Assembly (NCBI GenBank): GCA_026224975.1
Contig: JAMFRW010000348.1
Location: 1 to 63,158, forward strand
Direction of reading: 5' to 3'
Origin: Rhodoferax sp.
GTDB lineage: Bacteria; Pseudomonadota; Gammaproteobacteria; Burkholderiales; Burkholderiaceae_C
Length of the DNA stretch: 63,158 bases
The position numbers and the translations under genes are program-made. Below, one piece after another: positions 1 to 63,158 of this stretch. Each line of letters opens with the position of its first letter. Positions within the stretch are counted from its first letter, which is position 1. The notes beneath the pieces are model-generated. The model was not told the DNA's origin. It made no database searches and saw only the letters and a list, made by a program, of their open reading frames with translations.

Positions 1-1
1 C

Positions 2-208
2 CAGCGCTACAAGGGCCTCGGCGAGATGAACCCCATGCAGCTCTGGGAAACCACCATGGATCCGGCAGTGCGCCGTCTCCTGCGCGTGCAGATCGACGAC
101 GCGCTGGAAGCCGATCGTGTGTTCACGATGCTGATGGGCGATGAGGTGGAACCACGGCGGAACTTCATCGAGACGAATGCGTTGCGGGTGGCGAATATCG
201 ATGTTTGA
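2..208 (+). CDS. gyrB: DNA gyrase subunit B, C-terminal fragment (gene begins upstream of window)
   Basis: [21 protein letters not shown]...[18 protein letters not shown]...NIDV is the canonical GyrB C-terminus. Confidence 0.97.
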
Positions 209-277
209 GCTTGCAAGTTCTTAGAGACACCGAATTCCTGAACCTTTCCGGCTTTCATTGAATTAGGTTTTCCAAGA

Positions 278-1522
278 TCACTCAGCGCCGATAGCCTCGA
301 CCAGGTCGCAGATCGCTGCGAGGCCATTCTCACCCGCAACCGTGGAACGGCTCGCTGCGCACGCCGCCAGCGTCGCGGGTGACGTGAGCAAAAGCTCCAG
401 CTCGCGAGCAACCTCCGGAGCCAGATACTTGCGCGGCAGCAATTCCCTCGCCACGCCCAGCCGACGTGCGCGGCTGGCGTTGTCGAACTGGTCGTAAGCC
501 ATGGGCTGGATGAGTTGTGGCATGCCGGCCGCGAGCGCCTGGCTGAGCGTGCCGATGCCTCCGTGATGAACAACCGCTGCGGCCCGCGGAAACAGCGCTG
601 CAAACGGCACGTAGGCGGCATGAACAACACCTTCGGGCAAGACCTGCGGCAGTTGATCGCGTCGCTGCGCCACCAGAATACCGCGGCGCCGGAGCAGCAA
701 ACACGCGGCGGCGGACTGAGCGTAGAACGCGTGCGAGGAGGTGTTCGCGGTCCCGGCGGTGAAGACGATGGGCGCGTCACCTTGCGAGACGAATGTCTCG
801 AACTCCGGGGACAGTGATGGCTCGTCGGCGGGCCTGGGTAACGGGAAACCGGTGAATCGCAACCGCTGCGGCCAGTCGGGTTGCCGAGGCGCGAACGACT
901 CCGGGAAGGCAGCGATATTGACTGCTCCTTCGTGAAGCCAGGAATGGAAAACACGCGTGACTGGCTCCAGGCCGAGTCGGGCTCGAATCTCGTTCAGCGG
1001 TGCGCAGAAGATCGGGTCGAGAAAGCGTCGGTCCATGAGTTTCCAGATCGCTCGCTTGAACCAGCGCGGCCAGGACTCGAAGTGCCCCAGCGGCGAGAAG
1101 CGAGGCGCAATGTACTCGGATCGGTACGCCGCGGGCGCCAAATGAATCGGTATGAAAGGCCTGCGGTGGATCTCTGCGGCCAACCGTGAAGCGAATGCGA
1201 ACATCGAGCCGATGAACACGCTGTTTGCAACGATGTCCGGCTCGATGACTTCGAGCGCGTGTTCGACGTTTCCCAACAGCGCCGCAGCGATGAGAGGAAG
1301 CCCGTCGCGGCTGTCCGTGGCGCGAGCGTCGTTCAGGAAGCTCACGTGCTCCGCCGAGGCGAAAGTCGCTGCGAAGGGAATTCCTGCGGCGCCAGCCAGC
1401 CGCTCGAACTTGTCGCTCCCGTACAGGCGAACGTCGTGCCCGCGACGCCGCAACTCTGCGGCCACGCCGATGAACGGGATCACATCCCCGTGGCTGCCCA
1501 GCGCCTCGATCAAAAACTGCAT
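278..1522 (-). CDS. GT1/GT-B family glycosyltransferase (RhlB/UGT-like)
   Basis: N-terminal GSHGDVIPF; C-terminal nucleotide-sugar motif HHGGIGT...P..YDQFDNA. Confidence 0.9.
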   Translation of the reverse strand: MQFLIEALGSHGDVIPFIGVAAELRRRGHDVRLYGSDKFERLAGAAGIPFAATFASAEHVSFLNDARATDSRDGLPLIAAALLGNVEHALEVIEPDIVANSVFIGSMFAFASRLAAEIHRRPFIPIHLAPAAYRSEYIAPRFSPLGHFESWPRWFKRAIWKLMDRRFLDPIFCAPLNEIRARLGLEPVTRVFHSWLHEGAVNIAAFPESFAPRQPDWPQRLRFTGFPLPRPADEPSLSPEFETFVSQGDAPIVFTAGTANTSSHAFYAQSAAACLLLRRRGILVAQRRDQLPQVLPEGVVHAAYVPFAALFPRAAAVVHHGGIGTLSQALAAGMPQLIQPMAYDQFDNASRARRLGVARELLPRKYLAPEVARELELLLTSPATLAACAASRSTVAGENGLAAICDLVEAIGAE

Positions 1523-1535
1523 CACCCCTCCGTCA

Positions 1536-1580
1536 ATGTTTCCGGCGTTAACTTAGGGAGAATGTACACGATGTCAACAT
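1536..1580. promoter_or_regulatory. Two probable TetR operators between the divergent glycosyltransferase and tetR
   Basis: 19-bp imperfect palindrome ATGTACACGATGTCAACAT (1562-1580) and related ATGTTTCCGGCGTTAACTT (1536-1554). Confidence 0.6.
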
Positions 1581-2125
1581 CGAAGCGCAAAACCTATCAC
1601 CACGGCGATCTTCGCCAGGCCTTGTTGACGGCGGCGGATCGCCTGCTCGATGAGGGCGGGACGGGCGCCGTCAGCCTGCGCGAGGCGGCACGCCGGGCAG
1701 GTGTGTCTGCCCCTGCCGCTTATCGTCACTTTGCCGACAAGGAATCGCTGCTGGCCGCGCTCGCGGCGCAAGGTTTCGACGAATTCGCCGCGGCACTCGG
1801 CAAACCGGCGGCCGGCCGTGACTCGCTCGCAGCCATGGGCCAAGCCTATGTGGCATTCGCGGTGGAGCGCCCCGGCCGGTTCCGCTTGATGTTCGGGCCG
1901 GCGGTCTCGGATCGGGATCGTTACCCCGATCTCAAGGCCGCGGTCGAGCGAGCATCGATCGGCTTTCGCGGCGCGACGAAGAAGCCGAGAGAGATGCAAC
2001 ATGGCATCGCAATGTTGCGCGCGTGGTCGATGATTCACGGGCTGTCGCAATTGATCATCGATGGAATGCTGCCAGGGCACGACGCGCGGGAACTTGCGCT
2101 CGCCGTCACGACCGCGGCAAAGTGA
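1571..2125 (+). CDS. TetR/AcrR family regulator (WHG-type C-terminus)
   Basis: KTYHHGDLRQALL, HTH SLREAARRAGVSAPAAYRHF, C-terminal AWSMIHG. Confidence 0.93.
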   Translation: MSTSKRKTYHHGDLRQALLTAADRLLDEGGTGAVSLREAARRAGVSAPAAYRHFADKESLLAALAAQGFDEFAAALGKPAAGRDSLAAMGQAYVAFAVERPGRFRLMFGPAVSDRDRYPDLKAAVERASIGFRGATKKPREMQHGIAMLRAWSMIHGLSQLIIDGMLPGHDARELALAVTTAAK

Positions 2126-2343
2126 GCAGATGCCCGCGCGAAGCGCTTGTTGGTTTTGGTTCGCTCCAAGAACGATCGGGCAGTAGTTCTGCGCCGGACG
2201 TACCGCCACGCCAAAGTGTCATTTTGAGCATTTATAAGCATCTTTCATTTCAAATTCAGCGCAGAAAGCCAAATCACTAAAGATATTTGTGGCGTTTCCG
2301 ATGGTTACAGAGCCGCACTTCCGGCATTCATGTCTCCATCCAC

Positions 2344-5300
2344 ATGTCGCGACGCCAACGATCTTCAAGCACCGCCAGCCGCCCGCCCGATGACGCAATC
2401 GTCGGCCTGTTGCGGGTCGATGCCACCTGGGCGATCCTCGTGGCGAACGAGGCTTTCGCCGACATCGTCCAGCGGCCAACCGAGGCCCTGGTCGGGCTGA
2501 ATCTGCTGACGCTCACGCAGGTGGACGAGTCAACCGATGAACAAGCCGCGCGGCTCAACGAGCTTCTGTCCGGCGAGCGCGAGAGCTTCCGCCAGGAGAT
2601 GCGCTACGCCCTGCCCGATGGCAACCACACCTGGGTCGATGTGGCGGCGTCGGCAGTGCGGGATGCGAACGGCGTCTTGCTGGAAGTGGTGCTGATGGTG
2701 TTCGACATCGACCAGCGCAAGAGCGAAGAGGCCAAGCTGCTGCAACGCCATGGTCTGGCGCTGCAGGTCGCCGGCCTCGGCACCTGGCAATGGTGGGTGC
2801 AGGACGGGCGGGCGCAATTCGACATCTTCTGGGCGATGACGGTCGGGTATGCGGTGACGGAGCTGGCGCCGAGCATCGAAACCTGGCGGTCGCTCATGCA
2901 CCCGGACGACATCGCGGGCGCCGAGGCGAGCGTCGTGCCTTGCCTCCACGGCGATGCCCCGCAGGCCATCCATGAGCACCGGCTTCGGCATCGCGATGGG
3001 CATTGGGTCTGGCTGCTGCAGAACGGTGTTGTCATCGAGCGCGACAGCAAGGGGCGACCGTGGCTCATGCTGGGCACCTCGCAAGACATCACGCAGCGCA
3101 AGATGGCCGAGGCTGCGCTCGAACAAAGTCGGCAGCGGCAGGCGCTGGCGCTCCAGGCCGCCCAGCTGGGCCAATACGATTGGAACGTCGAACTGGACGA
3201 GATGACCTTCGACCAGCGCTTTGCCGACATCGTCGGCTACGAGGTGGGCGAACTCCCGCGCGACCGCTCGGTCTGGCCAATGCTCGACCACCCCGACGAT
3301 GTGGCGCGCATCCATGTCGAGCTGATGGATCATCTCGAAGGGCGGACCGAAAGCTATCGCATCGAGTACCGGATGATCCACAAGCGCGGTCACATCGTGT
3401 GGGTGCACGCGACCGGCATGGTCGTCGAGCGCGACGGGCAGGGGCGCCCGCTGCGCGTGGTGGGCCTCAACAACGATGTGACCGAGCAGAAGAAGGCCGA
3501 AGAGGAACTGCGTGCCGCGATGGCTTCGGCCGAATCGGCCAATCGCGCCAAGAGCCAGTTCCTCGCGAACATGAGCCACGAGATCCGCACGCCGATGAAC
3601 GCGATGATCGGTCTCACGCACCTGGTGCTCGACACCGAGCTCGCCCCGCGCCAGCGCGAACTTCTGCAAAAGGTTTATGGCGCTTCGAAGTCGCTGCTGA
3701 CGATCCTGAACGATGTGCTCGACTACTCGAAGATCGAGGCGGGTCGCATGGCGGTCGAGCATGTGCAGTTTGCGCTGGAAGAACCGCTGAACAATGTGTC
3801 GAACCTGTTCGGCGCGGAAGTCGAACACAAGGGGCTGGAGCTGTTTTTCGAGGTCTCGCCGGGTGTGCCGCTCGAGGTCGTGGGCGATCCGCTGCGCCTC
3901 ACGCAGGTCATCAGCAACCTGATCGGCAACGCCATCAAGTTCACCGAGCGCGGCCAGATCCATCTGAAGGTCGAGGTGGTGGCGCGCGATGCCGAGCAGT
4001 TGACGCTGCGTTTCGCGATCACCGACACGGGCATCGGCATGTCGGAGGAGCAACTCGGGCGCCTCTTCCAGGCTTTCACGCAGGCCGACAACTCGGTGAC
4101 GCGCAAGTACGGCGGCACCGGCCTGGGCTTGACGATCAGCCAGCAGCTGGTGGGCCTCATGGGTGGCAGGCTGGGCGTGAGCAGCGCATTCGGCGGCGGC
4201 TGCACCTTCACTTTCACGGTGCGCGTGGGCGCGGTCGACTCGCCGAACTGCAGTCTGGACCTGCACCGCCTCAAGGGTTTGCGGACCCTGGTCGTCGACG
4301 ACCAGGAAACATCGCGCGCCATCCTGCAGGACCTGCTGGAGGCCTGGGGGCTGGAGGTGGAGACGGCGAGCAGCGCCGCCGAGGGCTTGCAGTGCATCGA
4401 CAGGCGCAAGGCGGCGGAGCCGTTCGATGTGGTGCTGCTCGATTGGCGCATGCCGGAGATGAGCGGGCTGGAGATGGCCCGCGTGCTGCGCGAGCAGGCA
4501 CCCGAGGGCGGCCCGCCGTTCGCCATCATGGTCACCGCCCATGGGCGCGAGCAGTTGATCCAGGAAGCGGGAGACCTTGCGCTCGATGTCGTGCTGACCA
4601 AACCGGTAGTGCCTTCGCACCTGTTCGACATCCTGATGCGGCTGCGGCATGGCGACGCGGCGCCCGTCGGCGTGCGGGCCGGCAGCCAGCGTGCGCCGAT
4701 GCGGCGGTTCGATGGCGCGCGCGTGCTGCTGGTCGAGGACAACCTGCTGAACCAACAGGTCGCCTCGGGCTTTCTGGAAGGCCTGGGCGTGACGGTGACG
4801 ATCGCCTGCCACGGCGGTGAAGCCGTGCAACTCGCCGAGGCCGGCCACTTCGATATGGTGTTGATGGACCTGCACATGCCGGTGATGGACGGGCTCGAAG
4901 CCACACGCCGGCTGAAGGCCTCGCCGCGCGAGCTGCCGATCGTCGCCATGACGGCGGCGGTGCTCAGCGAGGACCGGCAGCGTTGCGAGGCCGCGGGCAT
5001 GTGCGGCTTCCTCGCCAAGCCGGTCGATCCCGACGAACTGGTGCGCATGCTGTGCCGCTGGCTGCCGAGCCAGGCGGTGTGTAGAGGATCCGCTGCCGGT
5101 GCTCGACGCGGTGGCCGCGTCGCCGCTGCCGGCCATCACCGGCTTCGATGCACAAAGCGCCCTGCGCCGCCTGCATGGCGACCAGGATCGCCTGATCTAT
5201 CTGCTGCGTTCTTTCGCGAGCCAGTACCGCGCCTTGTCGTGCAGCTTGACAGCGCTGCTGGCGGAGAGCGGGTGTGAGGAGGCGCTGCTGCAGTTGCACA

Positions 5301-5752
5301 CGCTGAAGGGCACGGCGGCGACGCTGGGCCTGAGCGATCTGTCGGCCCGGCCCGCGGCGCTCGAAGCCCGGGTGCGCGCCGCCGATGGCCCGGTGGGCTG
5401 CGAGTCGCTCGCCCGCAGCCTGGAGGAGGCCATCGCCGCCATCGACAGGCTGGAAGCAGAAGCACTCGACGACGTGCCGCAGCCAGGCTTGTCGGCTTCG
5501 GCCGCGCAGCCGACGGGTGGCCAGGACCTGACGCAGTTCATCGACCGGACACGCCGCTATCTGCTGGAACAGGAGCTGATGCCGGAAGAGCTCATGGAGG
5601 AATTGAAGCAACTCGCTGCACACGCCGCGCCGGGCAGCCCGCTGCACTCGCTGCGCCAGCACATCCTCGATTTCGACCACGAAGCTGCGCTGGGCGATGT
5701 CGATGCACTCGCCCTTGCCCTGACCATCGACTTTGGAATCTTCGATCTATGA
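2344..5752 (+). pseudogene. Hybrid sensor kinase (3xPAS-HisKA-HATPase-REC-REC-Hpt) split by a frameshift near 5077-5082
   Basis: [15 protein letters not shown]-box, GGTGLGL G-box and two REC domains in frame 2344-5277. The Hpt motif LHTLKGTAATLG is in another frame (5099-5752). Could be a sequencing error. Confidence 0.8.
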
Positions 5753-7914
5753 CCGCACCGACGACCCCCGCTTCGCGCAAGCCGCTGATCCTGGTGGTGG
5801 ACGACGTGCCGGCGAACCTGCATGTGATCGCCTCCGCGCTGCGCGACGACTACCGCATCAAGACCGCCACCAACGGCCCCGGTGCGCTCGCGCTGGCCTC
5901 GCGCGTCGACGATCGGCCGGACCTGATCCTGCTCGATGTGATGATGCCGATGATGAGCGGCCACGATGTGCTGCGCGAGCTACGCGATGGTCCGGAGACG
6001 CGCGACATACCGGTCATCTTCGTGACTGCCGACACTTCCGAAGACAACGAGATCCGCGGCCTCGGACTCGGTGCTTGCGACTTCCTGCCCAAGCCGATCA
6101 ATGTGCGGGTGTTGCGGGCCCGCGTGCGCAACCTGCTGCAAAGGCAATCGCTGCAGCGCATGCTGCAACTCAACGAGCTCAAGCTGCGCGCCATGCTCGA
6201 CAGCAGCATGCAGTTCATCGCGCTACTCGACACCAACGGCCTTGTTCTGCATGTCAACCGACAGGTGCGCGAACTGCTGGCCCGGCCACTCGAGGCCGTG
6301 CTGGAGCAGCCGTTCTGGAAACTGCCGCTCTGGAGCGATTTCACCGCCCAACAGGATGACGTGCGCCATGCCGTTGAGCGCGCGGCGCGCGGCGTGGCGA
6401 GCCGCTTCGAGACGCTTTATGCCGATGGCGCCGACGAGGGCGTCGTGCTGGATTTTTCTTTGCATCCGGTGCGCGGTACGACCGGCCAGGTGACTTTCCT
6501 GCTGGCCGAAGCCACCGACATGACGCGCCAGCGCACCGCCGAGAACAACATCCGCCACCTTGCCAACAACGACCCGTTGACCGGCCTGCCCAACCGGATC
6601 CTGCTCAGCGACCGCGTGAACCAGGCGATACGGCTGGCCGAGCGGCACAAGACCTCGTTTGCGCTGATGTTTCTCGACCTCGACCGCTTCAAGCACATCA
6701 ACGACACGCTCGGCCATGCCCACGGCGACAAGCTGCTGATCGAGATGGGCCGGCGGCTGGCCGGCGCGGTGCGCCTGCCGGACACGGTGGCGCGCATCGG
6801 CGGCGATGAATTCGTGCTGCTGCTGCCCGATACACCGGCGGCCGGTGCCATCACCGTGGCCGAGAAACTCCTGTCACGGACCGTCGAACCCTGCACGGTG
6901 GAGATGCACAAGCTGGCGGTCACGGCCTCGATCGGCATCGCGATGTACCCGGACGACGGCCGCGACTTCGAAACCCTCTCCAAGTGTGCCGACACAGCCA
7001 TGTACCGCGCCAAGCGGGAGGGGCGCAACGGCTATCGCTTCTTCACCCAGGAAATGCACGAGCGCTCGGCCAGGCTCCTGCACCTGGAGTCGCTGCTGCG
7101 GCACGCTGCCGAGCGAGGCGAGCTGCATCTGCACTATCAGCCGCAAATCGATCTGGAGAGCGGCCTGTGCGTCGGCGCGGAGGCCTTGCTGCGCTGGACC
7201 AGCCCGGAACTCGGCGAGGTATCGCCAGGGGAGATGATCCCGGTCGCCGAGGAGACCGGCCTCATCCTGCAGATCGGCGAATGGGTCTTGCGCACGGCCT
7301 GCCGCCAGGCGAGGGCGTGGATGGACGCGGGTTTCTCGCTGCAGACGGTGGCCGTCAACGTCTCGTCCCTGCAGCTTCGCCAGCGCGACTTCCAGGACGC
7401 CGTGACGCGCTGCCTCGAAGACACCGGGGTCCCGGCGGAACGGCTCGAACTGGAGATCACCGAAAGTGCGGCCTTCGGCAACCTCAACCTGGCATCCACC
7501 ATGCTCGATCCGCTGCACGACCGCGGTGTGCGGCTTTCGCTCGACGACTTCGGCACTGGCTATTCGTCGCTGAGCTATCTGCGGCGCATCCACATCGACA
7601 AGTTGAAGATCGACCAATCCTTCGTGCGTGAACTGACGCGCGGACCCGAAGACCAGGCCCTGATCGCCGCGATGGTCAACATGGCGCGAACGCTGAAGCT
7701 GCGCACCGTGGCCGAGGGCGTCGAAACCCGCGAGCAGCTCGAAGCCCTGCGTGCGCTCGGCTGTGACGAGGTGCAGGGCTATCACCTCGGCCGGCCGATG
7801 GCGGCCGAGCGTTTCGAAGCCTGGATGACCGAGCGGAAGGCGAGCGGAAGGCATGCGCCTCGGCTGATGGGCGCGTGCGCAGGTGCGACGAGGCTGCTAC
7901 CGGCGATCGGCTGA
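5749..7914 (+). CDS. REC-PAS-GGDEF-EAL response regulator (diguanylate cyclase/phosphodiesterase)
   Basis: REC ILVVDD...LLDVMMP; intact GGDEF; EAL with DDFGTGYSS; ATGA overlap with the Hpt frame stop. Confidence 0.95.
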   Translation: MTAPTTPASRKPLILVVDDVPANLHVIASALRDDYRIKTATNGPGALALASRVDDRPDLILLDVMMPMMSGHDVLRELRDGPETRDIPVIFVTADTSEDNEIRGLGLGACDFLPKPINVRVLRARVRNLLQRQSLQRMLQLNELKLRAMLDSSMQFIALLDTNGLVLHVNRQVRELLARPLEAVLEQPFWKLPLWSDFTAQQDDVRHAVERAARGVASRFETLYADGADEGVVLDFSLHPVRGTTGQVTFLLAEATDMTRQRTAENNIRHLANNDPLTGLPNRILLSDRVNQAIRLAERHKTSFALMFLDLDRFKHINDTLGHAHGDKLLIEMGRRLAGAVRLPDTVARIGGDEFVLLLPDTPAAGAITVAEKLLSRTVEPCTVEMHKLAVTASIGIAMYPDDGRDFETLSKCADTAMYRAKREGRNGYRFFTQEMHERSARLLHLESLLRHAAERGELHLHYQPQIDLESGLCVGAEALLRWTSPELGEVSPGEMIPVAEETGLILQIGEWVLRTACRQARAWMDAGFSLQTVAVNVSSLQLRQRDFQDAVTRCLEDTGVPAERLELEITESAAFGNLNLASTMLDPLHDRGVRLSLDDFGTGYSSLSYLRRIHIDKLKIDQSFVRELTRGPEDQALIAAMVNMARTLKLRTVAEGVETREQLEALRALGCDEVQGYHLGRPMAAERFEAWMTERKASGRHAPRLMGACAGATRLLPAIG

Positions 7915-8072
7915 CCGAGCTCCGCGAGAGCGGCATGGCGACAAGCGACCCACGTCGCCAGGCCGGATCGCTGTCGCGCGTAAAAATCGAGTTCAATGGC
8001 GACCCAAGTTTCCGTTTATGCGAAGATGAATATGAAAATCTAAGTCAATCACGATTCGTTGAGGTTCAAACC

Positions 8073-9245
8073 ATGCTTGAAACCGAGTCAGCCGAGTCGC
8101 CCGACATCGTCGCGCCGCACGCCGAAAACGAATCCGTGAACGAACCCGCGCCGCGTTACCGCAGCGGCGCCGTCGCCCGGATGGTGCGCATGCCGGTTGC
8201 CACGCTGCGCATCTGGGAGCGCCGCTACCACGTGACGGCGCCGGCCACCACGGCCACAGGCCACCGGCTGTATTCCGGGGCCGATGTGCAGCGGCTGGCC
8301 TTGCTCAAGCAGTTGACCGACCTGGGCCACGCGATCGGTTCGGTGGCCACGCTGGACATGACGGCACTCCGCGAGGTGGCCGCCACGCATGCGCGCACGA
8401 TGGCCACGCCGCGGCGCGCGAACGCGGCGGCTGCGTCATTCGCTGCGCCGCCGCCGTGGCGCGTCGCCGTGGTGGGTGCGGCGCTGGCGCGGCGGCTTCA
8501 ACATGCGGCGGTCTTGCCGCAATTGGGGCGGGCGCTGGGAGTCGTGGGGCCGTTCGACAGTCTGGCCGAGGCGATGGAGGCCGCGGAGGCGACGCGTGCT
8601 GCTGGTTCATCGCCCTCCTCGGCTGACGAGGCGATGTCTGCCGATACCGAGCCACAAGCCCAGGCTCGGCCGCAACCCCAAGCCGAGACCCTCCTCGTCC
8701 ACATCGCCGGCCTGCACGACGGTTCACTGCAAGACTTGCAGCAGGCGGCCCATGCCTTCGGCGCGCGGCGCATCGCGGTGATCTACGGCTTTGCGGCCGC
8801 CTCGGCCAGCGATGCGCTGATGGCGGCCGGCGTGACGCTGCTGCGCGAGCCGCAGGGCGAAGCCGCGCTGGCCGCCTGGTTGCGCGGCTTGGGCGAAGAG
8901 GCCGCATCGCACCTGCCACAGGCGCCGCTGGCGCCGTTGCCGGCCTTGTCGGACGCGATGCTGTGGGCTGGCGCCGTGGCGCCACCGCGCCGCTACGACG
9001 ACGCCACGCTCTCCGATTTCGCCGGGCTCTCGACCACCATCGCCTGCGAATGCCCGCGCCACGTGGCAGAAATCCTGATGCAGCTCTCGCACTTCGAGGC
9101 CTACAGTGCCCAGTGCGCGACCCGCAACATGGCCGACGCCGCCTTGCACGCCTACCTGGGCCAGGTTGCAGGGGCCGGGCGGGCGCTGTTCGAATCGGCG
9201 CTGGAGCGGCTGGCCATTCACGAAGGGCTGGTGCTGTCGGATTGA
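8073..9245 (+). CDS. MerR-family regulator with C-terminal Cys/His-rich domain
   Basis: MerR HTH YRSGAVARMVRMPVATLRIWERRY...GHRLYS; C-terminal IACECPRH...FEAYSAQC...ALH. Confidence 0.88.
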   Translation: MLETESAESPDIVAPHAENESVNEPAPRYRSGAVARMVRMPVATLRIWERRYHVTAPATTATGHRLYSGADVQRLALLKQLTDLGHAIGSVATLDMTALREVAATHARTMATPRRANAAAASFAAPPPWRVAVVGAALARRLQHAAVLPQLGRALGVVGPFDSLAEAMEAAEATRAAGSSPSSADEAMSADTEPQAQARPQPQAETLLVHIAGLHDGSLQDLQQAAHAFGARRIAVIYGFAAASASDALMAAGVTLLREPQGEAALAAWLRGLGEEAASHLPQAPLAPLPALSDAMLWAGAVAPPRRYDDATLSDFAGLSTTIACECPRHVAEILMQLSHFEAYSAQCATRNMADAALHAYLGQVAGAGRALFESALERLAIHEGLVLSD

Positions 9246-9322
9246 AAGCGGCGGCGGTGCCGATCGAAGTTGCGGCACTCGCCCTATCCTTCGAACTCCT
9301 CAACCGCCGAAGCGCCCTCCCG

Positions 9323-10096
9323 ATGCAATCCACGACGACCTCCGCCACCCTGACCACCTCCGGCTTTCGACAGGACTTGTTCGGAGGCAGGCGCGTGCTG
9401 GTGGTTGGGGGCACCAGCGGTATCGGCTGGGGCATTGCGAGCGCCTTCGTCGCGCACGGTGCCGCGGTGGTGGCCACGGGTGCCACGCCCGGTGAGGTGG
9501 CCGCCGCACGGAATGCGGGTGACGCGGCAGCGATCGACCTGGCAGTGCTCGATGTTCGCGACGATGCCGCCGTGCGTCGCACGCTCGATGACTTTGCGAC
9601 GCTCGATGTGCTCGTCAACTGCGCCGGCGTGATCCGCCGCGGCGAGGAGCATCGGCCGGAAGTCTTCCAGGCCGTGATCGACATCAACCTGAACGGCAGC
9701 ATGCGCACCTGCACCGCTGCCCGGCCGCTGCTGGCCAGGAGCAAGGGCTGCATTGTCAACACGGCCTCGATGCTGACCTTCTTTGGCGGCGGCCTGGTGC
9801 CGGCCTATTCGGCGAGCAAGGGCGGCGTGGCCCAGCTCACCAAGTCGCTGGCGTTGGCTTATGCGGACGACGGTATTCGCGTCAACGCGGTGGCACCCGG
9901 CTGGATCGCCACGCCACTCACCATCGCCTTGCAACAGGATGCCGAACGCAGTGGCGCGATCCTGGCGCGCACACCGCTCAAGCGCTGGGGCGAGCCGCAA
10001 GACGTGGCGGACGCGGCGCTGTTTCTCGCCTCGCCGGCGGCGCGCTTCGTCACCGGCGTGGTGTTGCCGGTCGATGGCGGTTACCTGATCGCTTGA
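9323..10096 (+). CDS. Short-chain dehydrogenase/reductase
   Basis: GGTSGIG Rossmann motif, YSASK catalytic motif, PVDGG terminus. Confidence 0.95.
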   Translation: MQSTTTSATLTTSGFRQDLFGGRRVLVVGGTSGIGWGIASAFVAHGAAVVATGATPGEVAAARNAGDAAAIDLAVLDVRDDAAVRRTLDDFATLDVLVNCAGVIRRGEEHRPEVFQAVIDINLNGSMRTCTAARPLLARSKGCIVNTASMLTFFGGGLVPAYSASKGGVAQLTKSLALAYADDGIRVNAVAPGWIATPLTIALQQDAERSGAILARTPLKRWGEPQDVADAALFLASPAARFVTGVVLPVDGGYLIA

Positions 10097-10124
10097 TTCT
10101 TTTTCTGCTTCGAAAGGCCCGCAG

Positions 10125-10613
10125 ATGATCGTGCAACTCCCCGGCATTCAGCCCGAAATCGCCATCGCCGCCATTCCCGAAGACGAGCGCGTCTGGGTGC
10201 CGCAGGCGCCCAACGTGTGGTTCCGGCCGCTCCTGCTCAACACCGTCACCGGCAGTTGGTGCAACCTGCTGCGAGTGCGCAAATCGGGCGTGCTCTCGCG
10301 CCACATCCATCCTTCGTGGGTGACGGGCTATGTGATCAAGGGCGCGTGGCGCTACCTCGAACACGACTGGGTCGCGGCGCAAGGCTCCTTCGTCTACGAG
10401 CCGCCGGGCGAGATCCACACATTGGTGGTCGATCCGCTCTCGGGCAGCGAGGAGATGATCACATTCTTCAACATCCACGGCGCCATGATCTACCTCGACG
10501 AAGCCGGCCAGACCACCGGCTACGAGGATGTGTTCACCAAGATCGCGCTGTGCCGTGCCCACTACGAAAACGTAGGTTTGGGCGGCGGCTACGTCGACCA
10601 GTTCGTGCGCTGA
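10125..10613 (+). CDS. Cupin, 2,4'-dihydroxyacetophenone dioxygenase family
   Basis: RHIHP...WRYLEHDW...FVYEPPGEIHTL motifs. Confidence 0.85.
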   Translation: MIVQLPGIQPEIAIAAIPEDERVWVPQAPNVWFRPLLLNTVTGSWCNLLRVRKSGVLSRHIHPSWVTGYVIKGAWRYLEHDWVAAQGSFVYEPPGEIHTLVVDPLSGSEEMITFFNIHGAMIYLDEAGQTTGYEDVFTKIALCRAHYENVGLGGGYVDQFVR

Positions 10614-10625
10614 ACATCCCGTTCG

Positions 10626-10649
10626 GGGATGTGACGCAGGTCACATCCC
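10626..10649. promoter_or_regulatory. Perfect palindrome containing a CRP/FNR-family consensus site (or a transcript hairpin)
   Basis: GGGATGTGAC-gcag-GTCACATCCC; core TGTGA-N6-TCACA at 10630-10645. Confidence 0.5.
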
Positions 10650-10828
10650 GCACCCCCCAGATCGACGCGCCTCCTTCGAACAAGGGATGGCATACCCGCG
10701 CCCGGTGACTAGGCTGGAATCAGCTCTGCGCGATTGGGCAGGCGAGCGACTCAGGGGCCAACTGGTATAGACCACTTGTGCACCGAGTGACCGCCCCCAA
10801 CGTTGTGTGGAGAGCAGGAGTAAACATC

Positions 10829-11050
10829 ATGAGCCTTGCCACCATGTCATCCAGCAGTCCGTGCCGCTACGAGTTGCGATTCCGTTCCCTCTTCAAGGAA
10901 GGGCGCGCGTACTCGTTCCCGTGCGATGCCGGCGGCCACGTCGACCTCGATGCCCTGAGCGACCGCGCACGCGACAACTACCTCTACGTGCGCACCGTCG
11001 TCGGTCGCGAGTTCGCCATGCCCAACGTGCAGATCGAAGAGAAACACTGA
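10829..11050 (+). CDS. Small hypothetical protein
   Basis: AGGAG SD upstream, coding-like codon usage, YELRFRSLF...FPCDAGG...NYLY. Confidence 0.75.
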   Translation: MSLATMSSSSPCRYELRFRSLFKEGRAYSFPCDAGGHVDLDALSDRARDNYLYVRTVVGREFAMPNVQIEEKH

Positions 11051-11076
11051 GGCACGAGGTCGGCTGCTTGCCGACG

Positions 11077-12048
11077 TCAGTCGAGTGCCGCCGCCGCGCC
11101 GTAAAGGCCGGGTGCCGCGGCCGTGATCACCCACACAGGAATGTTTTCCAGGTACGAGCGAAAGCGCCCCTTGGCGTCGAACCGCTCCCGGAACGGCAAG
11201 GCATCGAAGCCGGTCCCGAGCCGCGGCACGATGCCGCCGCCGATGAAGACCCCGCCATGCGCGCCGAGCGTGAGCGCCAGGTTGCCGGCGACGGTGCCCA
11301 TGAAGGCACCGAAAAGATTCATCGCTTCCGAACACGCCGCGTCGCCGCCGTGCAGTGCCCGAGCGCTGATGTCGGCCGGTTGCAAGGCCCGGTCGGGCAA
11401 GCCATCGAGTTCGCTGACGGCGCTGTGGAGGTTGACCAGGCCCGGGCCCGAGAGCGCGCGTTCGGCCGAGGCGTGGCCGAAGCGGCGGTGCAGCGCATCG
11501 ATCACCGCGGCCTCGCGGTCGTTGCAGGCTGCGAGCGTCACATGGCCGCCCTCACCGGCGACGATTACCTGGCGGCTCTTGCCCGCGCCGAGATCGAGCT
11601 GGATCACGCTCGCCACGCCGAGACCGGTGCCGGCGCCGAGCACCGCCATCGGCGCACCGGCCACCGCGTCGCCACCGCCCACGCGGCGCAGCTCGGCCGC
11701 TGTGAGGGCAGAGAGCCCGCCCGCCAGTGCGGCGAAATCGTTCAGCACCAGACAGCGTTCCACGCCCAGGCGTGTCTGCAGTTCCGCGATCGAGAACGAC
11801 CAGGAATGGTTGGTCATCGTCACCCGGTCGCCGGTGATCGGCGTTGCGATGCCGAAGGCCACGCGCTTCGGGGCGGGCAGGTTTTGGTCTACCAGATAGC
11901 GCTCGATCACATCGGCCGGCGACGCGAAATCGGCGCAGCGGTAGGCGGCGTAGCGGTGTAGCCCGGCATCCGGCGCGGCCTGCCAGGCCCAGCGCGCATT
12001 GGTACCGCCCACATCACCCACCAGCCGGGGGAAACCTTCACTGCTCAT
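11077..12048 (-). CDS. glk: Glucokinase
   Basis: LVGDVGGTNARW, LNDFAA, GAGTGLG, GEGGH, SAERALSGPGL, F..KGRF. Confidence 0.95.
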   Translation of the reverse strand: MSSEGFPRLVGDVGGTNARWAWQAAPDAGLHRYAAYRCADFASPADVIERYLVDQNLPAPKRVAFGIATPITGDRVTMTNHSWSFSIAELQTRLGVERCLVLNDFAALAGGLSALTAAELRRVGGGDAVAGAPMAVLGAGTGLGVASVIQLDLGAGKSRQVIVAGEGGHVTLAACNDREAAVIDALHRRFGHASAERALSGPGLVNLHSAVSELDGLPDRALQPADISARALHGGDAACSEAMNLFGAFMGTVAGNLALTLGAHGGVFIGGGIVPRLGTGFDALPFRERFDAKGRFRSYLENIPVWVITAAAPGLYGAAAALD

Positions 12049-12207
12049 GTCCTGCATCCTTGGTTGCGTGGCCGCGCCAGTCGGCGAGTGACTCTAGCGC
12101 AAGCGGTCCTGCGGATTGGCGTCTTTAGGGATTGGGCCGCGCAGAGCGACATGTTCAGATGCGGCGCGCGACACACCCCATCGGTCCGCGCCCCGCAAGG
12201 AGACCCC

Positions 12208-13080
12208 ATGCTCACGGAAACCCAGCTCTCGAAGGTCATGCCCAACCTGGCACAAGCCAAGCTCGCGCTGTACCTGCCGCCGCTCAACAAGGCGATGCAG
12301 GACCGCAGCGTCAACACCATGCTGCGCACCGCGGCCTTCATCGCGCAGTTGGCGCATGAGTCGGGCGAGTTCCGTTTCATGGAAGAGCTGTGGGGGCCGA
12401 CGCCGGCGCAGGTGCGCTACGAGCCGCCGTCGGACCTGGCCACGCGCCTGGGCAATACGCAGCCAGGCGACGGCAAACGCTTCAAGGGACGCGGCCCGAT
12501 CCAGATCACCGGGCGCTTCAACTACCAGAAGTACGGCGGCCTGCTCGGCATCGACCTCTGCGCCAACCCGCCCCTGGCCGCCACGCCCGAGGTGGCGTTC
12601 GCGACGGCGGGCCTGTTCTGGGAGAAGAACGGCCTCAACGAACTGGCCGACACGGAAGATTTCGTCACCATCACCAAGCGCATCAACGGCGGCACCAACG
12701 GCTTGCCCGACCGGCAGATGTACTACGCGAGGGCCAAGGCAGTGCTGGCCGATGGCTTCGAGGCTGGGCCGGCGGCGGCGGTGACACGCGGTGCCGCCCG
12801 GGTGGCACCGGCCGCATCGGGCGAACCGCTGGCGCGGGGCTTCGAGGCGCTGGTGGAATTGGGCGCGGTGCCGGCGCCCGTCGCAGCGAAGAAGGTGGCG
12901 GCCAAGAAAGCAGTGCCCAAGCCAGCCGCGGCGAAGGAGGCCGTTGCGACCAGGAAGGCTGCAGCCAAGAAGGTTGCGGCTAAGAAGGTCGTCGCCAAAA
13001 AGACCTCGGCCGAGAAAGCACCCGCGAAGAAGGCCACTGCGAAGAAGGCACCTGTTAAAAAGGCGGCCGCCCGGAAGTGA
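12208..13080 (+). CDS. Glycoside hydrolase family 19 (lysozyme/chitinase) with Lys/Ala-rich H1-like tail
   Basis: AAFIAQLAHESG, FKGRGPIQITGRFNY, TKRINGGTNGL; tail of AKK repeats; AAGGAG SD. Confidence 0.9.
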   Translation: MLTETQLSKVMPNLAQAKLALYLPPLNKAMQDRSVNTMLRTAAFIAQLAHESGEFRFMEELWGPTPAQVRYEPPSDLATRLGNTQPGDGKRFKGRGPIQITGRFNYQKYGGLLGIDLCANPPLAATPEVAFATAGLFWEKNGLNELADTEDFVTITKRINGGTNGLPDRQMYYARAKAVLADGFEAGPAAAVTRGAARVAPAASGEPLARGFEALVELGAVPAPVAAKKVAAKKAVPKPAAAKEAVATRKAAAKKVAAKKVVAKKTSAEKAPAKKATAKKAPVKKAAARK

Positions 13081-13212
13081 CTCGGGCGCGCTTGCCACGG
13101 ATTTCGCCCGCATTTCCGCGGATGGCGCAGGGCTTGCGTCTGCCAGACTGCACCCGACATACCCTCGGTGCCCCACTCATCTCGAACCGATCCCATCGAC
13201 CCTGCCCCACCC

Positions 13213-13728
13213 GTGTTCAGCCACTTCACCAACACCAAAAGACTCAGCTGCGGCATCGTGATCCTCAACCCGGATCGTGAGCTGCTGCTCTGCCATGTCA
13301 CCGGCCAGAACCACTGGGACCTGCCCAAGGGCGGCATGGATGCCGGCGAGAGCACGCTCGCCGCGGCGCTCCGCGAAACCCGCGAGGAAACCGGCCTTCG
13401 CCTCGACGCGAAAACGCTGCGCGACCTCGGCCGCTTCCAGTACACCGGCAAGAAGGACCTGCACCTCTACGCCACGCTGCTGCCGCGCTTCGACCTGGCT
13501 GCGCTGCATTGCGAGAGCCACTTCGCCGACCGCAGCACCGGCAAGCGCCTGCCCGAGATGGACGGCTATCAGTGGGTGGTGTTCCCGCGTGTGGCGGCGA
13601 TGTGCACGCCGAAGATGGCGGCTGTGCTCGATGGCGCCATCGATCTCGCGAGCCTGCTGGCCGAGCTGACGGCGGTGCCGCGGCCTGCGGCGCAGCCATT
13701 CGTTTCCAACGCCACCTCCATGGCCTGA
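13213..13728 (+). CDS. NUDIX hydrolase
   Basis: Nudix box GGMDAGESTLAAALRETREETG; start uncertain. Confidence 0.9.
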   Translation: MFSHFTNTKRLSCGIVILNPDRELLLCHVTGQNHWDLPKGGMDAGESTLAAALRETREETGLRLDAKTLRDLGRFQYTGKKDLHLYATLLPRFDLAALHCESHFADRSTGKRLPEMDGYQWVVFPRVAAMCTPKMAAVLDGAIDLASLLAELTAVPRPAAQPFVSNATSMA

Positions 13729-13963
13729 GTCGCCGAAGCGAAGCCCTGTGAAACTGGGCAGCATGGGCGACTCATCCTGCGTTCGGGTTTGAGACCCGCG
13801 CTTCGCGGCGCTTTCGAACCGGCCTCCGGTTCGACCCCATTCCCGGATTCTTTTCGTCGACGATCGCGCGACTCGACGCGCGCTGCATCCGATTTCGCAT
13901 CCGCTGCGTAAGCCCCTGGTCGATCGGCGCCCTGCCGCGTCGAACCCATCGAGGGAGCCTGCC

Positions 13964-16447
13964 GTGACGATGAGCCTGCCTGTGTCGGTGCTGCCGCGAA
14001 CCGTGCCGCGAGAGCGTGAAGCCTTGCTGCTGTCGGGCCTGCTGCGGTCTGCGCGGCTGACGCTGCTGTGCGGCGAAGCGGGTGCTGGCAAGAGCGTGCT
14101 GCTCGAATCGGGCGTGATGCCCCTGCTGCATCGCCGCACCACCGACCAAGCCGTGCCGCCCGGCCTCTCGCCGCGCGTCGTGATCCCCTTCCCCGAGCGC
14201 CGAAGCCGCGTGGCGGGTGGTGCCGGCCGCAGTCCGGAAGTCGCGATCCTGATGTCCGACTGGTCCGGCGAACCGCTGGTGCGGCTGCAGGCGCAGTTGC
14301 ACGAAGCGCTGGCCATCGCCGTGCCGCAGCAACAGGCCACGCGCGTGTCGCTGGCCGGCACGATCAGTGCGCTCAACATGCAGTTCGGCGCCCGCTTCAT
14401 CGTGCTGCTCGACCGCTTCGACGATTGCCTCGCGGCGGCTGCGCAAGACGAGCACGGCGGTGCGCGCGCCTTCCTCGAAGAATTCATGATCGCGGTGGAT
14501 CGGCCGCTGTTGCCGGCGAACTTCTTGATCGCCGTTCGGAGCGATGCGGATCCGCTGCTGGACCCTCTGCGCGTGCGGCTGCCGGGGTTCGGGGATCAGA
14601 CCTTGCGGTTGTCTCGCTTGCCTGCGACGCGCGTGGCGGGGCCTTCGTTGAGGCAGGTGCCGAAAGGAGCGGTTCCGGCAGCGGGATCGGCTGAGGGCGC
14701 TGGTGTGATGGCGGGCGCCGCGGCGGCTGCGGCAGGGGTGCTCGAAGGCAGCGCGCCCGCAGATGCCAAGGCGCCTCGTGCTGTGGCATGGCAGAGCGAG
14801 GAGGATTGGTTTGCGTCGCTGAACGCGGTCGTGTTGAAGGCGGCTGAGGCGGCGCGGTTGGATGTGACGGGGGAAGCGGTGGCTCCGAAAGCGCCCACGC
14901 CAGGCGCTAATACCGCACCTTCGTCTGCGGAGGTGATACCTCCATCAGCCGCGGTCGAAGTAGAGCCTGAGGCGCGCTCCGTGGCCCCTCACCCCGGCCC
15001 TCTCCCCAAAGGGGCGAGGGAGGATCACCCGCGCGCCGCGGATGCGGTACCTCAGCCTCAGGTGGCGGACAGCGGTCGGCATCGAACGATGGTCGAGCTG
15101 GCCGCAAGCGGCTTGGCGTTCTCGCCCCGCTTGACCCCCGCAACGCGCGCCGCGGAGTCCACCGAGCAGGTGCGTGCCGCTGCTTTGCCCCCTCCCCCCC
15201 TGGGAGAGGGCTGGGATGAGGGCCAGCGGCAGACCGAAACCACACCGCTTCCGAAAGCGCCCAAGCGTCGGCCAACCGCCGCCCTCCCACGCTCACTCGC
15301 CTGGATCGGTGTCCCGGCCGGACTGGCGTTGATCGCCTGGCTGGCGTGGCCAAGTAGTTCGCCGACCAGCACGACGCAAGTTGCTCAAGTGCCGACACCC
15401 GCGCTGCTGCCACCTTCCGTCGTCACGTTAGGCAAGCCCGATGCGCCGGTCGCTACCGTGCCTGCGGCGCCGTCGCCGACACCCCAGGCAACCTCGATCC
15501 CAACGCCAGCACCAGCACCAGCACCAGCACCAGCACCAGCGTCTGTTGCGACCCCGACCGCGGCCAACGATATCGACGACCCAGCCAGTTCAATCGCTGC
15601 GATCGAACTCGCCCGTGCCCTCGCCCCAACCAACGGCGCGACCCAGCCAAACGGCGGCGCAACACCGCCCGCCAACGCCCCCGCAACACCCACCTGGCCC
15701 GCCGGCTTCACGCCCCTCCCGAACCGCACCGGCTTCGCCCTGGCCCGCTACGACGCGCTCCAGGCCGCACGGCAAGCCATGCTTGGCAACGCGCTGCAAG
15801 TCGTTGCCCCGCTCTACACCGAGGACGTGCTCTTCGTCGCGCACGCCGGTTCGCCGCTCACCTTCATCCACGACATTCGCCATGCGCGCATCAACGTCGG
15901 CCCCGCGCAGGGCGCGCGGGCGGTGACGGCGGGCGCGGTGTACCAGCGCTTCTTCGGCTCCGCGCTGCCCACTGCCTCGGCTGACACGCGCGGCGCCGAG
16001 GCCGTACTCGGCGCACTGGCCAGCGGCAAGTCCGCCGATGTGATGGTCGTGGCCGGTCCGCAAGCGGCGGCCTGGTGGGCAGCCTTGCCGCCCGAGACGG
16101 CGCGCTCGCTCAAGTTGCTGAAGATCGATCGCGCCGACCCGGCCGACCGCAGCGCTTTGCAGACCTTCCTGCCCGCGACGGTGCGCTCGGGCGCAGACGC
16201 CGGAACGCCGACCCTGGCGGTGATGACCTTCCTCGTGGCCGTCGGCACGCCTGATGCGACATCGCAAGTCGCCCCGGCCGTTCGTTCGCTGTGCAGCGCG
16301 TTGCCCGCCCTGCAGCGCGACGGGAGCCCGAAGTGGCGCGAGTTCCAGCCGGGGCTGCAGCTCGAAACCGGCTGGCCGAACGCGCGTGCGGCCGCGGCGT
16401 TGCGGGCCTGCGCGACGCTGGTGGCCGTGGCGGGCGGCAAGCGCTGA
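13964..16447 (+). CDS. STAND-like P-loop NTPase - linker - TM helix - TAXI-like solute-binding domain fusion
   Basis: Walker A LLCGEAGAGKS, Walker B FIVLLDRFDD; TM LAWIGVPAGLALIAWLAW; TAXI-like VVAPLYTEDVLFVA...INVGPAQG...PKWRE. Confidence 0.7.
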   Translation: MTMSLPVSVLPRTVPREREALLLSGLLRSARLTLLCGEAGAGKSVLLESGVMPLLHRRTTDQAVPPGLSPRVVIPFPERRSRVAGGAGRSPEVAILMSDWSGEPLVRLQAQLHEALAIAVPQQQATRVSLAGTISALNMQFGARFIVLLDRFDDCLAAAAQDEHGGARAFLEEFMIAVDRPLLPANFLIAVRSDADPLLDPLRVRLPGFGDQTLRLSRLPATRVAGPSLRQVPKGAVPAAGSAEGAGVMAGAAAAAAGVLEGSAPADAKAPRAVAWQSEEDWFASLNAVVLKAAEAARLDVTGEAVAPKAPTPGANTAPSSAEVIPPSAAVEVEPEARSVAPHPGPLPKGAREDHPRAADAVPQPQVADSGRHRTMVELAASGLAFSPRLTPATRAAESTEQVRAAALPPPPLGEGWDEGQRQTETTPLPKAPKRRPTAALPRSLAWIGVPAGLALIAWLAWPSSSPTSTTQVAQVPTPALLPPSVVTLGKPDAPVATVPAAPSPTPQATSIPTPAPAPAPAPAPASVATPTAANDIDDPASSIAAIELARALAPTNGATQPNGGATPPANAPATPTWPAGFTPLPNRTGFALARYDALQAARQAMLGNALQVVAPLYTEDVLFVAHAGSPLTFIHDIRHARINVGPAQGARAVTAGAVYQRFFGSALPTASADTRGAEAVLGALASGKSADVMVVAGPQAAAWWAALPPETARSLKLLKIDRADPADRSALQTFLPATVRSGADAGTPTLAVMTFLVAVGTPDATSQVAPAVRSLCSALPALQRDGSPKWREFQPGLQLETGWPNARAAAALRACATLVAVAGGKR
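14983..15224. repeat. Inverted pair of REP-like palindromic units embedded in-frame in the CDS
   Basis: GGCCCCTCACCCCGGCCCTCTCCCCAAAGGGGCGAGGG (14983-15020); reverse complement of 15188-15224 reads GGCCCTCATCCCAGCCCTCTCCCAGGGGGGGAGGGGG. Confidence 0.75.
15506..15541 (+). repeat. Hexamer tandem repeat (CCAGCA)x5 + CCAGCG encoding (Pro-Ala)6
   Basis: Read directly from sequence. Confidence 0.9.
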
Positions 16448-16539
16448 ACGGCTGGCGGTCTTCTCTCCCACGGATCCGGTGCATCGATCACCTCGAACCT
16501 CGCGTCGAACCCCTCTGTCACCCACCCACAACCCAGGAG

Positions 16540-17070
16540 ATGTCGATGAAAACAAGCCGTTTCGATCAATCGTCCGCGTCCGGAACCAGCGCGTCGGTGC
16601 GCCACCAAAACGCATCCCGCGCCCGCACGTCGACCGCCGCGAAGCTTATCGCCGGTGCCGCTGCCACGCTGCTCGCCGCCAATACCACCTTCGCCGCCGA
16701 CGCCCCGGTGCAAAAGGTCGTCGTGCGCTCGGTCGCCTACTTCGATTTCGACCAGGCCAGCATCCGCCCGCAGGATCAGGCGAAGATCCTGGCCGAGGTC
16801 GGCAAGATGCAGGGCGTGACGTGGCAGACGGTCACCGCCACCGGCCACACCGACAGCATCGGCCCGGCGGCGTACAACGAGAAGCTTTCGGAAGAGCGCG
16901 CGGCGTCGGTCAAGACCTATCTTGTCGGCAAGGGGCTGGACCCGGCGATGATCAATACCGCCGCCAAGGCCGCTGCCGCGCCGCTGGCGAAGAACGGCTC
17001 CGCCCGCGGCCGCGCCAAGAACCGGCGCGCCGAGATCGAGTTCCAGGGCGTGCGTGCGGTGCAGCCTTGA
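16540..17070 (+). CDS. Exported OmpA-C (peptidoglycan-binding) domain protein
   Basis: Signal peptide; YFDFDQASI, GHTDSIG..YNEKLSEERA, NRRAEI; AGGAG SD. Confidence 0.92.
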   Translation: MSMKTSRFDQSSASGTSASVRHQNASRARTSTAAKLIAGAAATLLAANTTFAADAPVQKVVVRSVAYFDFDQASIRPQDQAKILAEVGKMQGVTWQTVTATGHTDSIGPAAYNEKLSEERAASVKTYLVGKGLDPAMINTAAKAAAAPLAKNGSARGRAKNRRAEIEFQGVRAVQP

Positions 17071-17221
17071 TCGGATTGGGGTAGGCTTGCGCGGTGTGGT
17101 TGCCATGTTGCGCCGCATGTTCGAACCGGCTTCAGGAGCTGAGATGAAACTTGCCTTCGCGCTCACGTCGTCTCCCGTGGTCGACCACGACAGCCGGCCC
17201 TTGCAGCCACTCAGGCGGGTG

Positions 17222-17653
17222 ATGAACCGCTGGCTGTCGGCACTCGGCTTCCTGCTGGCGTTTGCTTCTGCCGGCACCGATGCACAGGCTGCGGCGCTGT
17301 CGTCGGCCGATGCCAAGAAGGTGCGCGCCGTTGTCGAAGCGCAGTTGGCCGCCTTCGAGGCCGATGACGCCAAGCGCGCGTTCTCGTTCGCCGCGCCCAA
17401 CATCCGCGAGATGTTCGGTGACGCCGATGCGTTCCGCTCGATGGTGCGCAGCGGCTACCCGGTGGTGTACCGGCATGCGTCGGTCGCGTTCATGGTGCCG
17501 GAGCTGGAAGGCGGCGAGGTGACGCAGGCGGTGCGCCTGGTCGATGGCGAAGGCGGCGCCTGGATCGCGGTCTATCGGCTCGAGCAGCAGAAGGACAAGT
17601 CGTGGCGCATCAGCGGCTGCCAGGTGGTGGCGAGCGAAGGGCGCGAGGCCTGA
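17222..17653 (+). CDS. DUF4864-like exported protein
   Basis: VVEAQLAAF..DD..AFSFAAP.I..F....F..MV..GYP...WRISGC. Confidence 0.8.
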   Translation: MNRWLSALGFLLAFASAGTDAQAAALSSADAKKVRAVVEAQLAAFEADDAKRAFSFAAPNIREMFGDADAFRSMVRSGYPVVYRHASVAFMVPELEGGEVTQAVRLVDGEGGAWIAVYRLEQQKDKSWRISGCQVVASEGREA

Positions 17654-17679
17654 CGGCGCTTGGCGCCGATCTGCTGTCG

Positions 17680-18267
17680 CTACAGCAAGCGCCCATCCGC
17701 GTCACCATCGAACAAGCCCGGCGCGCCACCCAAGCGCGCGCCTTCGATCGTCAGCATCCTCAGCTTCGTGACCGCGCCGCCGGTCGCCGAAAACCCGCCC
17801 GACCGCCCACCCGCTGCCAACACGCGGTGGCATGGCACGACCGGTGCGAACGGGTTGTGGCCGAGCGCTTGGCCCACCGCGCGCGCCGCGCCGGGTTCGC
17901 CGAGGGCGCGGGCAACCTCGCCGTATGTCAGCGTCTCGCCCGGCGGGATTCGACGCGCGATGTCGTAGACGCGACGGTGAAACTCCGGCACGCCGTCCAT
18001 GTCGAGCGGGATTTCCAGCAGGTCGCGCGGCTGGCCGCGCAGCAAGGCGACGATGCCGTCGATGGCACGCTGTGCATGAGCAGGCGGCAGGCCCTCGGCT
18101 GCGCCGGCAAAGTGGCGCCGCATGCGTGCACGCGTGGCGGCGGTGTCGGTGCCCGGCAGCATCACGCCCGTCAGGCGGTGCGTACTCCAGGCGATGCCGC
18201 AGGCGCCGAGCGGTGTGTCGAACAGCGCAAAGCCGAGCGTGGCAGCCGGCCCCATTCGAGACAGCAT
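17680..18267 (-). CDS. ogt: Methylated-DNA-protein-cysteine S-methyltransferase
   Basis: IPPGETLTYG, ARAVGQA, active site VPCHRV. Confidence 0.92.
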   Translation of the reverse strand: MLSRMGPAATLGFALFDTPLGACGIAWSTHRLTGVMLPGTDTAATRARMRRHFAGAAEGLPPAHAQRAIDGIVALLRGQPRDLLEIPLDMDGVPEFHRRVYDIARRIPPGETLTYGEVARALGEPGAARAVGQALGHNPFAPVVPCHRVLAAGGRSGGFSATGGAVTKLRMLTIEGARLGGAPGLFDGDADGRLL

Positions 18268-18271
18268 GGGC

Positions 18272-18889
18272 TTACTTGCTCAACGCCAGCTTGATCCCGA
18301 ACCCGATCAGGAACACGCCCGCGAGCTTTTGCATCGCCTGTGACACCTTCGGGTTCGCACGAAGCCGTTCCGCCAGAAAGTGCGTCAGCAGCACCACGAC
18401 CAGCGCGTAGAGGAAGGTGAGTGCAGCAACGGTCGCGGCCATCACGCCGAAGGTGACGAGCCCGCGGTGATGCGCCGGGTCGACGAAGAGCGGGAAGAAC
18501 GCCATGTAGAACACGATCGCCTTCGGGTTGAGCACGGTGATCATCAGGGCCTGGCGAAAGAAGTGGTGCGGCTGCAGGTTCAGCACCGGCGCGTCACCGG
18601 CCTTGGCGCGCAGCATCCTGGCGCCCAGCCACGCCAGGTAGCCCGCGCCCAGCCACTGCACCGCGCGAAAGGCGGGCGGGTAGGCGGCCAGCAAGGCGGC
18701 CACGCCGGCCACCGCCAGCCACATCAGCAACTGGTCGCCCACGATCAGCCCGAAGGTGGCCGCGAAGCCGCCGCGCACACCACCCTTGCCGGTGGAAGTG
18801 ATCAGCGCCAGGTTGCCCGGGCCGGGAATGAGCAGAAAGATGACGATGGCGCCGACGAACGCGACGTAGTCGGCAATGCCGTAGAACAT
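18272..18889 (-). CDS. LysE/RhtB family exporter
   Basis: [14 protein letters not shown], hydrophobic helices. Confidence 0.93.
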
Positions 18890-18963
18890 GTGGAACCTCC
18901 GGGTCTTCGAGCACCGGGATTCTGCGCCCGGCGAGCGGGCGCGTCATCGACTACGCTTCGTTC

Positions 18964-20151
18964 ATGCAACCGATCATCACGAGCCTGCTCGACACCGATC
19001 TCTACAAGTTCACGATGTGGCAGACCATGCTGCACCGTCATCCGCAGGCGCAGGCGACCTACAGCTTCCTGTGCCGCAACCCCACGGCGTTTCCGCTCGC
19101 CGAACTGGTGCCGGCGCTGAACGAACAGCTAGACCACCTGTGCACGCTGGCATTCCAGCCCGAAGAGCTGGCGTATTTGCGGGGCATGCGTTTCATCAAG
19201 AGCGACTTCGTCGACTTCCTGCGCATCTTCCGCTTCCAGCGCGAGTTCATCCATGTGCGCGCCAACGGCGACTCGATCGAGATCGAAGCCGACGGCCCGC
19301 AGGTGCATGTGATGGGCTTCGAGATCTTCGTGCTGGCGATCGTCAACGAGCTGTTCTTCCGGCATTTCGACGCGGGCGCCGCGCTCGCGGAAGGCCGTCG
19401 CCGGCTCAGCGCCAAGATCGAGCTGGTGCGCACCTTCGGCACGCGGCCGGCGCGGCGCCACCCGTTCGAGTTCTTCGATTTCGGCGTGCGACGGCGCTAC
19501 TCGGGCGCCTGGCAGGAGGAGGTGGTGCGGACCTTCAAGGAGCAGGTGCCGCAGTTCTTCAAGGGCACCTCGAACGTGCACCTGGCGCGCACGCTGGGCC
19601 TGGTGCCCATCGGCACCATGGCGCACGAGTACATGCAGGGCTACCAGGCCTTCGGCGTACGGCTGCGTGATTTCCAGAAGGCGGCGCTCGAAGACTGGGT
19701 ACAGGAGTACCGCGGCGACCTGGGCATTGCGCTCACCGATGTGGTCACCATGGATGCCTTCCTCGCCGACTTCGACCTCTACTTCGCCAAGCTCTTCGAC
19801 GGCCTGCGCCACGATTCGGGCGACCCCATCGTGTGGGGCGAAAAGGCGCTGGCGCACTACGCGAAGCTGCGCGTCGACCCGCACACCAAGCGGCTGGTGT
19901 TCTCCGACGGGCTCAATCTCGAGAGCGCCTTCCGCATCTACGACCACTTTGCCGACCGCGTGCAATCGGGCTTCGGCATCGGCACGCACCTCACGAACGA
20001 CGTGGGCCTGAAGACCATCCACATCGTCATGAAGCTCACGCATTGCAACGGGCAGCCGGTGGCCAAACTATCGGACACGCCGGGCAAGACGCAGTGCACC
20101 GACGAGACGTTTCTGGCTTATCTGCGGCAGGTGTTCAACGTGCACACCTGA
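18964..20151 (+). CDS. pncB: Nicotinate phosphoribosyltransferase
   Basis: [45 protein letters not shown]. Confidence 0.97.
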
Positions 20152-20169
20152 TCTGTCAGGGCCGCGTGG

Positions 20170-20820
20170 TCATGGTTTCAACGACGCCAGCACCACCCGC
20201 GTCATCTCCTCCTGCCAGCTCGCGCATTGCTCGCGCTTCATCAGGTCGTCGCCCAGAAAGGTCGAGAGCGTGTAGCGGTTGGAGAGGTAGAAGTAGCCGA
20301 GCGCGGCCATCGTGAGGTAGACCTTCTTGACCTCCAGATCGGGCCGGAAGATGCCCTGCCGCATGCCCTCTTGCAGGATGCGGTCGAGGATGTCGAGCAC
20401 CGGCCGCGATAGCTGCTTGACCTTCACCGACTTGGTGATGTGCCGCCCGCGGTGCATGTTCTCGTTGGCCAGCAAGGCCACGAACTCCGGGTGCGCGAGG
20501 TAGTAGTTCCAGGTGAAGGCGATGAGCGTGCGGAGTGCCGCTTCGGGCTCGGAGACATCGAGCGTCAACGCCGATTCGGCCGCGCCGAGCTCGGTGTAGA
20601 CGCCTTCGAGCACCTCGATGTAGAGCGCTTCCTTGCTGCCAAAGTAGTAGTAGATCATCCGGTCGCTCGACTTGGCGGCCTTGGAGATGCGGTCGACCCG
20701 CCCGCCGCTGTAGCCGTGGCGCATGAACTCGGTGCGTGCGGCGCGCAGGATGCGTGCACGTGTGAGCGCGGCGTCTCGGGTTACGGGGGGCATGCACTGT
20801 TTGCAAACATCTGGCGCCAT
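20170..20820 (-). CDS. TetR family regulator (NicS/RutR-like), divergent from the nicotinate operon
   Basis: TRARILRAA..EF..G..G.RVD.I...RMIYYYFGSKE.LY; ENMHRG; start uncertain (20820 or 20793). Confidence 0.9.
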   Translation of the reverse strand: MAPDVCKQCMPPVTRDAALTRARILRAARTEFMRHGYSGGRVDRISKAAKSSDRMIYYYFGSKEALYIEVLEGVYTELGAAESALTLDVSEPEAALRTLIAFTWNYYLAHPEFVALLANENMHRGRHITKSVKVKQLSRPVLDILDRILQEGMRQGIFRPDLEVKKVYLTMAALGYFYLSNRYTLSTFLGDDLMKREQCASWQEEMTRVVLASLKP

Positions 20821-20973
20821 GTTAGATTGACCAGCCAATGAAGTAAACACTTCATGCGGCTGGCGCGCAGATTGCTATTGGAACCAGTCTTCTGCGTGGG
20901 TCTTCGGGCCCGTGCTTTCTGCCCGTGCGCTTTGCGCACCTTTTCCGCCCGTTCTTCGCGAAAGGAATCCCGG

Positions 20974-21843
20974 TTGGCCGCTGCCCGATTCGAACGCCCC
21001 GCCTCCATCGGCGAAGCCACCGCGTTGCTCGCGGCCGGTGGCTGGTCGGTGCTCGCCGGCGGGACCGATGTGTACCCGGCGCATGTGGGCAGGCCGATGA
21101 CGGCGCCGCTGATCGACATCACCGGCATCGCGGCGTTGCGTGGCATCACACCACGGCCCTCGGCCAACAGCGATGCAGTCGACGGCTGGACCTTCGGCGC
21201 CACGACCACCTGGGCCGATGTGCAGCGCGCCGATCTGCCGCAGCTCTTCGATGCACTGCGCCAAGCCGCGCGTGAAGTCGGCGGCGTGCAGATCCAGAAC
21301 ACCGGCACGCTGGCCGGCAACCTGTGCAACGCCTCGCCCGCGGCCGATGGCACGCCGGTGTGGCTGGCACTCGGTGCGCAGGTGCTGCTGCAGAGCGCTG
21401 GTGCCGAACGCCATGCACCGGTCGAAGACTTCGTGCTCGGCAGTCGGCGCACGGGGTTGGCGCCGAATGAGTTGGTGATCGGCCTGCAGGTGCCGAAGCG
21501 CAGCGCGCGGGCGCGCTCGGTCTTTCTCAAGCTCGGCGGGCGGCGTTACCTGACGATCTCGATGACCATGGTCGCCGTGATGATCGATGCGGACGAGGTG
21601 GGCACCATCACCGCGGCGGGCGTGGCGGTCGGCAGTTGCTCGGCGCGGGCGCTGCGGCTGCCGGCGTTGGAGTGCAGGTTGATCGGCTCCGCTTGGGCCG
21701 ATCTTGCCGATGTGGTGATCGACGCTGCCGATCTGGCGCCGTTGACGCCGATCGACGATCTGCGCGCGACCGCCGGCTATCGCCTGGATGCCACGGCGAC
21801 GCTGCTGCGCCGCGCGCTTGCGTCGCTGGAGCCTTTACCGTGA
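20974..21843 (+). CDS. ndhF: Molybdenum hydroxylase FAD subunit (nicotinate dehydrogenase NdhF-like)
   Basis: LAGGTD, QIQNTGTLAGNLCNASPAAD; TTG start after AAAGGA. Confidence 0.82.
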   Translation: MAAARFERPASIGEATALLAAGGWSVLAGGTDVYPAHVGRPMTAPLIDITGIAALRGITPRPSANSDAVDGWTFGATTTWADVQRADLPQLFDALRQAAREVGGVQIQNTGTLAGNLCNASPAADGTPVWLALGAQVLLQSAGAERHAPVEDFVLGSRRTGLAPNELVIGLQVPKRSARARSVFLKLGGRRYLTISMTMVAVMIDADEVGTITAAGVAVGSCSARALRLPALECRLIGSAWADLADVVIDAADLAPLTPIDDLRATAGYRLDATATLLRRALASLEPLP

Positions 21844-24818
21844 ACCAGCGCGACCCGAATCTGGCCGAGCCGGTCGCGAGCGCCGCCTGGCAACCTGTGC
21901 GCCTGCACATCAACGGCCAGGCGCACGAGATCGCCGGCCACCCCGCCGCGCGCCTGAGCGATGTGCTGCGCGACGACCTCTGCCTCACCGGCACCAAGAT
22001 CGGCTGCCACGCCGGCGATTGCGGCGCCTGCACCGTGCTGCTCGATGGCGAACAGGTCTGCGCCTGCATCGTCGCGCTCGGCCAATGCGAAGGCCGCGCG
22101 GTGACGACGGTCGAAGGGCTGGCCAGCGCCGACGGCGAACTCTCGCCGTTGCAGCAAGCCTTCGTCGCACATGGCGCGGCGCAGTGCGGCATCTGCACGC
22201 CGGGCATGCTGATGAGCGCCGAGTCGTTGCTGCGTGCCAACCCGCGGCCGAGCGAAGCGGAAGTGCTCGATGCCATCGGCGGCGTGCTGTGCCGCTGTAC
22301 AGGCTATCGCAAGATCGTCGAGGCGGTGCTGAGCGTGGCGTCGGGCGATGCGCCGGTGGGGGTGTCGATGGCCGACATCGCGCCGGCTGCAGGGCGGGCC
22401 GTCGGTGCGCGGCTGGCGCGGCTGGATGCGCCGGCCAAGGTGCGCGGCGAGGAACGGTTTGCGGCAGATGAATGGCCAGGTGAGAGGTCGTCGCGGCCAT
22501 CGGAAGCGTCGGCCGTTGAGCAGCAGGAGCCATCGATCGTCGGCATGCTCACGATGCGCGTCATCCGCTCGCCGCACGCCCATGCGCGCTTTACCCTCGG
22601 TGACATGGCCGCCTTCGTCGCAAGCCATCCCGGCATCGTCGACGTGATCACCGCCGCCGATGTGCCGCACAACGCCTTCGCGATCTTCGCCGAGTTGCGC
22701 GATCAGCCGGTGCTCGCCGATGGCCTGGTGCGCTTCGCGGGCGAAGCGGTCGTCGCGCTGGTGGGCGAGGCCGAGGCGGTGTTCGCCGTGCCCGAGGCCG
22801 AGGTGCCGATCGCCTACCAGGTGCTGCCGGCCTTCGGTGACATGCCCGGCGCGCTGCAGGCCGCATCGCAAGGCGTGCTGCTGCAAGCCGCCTTCCCCGA
22901 CAACGTGCTGTGCCGTGGCCGCGTCGTGCGCGGTGATGTCGATGCCGCGTTCGATGAAACATCGCGCGCCCGATCACACAGCGCCGAATGCCGCTTCGAC
23001 ACCGCCTACGTCGAGCACGCTTACATCGAGCCCGAAGCCGGCTACGCGCAGTGGCTGGAGAGCGATGGCGCCGCGCCGCGCATCCGCATCTTCGCCTGCA
23101 CGCAAACGCCCTACATGGACCGCGACGAAATTGCGCATGTGATGGGCCTCGAGCGCGAGCAGGTGCACATCGTGCCGTCGGCGATCGGCGGTGGCTTCGG
23201 CGGCAAGCTCGATCTCTCGGTGCAGCCGCTGCTGGCCGTCGCCGCGCGCAAGACACGCCGCGCCGTGCGGCTGGTTTACGAACGGCCGGAGTCGATGCGC
23301 TCCAGCACCAAGCGTCACCCTTCCGACATGCGGGCGCGCGCTGCCTGCGATGCTTCTGGCCGCCTCTCGGCGTACGACTTCGAAGGCGACTTCAACACGG
23401 GGGCCTATTCGTCCTGGGGCCCGACGGTGGCCAACCGCGTGCCCATCCACGCGAGCGGCCCGTACCGCATTCCCAACGTGCGGGCGACCACACGCGCCGT
23501 GCTCACTCACAACAGCGTGGCCGGCGCCTTCCGCGGCTTCGGCGTGCCGCAGTCCACGCTGATCAACGAACGCCTGCTCGATGAATTGGCGGCACAGTGC
23601 GGCATGGATGCACTCGAGTTCCGCCACCTCAACGCGCTGCGTGCCGGCGACACCACGCCGACCGGGCAAGTGCTCGCCGCAAGCGTCGGGCTGCAGGAAT
23701 GCCTGGATGCATTGCGGCCCGCGTGGCGCCGCGCCAAGGCCGACGCGGCGGCGTTCAACGCGAACACGAGTGAAGGCTACTTGCGCCGTGGCGCCGGCAT
23801 CGCCTGCATGTGGTACGGCATCGGCAACACGGTGATCGCCAACCCCTCGGCCATGCGCGGCAGCCTGCGGCTGAGCGCGGAACGAGGCGCGCACCTCTTC
23901 CTCTACAACGGCGCGCAGGAGATCGGCCAGGGCACGGCGACCGTCATGCCGCAGATGTTTGCCGATGCGGTCGGGCTGCCGGTGGGCTGCGTCGAACAGG
24001 TGATGGGTGACACCGATTTGACGCTCGATGCCGGCAAGTCCTCGGCCTCGCGGCAGACCTTCGTCTCGGGCAACGCGGCGCGCTTTGCGGGGCAGGATTT
24101 GCGGCGGCAGATGCTGGCGGCGTTGGGTGTCGAGGCGGAACAGCGATCGCCGGGCGACGCTTCCGAATCGGCTTCCTCGACCGGCGCGACATCGACCAAG
24201 CCAAGCATCACCGCCCCCATCGACTTGAGCCTCGAAGGCCCGCACCTCATCGCCGGCAACCGCCGCATCGACTTGCGCGACCTGCCGCGCGATGCGAACG
24301 GCGATGTCTTCACTGGTCTAGGCCACTTCAACCCGCCCACCGTGCCGCTCGATGCCGACGGCCAGGGCGTGCCCTATGCGACCTTCGGCTTTGCCGCGCA
24401 GATCGCAGAACTCGAAGTCGACATCGACCTCGGCACCGTGAAGCTGCTGCGCATCCACGCCGCGCACGACGTGGGCCGCGCCATCAACCCGACACAGGTC
24501 GAGGGCCAGATCCACGGCGGCATCGCGCAGGGCATTGGCCTGGCGCTGATGGAAGAGTACGTGAACGGCCGCACCGACAACCTGCACGACTACCTGATCC
24601 CGACGGCAGGCGACGTGCCGCCCATCACCGTGCACCTGATCGAAGACCCCGAGCCGCTGGGGCCGTGGGGCGCCAAGGGCGTGGGCGAACCGGCGCTCGT
24701 CGCCACCGCGCCCGCCATCCTGAACGCGATCTTCGACGCCGTCGGCGTGCGCATGGGCCGCGTTCCGGTCACGCCGAGCCGGCTGCGTGCGGCCATGCTG
24801 AAGCGGGGTGCGCGATGA
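21840..24818 (+). CDS. Fused 2x[2Fe-2S] plus molybdopterin subunit (nicotinate dehydrogenase NdhSLM-like)
   Basis: GTKIGCHAGDCGAC, QCGICTPG, LCRCTGY; GGGFGGK, AFRGFG, GAKGVGEP; GTGA overlap; adjacent to hnr. Confidence 0.88.
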   Translation: MNQRDPNLAEPVASAAWQPVRLHINGQAHEIAGHPAARLSDVLRDDLCLTGTKIGCHAGDCGACTVLLDGEQVCACIVALGQCEGRAVTTVEGLASADGELSPLQQAFVAHGAAQCGICTPGMLMSAESLLRANPRPSEAEVLDAIGGVLCRCTGYRKIVEAVLSVASGDAPVGVSMADIAPAAGRAVGARLARLDAPAKVRGEERFAADEWPGERSSRPSEASAVEQQEPSIVGMLTMRVIRSPHAHARFTLGDMAAFVASHPGIVDVITAADVPHNAFAIFAELRDQPVLADGLVRFAGEAVVALVGEAEAVFAVPEAEVPIAYQVLPAFGDMPGALQAASQGVLLQAAFPDNVLCRGRVVRGDVDAAFDETSRARSHSAECRFDTAYVEHAYIEPEAGYAQWLESDGAAPRIRIFACTQTPYMDRDEIAHVMGLEREQVHIVPSAIGGGFGGKLDLSVQPLLAVAARKTRRAVRLVYERPESMRSSTKRHPSDMRARAACDASGRLSAYDFEGDFNTGAYSSWGPTVANRVPIHASGPYRIPNVRATTRAVLTHNSVAGAFRGFGVPQSTLINERLLDELAAQCGMDALEFRHLNALRAGDTTPTGQVLAASVGLQECLDALRPAWRRAKADAAAFNANTSEGYLRRGAGIACMWYGIGNTVIANPSAMRGSLRLSAERGAHLFLYNGAQEIGQGTATVMPQMFADAVGLPVGCVEQVMGDTDLTLDAGKSSASRQTFVSGNAARFAGQDLRRQMLAALGVEAEQRSPGDASESASSTGATSTKPSITAPIDLSLEGPHLIAGNRRIDLRDLPRDANGDVFTGLGHFNPPTVPLDADGQGVPYATFGFAAQIAELEVDIDLGTVKLLRIHAAHDVGRAINPTQVEGQIHGGIAQGIGLALMEEYVNGRTDNLHDYLIPTAGDVPPITVHLIEDPEPLGPWGAKGVGEPALVATAPAILNAIFDAVGVRMGRVPVTPSRLRAAMLKRGAR

Positions 24819-26371
24819 ACCCCGACATGCGTTCGGATGGTCAGGCCTTCTCGGATCCGACCTCACAACAGGCCACGCAACCCATCATCCTCGACCATTC
24901 CCGCGCCCCCGAGCGCATGGCCGCCGACAAGGTGCGCTGCGAAGCCTGCCCGGTGCTGTGCCAGATCAGCCCCGGCAAGCTCGGCGCCTGCGATCGGTAT
25001 GGCAACGTCGACGGCGAACTCGCGCGGCTGGACCAGCTTCACCTCGTGCGTCAGCCCGGCACGCTCCTTGTCGAATGGCCAGCCGCCAAGGAAGGATGGG
25101 ACGGCAGCCTGATCCCGGCCACGGCCGATTCGCCGCCGGTTTTCGTCTCCGGCCTCGGCGCCGGCACCACCTACCCCGACTACAAACCCGCGCCCTTCAT
25201 CATCGCCTCGAAGCATGAAGGCGTGGACATGGTGACGGTGGTCACCGAAGGCATCTTCAGCGACTGCAGCTTCAAGGTGAAGGTCAACACCGACCGCTAC
25301 CTCGGCCCCGAACAGGCCACGGTGCGGCACCAGGGCGAAGCCGTCGGCCATGTGACGACGATCGAATACGGTTCGCAGTTCCTGGCGCTCGGCGGCGTGC
25401 ACCACCTCACCGGCGGCAGCAAGCGCGAAGGCCGCGTCGCGTGCGACATGATGATGGCGCTCGGCAACCAGCGGCCAGTGGAGCTCACCATCGAAGGCGG
25501 TGCCACGCTGACGGTGCAGGCCGGCAAGCCGCCCATCGTCAACGGCGTGGAAGAGCAGCGCATGCGTGTCGGTTGCGGCTCGGCGACCATCGGCATCTTT
25601 GCGCAGCAGTGGTTCGGGCTGGCCGATGAAGTGGTGGTGATCGACGACCACATCACCGGCGTGCTGAGCGAACACCAGGCCGGCAAGTGCCTGGACATGC
25701 CGGCCTCGGGCATCCGCCTGCGCGGCCGCAAATCGACGCCCGGCCGCTACTTCCAGGTCGCCAACCCGGGCGCCGGCTGGGGCGGCACCGACATCACCGA
25801 CCCGCTCGCCATCATCGAGACCTGGGACGCGAAGCACGCCCGCCCCGGCATGCGCCTGCTGATGGTCTCGACGACCGGCGAAGACTCCGCCTGGTTCGTG
25901 CTCGACGACGCGCTCGTGCCGCAGCCGGCCGAGATGCCGCCAGCCGTGCGCCGGGTGGTGGAGCGCATCGGCGAGAACTGCGAGCCTTCGCTCACGACCG
26001 TGCTCTACGTGGCCGGTGCCGGCGGCTCGCTGCGCGCCGGCGTCACCGACAACCCGGTGCGCCTGACGAAGGCGATCAAGGACATGCTGGTCAACGTGAC
26101 CTGCGGCGGCGCGCCGGTCTATGTGTGGCCGGGCGGCGGCATCACGGTGATGGTGGACGTGAGCCGCATGCCGGCCGGAAGCTTCGGTTCGGTGCCCACG
26201 CCGGCCATCGTCTCGCCGATCGAATTCACGCTGCGGCTGGACGACTACCGCGCACTCGGCGGCCACATGGGCGCGGTGCGGCGCATCGAGGAGGTGTTGG
26301 CCAGCGGCGCCTATCGCCTGATCGATGCCAGCGCCGCCAACCCGTGGCCTTTGCTTCTTCCAAAGCCATGA
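24815..26371 (+). CDS. hnr: 6-hydroxynicotinate reductase (Fe-S flavoprotein)
   Basis: CEACPVLC...GACDRY, GTTYPDYKPAPFI, MRVGCGSA, YVWPGGGI. Confidence 0.88.
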   Translation: MNPDMRSDGQAFSDPTSQQATQPIILDHSRAPERMAADKVRCEACPVLCQISPGKLGACDRYGNVDGELARLDQLHLVRQPGTLLVEWPAAKEGWDGSLIPATADSPPVFVSGLGAGTTYPDYKPAPFIIASKHEGVDMVTVVTEGIFSDCSFKVKVNTDRYLGPEQATVRHQGEAVGHVTTIEYGSQFLALGGVHHLTGGSKREGRVACDMMMALGNQRPVELTIEGGATLTVQAGKPPIVNGVEEQRMRVGCGSATIGIFAQQWFGLADEVVVIDDHITGVLSEHQAGKCLDMPASGIRLRGRKSTPGRYFQVANPGAGWGGTDITDPLAIIETWDAKHARPGMRLLMVSTTGEDSAWFVLDDALVPQPAEMPPAVRRVVERIGENCEPSLTTVLYVAGAGGSLRAGVTDNPVRLTKAIKDMLVNVTCGGAPVYVWPGGGITVMVDVSRMPAGSFGSVPTPAIVSPIEFTLRLDDYRALGGHMGAVRRIEEVLASGAYRLIDASAANPWPLLLPKP

Positions 26372-27282
26372 CCGAGATACCCGGCGCGGCGCAATGCGGT
26401 CGCCTGTCGGACGGCCGTTGGTTCTTCCAGCATGGCCCGATCGATTGCGTGATCGGCGCCGAGGGCGAACAGCGTGCCGTGGCGCACGCGGTCGATGCCG
26501 CGTGGCGGCGCTTCGGTGGGCTGCTCGATGAACTGGTGGCCGAGTTGCCGCTGCTGCGCGCCGACCTCAGCGCGCCCGAGGCGCACCTGATCGCACCCAA
26601 CGGCCCGGTCGCCTGCCGCATGGTCGCTGCCTGCCGCGCGCACGCGCTCTCCGGCCGCTTCATCACCGCGATGGCTTCGGTGGCCGGCAGCGTGGCGCAG
26701 GAGCTGATCGGCTTCTTCGATCGGCCCGGCATCCAGCGTGCGCATGTGAACAACGGCGGCGACATCGCCTTGCACCTCACGCCCGGCACCTGGTTCGACA
26801 TCGGTCTCGTCACCGACCCCGATTCGCGCAGCGGGCTCGACGGCCGTTTCCGCATCCATGCCGAATCGCTCATCCGCGGCGTGGCGACCTCGGGCTGGCG
26901 CGGCCGAAGCCTCTCGCTCGGCATCGCCGACAGCGTGACCGTGCTCGCCGCCACCGCTGCGCAGGCCGATGCTGCGGCCACCGTGATCGCCAACGCCGTG
27001 AACGTGGACGATGCCCGCGTGCAGCGCGCGCCGGCAAACCGCATACGCGATGACAGCGATCTTGGCGATCGGCTCGCGACCTGCGCGGTCGCCACCTTGC
27101 CGGCGGAACTGGTGGCGCAGGCGCTGGCCGCAGGCACCGTCCAAGCCGATCACGAGATCGCCGCAGGTCATGTGCTGGCCGCGGCCCTGTGCCTGCAAGG
27201 GCGGGTGCGGTTGTGCGGCGCGGTGCTGGCCTTGGCGCCGCCCGAGGCCAGCACCCCCCTTCCCACGGCGCGATCCTCGTAA
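26368..27282 (+). CDS. UPF0280/ApbE-superfamily protein (putative flavin transferase)
   Basis: QHGPID, MA.VAG, VNNGGDIA, ATSGWRGRSLSLGIADSVTV. Confidence 0.85.
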   Translation: MTEIPGAAQCGRLSDGRWFFQHGPIDCVIGAEGEQRAVAHAVDAAWRRFGGLLDELVAELPLLRADLSAPEAHLIAPNGPVACRMVAACRAHALSGRFITAMASVAGSVAQELIGFFDRPGIQRAHVNNGGDIALHLTPGTWFDIGLVTDPDSRSGLDGRFRIHAESLIRGVATSGWRGRSLSLGIADSVTVLAATAAQADAAATVIANAVNVDDARVQRAPANRIRDDSDLGDRLATCAVATLPAELVAQALAAGTVQADHEIAAGHVLAAALCLQGRVRLCGAVLALAPPEASTPLPTARSS

Positions 27283-27318
27283 ACCGGCCCCTGCCGCACT
27301 GACTTTCACGGAGCCACC

Positions 27319-27924
27319 ATGCTGTATTCCCCCCAAGACAAGCTCCCCGGCGTCGACGTGCGCAAGCTCGTGCTCGGCGTCGAAGACGTGTGGCGCGATG
27401 GCGGGCCGCGCGCGGCGCAGCCCTTGCAGCGCGGCAGCATCGCGGCGCTCGTGCGCAACCCGTATGCCGGGCGCTATGTGGAAGACATCCAGCCGATGAT
27501 GGAGGCGCTCAAGCCGCTGGGCCGCGAGATGGCATTGCGCCTGGTCACCGCGCTCGGCGGGCCGGGCCGCATCGAAGGCTACGGCAAGGGCGCGATGATC
27601 GGCCTGGCGGGTGAGCTGGAGCACGGCGCGCTGTGGCATGTGCCCGGCGGCTACGGCATGCGCGACCTGCTCGAAGGCTCGCACGCCATCGTGCCTTCCA
27701 CCACCAAGGTCGGCGCGGCCGGCGCCAGCATCGACATCCCCATCCACCACCGCGTGGCCGCTTATGTGCGCAGCCATTTCGATTCGGTCGAGGTGCGCGT
27801 GCCCGATGGCCCGCAACCCGACGAGATGCTGCTGGTGATCGCGATGACCACCGGGCCGCGGCTGCATGCGCGCGTCGGCGGGCTGGCGGCGAGCGAGATC
27901 AGCAAGCTCGACGGGCAGCGGTGA
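27319..27924 (+). CDS. DUF1185 ('amino acid synthesis') family protein
   Basis: NPYAGRY, YGKGA.IG..GELEHGA, YVRSHFD, HARVGG. Confidence 0.85.
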   Translation: MLYSPQDKLPGVDVRKLVLGVEDVWRDGGPRAAQPLQRGSIAALVRNPYAGRYVEDIQPMMEALKPLGREMALRLVTALGGPGRIEGYGKGAMIGLAGELEHGALWHVPGGYGMRDLLEGSHAIVPSTTKVGAAGASIDIPIHHRVAAYVRSHFDSVEVRVPDGPQPDEMLLVIAMTTGPRLHARVGGLAASEISKLDGQR

Positions 27925-28601
27925 TGGTGATGAAGCCCGATGCCCACAGCGCGCTCATCGTCGTCGATGTGCAGAACGGCTTTTGCAACGGCGGTGGCCT
28001 CGCCGTGGCAGATGGCGAAGCCGTCGTGCCGGTCATCAACGCATTGGCTGCAGCCTTCGACAACGTGGTGCTGACGCAAGACTGGCACCCGGCCGGCCAC
28101 CTGTCGTTTGCGTCTTCGCATGCCGGCAAGCAGCCCTTCGAGACCACCACGCTGGCCTATGGCGAACAGGTGCTCTGGCCCGACCACTGCGTGCAGGGCA
28201 CGCAAGACGCCGCGCTGCACCCGGACCTCGCCATCCCGCACGCCCAGCTCATCATCCGCAAGGGCTACCACCGCGAGATCGACAGCTACTCCGCCTTCAT
28301 GGAAGCCGATGGCCAAACGCCGACGGGCCTCACCGGCTACCTGCAACTGCGCGGCATCACCGGCGTTTACGTGTGCGGCCTGGCGACCGACTTCTGCGTG
28401 GCCTACACCGCGCTCGATGCGCGCGCCGCGGGCTTCGAGGTCACCGTGATCGAAGACGCCTGCCGCGCCATCGACATGAACGGCTCGCTCGCCGCAGCCT
28501 GGCAGCAGATGGTGGCAGCCGGTGTCGGCCGCATGTGGTCTGTGGACATAACCACTTCCGCTGACCATCTTGCTCAGGCTGACCAACCCCGCTCAGGCTG
28601 A
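27924..28601 (+). CDS. pncA: Nicotinamidase/pyrazinamidase
   Basis: VVDVQNGF, TQDWHP, WPDHCVQG, RKG..DSYSAF, GLATDFCV. Confidence 0.95.
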   Translation: MVMKPDAHSALIVVDVQNGFCNGGGLAVADGEAVVPVINALAAAFDNVVLTQDWHPAGHLSFASSHAGKQPFETTTLAYGEQVLWPDHCVQGTQDAALHPDLAIPHAQLIIRKGYHREIDSYSAFMEADGQTPTGLTGYLQLRGITGVYVCGLATDFCVAYTALDARAAGFEVTVIEDACRAIDMNGSLAAAWQQMVAAGVGRMWSVDITTSADHLAQADQPRSG

Positions 28602-28615
28602 GCCTGTCGAAGCCC
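28589..28615 (+). repeat. REP-like unit (GCTGAGCCTGTCGAAG family)
   Basis: CCGCTCAGGCTGAGCCTGTCGAAGCCC matches 50610-50636 at 26/27 nt; contains the pncA stop codon. Confidence 0.8.
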
Positions 28616-28650
28616 CGAACCGATCCACTGTTTCACCCCGGAGATCCTTC

Positions 28651-29844
28651 ATGCTCATCAAACCCCTGGCCATCGCCGCCCTCGTCCTGCTCGGCGCTTC
28701 GACAGCGCACGCGCAAGACACCATCAAGATCGGCGAGATCAACAGCTACAAGGGCCAGCCGGCCTTTCTGGAGCCGTACAAGAAGGGCTGGGAGCTGGCG
28801 GTCGAAGAAGTCAACGCGTCAGGCGGTGTGCTCGGCAAGAAGATCCAGGTCGTCTCGCGTGACGACAACGGCACGCCGGGCGATGCGGTGCGCGTGGCCG
28901 AAGAGCTGGTCTCGCGCGAAAACGTGGCGGTGATCGCGGGCACGTTTCTCTCGAACACCGGCCTCGCTGTGACCGACTTCGCCAAGCAGCGCAAGGTGTT
29001 CTTCCTGGCCGCCGAGCCGCTCACCGACAAGATCACCTGGCAGAACGGCAACCGCTACACCTTCCGCCTGCGGCCCAACACCTACATGCAGTCGGCCATG
29101 CTGGTGCCCGAGGCCGCCAAGCTGAAGAAGAAGCGCTGGGCGCTGGTCTACCCCAACTACGAATACGGCCAGTCGGCCGCGGCCACCTTCAAGCTGATGC
29201 TGAAGAAGTTGCAGCCCGATGTGGAGTTCGTGGCCGAGCAGGCCTCGCCGCTCGGCCGAATCGATGCCGGCGCGGTGACGCAGGCACTCGCCGATGCCAA
29301 GCCGGATGCGATCTTCAACGTGCTCTTCGGCGCCGACCTGGCCAAGTTCGTGCGTGAGGGCACGACGCGCGGGCTCTTCAAGGGCCGCGAGGTGGTGAGC
29401 CTCTTGACCGGCGAACCCGAATACATCGAGCCGCTGAAAGAGGAAGCGCCGGTCGGCTGGATCGTCACCGGCTACCCGTACTACGGCATCCAGACCGATG
29501 AACACAAGAAGTTCTTCCTGGCCTATTTCCGCAAGTACAACGAGTATCCCAAGCTCGGCTCGGTGGTCGGCTATTCGACCATCCTGTCACTCGCCGAAGG
29601 CATGAAAAAGGCCAAGTCCGTCGAGACCGAAAAACTCATCGCCGCCTTCGAAGGCCTCACGCTGATGACGCCGCTGGGCAAGGTCAGCTACCGCAAGATC
29701 GATCACCAGTCGACCATGGGCGCCTACCTGGGCAAGACCAAGCTGGAAGGCAACAAGGGTGTGATGACGGACAATGTTTATCTGGACGGCGCGAAGTATT
29801 TACCGGGTGATGACGAGGTGAAGAAGCTGCGCGCGCCGGATTGA
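28651..29844 (+). CDS. HAAT/Liv-type ABC substrate-binding protein (probably nicotinate/nicotinamide)
   Basis: Signal peptide AHA|QD; IKIGEINSY; VNASGGVLGKKI. Confidence 0.9.
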   Translation: MLIKPLAIAALVLLGASTAHAQDTIKIGEINSYKGQPAFLEPYKKGWELAVEEVNASGGVLGKKIQVVSRDDNGTPGDAVRVAEELVSRENVAVIAGTFLSNTGLAVTDFAKQRKVFFLAAEPLTDKITWQNGNRYTFRLRPNTYMQSAMLVPEAAKLKKKRWALVYPNYEYGQSAAATFKLMLKKLQPDVEFVAEQASPLGRIDAGAVTQALADAKPDAIFNVLFGADLAKFVREGTTRGLFKGREVVSLLTGEPEYIEPLKEEAPVGWIVTGYPYYGIQTDEHKKFFLAYFRKYNEYPKLGSVVGYSTILSLAEGMKKAKSVETEKLIAAFEGLTLMTPLGKVSYRKIDHQSTMGAYLGKTKLEGNKGVMTDNVYLDGAKYLPGDDEVKKLRAPD

Positions 29845-31730
29845 CGGTGACCTTCTCCTCCGCCGTGCTGCAAATCCTCACCGGCCTCGCGTCGGCGTCG
29901 GCGCTGTTCCTGGTCGGCAGCGGGCTCTCGCTGATCTTCGGGGTGACGCGCATCGTCAACTTCGCGCACGGTTCGTTCTACATGCTGGGGCTGTATGCGG
30001 CGGTGTCGTTGGTCAATGCGTTCGGCGGAAGCTCGCTGGGCTATTGGGGTGGCATCCTCGTTGCGGCGCTGCTCGTGGCCGTGCTCGGCGCGGTCATCGA
30101 GATGCTGGTGCTGCGCCGCCTCTACGCCGCGCCCGAGCTGTACCAGCTGCTCGCCACCTTCGCGCTGGTGCTGGTCATCCGCGATGCCGCGCTGTGGGCC
30201 TGGGGGCCAGAAGACCTGCTCGGCCCCAAGGCGCCGGGCATGAAGGGCGCGCTCGATGTGCTGGACAAGCCCTTTCCCAGCTACGACCTTTTCTCCATCT
30301 TCGTCGGCCCCGTGGTGCTGGGCCTGTTGTGGCTGCTGCTCACGCGCACGCGCTGGGGCCTGCTGGTGCGCGCGGCCACGCAAGACCGCGAGATGGTCGG
30401 CGCGCTCGGCGTCAATCAGCAGTGGCTCTTCACCTCGGTCTTTGCGCTCGGCACCTTCCTGGCGGCGCTCGGTGGCGCCTTGCAGATGCCGCACGAGCCG
30501 GCCAACCTCAACCTCGACCTGGCGCTGATCGGCGAGGCCTTCGTGGTCGTCGTGGTGGGTGGCATGGGTTCGGTGTTCGGCGCGTTCGTGGCGGCCATTC
30601 TGATCGCGATGGTCAAGGCCTTTTGCATCGGCGCAGGCTCGATCGATGTCTTCGGCACGCCCTTCCCCTTGAGCAAGCTCACGCTGGTCGCCGAATTCGT
30701 GGTGATGGCGCTGGTGCTGGTCTGGCGGCCGTGGGGCCTGTTCGGCAAGCCGCAAGGCGTGGTGCGCGGCGGCAGCGAGATCGATCAACCGCTGCGCCCC
30801 TTGCCGCTGATGTGGAAGCGCATCGGCCTGGTCGCGCTCGCGCTGCTGTTGCTCGTGCCTCTGCTGCAGTCGTCGGCGCCTTACGTGGTCGTGCTGATGA
30901 TCGACCTGCTCATCGCCGTGCTCTTCGCGGCCAGCCTGCACTTCGTCATGGGCCCGGCCGGCATGCATTCGTTCGGGCACGCGGCGTACTTCGGGCTGGG
31001 TGCTTATGGTGCGGCGCTGTGCCTCGTCGGCCTGAAGCTGCCGATGGAGCTGGCGCTCATCGCCGCGCCCTTGCTCGCGGCCTTGGGCGCGCTGCTCTTC
31101 GGCTGGTTCTGCGTGCGGCTTTCGGGCGTGTACCTCGCGATGCTGACGCTGGCGTTCGCGCAAATCGTCTGGTCCATCATCTACCAGTGGGACACGGTCA
31201 CCGGCGGCAGCAACGGCCTGGTCGGCATCTGGCCGGCGGGCTGGCTCTCGTCGAAGCCGGCCTACTACTACGTGACGCTGCTGTTCGTCGTGGCCGGTTG
31301 CGGCCTGCTCGCGCGCACGCTGCATGCGCCGCTGGGGCTGGCGCTGCGGGCGGGGCGCGATTCACCGGTGCGGGCCAACGCGATCGGCATCGACCTGCCC
31401 CGCCTGCAGTGGGTCGCCTTCGTGATCGCGGGCACCTTGGCCGGCTTGGCGGGCTCGCTCTTCGCCTTCGCTAAGGGCACGATTTCGCCCGAGACGCTGG
31501 CGGTCGGCAAGTCGGTCGATGGCCTGGTGATGGTCTTGCTCGGCGGCGTGCAAACCCTCTCCGGCCCGTGGGTCGGCGCGGCGCTGTTCACCTGGTTGCA
31601 AGACACCATCGCACGGCAAACCGACTACTGGCGCGCGTTGCTCGGCGTCATCATGCTGGCGCTGGTGCTGGTGTTTCCGCTGGGCATCGCAGGTGGCTTG
31701 CGGCGCATGTTCCTGAAGGAGCCGGCATGA
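29841..31730 (+). CDS. Fused LivH-LivM ABC permease
   Basis: GLSLIFG..IVNFAHG; second half SFGHAAYFG, TGGSNG. Confidence 0.92.
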   Translation: MTVTFSSAVLQILTGLASASALFLVGSGLSLIFGVTRIVNFAHGSFYMLGLYAAVSLVNAFGGSSLGYWGGILVAALLVAVLGAVIEMLVLRRLYAAPELYQLLATFALVLVIRDAALWAWGPEDLLGPKAPGMKGALDVLDKPFPSYDLFSIFVGPVVLGLLWLLLTRTRWGLLVRAATQDREMVGALGVNQQWLFTSVFALGTFLAALGGALQMPHEPANLNLDLALIGEAFVVVVVGGMGSVFGAFVAAILIAMVKAFCIGAGSIDVFGTPFPLSKLTLVAEFVVMALVLVWRPWGLFGKPQGVVRGGSEIDQPLRPLPLMWKRIGLVALALLLLVPLLQSSAPYVVVLMIDLLIAVLFAASLHFVMGPAGMHSFGHAAYFGLGAYGAALCLVGLKLPMELALIAAPLLAALGALLFGWFCVRLSGVYLAMLTLAFAQIVWSIIYQWDTVTGGSNGLVGIWPAGWLSSKPAYYYVTLLFVVAGCGLLARTLHAPLGLALRAGRDSPVRANAIGIDLPRLQWVAFVIAGTLAGLAGSLFAFAKGTISPETLAVGKSVDGLVMVLLGGVQTLSGPWVGAALFTWLQDTIARQTDYWRALLGVIMLALVLVFPLGIAGGLRRMFLKEPA

Positions 31731-31786
31731 GCCGCCGGGCCGCTCCCAAGGCGAATTCCGCAGTGCGAAGCACGGAGGCGTCCTGA
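31727..31786 (+). other. 60-nt junction element encoding 19-aa mini-ORF MSRRAAPKANSAVRSTEAS
   Basis: ATG overlaps the permease stop (ATGA); its TGA overlaps the next ATG (TGATG); internal GGAGG SD. Confidence 0.65.
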
Positions 31787-32565
31787 TGACCCTGCCCTTG
31801 TTGGAGGTGCGCGGCTTGAGCAAAGCCTTCGGCGGTTTGCGGGCCGTGAGCGGCGTGAGCTTCGATCTCGCAGCGGGCGAGATGCTCGCGATGATCGGGC
31901 CGAATGGTGCCGGCAAGTCGACCTGCTTCAACATGGTCAACGGCCAGTTGGCGCCGGATGCGGGCTCGGTGAAACTGGCCGGCACCGAACTCGTCGGCCA
32001 GAGGCCCAAGGCCATCTGGCGGCTCGGCGTGGGGCGCACCTTCCAGATCGCCGAAACCTTTGCCTCGCTCACGGTGCTCGAGAACGTGCAGCTCGCGCTG
32101 CTCTCGCATGCGCACCGCGTGTTCCGCTTCTGGCGCCCTGCGCGGGAGCAGTTTCGCGACGAAGCCTTGGCGCTGCTGGCCAACGTCGGCATGGCGCCGC
32201 AGGCCGAGCGCGCGATGAGCGTGCTGGCGTATGGCGACGTCAAACGGGTGGAGCTGGCGATCGCGCTGGCCAACCAACCGCGCCTCTTGCTGATGGACGA
32301 ACCCACTGCCGGCATGGCCCCGCGCGAGCGCAACGAGCTGATGGCGCTGACGCGGCGGCTCGCCATCGAGCAGCAGATCGGCGTGCTCTTCACCGAGCAC
32401 AGCATGGACGTGGTGTTTGCGCATGCCGACCGCATGATCGTGCTGGCGCGCGGCGAGCTGATCGCCAGCGGCGCGCCGGCCGAAGTGCGTGACGACCCGA
32501 AGGTGCGGCAGGTCTACTTCGGCATGGGCACGACCTTCGAGAACGCGGAGCCGGCCCATGCTTGA
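31786..32565 (+). CDS. ABC ATPase (LivG-like)
   Basis: GPNGAGKS, LLMDEPTAG, TEHSMD. Confidence 0.95.
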   Translation: MTLPLLEVRGLSKAFGGLRAVSGVSFDLAAGEMLAMIGPNGAGKSTCFNMVNGQLAPDAGSVKLAGTELVGQRPKAIWRLGVGRTFQIAETFASLTVLENVQLALLSHAHRVFRFWRPAREQFRDEALALLANVGMAPQAERAMSVLAYGDVKRVELAIALANQPRLLLMDEPTAGMAPRERNELMALTRRLAIEQQIGVLFTEHSMDVVFAHADRMIVLARGELIASGAPAEVRDDPKVRQVYFGMGTTFENAEPAHA

Positions 32566-33271
32566 AGTGCGGCAACTCAACGCCTGGTACGGCAAGGCAC
32601 AGATCCTCTACGACGTGTCGTTCGACGTTCGGCCCGGTGAATGCGTGGCGCTGATGGGCCGCAACGGCGCGGGCAAATCGACCACGATGAAAGCGCTGAT
32701 GGGCGTGCTCGCCAAGCGCTCGGGGCAGGTGACGTTTCGTGCGGCCGATGTGGCGCACGACATCTCGAACCTCGCGCCCTACCGCATCAACCGCCTGGGC
32801 CTGGGCTGGGTGCCGGAAGACCGGCGCGTGTTCACCGACCTGACCGTGCTGGAGAACCTCGCCGTGGCGCGACAGCCGCCGCGAAAGGGCGCGCCGACCT
32901 GGTCGCACGCGCAGCTCTTCGAACTCTTCCCCAACCTCGGCGCCATGCCCGACCGGCCCGGCGGCCGCATGAGTGGAGGTGAGCAGCAGATGCTCACCAT
33001 CGCGCGCACGCTGATGGGCAACCCGTACCTGATCCTGCTCGATGAGCCTTCGGAGGGCGTCGCGCCGGTGATCGTCGAGCAGATGGCGCAGATGATCCTG
33101 ACGCTCAAGCGCCAGGGCTTGTCCATCCTGCTGAGCGAGCAGAACCTGCACTTCGCGCGCCTCGTTTCCGACCGCGCCGTGGTTCTGGAAAAAGGCCAGG
33201 TGCAGTTCGACGATTCGATGGCCGCGCTGACGCGCGACGAGGCCATTCAACGCAATTACCTGAGCGTCTAG
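32558..33271 (+). CDS. ABC ATPase (LivF-like)
   Basis: GRNGAGKS, MSGGEQQML, LLDEPSEG. Confidence 0.95.
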   Translation: MLEVRQLNAWYGKAQILYDVSFDVRPGECVALMGRNGAGKSTTMKALMGVLAKRSGQVTFRAADVAHDISNLAPYRINRLGLGWVPEDRRVFTDLTVLENLAVARQPPRKGAPTWSHAQLFELFPNLGAMPDRPGGRMSGGEQQMLTIARTLMGNPYLILLDEPSEGVAPVIVEQMAQMILTLKRQGLSILLSEQNLHFARLVSDRAVVLEKGQVQFDDSMAALTRDEAIQRNYLSV

Positions 33272-33297
33272 ACGATGCCAACCATGGGTCTTTCGAC

Positions 33298-35349
33298 ATG
33301 AGCCGAATCGCAGGCATCGATGTGGGCGGGACCTTCACCGACCTGATCCTGGTCGACGATGCGACCGGCGAGGTCAGCCTGGCCAAGGTGCCGACCACTG
33401 TGCACAACCAGGCCTTCGGCGTGCTCGCGGCGCTCGACGCGGCGGGTGCCGACCCGGCCTCGCTCGATGCCATCGTGCATGGCACGACGACCACGACCAA
33501 CGCGATGCTGGAGCGCAAGATCGCGCGCGTCGGGCTCATCACCACGCGTGGCTTTCGCGATGTACTGGAACTCGGCCGCCGCACGCGGCCCACGCCCTAC
33601 GGCCTCAAGGGCCAGTTCGTGCCGCTGATCCCCCGCGAGCTGCGGCTGGAAGTCGATGAACGCATGGATGCCGATGGCGAGGTGCTGCGACCGCTGGACG
33701 AAGCGCAAGTCGAGGCCGCTGTGGTGCAACTGCTGGCCGCCGGCGCCGAAAGCGTCGTCATCCACTTTCTGCACAGCTACATCAACGCCTCGCACGAAGC
33801 GCGTGCTGCCGAGATCGTGCGCTCGCTCTGGCCCAACCCGCATGTGACGGCAGGCCACACGGTGGTCGCCGAATACCGCGAGTACGAGCGTGGCACCACC
33901 GCCGCGGTGAACGCCGCGATCCAGCCCGTGCTGCACCGCTACATCGCGCGGCTGCAAGGCGAGCTGGCCGGCCGCGGCTTCACGCGCGAGCTGCTGGTGA
34001 TGCAGGGCAACGGCGGCACGGTGGCCGCCTCACTCGTGGCGGAGCATGCGGTGAACACGGTGATGTCCGGGCCTGCCTCGGGCGTGATCGCGGCGGCCGC
34101 CACGGCCATGCAGGCGGGCTCGTTCCCAGGCGAGTTCGCCAACGTCGTTACCTACGACATGGGGGGCACGTCGAGCGATGTGGCGCTGGTGCTCAATGGT
34201 CTGCCCAGCGTCTCGAGCGATCTCGAACTCGAATACGCGATGCCCATTCACGTGCCCATGGTCGATGTGCACACCATCGGCGCCGGTGGCGGCTCGCTGG
34301 CGAGCGTGGATGCGGGCGGCATGTTGCGCGTCGGCCCCGAGAGCGCGGGCGCCACGCCCGGGCCGATCTGCTACGGCAGGGGCGGCACGCGGCCGACCAT
34401 CACCGATGCCAACCTGGTGCTCGGCCGGCTCGACCCCGACCGCCTGCTCGCGGTCGACAGCCCCGTCTCGGTCGAGACCTTGTGTGCCGCGTTGCGCGAG
34501 CACGTGGGCCACAAGCTGGGGCTCGATGCCGAAGCCTCTGCCGCGGCGATCCTGCGCGTGGCCAACGACAAGATGGCCGGCGCGGTGCGCATGGTCAGCC
34601 TCTCGCGCGGCCACGACCCGCGCGACTTCGCCCTGTTCGCCTTCGGTGGTGCCGGGCCCTTGCATGCGGTGGCACTGGCGCGCGAACTCGGCATCCCGAA
34701 GGTCTTGATCCCCGCGCGGCCGGGCTTGACGAATGCGCTCGGCTGCGTGGTGGCCGACCTGCGCCACGACTTCGTGCGAACCGTGAATCGCCCGCTCTCG
34801 TCGCTGGATGAAGGCGTGATCGCCGCCTTGTTCGAAGCGCAGATCACTGCCGGCCGCGAACTGCTGGCGCGCGAGCCGGTGGCGGTGGAAGCGGTGGTCA
34901 CCGTGCACCGCGCCGACATGCAGTTCCAGGGCCAGAGCCACATCCTGCCGGTCGCCATCGACAACATGAACATCACCGTCGCCGAGCTGCGCGCGGTGTT
35001 CGAGGCCGCCTACTGGCAGCGCTTCGGCGTGGAGCTGCCCGAGATCCTGCCGGTGCTGGTGAACCTCCACACCGCCGTGATCGGCAAGCGACGCGCGGTC
35101 TCGCTCGCGTCCATCATGGCGGCCAAACCCGCGGCATCGTTGGACGAAGCCCGACGGCTGATTCGCCCGGTGTGGTTCGATGGCGGATGGATGGATACGC
35201 CGGTGTATGTGCGCGAGCGGCTGCCGTTGGGTACTTCGTTCACCGGGCCGGCGATCGTGGAACAGTTCGATGGGACGACGGTGGTGGAGCCGGGCAACCA
35301 TGTCACGATGGATTCGATCGGCAACTTGATCATTGGCGTGGGAACATGA
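33298..35349 (+). CDS. Hydantoinase A / 5-oxoprolinase ATP-binding subunit
   Basis: GIDVGGTFTD, HGTT, SGPASG, DMGGTS, IGAGGGS, FGGAGPLH. Confidence 0.95.
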   Translation: MSRIAGIDVGGTFTDLILVDDATGEVSLAKVPTTVHNQAFGVLAALDAAGADPASLDAIVHGTTTTTNAMLERKIARVGLITTRGFRDVLELGRRTRPTPYGLKGQFVPLIPRELRLEVDERMDADGEVLRPLDEAQVEAAVVQLLAAGAESVVIHFLHSYINASHEARAAEIVRSLWPNPHVTAGHTVVAEYREYERGTTAAVNAAIQPVLHRYIARLQGELAGRGFTRELLVMQGNGGTVAASLVAEHAVNTVMSGPASGVIAAAATAMQAGSFPGEFANVVTYDMGGTSSDVALVLNGLPSVSSDLELEYAMPIHVPMVDVHTIGAGGGSLASVDAGGMLRVGPESAGATPGPICYGRGGTRPTITDANLVLGRLDPDRLLAVDSPVSVETLCAALREHVGHKLGLDAEASAAAILRVANDKMAGAVRMVSLSRGHDPRDFALFAFGGAGPLHAVALARELGIPKVLIPARPGLTNALGCVVADLRHDFVRTVNRPLSSLDEGVIAALFEAQITAGRELLAREPVAVEAVVTVHRADMQFQGQSHILPVAIDNMNITVAELRAVFEAAYWQRFGVELPEILPVLVNLHTAVIGKRRAVSLASIMAAKPAASLDEARRLIRPVWFDGGWMDTPVYVRERLPLGTSFTGPAIVEQFDGTTVVEPGNHVTMDSIGNLIIGVGT

Positions 35350-35395
35350 GGCCCCTCCTGAGCGCTGAGCGTGGCCAAGCCCGCCGGGTGGTCCC

Positions 35396-35607
35396 CTCCG
35401 CGAATGTCCTCCGGCCGGGCTTCGCCCAACCTCCCCCTTTATTTCGCTGCGGGAACCACCCGACGGCCTCGGCCGGGGGACCTCGGAGGTACGCCTCCAA
35501 CCACTGCCCGGCTCGCTGCGATGGTTCCGAGATCGGTTCGGCTGGGCATGCTGCGCAGCGAAATCAAGGGGGAGGTGGCCGAAGGCCGCCGGAGGACATT
35601 CGCGGAG
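35396..35607. repeat. MITE/REPIN-like element with about 55-bp imperfect inverted repeats
   Basis: CTCCGCGAATGTCCTCCGGC...CCTCCCCCTTTATTTCGCTGCG (35396-35451) and reverse-complement copy CGCAGCGAAATCAAGGGGGAGG...GCCGGAGGACATTCGCGGAG (35554-35607). Confidence 0.85.
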
Positions 35608-35668
35608 CAGCGTGCCCTGGCGGACCGATCAGCGCGCCGACACCAGCGGATCATCAGGAGCCACAAAC

Positions 35669-37372
35669 ATGACCATCGACCCCATCACCCTCGGCGTCCT
35701 GCAAAACGGCCTCCAGCAAGTCTGCAACGAGATGGACCTGGCCTTCGTGCGAAGCGCCTTCAGTCCGGTGATCGCCGAGGCGCTCGACCGCTCCGACGGC
35801 ATCTATCACCGGTCCACCGGCGCGCTCATTGCCCAGGGCGAGCTGGGCCTGCCGGTGTTCGTCGGCACCATGCAGTTCACCGTGCAAGCCGTGATCGAAC
35901 ACATCGCCAGACACAAGGTCACGCTGCACGAAGGCGATGTGTTCATCGTCAACGATCCGTACCTCGGCGGCACGCACTTGATGGACGTGAAGTTTGTGCA
36001 GCCCTTCTTCCACGAAGGTGCGCTCTGGTGCTGGCTCGCCAACACAGGCCACTGGCCCGACACCGGCGGCATGGTGCCGGGCGGCTTCTCGGCCAACGCG
36101 ACCGAGGTGGAGCAGGAAGGCCTGCGCCTGCCGCCGGTCAAGCTCTACAAGCGCGGGCAGATCGACCAGGAGATTCTCTCGATCATCCTTTCCAACATCC
36201 GCATCGCCGACCAGCGCATCGGCGACATCAAGGCGCAGGCGGCAGCGCTCACGACGGGCGACAAGCGGCTCTCGGCGCTGCTCGCACGCTACGGCGCGGC
36301 AACCGTCGAAGCGGGCATCATTGAACTCGAAGCCCGCGCCGCGCAGCAGATGCGTGCCTGCATCGCGGCCATTCCCGATGGCAGCTACGAGGGCGAAGCG
36401 TTCGTCGATTCCGACGGCGTGGTCAACGAGCCGCTGCGCATCGCGATGAAGATCACCAAGCGCGGCGGCACCGACGACGCCACCTTGAGCTTCGACATGA
36501 CCGGCTCGTCGCCCCCGTGCAAGGGCCCGATGAACAGCGTGATTGCCACCACCAAGTCATCGATCTACCTGGCCGTGAAGCATGTGTTCCCCGATGTGGC
36601 GATCAACGCCGGCACCTTCATGCCGCTGCAGATCACCGAGCCCGAAGGCACGTTCCTTTACGCGCGCTATCCGCGGCCGGTCTCTGGCTGCGCGGCAGAG
36701 GTGAGCCAGCGCATCGCCGAGGCGGTGTTCGCGGCGCTCGGCAAGGCCATCCCCGACCAGCTCTTCGGCGCGCCGGCCGGCACCAGCGGCAACCTCGGCG
36801 TGGGCGGCTTCGACCCGCAAAAGAACCGCGCCTACGTGATGTACGTGATCTCCGGCGGCGGCTACGGCGGCAGCCCGGCGGGCGACGGCATCTCCAACGG
36901 CTGCTCCACCATCGGCATCTCCAAGACCACGCCGATCGAGATCATGGAGCAGCTCTACCCGGTGCTCTTCGAGGAGTACTCGCTGCACGAAGGCTCCGGC
37001 GGCGCCGGCGAACACCGCGGCGGCTTCGGCGTCAACTACCGCATCCGCCTGCGCCGCGGCGAAGCCACCGTCTCCATGGTGATGGACCACGGCCGTGCCG
37101 GCCCACCCGGCGTACAGGGCGGCGGCGCGGGCGGAGTCAACACGGTCGAGATCATCCGCAACGGCCAGACGTATGTGCCGGCGCATCTGTCGAAGGACCA
37201 GGACATCCGCATCACGGCCGACGATGTGATCAGCGTCTCCACGCCCGGCGGTGGCGGCTTCGGGCCGCCTTCGGCACGTGATGCCGACGCAGTAAAGCAC
37301 GATGTGGCGCTGGGGTATTACACGGCGGAGGAATCGCGAAGGTTGTTCGAGGCGTCGGTTCCCCTGGCGTGA
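35669..37372 (+). CDS. Hydantoinase B / 5-oxoprolinase catalytic subunit
   Basis: IDPITL, RSAFSPVI, NDPYLGGTHL.D, HW.D.GG..PG, GSGGAG..RGG, TPGGGGFG; AGGAG SD. Confidence 0.95.
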   Translation: MTIDPITLGVLQNGLQQVCNEMDLAFVRSAFSPVIAEALDRSDGIYHRSTGALIAQGELGLPVFVGTMQFTVQAVIEHIARHKVTLHEGDVFIVNDPYLGGTHLMDVKFVQPFFHEGALWCWLANTGHWPDTGGMVPGGFSANATEVEQEGLRLPPVKLYKRGQIDQEILSIILSNIRIADQRIGDIKAQAAALTTGDKRLSALLARYGAATVEAGIIELEARAAQQMRACIAAIPDGSYEGEAFVDSDGVVNEPLRIAMKITKRGGTDDATLSFDMTGSSPPCKGPMNSVIATTKSSIYLAVKHVFPDVAINAGTFMPLQITEPEGTFLYARYPRPVSGCAAEVSQRIAEAVFAALGKAIPDQLFGAPAGTSGNLGVGGFDPQKNRAYVMYVISGGGYGGSPAGDGISNGCSTIGISKTTPIEIMEQLYPVLFEEYSLHEGSGGAGEHRGGFGVNYRIRLRRGEATVSMVMDHGRAGPPGVQGGGAGGVNTVEIIRNGQTYVPAHLSKDQDIRITADDVISVSTPGGGGFGPPSARDADAVKHDVALGYYTAEESRRLFEASVPLA

Positions 37373-37403
37373 CCGCTGTGCGCTGGCGCGCGATGGTGAG
37401 CCG

Positions 37404-37649
37404 TCAGCGCTCGTCGCCTTCGCGTGGCGTCTCGCCGCCCTTTCGTTTCAGCAGGCGCTCGAATGCCTTCAAGTTGGCGCGGCCCTTTCGTTCTGCAAAG
37501 AACGCAACCGTGCTCATCACCGCCAGCTTTTCGGCCACGGCCGTCGCCACGAACTGGTTCATGCTGATGCCCTCTTCCTTGGCCAGCTTCTCGACGGCCG
37601 ACTTCACCGATCGTGGCAAGCGCAAGGGGTAGGTCGATGTTTCGCTCAT
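37404..37649 (-). CDS. RHH/HicB-like antitoxin
   Basis: YPLRLPRS...LAKEEGISMNQF..AVAEKL; ATGA overlap with the PIN gene. Confidence 0.85.
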   Translation of the reverse strand: MSETSTYPLRLPRSVKSAVEKLAKEEGISMNQFVATAVAEKLAVMSTVAFFAERKGRANLKAFERLLKRKGGETPREGDER

Positions 37650-38074
37650 GTCACCAAGCTCCGTAAGGCTTCACGCGGAAGCAAGACTTTGACGCCGAAC
37701 CGCTTCGGCGCGTCGCCGAAATCCCGTCGGTTGAAAGTGACGATTGCGTCGGCACGGCCATTGACGGCCGCCTCCAGCACCATTTCGTCTGCAGGGTCGC
37801 GCAGTTGCGGGCGCCACACAAAATGCGATTCCACAGGTTCGACGAGTGCCGCGACGGCATCCAGAAAGACCTTTAACTCTGCCGCATCGATGCCCGCTGC
37901 GGCCATGTGCTGGGCACGGGCGCAAACCGCTTCGTACTCGAGTACCAGCGCCACATTGGCCAGCAGCGTGATCCTTCCGCTCAGCGCTTCCTCCAACAAA
38001 CCCGCCGACGCACCACTGGGGCTGCGCATCGCCGCCACCAGAGAATCAGTATCCAGGACGACGCGCATGCCCAT
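37646..38074 (-). CDS. PIN-domain toxin
   Basis: RVVLDTD, LEYE, RDPADEMVLEAA, IVTFN.RDF acidic PIN residues. Confidence 0.9.
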   Translation of the reverse strand: MGMRVVLDTDSLVAAMRSPSGASAGLLEEALSGRITLLANVALVLEYEAVCARAQHMAAAGIDAAELKVFLDAVAALVEPVESHFVWRPQLRDPADEMVLEAAVNGRADAIVTFNRRDFGDAPKRFGVKVLLPREALRSLVT

Positions 38075-38218
38075 AGTGTGACATCACTGGCGATGTGATG
38101 CAATAGTGCCGATACAAGCGTGCGGCTTGAGGTCGCGCTGCCGTCCTTTGGCCTTTGGTTGCCAGGGCCGATGCGTGCGTTTCTACAATCCGATCCTCCC
38201 CATGCCCCGAACAGCACC

Positions 38219-39442
38219 ATGACATCTTCGGCCGACACGCCGGCCGACGAGCGCCAGCGCTTCCTCTCGCTGCTCGCTGCGGCCGTCGAAGACCAGACGT
38301 TCACCAAGCTCGTGCTCGCCAAACCCCGTGGCGGCGAGGTGGATGCCGCATCGCGCGTCACCATCCGCCCCATCGTGCTGCGCGACCAACCGCAACTGAA
38401 CATCGTCCACACGCACGCGACGCGCGACGTGACGAAGAACTTGCCGGTGGCCGAAGCGCTCGCCGCGATCGGCGATTGGGTCGGGCTCGCGTTCAGCCGT
38501 GCGTACCTGTTCACCGCGACGGAAGAAGTGCAGTTGCTCGTCAGCAAGAAGGGCCAGCAGACCCTGCGCCGCACGCCGCTGGTCGGTGCTGCGAACAAGC
38601 CGGCTCCAACCGCCTCGCACGACCGCCCCAAGCACCGTTTCGTCGACATCGACCGGCCGTTTCTCACCGCGCTCGGTGTCACCGACGCCCAGCATCGGCT
38701 GATCCCGGCGATGGCGCGCAAGTGGAAGCAGATCAACAAGTTCGTCGAGGTGCTGGACCATGCGCTGGCGTCCACGCCGCTCAAGGACCAGCCGCAACTC
38801 AAGGTGGCCGACTTCGGCAGTGGCAAGGGCTATCTGACCTTCGCGCTGCACGATCACCTGCGGCACACGCTGGGCTTGTCGGCCGAGGTGACGGGCGTCG
38901 AACTGCGTGAGGACATGGTGGCGTTGTGCAACGGCGCGGCCGACCGCCTGGCCTTGCAAGGCCTGAATTTCGAGCAGGGCGACGTGAGCACGCGGCCGCC
39001 TGAAGCCGTCGATGTGATGATCGCGCTGCATGCTTGCGACACGGCGACGGACCACGCCATCCACACCGGCCTGCGCGCCGGTGCGCAGATCATCATGTGC
39101 TCGCCGTGCTGCCACAAGGAGCTGCGCCCGCAGTTGCTGAGCCCGCACCCGCTGCGGCCGATCCTGAAGCACGGTGTGCACCTGGGCCAGCAGGCCGAGA
39201 TGCTGACCGACGGCCTGCGCGCGATGCTGCTCGATGCCTGCGGCTACGACACGCAGGTGTTCGAGTTCGTGGCGCTGGAGCACACCAACAAGAACAAGAT
39301 GATCCTGGCGGTGAAGCGCGCTTCGACCTCGGCCGCCGACGAGCAGGTCTGGCAGCAGATCCGCGAGATCAAGGGCTTCTACGGGATTCGGGATCAGTGT
39401 CTGGAGACGTTGTTGTTGGCGGATCGGGCGGTGGTGGCCTAG
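38219..39442 (+). CDS. SAM-dependent methyltransferase (Methyltransf_32-like)
   Basis: DFGSGKGYL, ALHACDTATD, PCCH, HT.KN. Confidence 0.88.
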   Translation: MTSSADTPADERQRFLSLLAAAVEDQTFTKLVLAKPRGGEVDAASRVTIRPIVLRDQPQLNIVHTHATRDVTKNLPVAEALAAIGDWVGLAFSRAYLFTATEEVQLLVSKKGQQTLRRTPLVGAANKPAPTASHDRPKHRFVDIDRPFLTALGVTDAQHRLIPAMARKWKQINKFVEVLDHALASTPLKDQPQLKVADFGSGKGYLTFALHDHLRHTLGLSAEVTGVELREDMVALCNGAADRLALQGLNFEQGDVSTRPPEAVDVMIALHACDTATDHAIHTGLRAGAQIIMCSPCCHKELRPQLLSPHPLRPILKHGVHLGQQAEMLTDGLRAMLLDACGYDTQVFEFVALEHTNKNKMILAVKRASTSAADEQVWQQIREIKGFYGIRDQCLETLLLADRAVVA

Positions 39443-39460
39443 ACCACTGTCGCGCCGCCG

Positions 39461-40717
39461 TCAACTGCAAGGCACGATCTTGAACTCCACCCGCCGATCC
39501 AGCGCATCCACCACGTTGTCGGTGCTGCTGCCGACGATGTTCTGCCTGAATCCCATGCCGGTCGCTTGCGTGCGCGGGCCGAGCACGGCGGCTTCGACGG
39601 TGAGGCGTTGGCGGATGAAGTTGGCGCGTTGCAGCGAGAGCGCTTCGTTGGTCTGTTCGGAGCCGGTGCGGCTGGTGTGGCCGACGATGTTCATGCAGGC
39701 CTTGGCGGCGTTGGCGCCGCGGGCGATCTGGCGCAGCCACATCGGGTAGGCGCCGCTGACCTTGGGGTCGGACCAGAACGTCGTCGTGCCGGGGTTGAAC
39801 AGGAACTTCACGCCCAGCTCGTTGTAGGCGATGCCGAGTGCCACGACCTTGCCGAAGGCTTCTTCGGCTTCGGCGCTGCGGCCGAGCTTGACGTTGCTGA
39901 GGTAGATGCCGTTGAGCACGCGAAGCTGCTCGCCGTTCGGGTCGCTCTGGGCGTTGCGGTACTGGCCGAGGGCATCCTGATACCGCTCGGCGTTGTAGAG
40001 CGTGGTCGCGTCGTTGATGGTGGTCGCGACGGCCACGCGTTCCAGGTAGAACTTGTCGGCCGGCGTGCCCGGCTTGGCCGACGAGGTGCGCACATAACCT
40101 TCGGTGACCTTGTCCTTGACGAGCACCGGGCTGTCGCGGTAGTAGGGCAGCGGCGTGTGGTCCAGGCCCTCGGTGCGGCTGAGGGCGGTGGCTTGCGCGA
40201 CGACGTTGCCGGTCTTGAGTTCGGTCAGCGCGAGGTTGATGCGGCGCACCGGGTCGGGCCGGTCGGAGAGCACCAGGGTCATGGTGCCCGTCAACAGATA
40301 CTGCGCCTTGGCGAGGTTGGCCGACTGGAACGGCAGGATCTCGATGGCCAGATCGGCCTGGCCGGTGAGGCGCGTGCTAACGCGTGACTGCAGCAACTGC
40401 GTGGCGGCGGTTTGCTGGCCGGTGCTGGCATCGAGCATGGGGTCGAGCACGAAGGTCTTCTTCGACAGCTTGCCGAGGAAGGCCGGGCCTTGGCGGGTTT
40501 GCTGCGCGAGGCCGTCGGTCGCGAGCGCCACGGCTTGCTCGAAAGGCAATTCGTTGGCGACGACCGTGGCCTTGGGCGGCTCGGCGCAGCCGGTGAGGGC
40601 GAGCATCGTCACGGCGGACGACGCGGCGAACAGGCCGAACGAGAGGGCCGACACCGATACGGCAGATGCGAGCGTGCGGCGGCTCGGGGTGGCGTTGAGC
40701 GAGGCGGTTGAAATCAT
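39461..40717 (-). CDS. Lipoprotein with TPR-like region and C-terminal OmpA domain
   Basis: Lipobox LTGC; VGHTSRTG...LSLQRA...DRRVEF; ATGA overlap with the kinase stop. Confidence 0.88.
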   Translation of the reverse strand: MISTASLNATPSRRTLASAVSVSALSFGLFAASSAVTMLALTGCAEPPKATVVANELPFEQAVALATDGLAQQTRQGPAFLGKLSKKTFVLDPMLDASTGQQTAATQLLQSRVSTRLTGQADLAIEILPFQSANLAKAQYLLTGTMTLVLSDRPDPVRRINLALTELKTGNVVAQATALSRTEGLDHTPLPYYRDSPVLVKDKVTEGYVRTSSAKPGTPADKFYLERVAVATTINDATTLYNAERYQDALGQYRNAQSDPNGEQLRVLNGIYLSNVKLGRSAEAEEAFGKVVALGIAYNELGVKFLFNPGTTTFWSDPKVSGAYPMWLRQIARGANAAKACMNIVGHTSRTGSEQTNEALSLQRANFIRQRLTVEAAVLGPRTQATGMGFRQNIVGSSTDNVVDALDRRVEFKIVPCS

Positions 40718-42615
40718 CGGCATTCCCTTCGCAAAAAAGCGGCCTCGCTCGCGGTCAAGGGTTCGAGGGAGGCCTTTTGCAGAATATCACTGCACTGTGA
40801 TCGGGTGGCCGAGGTGTCGGGCTTGGGCGCGGTCTCGGCGGGGCGGGACGTGGGCTCGCGCCTGGGCTTGGCGGTGGATACGGCGGAAGATGCAGGTGCG
40901 CGCGGTGCGGGGACGGAAGCGGCCTGCGATGCGGGTTGCGGCGCGCTGGGCGCGGGAGTTGTGGGAGACGCAGCGGGTGACGGCGTTGGCGCCGTGACGG
41001 GCGGCGCTGTCGGCACCGGCGTCGTGACCGTTGTGGGTGCTGCGGCGGAAGCTGGCGCGGCAGACGCTGCGGATGAAGCCGGCCGCGCCGCATCGGGCAA
41101 GGCCGACGGCGCGCGCCGGGTGAGCACGTAGAGGAACGCGCCGATCAATGCAGCCGCTGCGAGTGAAGCCACGATGGCGAGGGGCGCCTTGCGCGAGCGT
41201 GAAGCGACTGGCGTCGATGGGGAGGTGGGCGCGGGTGGCGGCGCTTCTACCGGCGGTGGCGACCAGGCCGGCGTCTGCGCGGCTACGGACGGCGCTTGTG
41301 CGATGGGACTGGGCTCTGCCGTGAGGCCCGCTGGTGAGTCGGCGGCCGGTACGACGACAGGCGGCGCAACCAGCGGGGCCGCTGGCAGAGCAGCGGGCGG
41401 TGCCGCAGGCAGCAAAGCGCTAATCGGCGCTTGCGTTGGCACCGCTTCCGGCACCGTCACCGGCGCGGGAGCCGATGCCGGCGACGTGGCCTGAAACCGC
41501 GCCGTGGCCGGCCGAACGATCGTCGTGCCGAGCATCGACGAATCCGGCGCGAAGGTCACCCCCGCCCCCGGCACGGGCGGCGGCAGCGTCACCTGAGGCG
41601 GTGACCACATCCCCGGCGGCAGCGTCGCCTGGAAACCCTCCGGATCGAGCGCCGACGAGGCCGTCTCCGCAAACCCGACCGCAGGCGGCGCCGACGAGCT
41701 TCGCCCATCGAGCAGATCGCGAAACTCCGCCACGCTTTGTGGCCGGTCCTGTGGGCGCACCGAAAGCGCCTTGTCGATCGCGTGCAGAAACGGCTCGCTG
41801 TACAGCCCGCTCGCGGCGGTGTTCAGCGGCTCCAGCGCATCGGCCATGAGCCGCTCCACCGACGACATCGGCGGCTTGCCCTGGATCGCGAAGTAGACGA
41901 CGCAGGCCAGCGCGTAGAGGTCGGTCCAGGCGCCCTGCGCCATGGTGGCCACATCGCCGTATTGCTCGATGGGTGCATAGCCGGGCTTGAGCACGACGGT
42001 GAGCGCGTGCGTCATGTCGCCGATGACGCGGCGGGCGGCGCCGAAGTCGAGCAGCAGCGGGCCGGTGGCGGTGAGCAGGATGTTGTCGGGCGCAATGTCG
42101 CGGTGGTAGCAGCGCGCGGCGTGCATCACCGCCAGTGCATCGAGCAGCGGGCGCAGCCAGGCACGCAGCTCGGCTTCGCTCGCCGGCCGGCCCATCTGCG
42201 CGAGCGCGTGCTTGAGCGTGGGCCCTTCGTAGTACGGCATCGCCATGTAGGCCGTGCCGTTCTCTTCCCAGAAGCGGTAGACCTTGACGAGCGACGGGTG
42301 GTCGAAGCGCGCCAGCAGCCGCGCCTCGTTGACGAAGCTGCGCAGGCCGGCGCCGAAGGTCTCGAGGTGCCGCTCCGACTTGACGATGACCGTGAGCGAC
42401 GCCACCGCGCGCGAGGCCATCGACGACGGCATGTATTCCTTGATCGCCACGCGCCGCAGCAGCGAATGGTCGTAGGCCAGGTAGACGACGCCGAAGCCGC
42501 CTTCGCCGATCAGCCCGGTGATCTCGAAATCGCGCAGCCGCGTGCCGACAGGCAGCGTGTGAGATGACGCCGGCGACGCCGGATGGGCCGGGGGTGGCGG
42601 GCCTGCCGCGTTCAC
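40714..42615 (-). CDS. Membrane-anchored Hanks-type Ser/Thr protein kinase
   Basis: GEGGFGVVY, VAIKEY, HRDIAPDN, DFG, GYAPIEQ, DLYAL; Pro-rich linker, TM helix, C-terminal 2-Cys motif. Confidence 0.95.
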   Translation of the reverse strand: MNAAGPPPPAHPASPASSHTLPVGTRLRDFEITGLIGEGGFGVVYLAYDHSLLRRVAIKEYMPSSMASRAVASLTVIVKSERHLETFGAGLRSFVNEARLLARFDHPSLVKVYRFWEENGTAYMAMPYYEGPTLKHALAQMGRPASEAELRAWLRPLLDALAVMHAARCYHRDIAPDNILLTATGPLLLDFGAARRVIGDMTHALTVVLKPGYAPIEQYGDVATMAQGAWTDLYALACVVYFAIQGKPPMSSVERLMADALEPLNTAASGLYSEPFLHAIDKALSVRPQDRPQSVAEFRDLLDGRSSSAPPAVGFAETASSALDPEGFQATLPPGMWSPPQVTLPPPVPGAGVTFAPDSSMLGTTIVRPATARFQATSPASAPAPVTVPEAVPTQAPISALLPAAPPAALPAAPLVAPPVVVPAADSPAGLTAEPSPIAQAPSVAAQTPAWSPPPVEAPPPAPTSPSTPVASRSRKAPLAIVASLAAAALIGAFLYVLTRRAPSALPDAARPASSAASAAPASAAAPTTVTTPVPTAPPVTAPTPSPAASPTTPAPSAPQPASQAASVPAPRAPASSAVSTAKPRREPTSRPAETAPKPDTSATRSQCSDILQKASLEPLTASEAAFLRRECR

Positions 42616-42619
42616 CGTG

Positions 42620-43129
42620 TCAGGCCGCGGGCGATGCCGCTGCCGACGCCGATTCGCGCCGGCCGAACATGCCCCAGCCTTGCATCGAGAGCACCACCTC
42701 GCCGTCCTGGTTCATCACCTCCCAGCCCGACCGGATCAGCCCGACGCTCGGCCGGCTGTTCATGGGCCGCGCTTCGAGCACGGTCAGGCGCATGCGGAGC
42801 ACATCGCCGGGGTAGACGGGCTTCTGCCACTTGAGGTTGTCGATGCCGGGCGAGCCCAGGCTGCTGGATTCGAGCAGGTACTCGTCGCACATCATGCGCA
42901 TCGACATCGCGCACGTGTGCCAGCCGCTGGCCGACAAGCGCCCGAACAGCGAGGCCTCGGCCGCTTCGTCGTTGAGGTGGAAGGGCTGCGGATCGAACTG
43001 CTGCGCAAAGGCCAGCACCGCCTCGCGCGTGACCGCCATGGCGCCGAACTCGCGCACATTGCCGACCGGAAAATCTTCCCAGTACCAGCGGACGTTGCGG
43101 CGCGGGGCGGATGAAGTGGGCGTGCTCAC
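42620..43129 (-). CDS. MaoC/NodN family dehydratase
   Basis: YWEDF, FDPQPFH, ASGWHT, PVYPGD. Confidence 0.9.
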   Translation of the reverse strand: MSTPTSSAPRRNVRWYWEDFPVGNVREFGAMAVTREAVLAFAQQFDPQPFHLNDEAAEASLFGRLSASGWHTCAMSMRMMCDEYLLESSSLGSPGIDNLKWQKPVYPGDVLRMRLTVLEARPMNSRPSVGLIRSGWEVMNQDGEVVLSMQGWGMFGRRESASAAASPAA

Positions 43130-44109
43130 GGTGGCGGGGGCTCCTGGCGGCGGGGAAGCGGGGAGGATAGCGAGTCGTCGGCGGTGGTGCTGTCGAACAC
43201 CAGTTCGGCGGCGGCCAGGTCCTCGAGGGCGGTGCCCACCGATTTGAAGAGGGTGATCTCATCGGCGGCTTGCCGGGCGTGCTGGGCAGAGTGGCCGTGG
43301 CACAGGTCGGCCAGCGTTCCTTGCAGCGCCGACGCCTCGAACGCACCCTCGGCGATGGCGCCCAGCACGTCACCCGATTTGGCGAGCGCCTCGGTGGTGT
43401 CCACGAAGACCCGGGCGCGCGCGAAGCACGCCGCGTCGGCCTCGCGCATCTGCGGCGTGAAGCTGCCGATCAGGTCGAGGTGCGCACCGGGCTGCAGCCA
43501 CTCGCCGCGGATGAGCGGGGCGGTCGAAAGCGTGGCGCAACTGACGATGTGGGCCTGGTGCACGGCGGCTTTTAGATCGGTGGTGGCTTGTGCTTCGAAG
43601 CCGTTGGCGCGCAGGCTCGCAGCCAATGCTTCGGCCGAGGCCGGGCTGCGGTTCCAGACGCTCACTTGCTCGATGGGGCGCACGGCGGCCATGGCACCGG
43701 CCATCAGCGCGGCCACGCGGCCGGCGCCGACGATCAGCAGCCGGCTCGCATCGGCCCGCGCCAGGTACGAGGCGGCGAGCGCCGATGCGGCAGCGGTGCG
43801 GCGCGAGGTGATCTCATTGCCATCGATCTGCGCCAGCGGCTCGCCGGTGGTCGCGTCGAACAGCAGGTAGGTCGAATGCAGGCCGGGTTTGCCGAGGGCA
43901 CTGTTGCCGGGGAAGATCGTCACCGTCTTGATGCCCAGCCGCGCGCCGACGCGCCAGGCCGGCATCAGCAGCACGGTGCCGGCCTCGGCGATGCGGTGGG
44001 TGTGTCGCAAAGGCACTTCGCAGTCAGCGACGAAGAGGCTGCGCAGCGCCGCGATCAGTGGCGGGAAGGCGAGGCGGCGGCGGGTGGTCTCGGAATCGAT
44101 GATGCGCAT
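43126..44109 (-). CDS. Ornithine cyclodeaminase/mu-crystallin family (imine reductase-like)
   Basis: LLMPAW, IT..RTAAAS, GAG..A, LFKSVG.ALEDLAAA. Confidence 0.92.
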   Translation of the reverse strand: MRIIDSETTRRRLAFPPLIAALRSLFVADCEVPLRHTHRIAEAGTVLLMPAWRVGARLGIKTVTIFPGNSALGKPGLHSTYLLFDATTGEPLAQIDGNEITSRRTAAASALAASYLARADASRLLIVGAGRVAALMAGAMAAVRPIEQVSVWNRSPASAEALAASLRANGFEAQATTDLKAAVHQAHIVSCATLSTAPLIRGEWLQPGAHLDLIGSFTPQMREADAACFARARVFVDTTEALAKSGDVLGAIAEGAFEASALQGTLADLCHGHSAQHARQAADEITLFKSVGTALEDLAAAELVFDSTTADDSLSSPLPRRQEPPPP

Positions 44110-44203
44110 GGCGTGCGCCGTGGCGAGGGGCCGGCGGCGGCGCCAGTATCGCCTTGCATTCGGGATGCTCGGCGCGCCGTTTGCGGGCCGGCCACGCGGC
44201 GTG

Positions 44204-44533
44204 TCAGCGCGCTGTGGCGGCACCGAAGAAGTGACGAAACACATCGGGCTCATGGACCTCGCGCGTGGCCAGGCCGCCATCGAGCATTTCCTGGTACGGC
44301 TGGGCGGGTTCGTCGAGCGTGGCGGGCACGGTGCTGTCCCAAGCCGAATCGAAGGCCGAAGAGGCTTCGAAGTCGGGGTCGCGCTCGATGCGTTCCGTGC
44401 GCGTCGTCGTCGCGTTGCTGCGCGTGACGAGGCGCTGCGCCAGTGAGGGCGTTTCTTCCCAATCGACGCCGCCGCCATAGGCCACGGCGCGATGGTTCGC
44501 GGCGAAATACTGTTTGGGTTGGGCTTGGTTCAT
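44204..44533 (-). CDS. Hypothetical protein
   Basis: 109-aa ORF with coding-like bias, ending GLATREVHEPDVFRHFFG. Confidence 0.65.
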   Translation of the reverse strand: MNQAQPKQYFAANHRAVAYGGGVDWEETPSLAQRLVTRSNATTTRTERIERDPDFEASSAFDSAWDSTVPATLDEPAQPYQEMLDGGLATREVHEPDVFRHFFGAATAR

Positions 44534-44687
44534 GGGAAGGGCTGGCGGTGGCGAGATCGGAAGCTGAAGGTTAGAGGCGCCACCGCCCCGCCCAAACCGC
44601 GAAAAGCCGTGGATCGGCGCGCCACTTCGTCGGCGTGGTGAAGTTGTCGTGGCGGGCGGTGATGCGCTTCGCGCCAGAATGCGGGCC

Positions 44688-45191
44688 ATGCCGCGACTGA
44701 CCTCCGCCGATTCCCCGCCCGCCACTGAAACCACGGCCTCAGCGCCCGCTCGACCTGCGGCCCTGCGTGTGCGCGGCATCCCCGTCGACCCCCAAAAGTT
44801 CGCTGTCGACGTGCACCCCAGCCGCATCGACGGCCAAGGCGCCTTCGCGGCTGAAGCCATTCCCGCGCGCCGCAAGATCGGTGAAATCCGCGGTGAGGCC
44901 ATCAGCGTGCGCGAGGCGCGGCGGCGCGCCAAGGGCCAAGCGCGGATCATGATCGTCGAGTTGAGCGAGCGCCGTGCGATCGACGCCTCGCAGTCCAGCG
45001 ACTCACTGCGCTTCACCAACCATTCGTGCCAACCGAACGCGGTGCTGCGCATTCGCCAGGGACGCGTCGAGTTTTATGCGATGCGAGAGGTGACTGTCGG
45101 CGAGGAGATCACCGTCAACTACGGCGAGACGCACCACGACGGCAAGCTGCGCTGTCGCTGTGGCGCGGAGGGTTGCGTCGGCGCGTTGTAA
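44688..45191 (+). CDS. SET-domain protein-lysine methyltransferase with post-SET cysteines
   Basis: SRIDGQGAFA, RFTNHSCQPN, GEEITVNY, CRCGAEGC. Confidence 0.92.
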   Translation: MPRLTSADSPPATETTASAPARPAALRVRGIPVDPQKFAVDVHPSRIDGQGAFAAEAIPARRKIGEIRGEAISVREARRRAKGQARIMIVELSERRAIDASQSSDSLRFTNHSCQPNAVLRIRQGRVEFYAMREVTVGEEITVNYGETHHDGKLRCRCGAEGCVGAL

Positions 45192-45197
45192 CTGGGT

Positions 45198-45887
45198 TCA
45201 GCGCAACACGACTGGCGTGCCCTGCTGCAAACCGCGCTGCTGCAGTTGCCAGGTTCGCAGCATCTCGTGGCGCGTGTAAGGCGCGCTCCGCCCCGAGAGC
45301 ACCAGCGAAATCCGCGTCACCAGATCGTGCGTGCGCGAAGGCGGCGCGTTGACGCCCAGCACCAGCACCGAGACGACCAACGCCACCGGCAACCACGCCG
45401 GCATGCGGATGGCCGGTGTGTGCGCCATGGCGATGGCCGCCGCGCCCGCGCCACCGCCCAGCAGCAAGCCCGCAACCACTTCCGACGGCGAGTGCGCGCC
45501 CACCATTACCCGCGATATGCCGACCCCCAGCGCCAGCAGATAACCCAGCGCCAACGCCGCGCGCTGCCAGCCCACGGAGCGGGCCGAGTTGAGCACCAGG
45601 AACAGCAGCGGATACACCACCGCCGCGAACATCGCATGGCCCGACACGCCGGTGAAATCGAGTGGCGCCCAGCCCAGGCCATAACCGATGAACGCGATCT
45701 TGGTCGCGGTGGTGATGCTCACAGCCAGCACCATCATGCCCAGCCACCACCACACCAGCAGCCGCGCCGCCGGCCGGTGCGCCAGCCACAGCAGGAGCGC
45801 CAGCGCCGCGGGCAGCATCACCTGCGCCTCGCCGAGACGGGTGATGGCGTGCCAGAACGGGCTGTAGGGGAGAAGGAATGTAGGCAT
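45198..45887 (-). CDS. PAP2 family phosphatase, membrane
   Basis: TK.AF, SGHA, SRV..GAHS.SEV. Confidence 0.88.
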   Translation of the reverse strand: MPTFLLPYSPFWHAITRLGEAQVMLPAALALLLWLAHRPAARLLVWWWLGMMVLAVSITTATKIAFIGYGLGWAPLDFTGVSGHAMFAAVVYPLLFLVLNSARSVGWQRAALALGYLLALGVGISRVMVGAHSPSEVVAGLLLGGGAGAAAIAMAHTPAIRMPAWLPVALVVSVLVLGVNAPPSRTHDLVTRISLVLSGRSAPYTRHEMLRTWQLQQRGLQQGTPVVLR

Positions 45888-45996
45888 TGGGAGGGGGAAT
45901 GCTAGCGGCAGGCGGTGAAGCAAGGGCCATGCGAGGCAAGGGCCAAGCACAAGACGGAGACTTCGGAACTTAGTTCCCGCAACTTGAGCGGCGCGG

Positions 45997-46326
45997 TTAC
46001 CTTGAGCGGGCTGGCGTCAAGGCTTGCTGGCCTTCGTCGGCGGCAACAGGCGCCGTGCATGGAGCACGGCTCAAGACCTCGATCCGTTCCTTCGTCTCTC
46101 GATAAAGGACGATGTAGTTGCGCGTGACGATCATCTCGCGCATGCCTTTCACCCGCGTCGATGCCTTGTAAAGTTTTGGATGATCCGGCAGCTTGGCCGC
46201 CTTGGCCTCGATCTCGTCTTTCAGTGCCTGGGCGGCGTCGGGGTTGTCATCGGCGATGTGGGCCACGATGTTCAGCAGGTCGACCAGCGCATGCGCGCGC
46301 CATTCAAGCCGCGGTTTTTCTCGCAT
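45997..46326 (-). pseudogene. RelE/StbE family toxin with a frameshift near the C-terminus
   Basis: LEW...DL..I..HIADDNPDAA...GMREMIV..NYIVLYR; the conserved VLHARR lies in another frame after about 46071. Confidence 0.75.
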
Positions 46327-46768
46327 GTTTTTTGCGCCGCGCATCGATCACGGCCTGGGCATCGGCCATCGCTTGGTCGTGGGAAACGCTGGGCGCCGGG
46401 TCGGCCAGCGATGCGGCTGCTTTTTGCCGCATCCAGTCGGCTTGTGCCTTGGCCTCGAAGGCGCTTCGCATGCGCTGCGATGAGTCGGGCCGCGCCCGGG
46501 CGGTCTGGAGCGCGTGCGAGTCGAAATCGCCGGCATCGACGTGATATTGCGAAATGCCGAGGCCCTTGAGATAGCTCACCAGTGTTTCGAACTTCCTGAA
46601 GCTGCGGATCGTGCCGCGCCGGGCGGCCAGCGCGCGCCGCGTCGTGCCGTACTTGACGATGATTTCCCAGCCGCCGGCGTGCCCGACCACATCGGCACCG
46701 CGAACGGCGCCAGCCTCGACGAGCCGTTCCAGCGTCAGGTGGTCGATCGTTCCTGCTGTCTCTGCCAT
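46304..46768 (-). CDS. Putative antitoxin / stability protein
   Basis: Overlaps the toxin start; C-terminal W.R.K..ASLADPAPSVSHDQAM is typical of RelE/ParE antitoxins. Confidence 0.75.
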   Translation of the reverse strand: MAETAGTIDHLTLERLVEAGAVRGADVVGHAGGWEIIVKYGTTRRALAARRGTIRSFRKFETLVSYLKGLGISQYHVDAGDFDSHALQTARARPDSSQRMRSAFEAKAQADWMRQKAAASLADPAPSVSHDQAMADAQAVIDARRKKHARKTAA

Positions 46769-46800
46769 GGCGATTGCTTCCCCTTGGGTCGATCCCGATC

Positions 46801-46826
46801 ATTGATTATGCGTGCTGCCAATCAAT
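46801..46826. promoter_or_regulatory. Inverted repeat upstream of the TA operon (probable autoregulatory operator)
   Basis: ATTGATT-N12-AATCAAT. Confidence 0.45.
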
Positions 46827-46931
46827 CACAAATTGGTAACGCTTCATCGAGCGCGTCACGCGATTCGCAAGGGAGCAACGGCCAGGCCCGTTCGCTCGAC
46901 GCACCAGCGCTCGGCCAAAATGCGGCCTCGC

Positions 46932-47615
46932 ATGGAAACCATTGCTGTCATCGATTTCGAAACCACCGGCATGTCGCCCGGGCAGGGCTCGCGTGCGACC
47001 GAGATTGCGGCCGTGCTGGTGCAGGGTGGGCAGATCGTGGGGCGCTTCCAGAGCCTGATGAACAGCGGGGCGTGGGTGCCGCCGTTCATCGAGCAGTTGA
47101 CCGGCATCAGCAACCGCATGCTGCAGGCGGCGCCGCCCGCCCGCGCGGTGATGCACGAGGTGATCCGCTTCACCAAGGGCTGCCCGCTGGTCGCGCACAA
47201 CGCGGCCTTCGACCGCGGCTTCTGGCAGGCCGAGGCCGAGCGTGCCGAGTGCGAACCCGATGCGGCGCACCAGTTCGCCTGCACGATGCTGCTCTCGCGC
47301 CGGCTTTACCCGCACGCGCCCAACCATCGGCTGGGCACGCTGGTCGCGATGCACGCGTTGCCGCAAACCGGCCGCGCCCACCGCGCGCTGGCCGATGCCG
47401 AGATGACGGCGCATCTTCTGGTGCGCATGCAGCGCGACGTGCGCGAGCGCTTTGCCGCCGAACTGGCCGAGCAGGCCGTGTCGCACGCGCTGTTGGCGCG
47501 GCTGCAGCGGGCCAAGAAGGAGGCGTTGGCGCAGTGTGTCGTCGGCCCGCAGGCCGCGCCGATGCGACGTGGCCGCACGGTGGCCCCGAAATTCACGCGG
47601 AGCCGCGTGGTGTGA
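46932..47615 (+). CDS. DEDDh 3'-5' exonuclease (DnaQ-like)
   Basis: IDFETTG, AHNAAFD, HRALADA. Confidence 0.93.
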   Translation: METIAVIDFETTGMSPGQGSRATEIAAVLVQGGQIVGRFQSLMNSGAWVPPFIEQLTGISNRMLQAAPPARAVMHEVIRFTKGCPLVAHNAAFDRGFWQAEAERAECEPDAAHQFACTMLLSRRLYPHAPNHRLGTLVAMHALPQTGRAHRALADAEMTAHLLVRMQRDVRERFAAELAEQAVSHALLARLQRAKKEALAQCVVGPQAAPMRRGRTVAPKFTRSRVV

Positions 47616-48958
47616 CGCAGCCCGGCGCGGCGGGTTCGCCCGCGTCGCCTGCTGCATCGGTCGACGAGACCCCTGCTGGCTTGATCGTCGGCGCGGAAGC
47701 CCGTCCGCAGTCGGCTTTCGCGCCGCTCCCGCGCGCCTTCCGCCAACTCCTCGCCGCCGAGTTGGTCTCGCTCTTCGGCTCGCTGGTCGGCCGCACGGCG
47801 CTGCCTTTCGTCGCGATCCTGTTTCTCGACGCGCGGCCGATGGCCGTCGCGCTCTTGGGCGTGGCCGACATCGTGGCCGGCTTTGCGAGTGCGCTGCTGC
47901 TGGGCGCGTGGGTCGATCGCTGGCCCAAGCGCCGCACGATGCTCGTCGCCGATGTCGCCCGTGCCGTGCTGATGGCCACCGTGCCGCTCGCGGCGTGGCT
48001 GGGCTTCCTGAGCATGCCGCTGCTGTTCGCCGTGGCGCTTGGCTGTGGTGTGCTCGGTGTGGCGTTCGAACTGGCGTATGCCGCCCTGCTGCCTCGGCTG
48101 GTCGAACCCGCTGCGCTGCTTCACGCCAACAGCCGCGTCGCTGCCGGCAGCGCGGTGGTGGAAACCGCTTCGTTCGGGCTCGGCGGCTGGCTGGTGCAGT
48201 GGCTGAGCGCGCCGCTCGCGGTGCTGGTGGATGCGGTTTCGTTCGCCGTCTCGGCGCTGCTCGTGTGGCGGGCGAAGGTGCCGGCGGATGGCGGCGGAGC
48301 GAGCGCCGCAGCCCCCTCGGTCTGGCGCGAGGCCAGCGAGGGCATCCACGTGATCCGGCGCGATCCCATCCTGCGCGCGCTCGCGGCTGTCGAGTTCTTC
48401 GTGGCCGCTGGTTCGGCGATGTACGGTGCTGTATTCCTGCTGTTTCTGTCGCGTGAACTGCACTTTGCGCCGGGCGTGCTCGGGCTGATCTTCGCGGTGG
48501 GCGGCCTTTCGTCCTTCGCCGGCGCGATGCTCGCCGAAAAGCTCGGCCGCCGCTGGCCCGCAGGCCCGCTGATGATCTGCGGGCTGGCGCTGATGGCGGC
48601 CTCGATGTTCTTACCCGCCTTGGCGACGAGCGTCGGCATCGTCGGCATCCTGCTGCTGATCGGGCAGCAGGCCGTGGGCGATGGCGGCTTCACGCTCTAC
48701 CAGATCAACGACACCGTGCTGCGGCAAACGCGCGCGCCGCCAGAGGCGCTCGCACGTGTGGTGGCGGGCATTCGCTTCGTCGGTCTGGCGGCGATGCTGA
48801 TGGGCGCGGTGGCAGCCGGGTGGCTGGCCGAATTGGCGAGTGCGCGCGCCGCGATCGTCGTAGCTGCCTGCTGCGCCACGGTGGCCGTGGCGGCAGCACT
48901 GGCCTCGAAGCTGCGAGGGCTTGGCAGCGACCCGCCTGAGGCGCCCGAACCGCATTGA
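47612..48958 (+). CDS. MFS transporter (MFS_3/EntS-like)
   Basis: GAWVDRWPKRR motif A, many TM helices; GTGA overlap. Confidence 0.9.
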   Translation: MTQPGAAGSPASPAASVDETPAGLIVGAEARPQSAFAPLPRAFRQLLAAELVSLFGSLVGRTALPFVAILFLDARPMAVALLGVADIVAGFASALLLGAWVDRWPKRRTMLVADVARAVLMATVPLAAWLGFLSMPLLFAVALGCGVLGVAFELAYAALLPRLVEPAALLHANSRVAAGSAVVETASFGLGGWLVQWLSAPLAVLVDAVSFAVSALLVWRAKVPADGGGASAAAPSVWREASEGIHVIRRDPILRALAAVEFFVAAGSAMYGAVFLLFLSRELHFAPGVLGLIFAVGGLSSFAGAMLAEKLGRRWPAGPLMICGLALMAASMFLPALATSVGIVGILLLIGQQAVGDGGFTLYQINDTVLRQTRAPPEALARVVAGIRFVGLAAMLMGAVAAGWLAELASARAAIVVAACCATVAVAAALASKLRGLGSDPPEAPEPH

Positions 48959-49036
48959 GACAACCCCAGCGCCCGCCCGTGACCCTGCATGGGCAGAATC
49001 GCCCATTCCACCCTTTGCCGGAGCCATCCACCCCCG

Positions 49037-50467
49037 ATGTTCATCCTCAACCGCGCCTCTTTCCGCCAGTTGCTCGTCGTCGCCTTCCTGCTGGTGCCGG
49101 CCTTGCTGGCGGTGGTGTCGGTGCGCGGGCTGTACACGCTGGAGCGGCTGATGATCGAGACGCGTCAGGGCGCAGAGCATGCGGCGCGGGATTCGGGCAA
49201 TGTGCAGCGGCTGAGCGAACGCAGCGTGACGATGGAGCGGGCGGCGCGGCAGTTCCTGGTGCTGGGCGATACGGCGCTTCGCGACCGCTTCGACACCGCC
49301 GCGCGCGAAGCCGCCGACGCCATCGCCCAGCTCGGCAACAGCCCGCCCCCGGATGCGCTCTTGAAGAACTGGCACGCGCAGCTCGACACGCTGCGTGCAC
49401 TGATGAGCGGCTCGCCATCGACCGCCGCCGAGCGCGATGTGGCCATCACCAACGGCTTTCGCGACTTGGGCCAGACCAACACCGAAATTGCCGACCACGT
49501 GCAGCGCATGAGCGAGGCGCGCAACCAGGCGCTGCAATCACAGCTCGAAGACGGCCGCCGCGCGCTCGGCCAACGGGTGATCGCGGCCATCGCGCTCGCG
49601 GCGCTGCTGGCCATCGGCTTCGCGGTGTGGCTGGCGCGGCCGCTCAAGCGGCTCGAATCGGCGATCGTCGCGCTCGGCGAAAACCGCATGGACGACGCGA
49701 TCGACATCCCCGGCCCCTCCGACCTGCGCGACCTCGGCCGCCGGCTCGATTGGCTGCGGCTGCGGCTCTCCGAACTCGATTCCGACAAGGCGCGTTTCCT
49801 GCGCCATATCTCGCACGAGCTGAAGACGCCGCTGGCCGCGCTGCGCGAAGGCGTGGCGCTGCTCGAAGAAGGCGTGACCGGCGCGCTCAGCGAGCCGCAG
49901 CGCGAGGTGGCGCGCATCCTGCGGCAGAACACGGCGGCGCTGCAAAGCCAGATCGAGGACCTGCTGCGTTTCAACGCCGCGGCGTTCGAGGCACGCCGAC
50001 TGGTGCGGCGCCGTTACGATCTGTCGATGCTCGCGCATCAGCTTGTCGATGAGCAACGTTTGCAATGGCAGGCGCGTCGATTGCAAGTGAACGTGACGCC
50101 CGGCCCTGTCTGGGCTGAGGTCGATCCCGACAAGCTCGGTGTGGCCCTCGGCAATTTGCTGTCCAATGCGATCCGTTTCAGCCCCTTGGAGAGCACCATC
50201 CAGTTTGCGTTGTCTACCAGCACCTCAGGCGTGCAGATCGACATCATCGATGCCGGCCCCGGCGTGGCCCCGGAAGACCGTTCGCGCGTTTTCGAGCCGT
50301 TCTATCGGGGCGAGCGGCAGCCAGAGGGCGCGTTGCGCGGCACGGGCATCGGCCTCTCGATCGTGCATGAATACGTGGCGGCGCATGGGGGGCGGATCGA
50401 GTTGCTGGCGGAGACGGAAGGGGCGCATTTCAGGATTTCGTTGCCGAGTGCGCATCATCATGATTGA
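49037..50467 (+). CDS. glrK: GlrK/QseE-like sensor histidine kinase
   Basis: MER.ARQF.VL, HAMP, FLRHISHELKTPLA..REG, GTGIGL; synteny with lipoprotein and sigma54 regulator. Confidence 0.8.
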   Translation: MFILNRASFRQLLVVAFLLVPALLAVVSVRGLYTLERLMIETRQGAEHAARDSGNVQRLSERSVTMERAARQFLVLGDTALRDRFDTAAREAADAIAQLGNSPPPDALLKNWHAQLDTLRALMSGSPSTAAERDVAITNGFRDLGQTNTEIADHVQRMSEARNQALQSQLEDGRRALGQRVIAAIALAALLAIGFAVWLARPLKRLESAIVALGENRMDDAIDIPGPSDLRDLGRRLDWLRLRLSELDSDKARFLRHISHELKTPLAALREGVALLEEGVTGALSEPQREVARILRQNTAALQSQIEDLLRFNAAAFEARRLVRRRYDLSMLAHQLVDEQRLQWQARRLQVNVTPGPVWAEVDPDKLGVALGNLLSNAIRFSPLESTIQFALSTSTSGVQIDIIDAGPGVAPEDRSRVFEPFYRGERQPEGALRGTGIGLSIVHEYVAAHGGRIELLAETEGAHFRISLPSAHHHD

Positions 50468-51248
50468 GGCGCGTGCGGGCAGCGTTCGGGCTGGCTCGGG
50501 TCACGGCACCGAGCGTGCTGGCACTTCGACAGGCTCAGTGCGAACGGAGTGGGGATGGGCACGGGCTCGGGCATGGGCATGGGCGCGCACATCGCGCGTC
50601 TCCCCCCACCCGCTCGGGCTGAGCCTGTCGAAGCCCTTCCCCTGGTCGCGCCTGCCTTGCATCGCCGCGGCAATGCTCCTCAGCGCCTGCGAAACCATCA
50701 AACCCCCCCCCCCGCCGCCGACGCCGCCCGAGCCCATCATTCGCGAAGTGCAAGTCCCCGTCGAAGTCTTCATCAAGGTGCCCGACGTGAGCCCGGCAGA
50801 CAGCGCCGCGCGCAACTTCTTCGCCTACTTCGAGCGCGCGCGCCAAATGGCGCCGGCCGAGCTGGGCCGCGAGTTTCAGCGGCTGGACCCCCCGACCAGC
50901 GCCGCGGCCATCCTGGAGATGGCGACCGCGCTCGGCCAGACGCGCAACCCGAGCGACACCGTGCGCGCCCTCGGCCTGCTCGAACCGCTGCTCAAATCGA
51001 CCGACCCGCAGATGGCGCCGTACCAGCCACTCGCCCGCCTGCTGGCCGCGCGCTACAACGAGCAGCGCCGGCTCGAAGACCACATCGAGCGGCAGAACCA
51101 GCAGCTCAAGGACAGCCAGCGCAAGCAGGACCAGCTGACGCAGCAGCTCGAAGCGCTGAAGGCGATCGAGCGCAGCCTGACCGCGCGGCGCAGCGCGGCG
51201 GCGAGCGCGCCGGCCGCGTCGGCCAACGGCGGCAAGGTGGCGCCATGA
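50460..51248 (+). CDS. QseG/YfhG-like lipoprotein
   Basis: Lipobox LSAC; coiled coil ending QQLEALKAIERSL; lies between kinase and regulator; start uncertain. Confidence 0.75.
   Translation: MIEARAGSVRAGSGHGTERAGTSTGSVRTEWGWARARAWAWARTSRVSPHPLGLSLSKPFPWSRLPCIAAAMLLSACETIKPPPPPPTPPEPIIREVQVPVEVFIKVPDVSPADSAARNFFAYFERARQMAPAELGREFQRLDPPTSAAAILEMATALGQTRNPSDTVRALGLLEPLLKSTDPQMAPYQPLARLLAARYNEQRRLEDHIERQNQQLKDSQRKQDQLTQQLEALKAIERSLTARRSAAASAPAASANGGKVAP
50524..50633. repeat. Inverted pair of REP-like units at the 5' end of the lipoprotein ORF
   Basis: CTTCGACAGGCTCAG (50524-50538) and exact complement CTGAGCCTGTCGAAG (50619-50633); 21/24 match when extended. Confidence 0.85.
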
Positions 51249-51267
51249 CGAAGCGTGAGCCAGGACG

Positions 51268-52628
<1,361 letters not shown>

Positions 52629-52641
<13 letters not shown>

Positions 52642-52711
52642 CGACGCGCTGACGCCCGGTAGCGCCGGGCTGTCGCACTCCTGCGAAGGGGTTTGTCGCC
52701 GATCAGCGACG
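52629..52711. promoter_or_regulatory. Three GlrR-type enhancer boxes (TGTC-N10-GACA-like)
   Basis: TGTCGCCGATTAGCGACG 52629-52646, TGTCGCACTCCTGCGAAG 52671-52688, TGTCGCCGATCAGCGACG 52694-52711. Confidence 0.75.
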
Positions 52712-52774
52712 CTTTCGGGACTTTCACTGCTTCTGGCGGTTGGGCGCACCTTCGAAAACGCCTTGAAACACGCC

Positions 52775-52787
52775 TAAGTCATTGATT
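52775..52787 (-). promoter_or_regulatory. IHF binding site
   Basis: Minus strand AATCAATGACTTA fits WATCAANNNNTTR, between enhancers and promoter. Confidence 0.75.
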
Positions 52788-52806
52788 TTCAAGACAAAAC
52801 ACGGCA

Positions 52807-52821
52807 TGGCACGGCCTTTGC
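52807..52821 (+). promoter_or_regulatory. sigma54 -24/-12 promoter
   Basis: TGGCAC-GGCCT-TTGC, perfect consensus spacing. Confidence 0.88.
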
Positions 52822-52992
52822 GCTAAGAGCCCCAAGAGGACGGGTTTCCACCTATCCACTGCCGCAAGAGATGTCGGTTCTGTCCGACAGCCGATCGGGC
52901 CGACAGCCGCTCAGCAGCGTCTGCCCGGTGTCGTTCACTCAGGCGTCGGTTGATTTCCCGATCTTTGTTTTTTTGCTCAGGACACCACTGCC

Positions 52993-54549
52993 TTGTCGAT
53001 TGCTGCCTCATTGCCGAATGTTTCGAACGCGCACCACGCTGCCAAGCTGGCTGCGGCCGTGCTGTGGGCGGTGTTCGCTGCCGGCCAGGCGAATGCGTTC
53101 GGCTTCGACGACGTGTCAGCTCTCGCGCAAGCCGAGTCCAAGACCGACTACCGCGCGCCTGCTCCCATCTCCGACCAGCTCGCCTCGCTGACGTACGACG
53201 CCTACCGCGACATCCGCTACCTGCCGGCACGCGCCGTGTGGCGTGCCGATGCGCTGCCGTTCGAAGTGATGTTCTTCCACCCGGGTGGCCCGTCGAAAGC
53301 GGCGCCCGTGCAGATCAGCGAAATCTCGCCCACCGGCGTGCGCGAGATCCGCCTCGATCCGCAGGACTACCACTACGGCAAGAACACCTTCGTGCCGGCC
53401 AGCTGGGGCCCCATCGGCCACGCCGGCTTTCGCGTGCACTACCCGCTCAACAACGCTGCGTACAAGGACGAGCTGATCACCTTCCAGGGCGCCAGCTACT
53501 TTCGCGCGCTCGGCCGTGGGCAGCATTACGGCCTCTCGGCGCGCGGCTTGGCGATCGACACCGTGAGCGGCACCGGCGGCGAAGAGTTTCCGGTCTTCAA
53601 GGCGTTCTGGATCGAGCGCCCGACGCCCGATGCCAAGGTGCTCACCGTCTACGCGCAGCTCGATTCGAAGCGCGCGACCGGTGCTTACCAGTTCACGCTG
53701 CGCCCCGGCGACGAGACCATCGTCGATGTGCACGCCCGTCTGTTCCTGCGCGCGACCGCCACGCCGATCACCACGCTCGAGATCGCCCCACTGACCAGCA
53801 TGTTCCAGCACGGCGAAAACGCGCCGCGTGCTGGCGAGTTCCGCCCCGAAGTGCACGATTCCGACGGCCTGATGGTCGCGACCGCCGATGGCGAATGGCT
53901 GTGGCGCCCGCTGATCAACCCGAACCGCGTGCGCACGAGTTCGTTCTCGATGACCGGGCTCAAGGGCTTCGGCCTGATGCAGCGCGACCGCTCGTTCGCG
54001 AGCTACGAAGACATCGAAGCGCGTTATGACCGCCGCCCCAGCGCCTGGATCGAGCCGCAAGGTCCGTGGGGCGCTGGCCGCGTCGAACTGGTCGAGCTGC
54101 CCACGCCGGATGAGACGCACGACAACATCGTCGCCTACTGGGTTCCTGCGCAAATGCCGGCAGCCGGCCAGCCGCTGGACCTGAGCTACGCGATCCACTG
54201 GCAAGGCGAGTTGCAGCAGCGCCCCCCCAGCGCGTGGACGGTGCAGTCGCGCGTGGGCGCCGGCTACGGCGGCCTGGCCAAGAACGAAACCCAATACGTC
54301 ATCGACTTTGCCGGCCCTTCGCTCACCGCGCTGGCCGGCGACGCGAAGGTGCAAGCGGTGGTCACCGTCGACGCCAACGCCAAGCTGATGGAACAAAACG
54401 CCTACCGCAACGATGTGACGGGCGGCTACCGCATGACTCTCCGCATCCAACGAATCAATGTCACGCAGCCCGTCGAACTGCGTGCCTTTCTCAAATCCGA
54501 CAACAACGCACTGACCGAAACATGGACCACTCTGATTCAACCCGATTGA
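52993..54549 (+). CDS. opgG: Periplasmic glucan biosynthesis protein OpgG/MdoG
   Basis: FQGASYFRA, YGLSARGLAIDT, EEFP.F..FW, RPEVHDSDGL, DNIVAYW; signal peptide. Confidence 0.92.
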   Translation: MSIAASLPNVSNAHHAAKLAAAVLWAVFAAGQANAFGFDDVSALAQAESKTDYRAPAPISDQLASLTYDAYRDIRYLPARAVWRADALPFEVMFFHPGGPSKAAPVQISEISPTGVREIRLDPQDYHYGKNTFVPASWGPIGHAGFRVHYPLNNAAYKDELITFQGASYFRALGRGQHYGLSARGLAIDTVSGTGGEEFPVFKAFWIERPTPDAKVLTVYAQLDSKRATGAYQFTLRPGDETIVDVHARLFLRATATPITTLEIAPLTSMFQHGENAPRAGEFRPEVHDSDGLMVATADGEWLWRPLINPNRVRTSSFSMTGLKGFGLMQRDRSFASYEDIEARYDRRPSAWIEPQGPWGAGRVELVELPTPDETHDNIVAYWVPAQMPAAGQPLDLSYAIHWQGELQQRPPSAWTVQSRVGAGYGGLAKNETQYVIDFAGPSLTALAGDAKVQAVVTVDANAKLMEQNAYRNDVTGGYRMTLRIQRINVTQPVELRAFLKSDNNALTETWTTLIQPD

Positions 54550-56822
54550 ACCGGCCCGTCGGGTCGGCGTTGCACCGCATCTTCGGCGCGCAAGCGGCGG
54601 CCCACGAGCGCTCTGCGCCGGGCCGTGACGGCAGCGCGCCGCCCATCAACCGTGGCTCGATGGTGCCGCGCCCCTGGCTGGGCTTCCGCGCAGGTGTGAA
54701 GCTGGCCCTGGCGCAGCGCTTCGGCTCGGCCCCTGCGGATGCTGCCGGCGAATTTGCCGACACGACCCCGCACGAGGCCTGGGAACACGCCGCCGCCCGC
54801 CGCCGCAGCACGCTGCTATGGCTGGTAGGCGCATCGGGCATCGGCGCGGCCGCACTGCTCGCCAGCGCGCAACCGATGTTCGACCACCCGGTGCTCCGCG
54901 TGATCCAGGTGGCGCTGTTCGCGCTGCTGTTCACCTGGGTCTCGGCCGGCTTCTTCACGGCGATGATGGGCTTCGTGGTGCAGCTCCGCGGCGACAGGCA
55001 CGGCCTCTCGCTCGATGCCGTGCGCAACGCACCCATCGCCTCGGATGCCCGCACGGCGGTCATCATGCCGATCTGCAATGAGCAGGTTTCGACGGTGTTC
55101 GCCGGCCTGCGCGCCACCTGCGAATCGCTCGCCACCACCGACCACGCAGGCCTGTTCGACGTGTACGTGCTCTCCGACACCAGCGACCCCGAACTGCGCA
55201 CCGCAGAACTGGCTGCCTGGGCCGAGCTGCGCGACACGCTGGCAGCAGACAACGCCGACGTGCGCATCTACTACCGCTGGCGCCAGCGCCGCGCGCACCG
55301 CAAGTCGGGCAACGTGGCCGACTTCTGCCGCCGCTGGGGCAAGAACTACCGCTACATGGTCGTGCTCGATGCCGACAGCGTCATGAGCGGCGACTGCATG
55401 CAGAACATGGTCCGCCTGATGGAAGCCCATCCCAAGGCCGGCATCATCCAGACCGCTCCTCAAGCCAGTGGCCTGGAAACCGTACACGCGCGCGCCCAGC
55501 AGTTCGCCGGCCGCACGACGGGCCGCCTGTTCACCACCGGCATGCAGTACTGGCAGCTCGGCGAATCGCACTACTGGGGCCACAACGCGATCATCCGCGT
55601 CGAGCCCTTCATGAAGCATTGCGCGCTGGCCGCGCTGCCGGGCAATGGCGGCTTGTCTGGCGACATCATGTCGCACGACTTCGTCGAAGCCGCGCTGATG
55701 CGCCGCGCCGGTTACCACACGTGGTTGGTGCCTGATCTCGCCGGCAGCTACGAACAGCAGCCGCCCAACCTGCTCGAAGAATTGAAGCGTGACCGCCGCT
55801 GGTGCCAGGGCAATCTGCAGAACGCCCGCCTGATGGCCGAACCCGGCCTGCACCGCGTGCACCGCGCCATGCTCGCCACTGGCGCGATGGCTTACCTCTC
55901 GGCTCCGTTGTGGTTGGGCTCGGTGTTGCTGGGCGCTGCGGTGTGGCTCTTCAGCGGCAGCAGCAACGTCGTCTTCCAGCACGGCCTGCCGATCGAAATG
56001 ATCGCGCTGTGGGCCTGCACGGTGACCATGCTCGCCCTGCCGCGCATCCTCGGCGTGGTGACGATCGCGCTCAAGGGCGAACAGCATCTGTATGGCGGCA
56101 CGGCCGCGCTCGCCAAGGGCGCGTTCCTCGAAGGCCTGCTCTCGATGCTGCAAGCGCCGGTCCGCATGATCGCGCACTCGATGTTCGTGATGGTGGCCTT
56201 GACCGGCCTCAAGCTCGAATGGAAGTCGCCCCCGCGGGAAGCCGCTGCGGTGAGCTGGAACGACGCTGCGCAAAGCCTCGCGCCGATCGCCGGTGTGGTG
56301 CTCGCGCTGCTGGTCCTGGCACTGATCTTCGCCCCGGCTGCTGCGCTGTGGCTCGCTCCGGTCGGCCTGCCGCTGCTGTTGGCCATGCCACTCTGCGTGC
56401 TGACCAGCCGCGCCGGCTTCGGTTCGAAGGTGCGTTCGATGGGCCTGCTGGTGACGCCTGAAGAAGCCTCGACGCCGGCCGTGCTGCGCAAGGCCTGGGA
56501 CTACGCCGAAGCCGCCACGCCCGCGCCTGAGTGGCACGAAGTGGTGGCCAACCCGTGGCTGTTCGACGTGGTGCACCAAGCCATGGGCCCGCGTGACACC
56601 GCCCGCGGCAGCCGTGGCCGCGAGCGCACCCGCCTGGTCCATCGCCTGGTCTTCGGCCATGGCGTGGACAAGGGCCTGACGACGAGCGAGCGCATGCGCC
56701 TTCTCAGCGAACCGCAAACGATCGTGCATCTGCGCGAAGAGCTGGCAGCGAATTCGGACTTCGGTGTGGATGCGCAAGAGCAAGCCGAGGCGATGTTCGG
56801 CAGGCATCTGCAGCGCGCTTGA
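54522..56822 (+). CDS. opgH: Glucan biosynthesis glucosyltransferase OpgH/MdoH
   Basis: MPICNE, RKSGNVADFC, VLDADSVM, YWGHNAIIR, SHDFVEA, RDRRWCQGN. Confidence 0.95.
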   Translation: MDHSDSTRLNRPVGSALHRIFGAQAAAHERSAPGRDGSAPPINRGSMVPRPWLGFRAGVKLALAQRFGSAPADAAGEFADTTPHEAWEHAAARRRSTLLWLVGASGIGAAALLASAQPMFDHPVLRVIQVALFALLFTWVSAGFFTAMMGFVVQLRGDRHGLSLDAVRNAPIASDARTAVIMPICNEQVSTVFAGLRATCESLATTDHAGLFDVYVLSDTSDPELRTAELAAWAELRDTLAADNADVRIYYRWRQRRAHRKSGNVADFCRRWGKNYRYMVVLDADSVMSGDCMQNMVRLMEAHPKAGIIQTAPQASGLETVHARAQQFAGRTTGRLFTTGMQYWQLGESHYWGHNAIIRVEPFMKHCALAALPGNGGLSGDIMSHDFVEAALMRRAGYHTWLVPDLAGSYEQQPPNLLEELKRDRRWCQGNLQNARLMAEPGLHRVHRAMLATGAMAYLSAPLWLGSVLLGAAVWLFSGSSNVVFQHGLPIEMIALWACTVTMLALPRILGVVTIALKGEQHLYGGTAALAKGAFLEGLLSMLQAPVRMIAHSMFVMVALTGLKLEWKSPPREAAAVSWNDAAQSLAPIAGVVLALLVLALIFAPAAALWLAPVGLPLLLAMPLCVLTSRAGFGSKVRSMGLLVTPEEASTPAVLRKAWDYAEAATPAPEWHEVVANPWLFDVVHQAMGPRDTARGSRGRERTRLVHRLVFGHGVDKGLTTSERMRLLSEPQTIVHLREELAANSDFGVDAQEQAEAMFGRHLQRA

Positions 56823-56872
56823 TGCGTTGTTGATTCAGACCTGACGCGCGGCTGGTTCGCCGACGCGCCTCC

Positions 56873-56903
56873 AAAAAAAGCCGGGCCTCGCGCCCGGCTT
56901 TTT
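56873..56903. terminator. Bidirectional intrinsic terminator
   Basis: AAAAAAAGCCGGGC-ctcgc-GCCCGGCTTTTT between convergent genes. Confidence 0.92.
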
Positions 56904-56922
56904 CACGCTCGCTTGGCGTGGT

Positions 56923-58572
56923 TCAACGCTGCGGCCGAATGCGGTACACCGCGTTGTTGCGGTCCGCGCTCATGTAGATCGCGCCATCGGCGCCGACCGC
57001 TACGCCCGTCGGCACGTTCGGTGGCGGCAGGCCGGGGCTGGGCTCCAGGCCGATCGGCAGGTTCTCGGCGACGGTGCGGCGCGTGCCGGTGGCCGGGTCG
57101 ATCTCGGTCAGCTTGCGCGCCATCGACTCGGCGACGATGAAGCTGCCCCATGGCGTTTGCGCAAGGCCTTCGGGCAGCGCGAGCTTGTCGGCGACCACCG
57201 TCTTGCGGCCGAAGTTCGGGCCCTCGGCCAGGTCGATGCGCGTGAGGTTGCCGCTGGCCTCGGTGACGTAGAGCGCGCCGTCGCGGCCGACGATCATCTG
57301 CACCGGCGTCATGCCCTCGGCGATCTTCTTGCGGTCTTCGAACTTCGCGCCGCTCGCGCGCCAGACCATGCCGCTGGCCAGCTCGCCGAACACCACGCTG
57401 CCATCGGGCAGAAAGGCCGCGTCCGTCGGCGCCTTCAGGCCGTGCAGCATGGCCGTGGTCTTGAGCGTGGCGCGGTCGACGATCTGCACCGTGCCGGTGA
57501 ACCACGAGCTGAGTGCGAACTGCGTGGGCGATGCGCCGACGGCGAACGGGTACTCGAGGTCGGAGGCCTGCATGCGAAACACATCGCGTACCTCGCCGCC
57601 CTTCACGTCGACCGAGCGGAAGCCGAACACATCCGCCACCCAGAGCGTGTTGCCATCGAGCTTGATGCCGCCCGGCACTGCGAGCTTGCCGCTGGTCAGC
57701 GTGCGCGTCTTGGCGGTGGCCGGGTCATACGAGAGCACGGCGTTGTCGGCCATGTTCGAGACGTAGACCATGCCGTCGGGCGCGATGGCGAGGTTGTCGA
57801 GCGACGGCGAGAACGTGTGCATCACCGTCTTGCGGCCGGTGGTGAGATCGACTTTGCTCAGCTCACCGGTGCGCGTGTCCACCGCCCAGAGGTTGCCCTT
57901 GCCATCGAGGTTGGCCGCGGCCGGGATCTTGAACTCGCCGTTGATGATGGTGATGGCACCACTCGCCGGGTTCATCTTCACCACCTGGCCCTTGAACCAG
58001 AGCGGGCCGTAGATGAAACCATCCGGCCCGACCTCGAAGCCGTTGAAGCCGCCCATGTCCTTCGCGATGAGGCGTGGTTCGGCTTTGCCGGATACATCGA
58101 TCTCCCACATCGCATCGCCCAGGAACACCTGCGACGCATAAAGTTTGCCGTTCTTCATGTCGAAGGCGAGCGAGTTGATGCCCGGGAGTTTTTGCGCCAG
58201 CATGCGGATCGGCGCCGCGTCGTTTTCGCGGTAGCGGATGATGCCTTGCAGGTACGAAGTCCACGCCAGCTCGCCACGCGGGCCGATCGCGATGTCGTCG
58301 GCCTGGCCTTCCGGCGCGCCGATGAACACTTTGGCCGCGCCGGTCGTGCGGTCCACTTCCCAAATGCTGTTGCCGACCACGCTGCCTGCCAGCAAGCGCC
58401 CCTTGGCGTCGATGGCCAGGCCGTGCACGCCAGCGAAAGCCGAAGGCGCGACCAGCACTTCTGGTTCGCCCCAAGCGGCGGGGCGCGTGGGCGGTGTGGT
58501 GGTGCAGGCGCCGAGCAGTGTGGCCACTGCCAGGCTGGCGGTGAGTGCGGCTTGTTTCCAACGTGATGTCAT
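56923..58572 (-). CDS. Beta-propeller (SMP-30/NHL-like) lipoprotein
   Basis: Lipobox LGAC; repeated blades (GLAID..G, DDIAIGP.G, NLAIAPDG, GVAVGADG); GAGGAG SD. Confidence 0.82.
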   Translation of the reverse strand: MTSRWKQAALTASLAVATLLGACTTTPPTRPAAWGEPEVLVAPSAFAGVHGLAIDAKGRLLAGSVVGNSIWEVDRTTGAAKVFIGAPEGQADDIAIGPRGELAWTSYLQGIIRYRENDAAPIRMLAQKLPGINSLAFDMKNGKLYASQVFLGDAMWEIDVSGKAEPRLIAKDMGGFNGFEVGPDGFIYGPLWFKGQVVKMNPASGAITIINGEFKIPAAANLDGKGNLWAVDTRTGELSKVDLTTGRKTVMHTFSPSLDNLAIAPDGMVYVSNMADNAVLSYDPATAKTRTLTSGKLAVPGGIKLDGNTLWVADVFGFRSVDVKGGEVRDVFRMQASDLEYPFAVGASPTQFALSSWFTGTVQIVDRATLKTTAMLHGLKAPTDAAFLPDGSVVFGELASGMVWRASGAKFEDRKKIAEGMTPVQMIVGRDGALYVTEASGNLTRIDLAEGPNFGRKTVVADKLALPEGLAQTPWGSFIVAESMARKLTEIDPATGTRRTVAENLPIGLEPSPGLPPPNVPTGVAVGADGAIYMSADRNNAVYRIRPQR

Positions 58573-58699
58573 GGATGTCTCCTCTTGTTTTTGGAGAGAC
58601 AAAGCTTAGCGAGGTGTCGCCGTGCCGGGGTCGCTCGGGTGACAAGGTGAGGGCTAGACTGAGGATCGAAAACCCGCATGTCGCGCCCAGATCTTTCCG

Positions 58700-60613
58700 A
58701 TGGCCATCTTTCCGCAAGGCTTGTCCCACGTCGATTCACGCTGCAACGCAGGCGAGCGGCGCGTGTTGCATCAGATCAAGCGCTGCCTCGGTGACGACTA
58801 CTGGGTGTGGCACGACATCCCGCTCGGGCCGCGCGCACGCCAGCCCGACTTCGTGGTGCTCAGCCCGCGCTGGGGCATCCTGCTGATCGAGGTGAAAGAC
58901 TGGAAGCGCAGCACGCTCGTGGCCGCCACGCGCGATGCCGTCGAGCTGGCCACGCCGCGCGGTCGTGTGATGCAGGCACACCCGCTGCGCCAGGCGCGCG
59001 ACTATGCGATGGAGCTGGTCGACCTCATGCAGCGCGACCCGGCGCTGGTGCATGCGCAGGGCCTGTTCAATGGCAAGCTGCTGTTCCCGTACGGGTGGGG
59101 CGTGGTGCTCTCGAACGTGAAGCGCGAAGAGGTCGCCGAGAGCGATTTCGACGAACTCTTTCCGATTCAACGAACCCTGCTGCGCGATGATCTCGACGCT
59201 GCCGTGGACGAAGGCGCCTTCCAGCAGCGGCTCTGGGGCATGTTCACGCTGCACTACCCGCACACGCTGACCTTGCCGCAGCGCGACCGCATCCGCTGGC
59301 ACCTGTTTCCCGAGATTCGCCTGGCGCAGCAGGCCTCGCTGCTCGACGACGAAGGAGACGGCTCGGCGAACATCGCGCTGCCCGACCTGCTGCAGGTGAT
59401 GGACTTGCAGCAGGAGCAGATCGCCCGCACGCTGGGCGAAGGCCACCGTGTGATCCACGGCGTGGCGGGCTCCGGCAAGACGATGATCCTGATCTTTCGC
59501 GCGCAGCAACTGGCGGCCGGCGCGAGTGCGGGCCAACCCATCCTCGTGCTCTGCTACAACAACGCGCTCGCGGCTCGTATCGACGCCCAGTTGCGCAGCC
59601 GCGGCGTGGACGAGCGCGTGAAGGTGCGCACCTTCCATGCGTGGTGCGAAGACCTCGTCCGCAGCTACCAGCTCGATGTACCCGCCGAGCGCCGCGCTGC
59701 CGACTACTGGGCCCTGCTCGCGAAGACGGTCGCCCGCGCCGTCGAAAGCGGCTTCGTGCCCGGCGGCCAATACACGGCGTTGCTGATCGACGAAGCGCAC
59801 GACTTCGAGGACGCCTGGCTGCAGGTGGCCGCCCGCATGGTGAACCCCGATTCACGCTCGCTTCTGGTGCTCTACGACGACACGCAATCCATCTACCAGA
59901 AGAAGCGCAAGCGGTTCAACTTCGCGAGCGTCGGCATCGAAGCCGTGGGCCGCACCAGCATCTTGCGGATGAATTACCGCAACACCGCGGAGGTGCTGGC
60001 GGTGGCGCTGCAATGTGCGCAGCATTTGATCGGGGCGGAGCGGCGAGCTGCAGAGCCGGCGATGGATTCGTCATCGCCCGACACGGCCGACGCCGCGCTC
60101 GGCATGGAACACGTGCACCCCGATTCGGCCGGCCGTCGCGGCCCGATGCCGGTGCTCATCGAAGCCCGCCACGAACGCGACGAAGCCGAGGCCATCGCCC
60201 AGCGCATCGCCGACTCCCAGGCCAACGGCCGCCCGCTGCAAGAGATCGCCATCCTGCTGCGCACCCGCTTCCAGATGCCCGCGATCGAAGCCGCACTTCG
60301 TCGTCACAGCATCCCCTTCGCCAGCATGAACGACCGCCGCCTGCGCCCCGCCGACTGGGCTGCGGCCAGCGTCAAGATGATCACCCTGCACAGCGCCAAG
60401 GGCCTCGAATTCCCGCTCGTTTTCATCGCCGGCCTGCAAGCCATGCCGCACCGCGGCGAAGACCTCGACGAAGAGATCCGCCTGCTCTACGTCGGCATGA
60501 CCCGCGCGACGCACGAACTCGTTTTCTCGGCGCACGGGCGGCCATCGGCGATCGTGGACAAGGTGCGCGAGGCGATCGGGGCAGTGGGGACGCGGTTTGC
60601 GCGGTCGGGGTGA
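58700..60613 (+). CDS. NERD nuclease fused to SF1 (UvrD-like) helicase
   Basis: PDFVVL...LIEVKDW; [37 protein letters not shown]. Confidence 0.92.
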
Positions 60614-60630
60614 AGTCGATGCGACGCTGC

Positions 60631-60697
60631 CGATATGTCGACCGCATCGACATGTCGTTCGGATATGTCGAAAAACACGCCGAATTTCGACATGTCG
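60631..60697. repeat. Two tandem related palindromes between convergent genes
   Basis: CGATATGTCGA-ccgca-TCGACATGTCG and GATATGTCGAAA-N11-TTTCGACATGTC. Confidence 0.7.
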
Positions 60698-60709
60698 GCG
60701 CCCGTGCGT

Positions 60710-62026
60710 TCAACGCGGCAGTGTTGGGCTGCGCGCTTTCTGATCCGCATCCGTCAAGGTCCTCAAGAACGCCACCACATCCCGAATTTCCGCCTCGCTC
60801 AACGCCGGTGGCTCGCCGACCTTGCCACCGAAGGGTGCATCGGTGTTGACGTTGGCGTGGTACTGCGCAGGCAGGTCGTCGAAGCGCTTGGGCTGGCCGT
60901 TCTTCTCACGGCCGTACCAGCGCGCCGGGTCGGTGTCGCGTTGTACGTAGAAGCGCACGGCCTCGTCGAGGCTGTGGACCGCGCCGTTGTGGAAGAAGCT
61001 CTGGCGGACGGCGACGTTGCGGAGCGTCGGGGTGCGAAAGCGGCCGCAGTAGTCGGCGCGGGCGAGGTAGTCGGTGCGCAGCGGGCCGCAGAGGCCGAGG
61101 TCTGCGTACTGCCGGTCGCGGTTGGCGGCGATGTGGCGGTTGCGGGGCACGCCGATGGCGATGTGGCCGAAATCGGTGAAGAGGGGAACGGCGCCATCGA
61201 GCGTGGGTTCGCTCAGGTGGCAGGCGGCGCAGTTGCCTTTGGCCGCATCGTTGAAGAGCGCGAGGCCGCGCGCTTCCTGCTGCGTCAACGTGGCCTGGCC
61301 GCGCAGCACCGCGTCGTAGCGGCTGGTGTAAGGGTAGAAGTCGGCGGGTGATTGCTGGAAAACTTCGAGTGCCATCAGGGCGCTGTCGAAGGCGCGTGAT
61401 GTTTCGTCGAACACATCGTGGCCGAAGGTCGCGCGGAACTCGTTCGCGTAGGTGCTGCGGCGCAGTTTGCTGACGACGGCTTCCGCACTGGCGTTGCCCA
61501 TCTCGCTGGCCGAGAGCAGCGGCAGGCGGGCCTGGTCGTGGGCCGAATCGGCCCGGCCGTCCCAGGTGCGGCCACCGGTGGGGCCGGCATCGATGCTGTC
61601 GTCGCCTTCGTTTTCGTGGTGATGCTCGGTGAAGGCGGGCACGGTCTGCAGGTAGCGCAGCGACGGCGCGGCGCGTGTGCCGAGGCGGCTGCGCAGGTCG
61701 GCGCCGCCGGGCTGGACGGGCAGTGCATTCGGCGGGCCGTAGGCGTGGCGCGGGTCGTGGCAACTCGCGCAGGAGACGCGGCCCGAGGCCGACAGCGAGG
61801 CATCGAAGAACATCGCGCGGCCCAGCGTGGTGAGCTGCGCGACGGTCGGGCGCGTGCGGCCGGGCGCGGGCGGTGCATAAGGCGCGCCGAGGTGGGCCGG
61901 CGGCGTGTTGCCGGCCGCGTTCGCCAGTGGCGTGGGCCACATCCAAAAGGCGCACGCCGACACCGCCAACAGCGCGAGGGCGATCGGCCGAACGGTGCAA
62001 TCACGGATGGCTCTGCGGGGCAGCAT
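60710..62026 (-). CDS. Diheme cytochrome c peroxidase family (MauG/BthA-like), exported
   Basis: LG..MFFD..LS..G..SCASCH, WDGR, GNCAACH, FRTPTLRNV, FHNG, VAFL.TLTD. Confidence 0.92.
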   Translation of the reverse strand: MLPRRAIRDCTVRPIALALLAVSACAFWMWPTPLANAAGNTPPAHLGAPYAPPAPGRTRPTVAQLTTLGRAMFFDASLSASGRVSCASCHDPRHAYGPPNALPVQPGGADLRSRLGTRAAPSLRYLQTVPAFTEHHHENEGDDSIDAGPTGGRTWDGRADSAHDQARLPLLSASEMGNASAEAVVSKLRRSTYANEFRATFGHDVFDETSRAFDSALMALEVFQQSPADFYPYTSRYDAVLRGQATLTQQEARGLALFNDAAKGNCAACHLSEPTLDGAVPLFTDFGHIAIGVPRNRHIAANRDRQYADLGLCGPLRTDYLARADYCGRFRTPTLRNVAVRQSFFHNGAVHSLDEAVRFYVQRDTDPARWYGREKNGQPKRFDDLPAQYHANVNTDAPFGGKVGEPPALSEAEIRDVVAFLRTLTDADQKARSPTLPR

Positions 62027-62069
62027 GGTGGAACAATACCCGACCTCCCGCGGACCACAGGCGACGACG

Positions 62070-63158
62070 ATGAAACCAGCTACGACGACTCTTTCTGTGC
62101 TTTCCGCGCTGCTCACGGCCTGCGCTACCGCACCGGCTACAGATGCCTCTGGCATGACGCGCGGCACGGTCTTTGGTGTGACGAATGCCAAGGCGTGCCT
62201 CGACCACAACGGCAACGCGCGTTGCGACGACGGCGAGCCGGCCACCGCCGCCGACGCGAACGGCGCCTTCGCCCTGCCCGGTGCCGGTGCCGTGATCGCC
62301 GAAGCCGCCACGCCGTATGGCCCCGTCGTGCTGCGTGCGCCGGCCGGCAGTGGCACCATCATCAGCCCCATCACCACCGAACTCGCCGCCCGCATGGAGG
62401 CCGATGGCAACTCGCTCGCCAAAGCCCGCGCCGCGCTGGCGCAGCGCATCGGTGTGCCCGAAGCGCGCCTGCTCGATGCGCCGGACACCGCCACCGATGC
62501 CAGCACGCAAACCGCGCTCCGAACCGAAACCGCGCAACTGCTGCCGCGCATAGCCGCTGCAGTCGCCACGGCCGGCGCCACCGGTGACCGCGTGAAAGCG
62601 CTGCGCACCCGGCTCGCACTCGACGCGATCGAAACCGTCGTGGTGATCTTTGCGGAGAACCGCGCCTTCGACAACCTCTACGGCCTCTACCCCGGCGCCA
62701 ACGGCATCCCGGGCAAGAACACCAGCTCGCGCGGTGGCTACGAGCCGCAGAAGGATTTCGATGGCGCGGTGCTGCCCGTGCTGCCGCCGGCCTGGGGCGG
62801 GCTCACGGCCGGTGGCCAACCGGTGACGGTGACGCAGGCGCAATCGGCCGGGCTGCCCAACCAGCCTTTCCAGATCGACAGCGCGCAAGGCATCGGCGAG
62901 AGCCAGGTGGTGGTGCCTTCGACCATCATCACGCGCGACCTGGTGCACCGCTACTACAACAACATCATGCAGATCAACGGCGGGCGCAACGACCGCTTCG
63001 CCGCGTACTCGGATGCCGGCGGCCTGAGCATGGGCTACTACGACGGCAGCCACATGCAGCTCTGGAAGCTGGCGCAGCAATACACGCTGGCCGACAACTT
63101 CTTCATGGGCGCGTTCGGCGGCTCCTACCTCAACCACCAGTACCTGATCTGCGCCTGC
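62070..63158 (+). CDS. AcpA-type acid phosphatase/phosphoesterase lipoprotein (runs off the window)
   Basis: Lipobox LTAC; VVIFAENRAFDNLYG, RDLVHRYY, QINGG.ND, MGYYD, LADNFFMGAFGGSYLNHQYLICAC. Confidence 0.9.
   Translation, partial: MKPATTTLSVLSALLTACATAPATDASGMTRGTVFGVTNAKACLDHNGNARCDDGEPATAADANGAFALPGAGAVIAEAATPYGPVVLRAPAGSGTIISPITTELAARMEADGNSLAKARAALAQRIGVPEARLLDAPDTATDASTQTALRTETAQLLPRIAAAVATAGATGDRVKALRTRLALDAIETVVVIFAENRAFDNLYGLYPGANGIPGKNTSSRGGYEPQKDFDGAVLPVLPPAWGGLTAGGQPVTVTQAQSAGLPNQPFQIDSAQGIGESQVVVPSTIITRDLVHRYYNNIMQINGGRNDRFAAYSDAGGLSMGYYDGSHMQLWKLAQQYTLADNFFMGAFGGSYLNHQYLICAC

Follow-up and report, generated by a model that had tools for sequence, protein, structure and literature searches.

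Position 13,964 of a 63,158-nucleotide stretch from Rhodoferax sp. (contig JAMFRW010000348.1, positions 1 to 63,158, here called the window) begins a gene in which a cytoplasmic NTPase core of the STAND type, one transmembrane (TM) helix and a periplasmic TAXI fold appear to share a single chain. The preliminary description of this locus regarded the product as a transport receptor reused as a sensor that signals across the membrane. The question is whether such a protein reports on the periplasm, or whether the periplasmic domain serves another purpose and control is exerted from the cytoplasm. The fusion gene, its features and the partner gene lie on the forward strand.

A recurrent single-chain fusion

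The fusion gene (13964..16447) is open throughout and encodes 827 residues, predicted to form a single-pass inner-membrane protein. Translation may start at GTG 13964 or ATG 13970, and the closest homologue, P0003, a full-length relative with 69% identity over 97%, starts at the equivalent of the ATG. Sixty of the 150 best homologues are single-chain fusions of the same kind, so that the fusion is not an assembly artefact and the two halves are indeed on one chain. Contigs from one public run cover both halves of the gene, with a break near a short tandem repeat (15493-15549); this run is possibly the source sample and its contigs are therefore not independent support. Within the genus the fusion is carried by five of 35 genomes. 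The locus has no sigma-70 promoter-like site, and its terminator-like matches are at chance level (3 versus 2.8).

In an AlphaFold2 model based on 63 aligned sequences, pLDDT is high over about residues 12-61, 88-221 and 536-823, and disorder is predicted at 222-443 (except for a helix at 279-302) and at 465-535. The core is thus followed by a Pro/Ala-rich cytoplasmic linker (residues 222-443, 14627..15292), a TM helix at the single best hydrophobic 19-mer (444-462, 15293..15349) and a Pro/Ala/Thr-rich periplasmic stalk (463-532, 15350..15559) with a short hexanucleotide repeat, in keeping with the long disordered linker and lone helix first described. Lysine and arginine are richer before the helix than after it in 49 of 60 fusions, with eight ties, and because the basic residues are N-terminal an N-in, C-out orientation is predicted. 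The distance from core to TM helix varies from 39 to 427 residues across fusions. The linker helix seemed conserved on visual inspection but was rejected as evidence, as its profile finds 6 of the 60 fusions and 50 of 90 other homologues, and does not find the window protein. The architecture of P-loop core, disordered linker, TM helix and TAXI fold is real and recurs with an OmpA gene. Literature searches of titles and the openings of abstracts returned no description of this architecture or of the reversed motif discussed below, although supplements to the nSTAND1 papers may list the former.

A TAXI fold with a dedicated OmpA-C partner

The C-terminal domain (residues 533-823, 15560..16432) was described from the outset as TAXI-like, and the structure matches agree: the top four are all TAXI binding proteins (Z 17.5-19.2), the best being 8s4j (Z 19.2, rmsd 3.4, 252 aligned). 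The NMT1_3/TAXI profile (PF16868) scores 22.6 bits against a cut-off of 27, a threshold that several homologues do pass. The fold is common to VcGluP (8S4J), TtGluBP (1US4/1US5) and TAXI-GltS BP0403, but unlike the TAXI-TRAP proteins the fusion domain sits behind a TM helix, with no linked fused DctQM subunit or transporter nearby. As noted earlier, the window holds no TRAP membrane subunit (TIGR02123); the genome, which is 87% complete, gives seven weak matches, none of which reaches the cut-off. The nearest relatives belong to a TAXI subfamily that has no transporter but keeps its motifs intact (G000 C160, 37% identity). Two homologues, P0045 and P0086, are annotated simply as TAXI subunits; for P0086 a structure search of the ESM Atlas gave TAXI clusters only, and a feature search yielded no usable match.

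When VcGluP positions were mapped onto the fusion via a standalone TAXI paralogue, the main glutamate determinants, Y45 and Q93, proved not to be kept: the tyrosine is replaced by D, A or E, and the glutamine, in 45 of 63 sequences, by arginine. The equivalents of S75 and D157 are likewise replaced, and that of E125 is retained as E620. The remodelled cleft is lined by R595, D597, E620 and R652, of which R595 is found in 45, E620 in 55 and R652 in 47 of the 63, and a cysteine pair (777/816) is conserved. Since R595, E620 and R652 occupy ligand-contact positions, the cleft has not merely decayed, and these residues could accommodate an anionic ligand of a new kind. Service to an unlinked transporter in the manner of TAXI-GltS has a precedent in tethered, elongated TAXI proteins that work with non-TRAP transporters (PMC12344293). 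However, no transporter gene is conserved beside the fusions, the canonical ligand residues are gone and the TIGR02122 score is 11.6 bits against a cut-off of 84.35, so that we regard a membrane-tethered binding protein of this kind as highly improbable.

The gene 98 nt downstream (16546..17070) encodes a signal peptide without a lipobox and a lone OmpA C-terminal domain (PF00691, 63.2 bits). Domains of this family bind peptidoglycan. D103, R118, N159, R160 and R161 have invariant equivalents in 12 partner OmpAs, and D103 and R118 correspond to what we take to be the peptidoglycan-binding residues of the family. The partner belongs to a distinct clade with a W93-Q94 signature, and its association with the upstream gene is stronger than had been claimed: within the W-Q/R clade a TAXI-like ORF immediately precedes the gene at 14 of 15 loci (10 of 11 when only non-seed loci are counted), which is true of none of 75 other OmpA loci. 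Stop and start codons overlap as ATGA in 13 of 14 TAXI-like/OmpA pairs. This OmpA clade is dedicated to TAXI-like genes and translationally coupled to them. From the fusion side the pairing is not obligatory, as the OmpA gene is present in six of eight assessable fusion loci and a partner-clade OmpA was not found in genomes G197 (99% complete), G086 (97%), G022 (68%) and G201 (76%). Three OmpA-paired relatives (L045, L048 and L067) retain TM helix, TAXI domain and OmpA without the ATPase domain, which identifies the periplasmic pair as the constant core of the system.

A stripped nSTAND1 core and its arginine-rich insert

The cytoplasmic P-loop core (residues about 12-221, 13997..14626) was correctly recognised as nSTAND1-like. 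It matches PF20703 over residues 16-195 with 29.2 bits (cut-off 27.1), aligns to a fuller nSTAND1 with an hhalign probability of 99.6 and 31% identity, and finds TnsC/Orc/Cdc6 (Z 13-14.5) and STAND proteins (Z 10-12) as its structural neighbours. Walker A (GEAGAGKS, residues 37-44, 14072..14095) is intact, and Walker B (hhhhDxFD, with D150, 14399..14422) appears as hhhhDRFDD at residues 145-154. Conservation of the two motifs differs: DxxD/E of Walker B is present in 59 of 60 fusions, but Walker A is canonical in 41 and lost in 19, and a tree built on 64 fusion rows shows 14 changes of its state. Poor conservation of the Walker motifs had been named in the preliminary description as a ground for refuting it, and for Walker A this partly holds. 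With these frequencies many members may still bind ATP.

What the core lacks is the apparatus of a switch. STAND NTPases are defined by the helical and winged-helix domains that follow the core. Neither is found here: the match covers only profile positions 19-163 of 379 (145 positions), where a control TIR-nSTAND1 protein covers 1-376, and the model is disordered from residue 222. Nor do Pfam or the model reveal an effector domain or a repeat-type sensor anywhere on the 827-residue chain. The nucleotide-binding core alone is present and the STAND-type switch is missing.

These observations bear directly on outside-in sensing, in which the TAXI domain would bind a periplasmic ligand, perhaps an anionic cell-wall fragment, and the cores would cluster and recruit an unlinked effector. 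Several features suit such a sensor: the model is confident for both lobes of the TAXI fold, the cleft has a conserved pair of arginines and a conserved pair of acidic residues, Walker A is intact in the window protein and most fusions, and no TAXI-type membrane subunit reaches cut-off in the genome. However, the loss of Walker A on repeated occasions, the lack of switch and output domains, the loss of the glutamate-binding residues, a core-to-TM linker of such variable length and the existence of OmpA-paired relatives without an ATPase domain together mean that a one-component sensor is not the best reading, and we consider it unlikely. The TAXI fold and the missing TRAP subunit on which that proposal was built are unaffected.

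The nSTAND1 class was defined from conflict systems (Kaur et al. 2021, PMC8195603), and the variable part of EACC1 systems includes TM and periplasmic-binding-protein domains (PMC7159879). Together with the patchy distribution of the fusion in the genus, this could suggest a degenerating piece of an anti-invader system, its periplasmic binding domain serving as invader sensor. The fusions share with that class a core above the Pfam cut-off, but differ in having no TIR or caspase effector, WD40 sensor or helical and winged-helix domains; Pfam scans of the fusions examined gave no TIR, caspase or other effector, and defence-type neighbours were not apparent in the loci read. The motifs and the coupling to OmpA are strongly conserved, a pattern unlike that of decay, and we hold this origin to be very improbable as an account of present function.

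A further feature of the core is a 24-residue, family-specific arginine-rich insert (RRxxD-x16-ERR, residues 57-80, 14132..14203), which a canonical nSTAND1 protein used for comparison lacks. The pattern RRxxD-x(12-23)-[DE]RR occurs in 55 of 60 fusions and in 18 of the 19 without Walker A; across 64 rows R57 is conserved in 60, R58 in 61, D61 in 60, R79 in 60 and R80 in 62. On the alignment, the insert is among the best-conserved cytoplasmic features of the fusions, and its motif recurs in over 100 clusters (50% identity). As background, both half-motifs occur in 6 of the 5216 predicted proteins of the genome (shuffled mean 5.3), and in neither order does the motif exceed the shuffled background there. 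An insert-only profile searched against 35 genus genomes recovered family members only, the 12 next-best matches checked being off-frame noise. Against solved structures it gave no match, and the reversed motif was thus not found on known c-di-GMP proteins.

The insert contains the half-motifs of the c-di-GMP site of CleD, one of the Cle proteins of Caulobacter, which combine a CheY domain with an arginine-rich region: DRR, here as [DE]RR, and (R/K)RxxD are both present. Their order is reversed, with RRxxD first as opposed to DRR-x11-RRxxD in CleD, the spacer is 12-23 residues, mostly 15-18, instead of 11, and the flanking tyrosines are missing in most family members. The host is also a P-loop domain rather than CheY, and the half-motifs lie in a predicted disordered loop (pLDDT below 50 at residues 62-87) of a domain that is frequently without Walker A. 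From these sequence likenesses c-di-GMP would be the best candidate ligand of the insert, an assignment we make tentatively and with clearly less than even confidence.

Arginine-rich loops bind many ligands, and the closest folds of the core are the DNA-binding TnsC/Orc/Cdc6 ATPases. The ligand of the insert might instead be nucleic acid, a partner protein or an anionic lipid. In that case the fusion could mark a site in the cell constitutively, as a landmark for division, say, or for polar assemblies; three soluble relatives (L022, L024 and L040) are encoded directly after minE. Two points speak against this. The invariant acidic residues of RxxD and [DE]RR fit both CleD half-motifs and would be needless for plain polyanion binding, and eight of nine soluble relatives examined are housed in exopolysaccharide/PEP-CTERM clusters. 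Exopolysaccharide is under c-di-GMP control. Another ligand for the insert, together with a landmark role, seems to us quite unlikely. A broader proposal, which we find doubtful as a whole, is that the family constitutes a new class of c-di-GMP receptor in which a permuted Cle-type peptide in a stripped STAND core has replaced ATP as the switch. Within this group of betaproteobacteria it would have two uses. One is in soluble form, without catalytic activity, in exopolysaccharide/PEP-CTERM (floc) clusters; in the other it forms the cytoplasmic part of an inside-out tether, which would hold the wall by way of a repurposed TAXI receptor and the dedicated OmpA-C protein.

Sister proteins and a proposed envelope tether

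In sister proteins the TAXI domain is replaced by SPOR-like or other domains, a pattern that recalls envelope scaffolds of the ExeA/GspA type. Twenty of the 150 best homologues have a TM helix but no TAXI domain, and six of these share a SPOR-like C-terminus; P0124 scores 21.1 bits (cut-off 21) and P0148 14.2 bits, and the remaining four have no SPOR match and were grouped by sequence likeness. The notion that the SPOR-type members are ancestral finds no support, as they nest among TAXI fusions in a quick tree whose root is unsure. In two related genomes fuller nSTAND1-TM proteins are encoded between gspH and gspI of a type II secretion cluster (L144) and after gspG/gspH at a contig end (L145). 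Beside the fusion loci examined no secretion system, gsp gene, transporter or other client is conserved. Nor is a kinase: the kinase neighbour suggested earlier lies, with a second OmpA-like gene (39464-42615), 23 kb away and is not conserved beside homologues.

A close parallel in layout is GspA/ExeA, which with GspB/ExeB belongs to type II secretion in Aeromonas and Vibrio. GspA has an AAA+ domain, one TM helix and a periplasmic region tied to peptidoglycan binding, and forms a two-gene module within a type II secretion cluster (PMC9239104). The fusion resembles it in having a cytoplasmic ATPase, one TM helix, a periplasmic region and a two-gene organisation, and an nSTAND1-TM-SPOR-like relative does sit in a gsp cluster. 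It differs in that its core is a truncated nSTAND1, its periplasmic domain is a TAXI fold, it has no PF01471 match or gspB partner and its neighbour encodes OmpA-C, from which peptidoglycan binding would have to come in trans.

We propose that the fusion is not an outside-in sensor but a trans-envelope tether that reaches peptidoglycan via OmpA-C and that c-di-GMP may gate from the cytoplasm, a reading to which we give about an even chance. The protein would span the inner membrane once, and its flexible stalk would carry the TAXI-fold domain into the periplasm, where it would act with the co-encoded OmpA-C protein; contact between the two is predicted on this reading, and the hold of OmpA-C on peptidoglycan is presumed from its family. 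The stripped nSTAND1 core would be a regulatory docking domain, not a motor or a STAND switch. Since each of the two linkers is long and disordered and differs in length among family members, a signal would probably pass by clustering or relocalisation and not by piston motion. The input would most likely be cytoplasmic, a ligand on the arginine-rich insert, making control inside-out.

On this proposal two familiar parts, a STAND core of the immune type and a transport receptor of the TAXI family, would have been rebuilt as an envelope module that has no transporter but brings its own anchor to the wall, and orphan 'TAXI' annotations in databases may include such modules. If the insert binds c-di-GMP, it would represent a new receptor motif with the Cle order reversed, and would offer a candidate link to the exopolysaccharide/PEP-CTERM floc loci of the soil and wastewater bacteria of this group.

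Domain organisation and distribution of the fusion

The stop-free reading frame at 13964-16447 encodes an 827-residue protein that, as the preliminary description proposed, carries a STAND-like P-loop core, a linker, a transmembrane (TM) helix and a TAXI-like fold in one chain. Pfam places nSTAND1 at residues 16-195 above the cut-off (29.2 bits, covering just profile positions 19-163 of 379) and gives a weak TAXI (NMT1_3) match at 610-759; one clear TM segment lies at 444-462. Using an alignment of 63 homologues, AlphaFold2 modelled two domains with confidence and a disordered linker on either side of the TM; beyond the P-loop core helix 279-302 alone is folded up to the TM, and an earlier model from 9 sequences gave the same picture. 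This structural check bore out both fold assignments: the N-terminal domain matches TnsC, Orc/Cdc6 and STAND cores, and the top four matches of the C-terminal domain are TAXI binding proteins (8s4j: Z 19.2, rmsd 3.4, 252 aligned).

A profile of seven N-domains retrieved 183 clusters at E<=1e-30. Among the best 150 of 183, 60 are N-domain-TM-TAXI fusions, so that the architecture recurs as a single chain across genomes; 66 lack a TM (many being fragments or members of a soluble clade), a TM without a TAXI match is found in 20, and the remaining 4 are canonical nSTAND1 proteins. The core-to-TM linker of these 60 fusions ranges from 39 to 427 residues, and basic residues prevail N-terminal of the TM in 49 of them, with 8 ties. 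Occurrence is patchy: the fusion is present in 5 of 35 genus genomes (including the unpublished G042, which has no family match) and the N-domain in 13 of 401 genomes of the taxonomic family; at order level, 401 genomes add three matches, all of them fuller nSTAND1-TM proteins. A literature search found nothing on this architecture or on the reversed motif described below, although supplementary files may bear on both.

The helical and winged-helix domains form the switch part of STAND NTPases. The STAND switch is missing from the fusion protein: neither domain appears in the Pfam match or the model, whereas a TIR-nSTAND1 control protein spans the whole nSTAND1 profile. The protein also has no effector domain. 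A part in a conflict system, for which the nSTAND1 core (PMC8195603) and the joined TM and periplasmic binding fold (compare PMC7159879) might speak, is very unlikely. Of the Walker motifs, expected to be conserved, B held in 59/60 fusions and A in fewer, being canonical in 41/60 (best 150 of 183 clusters). On a quick tree built with Walker A and insert columns removed, short fragments omitted and canonical multi-hit rows as outgroup only, 64 fusion rows require 14 changes in Walker A and 6 in the insert. Among the 66 proteins without a TM in the same 150 clusters, D/E precedes the lysine in 34 of the 65 scored.

The TAXI domain and its OmpA partner

No TAXI-type membrane subunit reached the cut-off in the 87%-complete genome, the weak matches all lying outside the window, which agrees with the earlier statement that no TRAP membrane subunit is nearby. 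A tethered transport receptor (compare PMC12344293) is highly improbable.

The closest relative of the C-domain, a standalone TAXI-like protein on contig C160 of the same genome (G000; 37% identity), retains the canonical motifs, and through its alignment to the glutamate-binding VcGluP we mapped the ligand contacts given in PMC11574862 onto 63 fusions. Y45 is variable and S75 lost; Q93 corresponds to R595 (45/63) and D157 to R652 (47/63), and E125 is retained as E620 in 55/63. Because Y45 and Q93 are the main ligand determinants of VcGluP, glutamate binding by the fused domain should not be assumed. As judged from the alignment, the cleft of the fusions is remodelled, and R595 and R652 may either bind another anion or shut the cleft by salt bridges. 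An outside-in sensor, in which the TAXI fold would read a periplasmic ligand, is unlikely.

The fused domain may derive from a TAXI subfamily that lacks a transporter and whose ligand motifs are intact (L013:6842-9452 on C160, and loci L018, L020, L021, L008 and L023). In 6/7 loci the gene of this subfamily follows one for a DZR zinc-ribbon-linker-TM-linker protein, which ends in a CTxxVAALGLC-like motif (zinc ribbon visible in four loci); those TAXI proteins that are complete terminate in a comparable motif, ILGLC. As a candidate for genuine ligand sensing, this pair outranks the fusion.

Directly after the fusion ORF lies an OmpA C-terminal domain gene (16546-17070, +), whose product, as read from sequence, carries a signal peptide and lacks a lipobox. 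In the loci examined it is the sole conserved neighbour of the fusion; NUDIX and DUF4864 flanks are shared with the close relative G048 only. A search from the OmpA side yielded 15 loci in the clade with a W-Q/R signature, and a TAXI-like ORF lies directly upstream in 14/15 (10/11 non-seed loci; the contig of one, L049, accommodates just the last 30 TAXI profile positions), against 0/75 in the remaining OmpA loci, a set with many short members. The proposed OmpA association thus recurs across genomes, and the partner clade is dedicated to a TAXI-like gene. An ATGA overlap joins 13/14 pairs (98 nt separate the two genes in the window), and three loci (L045, L048, L067) encode TM-TAXI and OmpA pairs without the ATPase domain. 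The pairing is probably not obligatory, since OmpA is missing from 2/8 N-domain-first fusion loci with downstream sequence (G022, G197) and partner-clade OmpA was not found in four fusion genomes, two of them 97-99% complete.

Elsewhere, a second fused-type TAXI domain gene (L050:2716-3738) flanks the OmpA gene on its other side, in convergent orientation. The window also holds a second membrane protein and OmpA-C pair (39464-42615, -): a Ser/Thr kinase that has a Pro-rich linker and a TM, and after it a probable lipoprotein of 418 aa whose C-terminal OmpA domain is divergent. A family 19 glycoside hydrolase with a Lys/Ala-rich tail resembling histone H1 is encoded at 12208-13080 (+).

A conserved arginine-rich insert

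Compared with fuller nSTAND1, the family has ~24 additional residues behind the Walker A helix, and residues 62-87 are predicted to be disordered in the AlphaFold2 model. Of 64 rows, 59-62 retain R57, R58, D61, [ED]78, R79 and R80 at its ends, and 44 retain the Walker A lysine; by residue conservation the insert is the best-conserved cytoplasmic feature. Among the best 150 of 183 clusters RRxxD-x(12-23)-[DE]RR occurs in 55/60 fusions, 18/19 of those without canonical Walker A, and 62/90 others. Neither the four canonical nSTAND1 nor the six SPOR-type proteins have it; a similar pattern turns up in 6 of this genome's 5216 predicted proteins (mean after shuffling 5.3).

According to PMC7382256, Caulobacter CleD recognises c-di-GMP as a dimer by means of DRR-x11-(R/K)RxxD, in a peptide that becomes folded once the ligand is bound and then has RxxD on a turn of helix. 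Both half-motifs are present in our family, in reversed order. We regard the insert as a tentative c-di-GMP site, somewhat less probable than an even chance; the reading is no more than suggestive, because the order differs and the reversed motif was not found on known c-di-GMP proteins when the insert profile was compared with 35 genus genomes and solved structures. A constitutive landmark whose insert binds another ligand would also fit the conserved arginines and is rather improbable.

Soluble Walker-A-deviant relatives lie within exopolysaccharide/PEP-CTERM clusters in 8/9 placeable cases (markers prsK, prsT, TIGR03013 glycosyltransferase and TviB-like dehydrogenase), with L055 assigned by likeness to L054 and L022 ending at a contig edge. 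These paralogues (L017, L022, L024, L040, L052-L055, L060; ~380-430 aa) have a deviant Walker A, the insert, a conserved VYAxIExxL helix and an amphipathic-looking C-terminal helix; their genes follow minE or sit in PEP-CTERM/exopolysaccharide clusters. A 626-aa protein, chemoreceptor-like by eye (G000 C260:726-2606), has a tail, ERR...RRxxD, with the half-motifs arranged as in CleD. A PAS hybrid histidine kinase and, after it, a REC-PAS-GGDEF-EAL protein are encoded 6 kb upstream of the fusion (2410-7914, +), a pair that is not conserved beside homologues.

Sister architectures and a model for the family

In six proteins among the best 150 of 183 clusters a shared SPOR-like C-terminus replaces TAXI (Pfam SPOR: one above cut-off, one weak, four without match); other sister proteins terminate in short helical or Cys-rich domains. 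Fuller nSTAND1-TM-long linker-SPOR-like proteins are encoded at L144:5067-7562, between gspH and gspI, and L146:4346-6268, and a similar nSTAND1-TM gene follows gspG/gspH (L145:2952-4865). The L144 and L145 proteins, within type II secretion clusters, are possibly a non-orthologous GspA equivalent. GspA/ExeA, thought to help the secretin insert through peptidoglycan, has an ATPase, a TM and a wall-binding region in the same layout (PMC9239104), and by this analogy we liken the fusion, provisionally, to an ExeA/GspA-type envelope ATPase; the sister architectures would point to an envelope scaffold. By the membership tests applied the fusion is neither a STAND switch, a TAXI-TRAP receptor nor GspA. 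Long Ala/Glu/Arg-rich repeats, TolA-like by eye, lie on the cytoplasmic side of the TM in L048:1921-4878, L014:2111-4849 and the homologues P0153 and P0110, with the ATPase core present or absent.

The fusion and OmpA module is real and uncharacterised. The model we favour, at about an even chance, is a single-pass tether across the envelope, in which the periplasmic TAXI fold and coupled OmpA-C are predicted together to hold peptidoglycan. The cytoplasmic core, in many members catalytically dead, would serve as a docking domain with a regulatory role, probably under the control of a ligand that the insert binds in the cytoplasm, and any signalling would proceed through clustering.

Follow-up and report, generated by a model that had tools for sequence, protein, structure and literature searches.

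Introduction

Nicotinate can be degraded by way of 1,4,5,6-tetrahydro-6-oxonicotinate (THON), and in the described form of this route the THON ring is opened by an enamidase (PMC9304392, PMC3511419). The clusters reported for Eubacterium barkeri, Azorhizobium caulinodans and Bradyrhizobiaceae bring together a molybdenum hydroxylase, the reductase Hnr, an ABC transporter and conserved proteins of unknown function (PMC3511419, PMC9304392), all of which are shared by the locus described here. Among enzymes that open lactams with ATP, the A subunits carry the motifs DxGGTxTD, DxGGT and GxxPGP (PMC8453981), and OplAB of Pseudomonas putida depends on bicarbonate, works best on lactams with six-membered rings and accepts a methyl group at C5 (PMC11033972). 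This tolerance bears on THON, because the carboxylate of THON sits at that ring position. DUF1185 proteins, another component of the locus, fold like chorismate mutase and have no known activity according to the structural report (PMC2954203); the homologue TgnF is cited, second-hand, as stimulating aldehyde oxidation in trigonelline catabolism (PMC7913881).

We analyzed a 63,158-nucleotide stretch of DNA from a Rhodoferax sp. (GenBank assembly GCA_026224975.1, contig JAMFRW010000348.1), hereafter the window. Based on its gene content and on the distribution of its genes across bacteria, we consider it probable that an operon in the window degrades nicotinamide and nicotinate by hydroxylation followed by reduction, and that a hydantoinase-like pair, HyuAB, opens THON with ATP and replaces the enamidase.

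Results

Organization of the cluster

The window holds an intact cluster of 12 genes, all on the forward strand, that runs from a TTG start at 20974 to a stop at 37372 (Table 1). The junctions measure, in gene order, -4, -4, -4, 36, 5, 49, 2, 55, -8, 26 and 319 bp, of which the 26-bp junction lies between the last ABC ATPase gene and hyuA and the 319-bp junction between hyuA and hyuB. The latter gap is filled by a dispersed palindromic repeat that blastn also places on five further contigs, so the coupling of hyuA and hyuB is not tight in the window. The tight operon from ndhF to hyuAB proposed in a sequence-only reading therefore holds for gene order, strand and the 26-bp gap, but not for the coupling of hyuA to hyuB. 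Promoter and terminator scans gave results at chance level.

Table 1. Features of the nicotinate cluster and its flanks in the window
Feature	Position	Strand	Evidence
pncB, nicotinate phosphoribosyltransferase, flanking salvage gene	18964..20151	+	NCBIfam TIGR01514 above cut-off
TetR regulator, divergent (TetR_N + TetR_C_29)	20170..20793	-	profile match
ndhF-like FAD subunit of molybdenum hydroxylase, TTG start	20974..21843	+	PF00941/PF03450
fused ndhS-L-M (2Fe-2S + molybdopterin), likely nicotinate dehydrogenase	21840..24818	+	profile match, context
hnr, 6-hydroxynicotinate reductase orthologue	24815..26371	+	57-66% identity to annotated plasmid proteins
UPF0280 protein	26368..27282	+	NF003322 above cut-off
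DUF1185/AA_synth, type A	27319..27924	+	PF06684
pncA, nicotinamidase	27930..28601	+	NF008623, 199 bits (cut-off 174)
ABC transporter substrate-binding protein	28651..29844	+	PF13458
fused Liv-type permease	29847..31730	+	PF02653, two stretches
ABC ATPase, LivG-like	31786..32565	+	profile match
ABC ATPase, LivF-like	32558..33271	+	profile match
hyuA, ATP-binding subunit, ATP-dependent lactamase family, 683 aa, intact	33298..35349	+	PF05378/PF01968/PF19278 (Hydantoinase_A); PDB 7HK5, 6YRA
dispersed palindromic repeat between hyuA and hyuB; arms 35396-35451 and 35554-35607	35369..35641		blastn, one long hairpin
hyuB, metal-binding hydrolytic subunit, 567 aa, intact	35669..37372	+	PF02538 (Hydantoinase_B)

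No monooxygenase is found among the 12 genes, and the 20 PF01979 amidohydrolase matches of the window's genome all fall on contigs other than the window's, which bears out the earlier observation that the operon lacks both enzymes. The operon contains neither 6-hydroxynicotinate 3-monooxygenase (NicC) nor 2,5-dihydroxypyridine dioxygenase (NicX), the enzymes of the aerobic maleamate route. Nine proteins of the genome match PF01494; none of them is named NicC, and the one that was compared with PDB is a 3-hydroxybenzoate 6-monooxygenase. The divergent TetR gene likely encodes the operon's repressor; in Betaproteobacteria, orthologues of it lie next to many hnr clusters of both ring-opener types. 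Of 80 related hnr loci, 4 likewise have the salvage gene pncB adjoining the cluster.

Upstream enzymes

The molybdenum hydroxylase adjoining hnr is of the xanthine dehydrogenase family, and its sequence by itself does not single out nicotinate. Its match to NdhL of E. barkeri (3HRD, 2.6e-64) is outscored by aldehyde oxidoreductases, so nicotinate as its substrate rests on hnr, pncA and pncB. Neither Pfam nor NCBIfam has a model for Hnr, which takes its name from the plasmid homologues annotated as 6-hydroxynicotinate reductase (Table 1). UPF0280, whose comparison with PDB gave a weak match (2O34), is a constant partner of hnr, being present in 116 of 117 typed hnr loci. PncA was considered as the ring opener and rejected, since only 18 of 70 HyuAB-type loci carry pncA, which 5 of 47 enamidase-type loci carry as well.

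The alignment columns that best separate HyuAB-type from enamidase-type proteins reach 0.80 for Hnr, 0.82 for Ndh and 0.86 for the binding protein. No column of the three proteins splits the two types, and the upstream substrate therefore looks the same in both.

HyuA and HyuB as a predicted ATP-dependent lactamase

The best matches of HyuA are N-methylhydantoinase (475 bits) and CapA (387 bits), with carboxylases lower at 316 and 220 bits; HyuB is closest to CapB (247 bits) and N-methylhydantoinase (222 bits), again with carboxylases lower (112 and 66 bits). Scores against the NCBIfam Apc models for acetophenone/acetone carboxylase were 318 and 115 bits, below the cut-off of 1500, and a carboxylase role was rejected on this ground and because lactamases match better. 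The caprolactamase models NF050156 and NF050157 gave 501 and 303 bits, far short of their cut-off of 1000.

HyuA carries the full motif set of the family. Its residues D8, G10-D15, K30, G289-S292 and D294 are invariant across 76-80 aligned rows, and D287 and GAxPGP appear in the conservation line of the alignment. The Asp-His-Asp-His metal site of HyuB (D40, H103, D106, H128) is invariant across 77-79 rows. The residues mutated in caprolactamase (PMC8453981) are all kept, namely D8 and D287 in HyuA and the four metal-site residues in HyuB, and HyuA K30 and D294 are kept likewise. A predicted model of HyuB (pLDDT 81) has TM-scores of 0.84-0.86 to 6YRA_B and 9H03, with 0.86 to 6YRA_B. The family that contains the HyuAB clade comprises 6609 clusters at E<=1e-200, and the names shown for it are generic.

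Distribution of HyuAB and enamidase

As the main enamidase seed we used the amidohydrolase of a related hnr locus, whose sole PDB match is enamidase 2VUN (1.5e-112). This seed had no match in the window's genome at E<1e-8, and two more distant enamidase-like seeds had none at 1e-5. The check for an enamidase orthologue proposed earlier thus turned up none with three seeds; the genome is 87% complete and in 615 contigs, so the missing enamidase alone falls short of proof.

Gene content of related loci was scored by seeded tblastn, with the top 2-5 candidates scored per genome in the large searches. Among 80 hnr loci near the window's Hnr, 22 have an orthologue of hyuA or hyuB (at least 57% identity), 24 have enamidase, none has both, and 34, many of them on short contigs, have neither. 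Fifty of the 80, hand-chosen and weighted toward HyuAB and undecided loci, were examined as whole genomes: 36 encode HyuB only, 11 enamidase only (two of them at 54% and 44%), one HyuB plus, on a different contig, an enamidase-like protein of 40% identity, and two neither. One unpublished genome (G017) is counted both among the 22 hyuAB loci and among the 36 HyuB-only genomes.

Evenly drawn samples were taken from the window's family (300 genomes), Alphaproteobacteria (401 genomes; the class of G018) and SAR324 (61 genomes; the phylum of G011). In the window's family, hnr is present in 43 of 300 genomes, of which 39 encode enamidase without HyuB and 4 the reverse; these four are also within the 50-genome set and form one lineage together with the window. 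The 66 hnr-positive Alphaproteobacteria comprise 40 with a HyuB orthologue (63-77% identity) and 26 with an enamidase orthologue (67-82%), and the 14 hnr-positive SAR324 genomes comprise 11 with HyuB, 1 with enamidase and 2 with neither. The HyuAB type is thus the majority among hnr genomes of Alphaproteobacteria (40/66) and SAR324 (11/14). When the three samples are pooled, 55 of 123 hnr genomes have HyuB, 66 have enamidase, 2 have neither and none has both orthologues. In the order of G018, hnr was found in 21 of 23 genomes and enamidase in none of 17 tested; the HyuB check covered 4 of those 17, and the three further genomes put through it were all positive.

Four HyuB genomes overall (G016, G412, G517 and G812) contain distant enamidase-like genes of 36-43% identity. 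Three of them (G412, G517 and G812) belong to the even samples and carry the gene away from hnr, and the products of these three genes may be active on THON.

Repeated switches between ring openers

All trees were built with FastTree. On a tree of 125 Hnr proteins, the ring opener changes state 14 times, and 7 of these changes are forced by branches with support of at least 95. In an independent-pairs test on 111 rows, with both traits typed per genome and the two "neither" rows included, 9 independent pairs differ in HyuB; enamidase differs in the opposite direction in 7 of the 9 and in the same direction in none (p about 0.016). When the distant enamidase-like genes of G016, G412 and G517 are counted, the opposite direction is found in 5-6 of 9 pairs (p about 0.06). 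The expectation that the two ring openers would exclude each other among hnr clusters was thus upheld, with repeated switches between them.

In a tree with long outgroup branches, the HyuB orthologues group together with support 91, next to a sister group at 57-58%. The position of hyuAB varies: it follows the ABC genes or directly follows the UPF0280 gene, precedes ndhF, or is convergent, and in Sagittula stellata E-37 it overlaps ndhSLM. The pair stays with the nicotinate cluster through these rearrangements.

Two types of DUF1185

DUF1185 type B accompanies enamidase, both by genome (26 of 26 with enamidase vs 3 of 40 with HyuB) and by locus (42 of 47 enamidase-type vs 1 of 70 HyuAB-type). 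It also accompanies distant enamidase-like genes, and the exceptions in which it occurs alongside HyuAB include S. stellata and Neorhizobium. This distribution indicates that the unit that is swapped is usually enamidase together with DUF1185-B.

The window's DUF1185 is of type A, which is found in 41 of 70 HyuAB-type and 22 of 47 enamidase-type loci. Because type A occurs with both ring openers, it is not a partner specific to the lactamase, and its absence from 29 of 70 HyuAB-type loci led us to reject it as an obligatory partner of HyuAB. For the same reasons, the earlier suggestion that this protein handles the enamine product of the lactamase finds no support.

Members of the HyuAB clade in genomes without hnr

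HyuB at 58-70% identity was found in 7 of 335 hnr-negative alphaproteobacterial genomes. Three of these (G378, G628 and G725) belong to the sister clade. In G582, DUF1185 and UPF0280 genes sit at a contig end, which makes loss of hnr through a contig break plausible. The HyuB proteins of three related genomes, G497, G621 and G719, nest inside the clade (68-70% identity), and searches of these three genomes found neither hnr nor ndh. A Sinorhizobium medicae plasmid carries the hyuAB pair with DUF1185-A, and hnr is on none of this organism's plasmids, the only replicons searched. Judging from G497, G621, G719 and this plasmid, the HyuAB clade can exist without Hnr.

Discussion

Proposed pathway

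The exclusivity of the two ring openers strongly supports the proposal that THON is opened by an ATP-dependent lactamase. We infer the reactions from the gene content, the intact catalytic residues, the fold and the exclusive distribution, all of which are established. The ABC transporter would take up the substrate and PncA would convert nicotinamide to nicotinate. The molybdenum hydroxylase would then form 6-hydroxynicotinate, which Hnr would reduce to THON. HyuA is predicted to activate the lactam with ATP, probably together with bicarbonate as in caprolactamase, and the metal site of HyuB to hydrolyze the activated lactam to an enamine diacid. Loss of ammonia from this product would give 2-formylglutarate, to be converted via glutarate to glutaryl-CoA. 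Genes for glutaryl-CoA dehydrogenase and a succinate-glutarate CoA-transferase-like protein flank hnr and hyuAB in two loci, in line with the degradation via glutarate that has been cited for A. caulinodans (PMC3511419), and the window's genome has homologues of the two at 68% and 50%.

The fate of the product bears on which lactam is opened. If the lactam is saturated, its opening produces an amino acid, for which an aminotransferase is required; opening of THON produces an enamine able to shed ammonia. A class-III aminotransferase gene is present in 1 of 84 clade loci with at least 2 kb downstream, compared to 3 of 3 sister-clade loci, in two of which it directly follows hyuB. A clade without neighboring class-III aminotransferases fits an enamide substrate such as THON.

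One alternative, which we regard as improbable, is that a second reduction produces saturated 6-oxopiperidine-3-carboxylate, which HyuAB would open to 2-(aminomethyl)glutarate for transamination. This would explain the need for ATP, as saturated lactams thermodynamically require it (+23 kJ/mol for caprolactam; PMC8453981), and the aminotransferases adjoining the sister-clade hyuAB pairs speak for it. The conserved neighbors of HyuAB-type clusters, however, include no reductase or aminotransferase family, the scarcity of aminotransferases in clade loci (for which class III was the only class seeded) points the other way, and Hnr has no type-specific column. If true, this alternative would be a real new branch.

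About equally improbable, in our view, is that HyuAB-type clusters act on another pyridine, such as a nicotinate with an N-methyl or other substituent, and that enamidase cannot open the lactam formed from it by reduction. N-Methylhydantoinase is the best structural match of HyuA, and G497, G621 and G719 keep clade members downstream of another molybdenum enzyme gene. Against this stand the nicotinamidase gene inside the window's operon with pncB adjoining, the way Ndh, Hnr and the binding proteins intermingle between the types, and the absence of any genome with both types, though two substrates might allow it.

Least probable of all is that hyuAB is a passenger acting on, for example, 5-oxoproline or hydantoins while an unrecognized enzyme or a distant enamidase-like gene product opens THON: the repeat-filled gap ahead of hyuB, the several genomes in which hyuAB lies far from hnr and the distant enamidase-like genes of four HyuB genomes favor this, but through at least 7 switches hyuAB is found where enamidase is absent, a HyuB orthologue is missing from all 257 hnr-negative genomes of the window's family, and two more hyuAB pairs, distant ones at 30-36%, are present in the window's genome.

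The role of ATP

Because enamidase can open THON in the absence of ATP, this substrate does not strictly require it. If HyuAB opens THON, ATP may be spent to make ring opening irreversible at low substrate concentrations. A broader and more tentative reading, which we hold to be somewhat doubtful, is that HyuAB replaces a module of enamidase and DUF1185-B: ATP would make the opening irreversible at trace substrate, while enamidase would need DUF1185-B to pull the product by enamine hydrolysis or decarboxylation, and the ATP-coupled form would be the one prevailing in Alphaproteobacteria and SAR324. If true, this would provide the first substrate for thousands of "hydantoinases" and the first activity for a DUF1185 subfamily.

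Significance and comparison with known systems

The operon in the window probably represents a variant form of the reductive nicotinate pathway in which the ring-opening step is displaced. The sequence-only reading had called it an undescribed branch of pyridine catabolism; it is instead a known pathway with one step exchanged, and the exchange is common, being found in nearly half of the surveyed genomes with the pathway. If our reading is true, most hnr genomes in two large groups do without the textbook third step, and pathway predictions that require enamidase would miss HyuAB-type genomes. It would also provide a natural substrate for a large uncharacterized family and extend the known substrates of ATP-dependent lactamases, a group of interest for biocatalysis, to an enamide-lactam. 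Sagittula stellata E-37, whose pair (ABFK29_RS21905/RS21910) was examined at its plasmid locus, is available as a cultured strain. We found no description of the exchange of HyuAB for enamidase in the searchable literature, a scope that leaves the primary THON-route papers outside; the proteobacterial cluster figure of Alhapel 2006 could already show such genes.

Compared to the THON clusters of E. barkeri, A. caulinodans and Bradyrhizobiaceae, the window's cluster lacks enamidase and DUF1185 type B, has HyuA and HyuB instead, and includes a nicotinamidase gene in the operon. With caprolactamase CapAB (PDB 6YRA) and the valerolactamase OplAB of P. putida, the window's pair shares the two subunits, the ATP motifs, the Asp-His-Asp-His site and the fold (TM-score 0.86) (PMC8453981, PMC11033972). 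It differs from them in its identity of about 30%, its scores far below the NCBIfam cut-offs and its lack of an aminotransferase partner, and several hydrophobic positions of the CapB pocket align with Ser or Thr in the window's HyuB in an alignment read by eye. N-Methylhydantoinase (PDB 7HK5/9H03), the best sequence match of HyuA and the best fold match of HyuB, differs in being a single chain of 1288 aa that acts on hydantoin, with 27% identity in the B part. A further parallel is IaaCE of the anaerobic indoleacetate pathway of Aromatoleum aromaticum, a proposed ATP-dependent, hydantoinase-like opener of an N-heterocycle in a catabolic cluster, whose substrate is 2-oxoindoleacetate and whose pathway involves no ring reduction (PMC8453981).

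In 116 of 117 typed loci, hnr is partnered by UPF0280. The UPF0280 protein of the window gave a weak match to PDB entry 2O34. UPF0280 is ApbE-like, and Hnr carries a covalent flavin. The target motif of ApbE is S/T-G-A-T-like; a GCGSA stretch in Hnr is nearly invariant. UPF0280 may be the flavin transferase of Hnr. None of the literature matches listed on this question mentioned hydroxynicotinate. Genes for ferredoxin-NADP reductase, ferredoxin or 2-oxoacid:ferredoxin oxidoreductase repeatedly adjoin hnr clusters of both the HyuAB and enamidase types (loci L009, L200, L209 and L241 in other genomes or plasmids, among others), and probably supply the electrons of Hnr.

A Rieske oxygenase was found within 18 of 47 enamidase-type loci, compared to 3 of 70 HyuAB-type loci. 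This enzyme is a candidate N-demethylase that would channel trigonelline into the pathway.

Coordinates of features in the window and in compared loci
Feature	Location	Strand	Remarks
Dispersed intergenic repeat 1	window 28572-28615		inside operon; on 18 contigs including the window's own
Dispersed intergenic repeat 2	window 31731-31785		inside operon; on 18 contigs including the window's own
Dispersed intergenic repeat 3	window 35369-35641		inside operon; on 6 contigs including the window's own
PIN-domain toxin and Arc/ribbon-helix-helix partner	window 37404-38074	-	family scans
UPF0280 and Hnr	window 24815-27282
Rieske oxygenase	L042:12438-13481
Rieske oxygenase	L241:2600-3670
Rieske oxygenase	L173
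Rieske oxygenase	L213
Split hyuA and hyuB	L111:181-10001
hyuAB locus, Sinorhizobium medicae pSMED01	L243:9923-22497

The three repeats in the window operon differ from one another. Convergent with hyuB lies the PIN/Arc gene pair, a probable toxin-antitoxin system. In L111, a locus of a close relative, hyuA and hyuB are split by approximately 9.8 kb of unrelated genes. These encode members of sensor kinase, exonuclease and solute symporter families, which in L093 and L094 are found after hyuB.

Pairs of hyuAB also occur apart from hnr. In three hnr-negative genomes (L225, L227 and L229), a molybdenum aldehyde-dehydrogenase-like gene precedes hyuAB of the window's clade. Near these pairs lie a MarR gene, a gene for a PLP decarboxylase and one for a beta-keto acid cleavage enzyme; the pairs possibly serve a different catabolic pathway. 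Class-III aminotransferases adjoin sister-clade pairs (57-60% identity) in L224, L228 and L230, which are candidates for uncharacterised saturated-lactam pathways. The hnr-lacking pSMED01 locus combines hyuAB with DUF1185-A, the type in the window operon, MarR, an isochorismatase-family gene and an ABC transporter. Two of its ORFs resemble nucleoside hydrolases in motif, and the locus is perhaps nicotinamide-riboside-related. Distant enamidase-like genes (39-43%) likewise lie apart from hnr in L231, L233 and L234. They are paired there with DUF1185-B-like genes, and a flavin monooxygenase of the HpaB type is present as well; these sets would constitute a separate, uncharacterised pathway.

What the first reader, a model, noticed from the sequence alone, without database searches (positions are those of the whole stretch)
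49037..56822. GlrK-QseG-GlrR-like system wired to periplasmic glucan synthesis through a glmY-type promoter
Known: in enterobacteria GlrR binds TGTC-N10-GACA boxes and, with IHF and sigma54, activates the sRNA GlmY (and rpoE). Seen: directly after glrR are three such boxes (one overlapping its stop codon), an IHF site and a perfect TGGCAC-N5-TTGC promoter pointing into opgG-opgH. Inference: here the envelope-sensing three-component system controls osmoregulated periplasmic glucan production through sigma54, a regulon link I do not know to be described.
Basis: partly seen in the sequence, partly recalled or inferred. Interest (0 to 1): 0.72.

Follow-up and report, generated by a model that had tools for sequence, protein, structure and literature searches.

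The report
Envelope sensor rewired to glucan genes
An envelope-sensing trio of proteins (GlrK-QseG-GlrR), known from E. coli for switching on a small RNA, sits here before a conserved sigma-54 promoter that likely lets it switch on the genes for periplasmic glucans directly; the same wiring recurs across many Burkholderiaceae but has not been tested in cells.

Summary
Mostly confirmed. glrK, qseG, glrR, opgG and opgH are present; the first three are QseE/QseG/QseF orthologues (structure hits, interface residues, DNA-binding helix, tree). Two conserved GlrR-type boxes (52629, 52694; they end GACG, not GACA), an IHF site (52775) and a sigma54 -24/-12 (52807) face opgG; this combination occurs once in the genome. 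In 62 of 63 relatives with opgG/opgH just behind glrR, two boxes plus -24/-12 are kept. They stay with opgG in two genomes where it lies away from glrR, and are absent upstream of opg in 30 of 30 genomes lacking GlrR. In 31 of 58 scored relatives the opgG/opgH ATG sits at the predicted start site (likely leaderless); this genome has a ~160-nt leader. In more distant betaproteobacteria the promoter faces BON-domain or glycine-zipper envelope genes. Direct GlrR/sigma54 control of opgGH is likely (~0.85) but untested; my literature searches did not find it. The scan reported the same system in two other genomes. New variant of a known kind.

The parts
49037..50467 (+). glrK/qseE orthologue, membrane histidine kinase (HAMP-HisKA-HATPase)
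   Evidence: Best PDB hit 9m08_C over full length, E 7e-59, next best 7e-29; 9M08 is the QseG-QseE complex. N-terminal 201 aa hit only 9m08/9m07. MERAARQ motif matches the QseE E69/R70/R73/Q74 spacing given in PMC12691602.
50460..51248 (+). qseG-like lipoprotein (lipobox LSAC, Cys77 at 50688; Pro-rich linker; helical domain; C-terminal LKAIERSLTARR)
   Evidence: AlphaFold model pLDDT 90.8; Foldseek ranks 1-10 all QseG (E 0.02-0.25, none at E<=0.001); PF13942 weak in 19 of 62 homologues, below cut-off; L/E/R/R/K spacing equals Salmonella L209/E213/R214/R219/K220.
50501..50645 (.). two inverted copies of a dispersed REP-like repeat lying in frame in the long N-terminal region of qseG
   Evidence: 16-nt cores occur 56 and 39 times in the genome; 134 BLAST hits
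51268..52641 (+). glrR/qseF orthologue: receiver (Asp53), AAA+ with GAFTGA, HTH with RNRTEFY helix
   Evidence: NCBIfam GlrR 4e-187; in a 99*-supported 53-row clade with Xenorhabdus/Arsenophonus GlrR, apart from the other sigma54 activators sampled; same recognition helix (quick tree)
52629..52646 (.). GlrR-type box 1 (TGTCG-N8-CGACG), overlapping the last codons and stop of glrR
   Evidence: conserved in relatives
52671..52688 (.). weak third box-like word (one mismatch at a nearly invariant position); not conserved
   Evidence: box-like word here in 1 of 63 relatives; IHF-like site in this interval in 51 of 63
52694..52711 (.). GlrR-type box 2, 65 bp from box 1 and 113 bp from the -24 element
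   Evidence: among 65 loci with the layout, box spacing is 63-69 bp in 55 and box2-to-promoter distance 110-115 bp in 42
52775..52787 (-). IHF consensus site, 32 bp upstream of the -24 element
   Evidence: IHF-like site at 31-32 bp in 50 of 65 loci with the layout; ihfA present in genome
52807..52821 (+). sigma54 -24/-12 promoter; predicted start site about 52833-52836
   Evidence: rpoN present; GlmY model starts 12 and 14 nt after the same C in two enterobacterial loci
52834..52992 (+). predicted ~160-nt 5' leader, longer than in the two nearest relatives (~60 nt); holds a strict TGTC-N10-GACA (52872-52889), a weak hairpin+U run (52945-52972) and SD-like CAGGAC (52978-52983)
   Evidence: (z -1.2); no Rfam hit in the window
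52993..54549 (+). opgG (mdoG), Sec-type signal peptide, TTG start
   Evidence: PF04349 2e-182; closer to OpgG (9e-126) than OpgD (2e-96) structures; CAGGAC plus TTG start also in L095 and L096
54522..56822 (+). opgH (mdoH) glucosyltransferase
   Evidence: NF003960 MdoH 1032 bits, above the 829 cut-off

Best explanation
The window encodes QseE/QseG/QseF (GlrK-QseG-GlrR) orthologues followed by a conserved two-box, IHF and sigma54 promoter that faces opgG-opgH, and phosphorylated GlrR likely activates opgGH transcription directly from it. Shown: the genes, their orthology signals, the motifs, their conservation and their co-occurrence with GlrR. Inferred from enterobacterial work: the outer-membrane lipoprotein QseG contacts the GlrK periplasmic domain and stimulates its kinase; GlrR~P binds the two TGTCG-N8-CGACR boxes about 65 bp apart; IHF bends the DNA; sigma54-RNA polymerase starts near 52834. 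OpgH and OpgG would then make periplasmic glucans. In E. coli QseF activates rpoE and sigmaE induces mdoGH, so this lineage likely reaches the same output by a direct wire instead of through sigmaE or the GlmY sRNA. The signal sensed is unknown.
For: Unique site in own genome. Of 93 sampled genomes with a >=74%-identical GlrR, 88 have opgH within 3.5 kb downstream on the same strand. Of 67 fetched loci at >=73% identity, 63 have opgG (37) or opgH (26) within 800 nt, and 62 of these 63 have two boxes plus -24/-12 (58, four more after a regex fix). In G214 and G433 opgGH lies away from glrR and carries the full promoter (L175, L176); the G214 glrR has no boxes behind it. 0 of 30 opg upstream regions in GlrR-less genomes have the layout. 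First in-frame ATG of opgG/opgH is 11-14 nt after C(-12) in 31 of 58 loci, the same distance as the GlmY 5' end in two enterobacterial loci. Geometry matches glmY ABS2-IHF-ABS3 (63 bp). GlrK-QseG model scored 0.67 against best control 0.39 (mark reached by 116 of 157 solved and 2 of 215 mismatched pairs; runs agree in >=84% of contacts, partner pLDDT >=87); the interface uses the residues reported for Salmonella, but a like complex is solved (9M08), so this shows likeness only. E. coli links: PMC6075780, PMC2731931 Table 2.
Against: No transcript, binding or mutant data. The 88 linked genomes probably descend from one ancestral arrangement, so they are not independent. Motif patterns were loosened after looking at the positive loci (controls were scanned with the same final patterns). 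No terminator-like site lies between glrR and the promoter, so read-through from the glrK operon could supply basal opgGH expression. This genome has a long lineage-specific leader with a weak hairpin+U run, and a repeat insert in the QseG N-terminus, either of which could weaken the circuit here. GlrR and QseG fall below the curated family cut-offs.
Confidence: 0.85

Rival explanations
1. The promoter makes a GlmY-like small RNA (about 140 nt, ending at the hairpin+U run at 52945-52972); opgGH is transcribed otherwise.
For: In enterobacteria the promoter drives an sRNA (PMC3045617; L027, L029). One terminator-like site lies in this genome's leader.
Against: One such site is the chance rate (shuffle mean 0.7); leader folding is unremarkable (z -1.2). 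No Rfam hit in the window or at the promoter in 10 betaproteobacterial loci. GlmY and GlmZ not found in the 87%-complete genome. The leader sequence is not kept in the nearest relatives, and in 31 of 58 relatives the opg ATG is at the start site, leaving no room for an sRNA.
Confidence: 0.05
2. opgGH is mainly co-transcribed with glrK-qseG-glrR or from a sigma70/ECF promoter; the GlrR/sigma54 promoter is a minor booster, or has decayed in this strain.
For: No terminator-like site after glrR. E. coli glmY has an overlapping weak sigma70 promoter (PMC6075780). This genome lacks the between-box IHF-like site present in 51 of 63 relatives and has an insert in the QseG N-terminus.
Against: No sigma70-like promoter found in 52500-53200. 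The full promoter accompanies opgG where it lies away from glrR. Both boxes, the proximal IHF site and the -24/-12 are intact here.
Confidence: 0.08
3. Another sigma54 activator (e.g. the 56-60%-identical GlrR paralogue of some relatives) uses these boxes.
For: A paralogous clade without a qseG-like gene has similar TGTCGG..CCGACA boxes.
Against: Only one GlrR-clade gene was found in this genome at E<=1e-100. The double-box pattern was found in 84 of 111 genomes with a GlrR hit and 7 of 290 without (my tally; the reversed control pattern hit about 50 of 401).
Confidence: 0.02

Closest known systems
Enterobacterial QseE-QseG-QseF (GlrK-QseG-GlrR) and the glmY/glmZ sigma54 promoters (PMC3045617, PMC6075780; passages read)
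   Same: Gene order kinase-lipoprotein-activator; same HTH recognition helix; TGTC-N10-GAC(A) boxes about 63-67 bp apart with IHF-like sites and a -24/-12; start 12-14 nt after C(-12).
   Different: Target is protein-coding opgG/opgH downstream of glrR, not an sRNA upstream of glrK. Two conserved boxes, not three; consensus TGTCG(C)-N6-(G)CGACR. Last box is 110-115 bp from the promoter in most loci versus 123-124 in the two glmY loci measured. GlmY/GlmZ not found here. The mRNA is predicted leaderless in about half the relatives.
QseF-activated rpoE P2 promoter and sigmaE control of mdoGH in E. coli (PMC6075780; PMC2731931 Table 2: mdoG 10.7-fold, mdoH 4.2-fold)
   Same: Links QseF to periplasmic glucan genes.
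   Different: Indirect via sigmaE in E. coli (the chain is my inference from two papers); predicted direct here.
qseEGF clusters in Betaproteobacteria (PMC12691602; passages and supplement search)
   Same: Reports the three-gene cluster and conserved QseG-QseE interface in Betaproteobacteria.
   Different: The passages read name no betaproteobacterial target; opg/mdo/glucan had no hits in its supplement text.
OpgG/OpgH (MdoG/MdoH) periplasmic glucan synthesis
   Same: Standard opgG-opgH pair.
   Different: sigma54/activator-dependent promoter; in 26 of 63 relatives only opgH follows the promoter, and in 5 of 5 such genomes checked the single MdoG-family gene is a separate twin-arginine (OpgD-like) gene without boxes.

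Membership tests
QseE/QseG/QseF (GlrK-QseG-GlrR) | gene order kinase - lipoprotein - sigma54 response regulator | tested here: met
QseE/QseG/QseF (GlrK-QseG-GlrR) | QseE-type periplasmic domain with R70/R73 interface motif | tested here: met
   9m08/9m07 only hits for the N-terminal 201 aa; MERAARQ aligned to QseE MERSYRQ
QseE/QseG/QseF (GlrK-QseG-GlrR) | QseG fold, lipobox and C-terminal L209/E213/R214/R219/K220 motif | tested here: met
   Foldseek ranks 1-10 all QseG (weak E 0.02-0.25, prob 0.93-1.0); lipobox LSAC; L157/E161/R162/R167/R168 in mature numbering
QseE/QseG/QseF (GlrK-QseG-GlrR) | score above curated cut-offs (NF011695 GlrR; PF13942 YfhG) | tested here: not met
   622 vs 763 bits; 13.8 vs 27 bits
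QseE/QseG/QseF (GlrK-QseG-GlrR) | GlrR groups with enterobacterial GlrR and shares the recognition helix | tested here: met
   quick IQ-TREE, 99* clade of 53 rows; RNRTEFY helix in both
QseE/QseG/QseF (GlrK-QseG-GlrR) | QseG binds and activates the kinase; phosphotransfer to GlrR | tested here: inconclusive
   model passes (0.67 vs best control 0.39) but may recall the solved 9M08 complex; activity not testable
glmY-type GlrR/IHF/sigma54 promoter | -24/-12 element at correct spacing | tested here: met
   52807-52821
glmY-type GlrR/IHF/sigma54 promoter | three TGTC-N10-GACA boxes >100 bp upstream | tested here: not met
   two conserved boxes ending GACG, one weak unconserved; PMC3045617 reports ABS1 dispensable
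glmY-type GlrR/IHF/sigma54 promoter | two IHF sites flanking the proximal box | tested here: inconclusive
   proximal site present; between-box site absent here but present in 51 of 63 relatives
glmY-type GlrR/IHF/sigma54 promoter | drives the sRNA GlmY/GlmZ | tested here: not met
glmY-type GlrR/IHF/sigma54 promoter | GlrR binding and RpoN/IHF-dependent transcription | not testable with these tools
   needs EMSA, reporters, 5'-end mapping
OpgG/OpgH glucan synthesis | MdoG domain protein with Sec signal plus GT2 MdoH | tested here: met

The most novel reading that the evidence does not exclude
QseEGF is ancestrally a periplasm-integrity homeostat: the lipoprotein, tethered to the outer membrane by a Pro-rich linker, reads envelope spacing, and its portable two-box/IHF/sigma54 promoter has been attached to different envelope-filling outputs (BON and glycine-zipper proteins in most betaproteobacteria, periplasmic glucans in Comamonadaceae-like lineages, GlmY in enterobacteria). 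With opgGH as the output it would form a feedback loop giving a transcriptional route to 'osmoregulation' of glucans, often via leaderless sigma54 mRNAs.
Probability: 0.25. Interest if true: 0.75.

Novelty: new variant of a known kind. Interest (0 to 1): 0.55.

Why it matters
The listed QseF/GlrR targets in the papers read are glmY, glmZ and rpoE in enterobacteria, and the betaproteobacterial clusters have no named target there. This gives a precise, testable target and binding consensus for dozens of genera (Variovorax, Hydrogenophaga and Rhizobacter among the named loci). It would be a sigma54-dependent route to periplasmic glucan synthesis. The alternative targets, all exported or envelope proteins, hint at what the system guards, which bears on the open question of its signal.

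Tried and rejected
Rfam scans found no RNA family in the window or at the promoter in 10 betaproteobacterial loci (12 of 15 intended loci scanned). GlmY/GlmZ not found in the 87%-complete genome. Sequence searches of the QseG-like protein against PDB, single and profile, gave no QseG hit; only the fold search did. 'Three boxes' rejected as a conserved feature. A wider regulon was not found: one site in this genome, and the double-box pattern usually rang once per genome, beside glrR; extra sites with -24/-12 were seen in four distant-clade genomes. The careful tree did not finish; the quick tree was used. Literature searches (listings only, top 12-25 rows each) showed no paper joining GlrR/QseF or RpoN to opgGH. 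PMC12316311 had no hits for the six terms searched in its main text and six (partly different) in its supplements. PMC3162934 main text has no 'glucan'; its supplements list only weak P. putida sigma54 words near mdoG/mdoH and two alphaproteobacterial mdoG context rows, and file 4 was cut when stored, so activator-context rows may be unseen. PMC11778176 and PMC8301835 passages were irrelevant. Subscription-only papers were not searchable.
Full report
Observation. The region holds a HAMP-HisKA-HATPase kinase (49037-50467), a lipoprotein ORF (50460-51248), a receiver-AAA+-HTH activator (51268-52641), opgG (52993-54549) and opgH (54522-56822). Behind glrR are box 1 (52629-52646, over the stop codon), a weaker word (52671-52688), box 2 (52694-52711), an exact IHF consensus (52775-52787) and TGGCAC-N5-TTGC (52807-52821). 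None of the three upstream words ends in GACA; the only strict TGTC-N10-GACA lies downstream of the promoter (52872-52889). In the 5.9-Mb genome only this sigma54 word, of 20 strict and 81 relaxed, has a box 60-300 nt upstream, and only this one of 2398 looser words has the two-box layout. rpoN and ihfA are present. GlmY and GlmZ were not found in the 87%-complete genome.

Identity of the regulators. The kinase's best PDB match is 9m08_C over its whole length (7e-59), and its N-terminal 201 residues match only 9m08/9m07; 9M08 is the QseG-QseE complex. The residues that PMC12691602 (passages) names at the interface have the same spacing here: QseE E69/R70/R73/Q74/V77/L78/D80 in MERAARQFLVLGD, and QseG L209/E213/R214/R219/K220 in LKAIERSLTARR. 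The lipoprotein has no QseG hit by sequence and only a sub-threshold PF13942 match (19 of 62 homologues at E<=0.1). Its model (pLDDT 90.8) returns QseG chains at Foldseek ranks 1-10, at weak E-values of 0.02-0.25. A 2:2 complex scored 0.67 against a best control of 0.39 (mark reached by 116 of 157 solved and 2 of 215 mismatched pairs; runs agree in at least 84% of contacts; partner pLDDT at least 87); since a like complex is solved this shows likeness, not binding. The activator's best NCBIfam family is GlrR, below cut-off (622 vs 763). In a quick tree of 83 activators it lies in a 99*-supported clade with Xenorhabdus and Arsenophonus GlrR and shares their RNRTEFY helix.

Conservation. In 401 family genomes, 111 have a GlrR-clade hit and 129 an OpgH hit. 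Of 93 with GlrR at least 74% identical, 88 have opgH within 3.5 kb downstream on the same strand, 3 have it elsewhere (one on another short contig) and 2 have none. I fetched 80 glrR loci, hand-picked to spread over genera (78 of the 117 non-own matches, plus 2). Of 67 at 73% identity or more, 63 have opgG (37) or opgH (26) within 800 nt. Two boxes plus a -24/-12 were found in 58 of these 63 and in 62 after I corrected a mis-written -12 variant. Among the 65 loci scored positive, box spacing is 63-69 bp in 55, box 2 to promoter 110-115 bp in 42, and an IHF-like site sits 31-32 bp before the promoter in 50. The consensus over 126 boxes is TGTCG(C)-N6-(G)CGACR, with A 95 and G 29 at the last position.

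Controls. In G214 and G433 opgGH lies 52 kb away from glrR or on another contig; both carry two boxes, IHF and -24/-12 before opgG, and the G214 glrR has none behind it. Of 35 genomes with opgH but no GlrR hit I fetched 31; one had no upstream DNA; 0 of 30 have the layout, though 5 have a lone sigma54-like word. A genome-wide double-box pattern rang in 91 of 401 genomes: by my tally 84 of 111 with a GlrR hit and 7 of 290 without, usually once and beside glrR; its reversed control rang in about 50, so this pattern alone is noisy. Kin are not independent, and patterns were tuned on positives, so these counts are not a statistical test.

What is transcribed. In two enterobacterial loci the GlmY model starts 12 and 14 nt after the -12 C, with boxes 63 bp apart and 123-124 bp from the promoter. 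In 31 of 58 relatives the first in-frame ATG of opgG or opgH is 11-14 nt after that C, and in several it is the only start that yields the OpgG signal peptide. So the product is likely the opg mRNA, often leaderless. This genome differs: a TTG start with an SD-like word, as in its two nearest relatives, after a leader about 110 nt longer than theirs. The leader folds no better than shuffles (z -1.2) and has one weak terminator-like site at the chance rate. Where only opgH follows the promoter, the single MdoG-family gene is a separate twin-arginine type without boxes (5 of 5 checked), so opgH is the constant target. In more distant betaproteobacteria such promoters face BON-domain, glycine-zipper or EF-hand proteins.

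Mechanism. Inferred from E. coli and Salmonella (passages of PMC3045617, PMC6075780, PMC12691602): QseG activates GlrK, GlrR~P binds the two boxes, IHF loops the DNA, and sigma54-polymerase starts near 52834 into opgGH. In E. coli QseF activates rpoE and sigmaE induces mdoG and mdoH 10.7- and 4.2-fold (PMC2731931 Table 2); joining these is my inference, and the present case would be the direct version. Confidence 0.85. Rivals: minor or decayed promoter with read-through (0.08), sRNA product (0.05), another activator (0.02). No RNA data could be laid on the region.

Novelty. The regulators, the promoter type and the opg genes are known, and qseEGF clusters are reported in Betaproteobacteria. 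The link to opgGH was not found in eight literature searches (listings only) or in the texts and supplements searched; one supplement file was truncated and closed-access papers were not searchable. Two earlier reports of this scan describe the same system in other genomes; I had reached this reading, including the leaderless starts and the relocation and GlrR-less controls, before that call, and they are not independent support. Verdict: new variant of a known kind, real and directly testable; interest 0.55.

Noticed in passing
window 50501-50645: Two inverted copies of a dispersed REP-like repeat lie in frame in the qseG N-terminus, giving 76 residues before the lipobox cysteine from the ATG at 50460; could affect export.
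   Followed up: partly
window 52872-52889: A strict TGTC-N10-GACA lies about 40 nt downstream of the predicted start site; similar downstream words appear in a few relatives (L015, L118, L121, L128, L132, L135) but not in the nearest two. Possible roadblock site or chance.
   Followed up: partly
L138:4268-4468, L143:4268-4468, L154:4269-4469, L017: A 67-aa ORF with a shared CVxKRxPxIG motif starts at the predicted start site, before opgH in three of these loci; no Pfam hit for the two scanned.
   Followed up: partly
L005, L018, L162, L163, L208, L209 (BON); L007, L011, L013 (glycine zipper 2TM); L020 (EF-hand); L210: In more distant betaproteobacteria a GlrR-box and/or sigma54 promoter faces small exported or envelope proteins instead of opg; L018 has only degenerate boxes.
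   Followed up: yes
L167, L169, L170, L213, L214: A second GlrR-like clade (56-60% identical, no qseG-like hit) has the same double-box layout with TGTCGG..CCGACA and a -12 reading TTGA or TTGT, facing other genes, in several cases predicted lipoproteins.
   Followed up: partly
G001-G034; L191, L192: Only 3 of 34 same-genus genomes had this GlrR; two same-genus genomes have a more distant opgH (50-51%) without GlrR or the promoter. Suggests loss, replacement or transfer of the cassette as a unit.
   Followed up: partly
window 52629-52641 and relatives: The glrR reading frame runs into the enhancer: its stop is inside box 1 here and in many relatives, or at the following IHF-like site in others.
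   Followed up: no
window 58700-60613: NERD nuclease fused to a UvrD-like helicase; not examined further.
   Followed up: no
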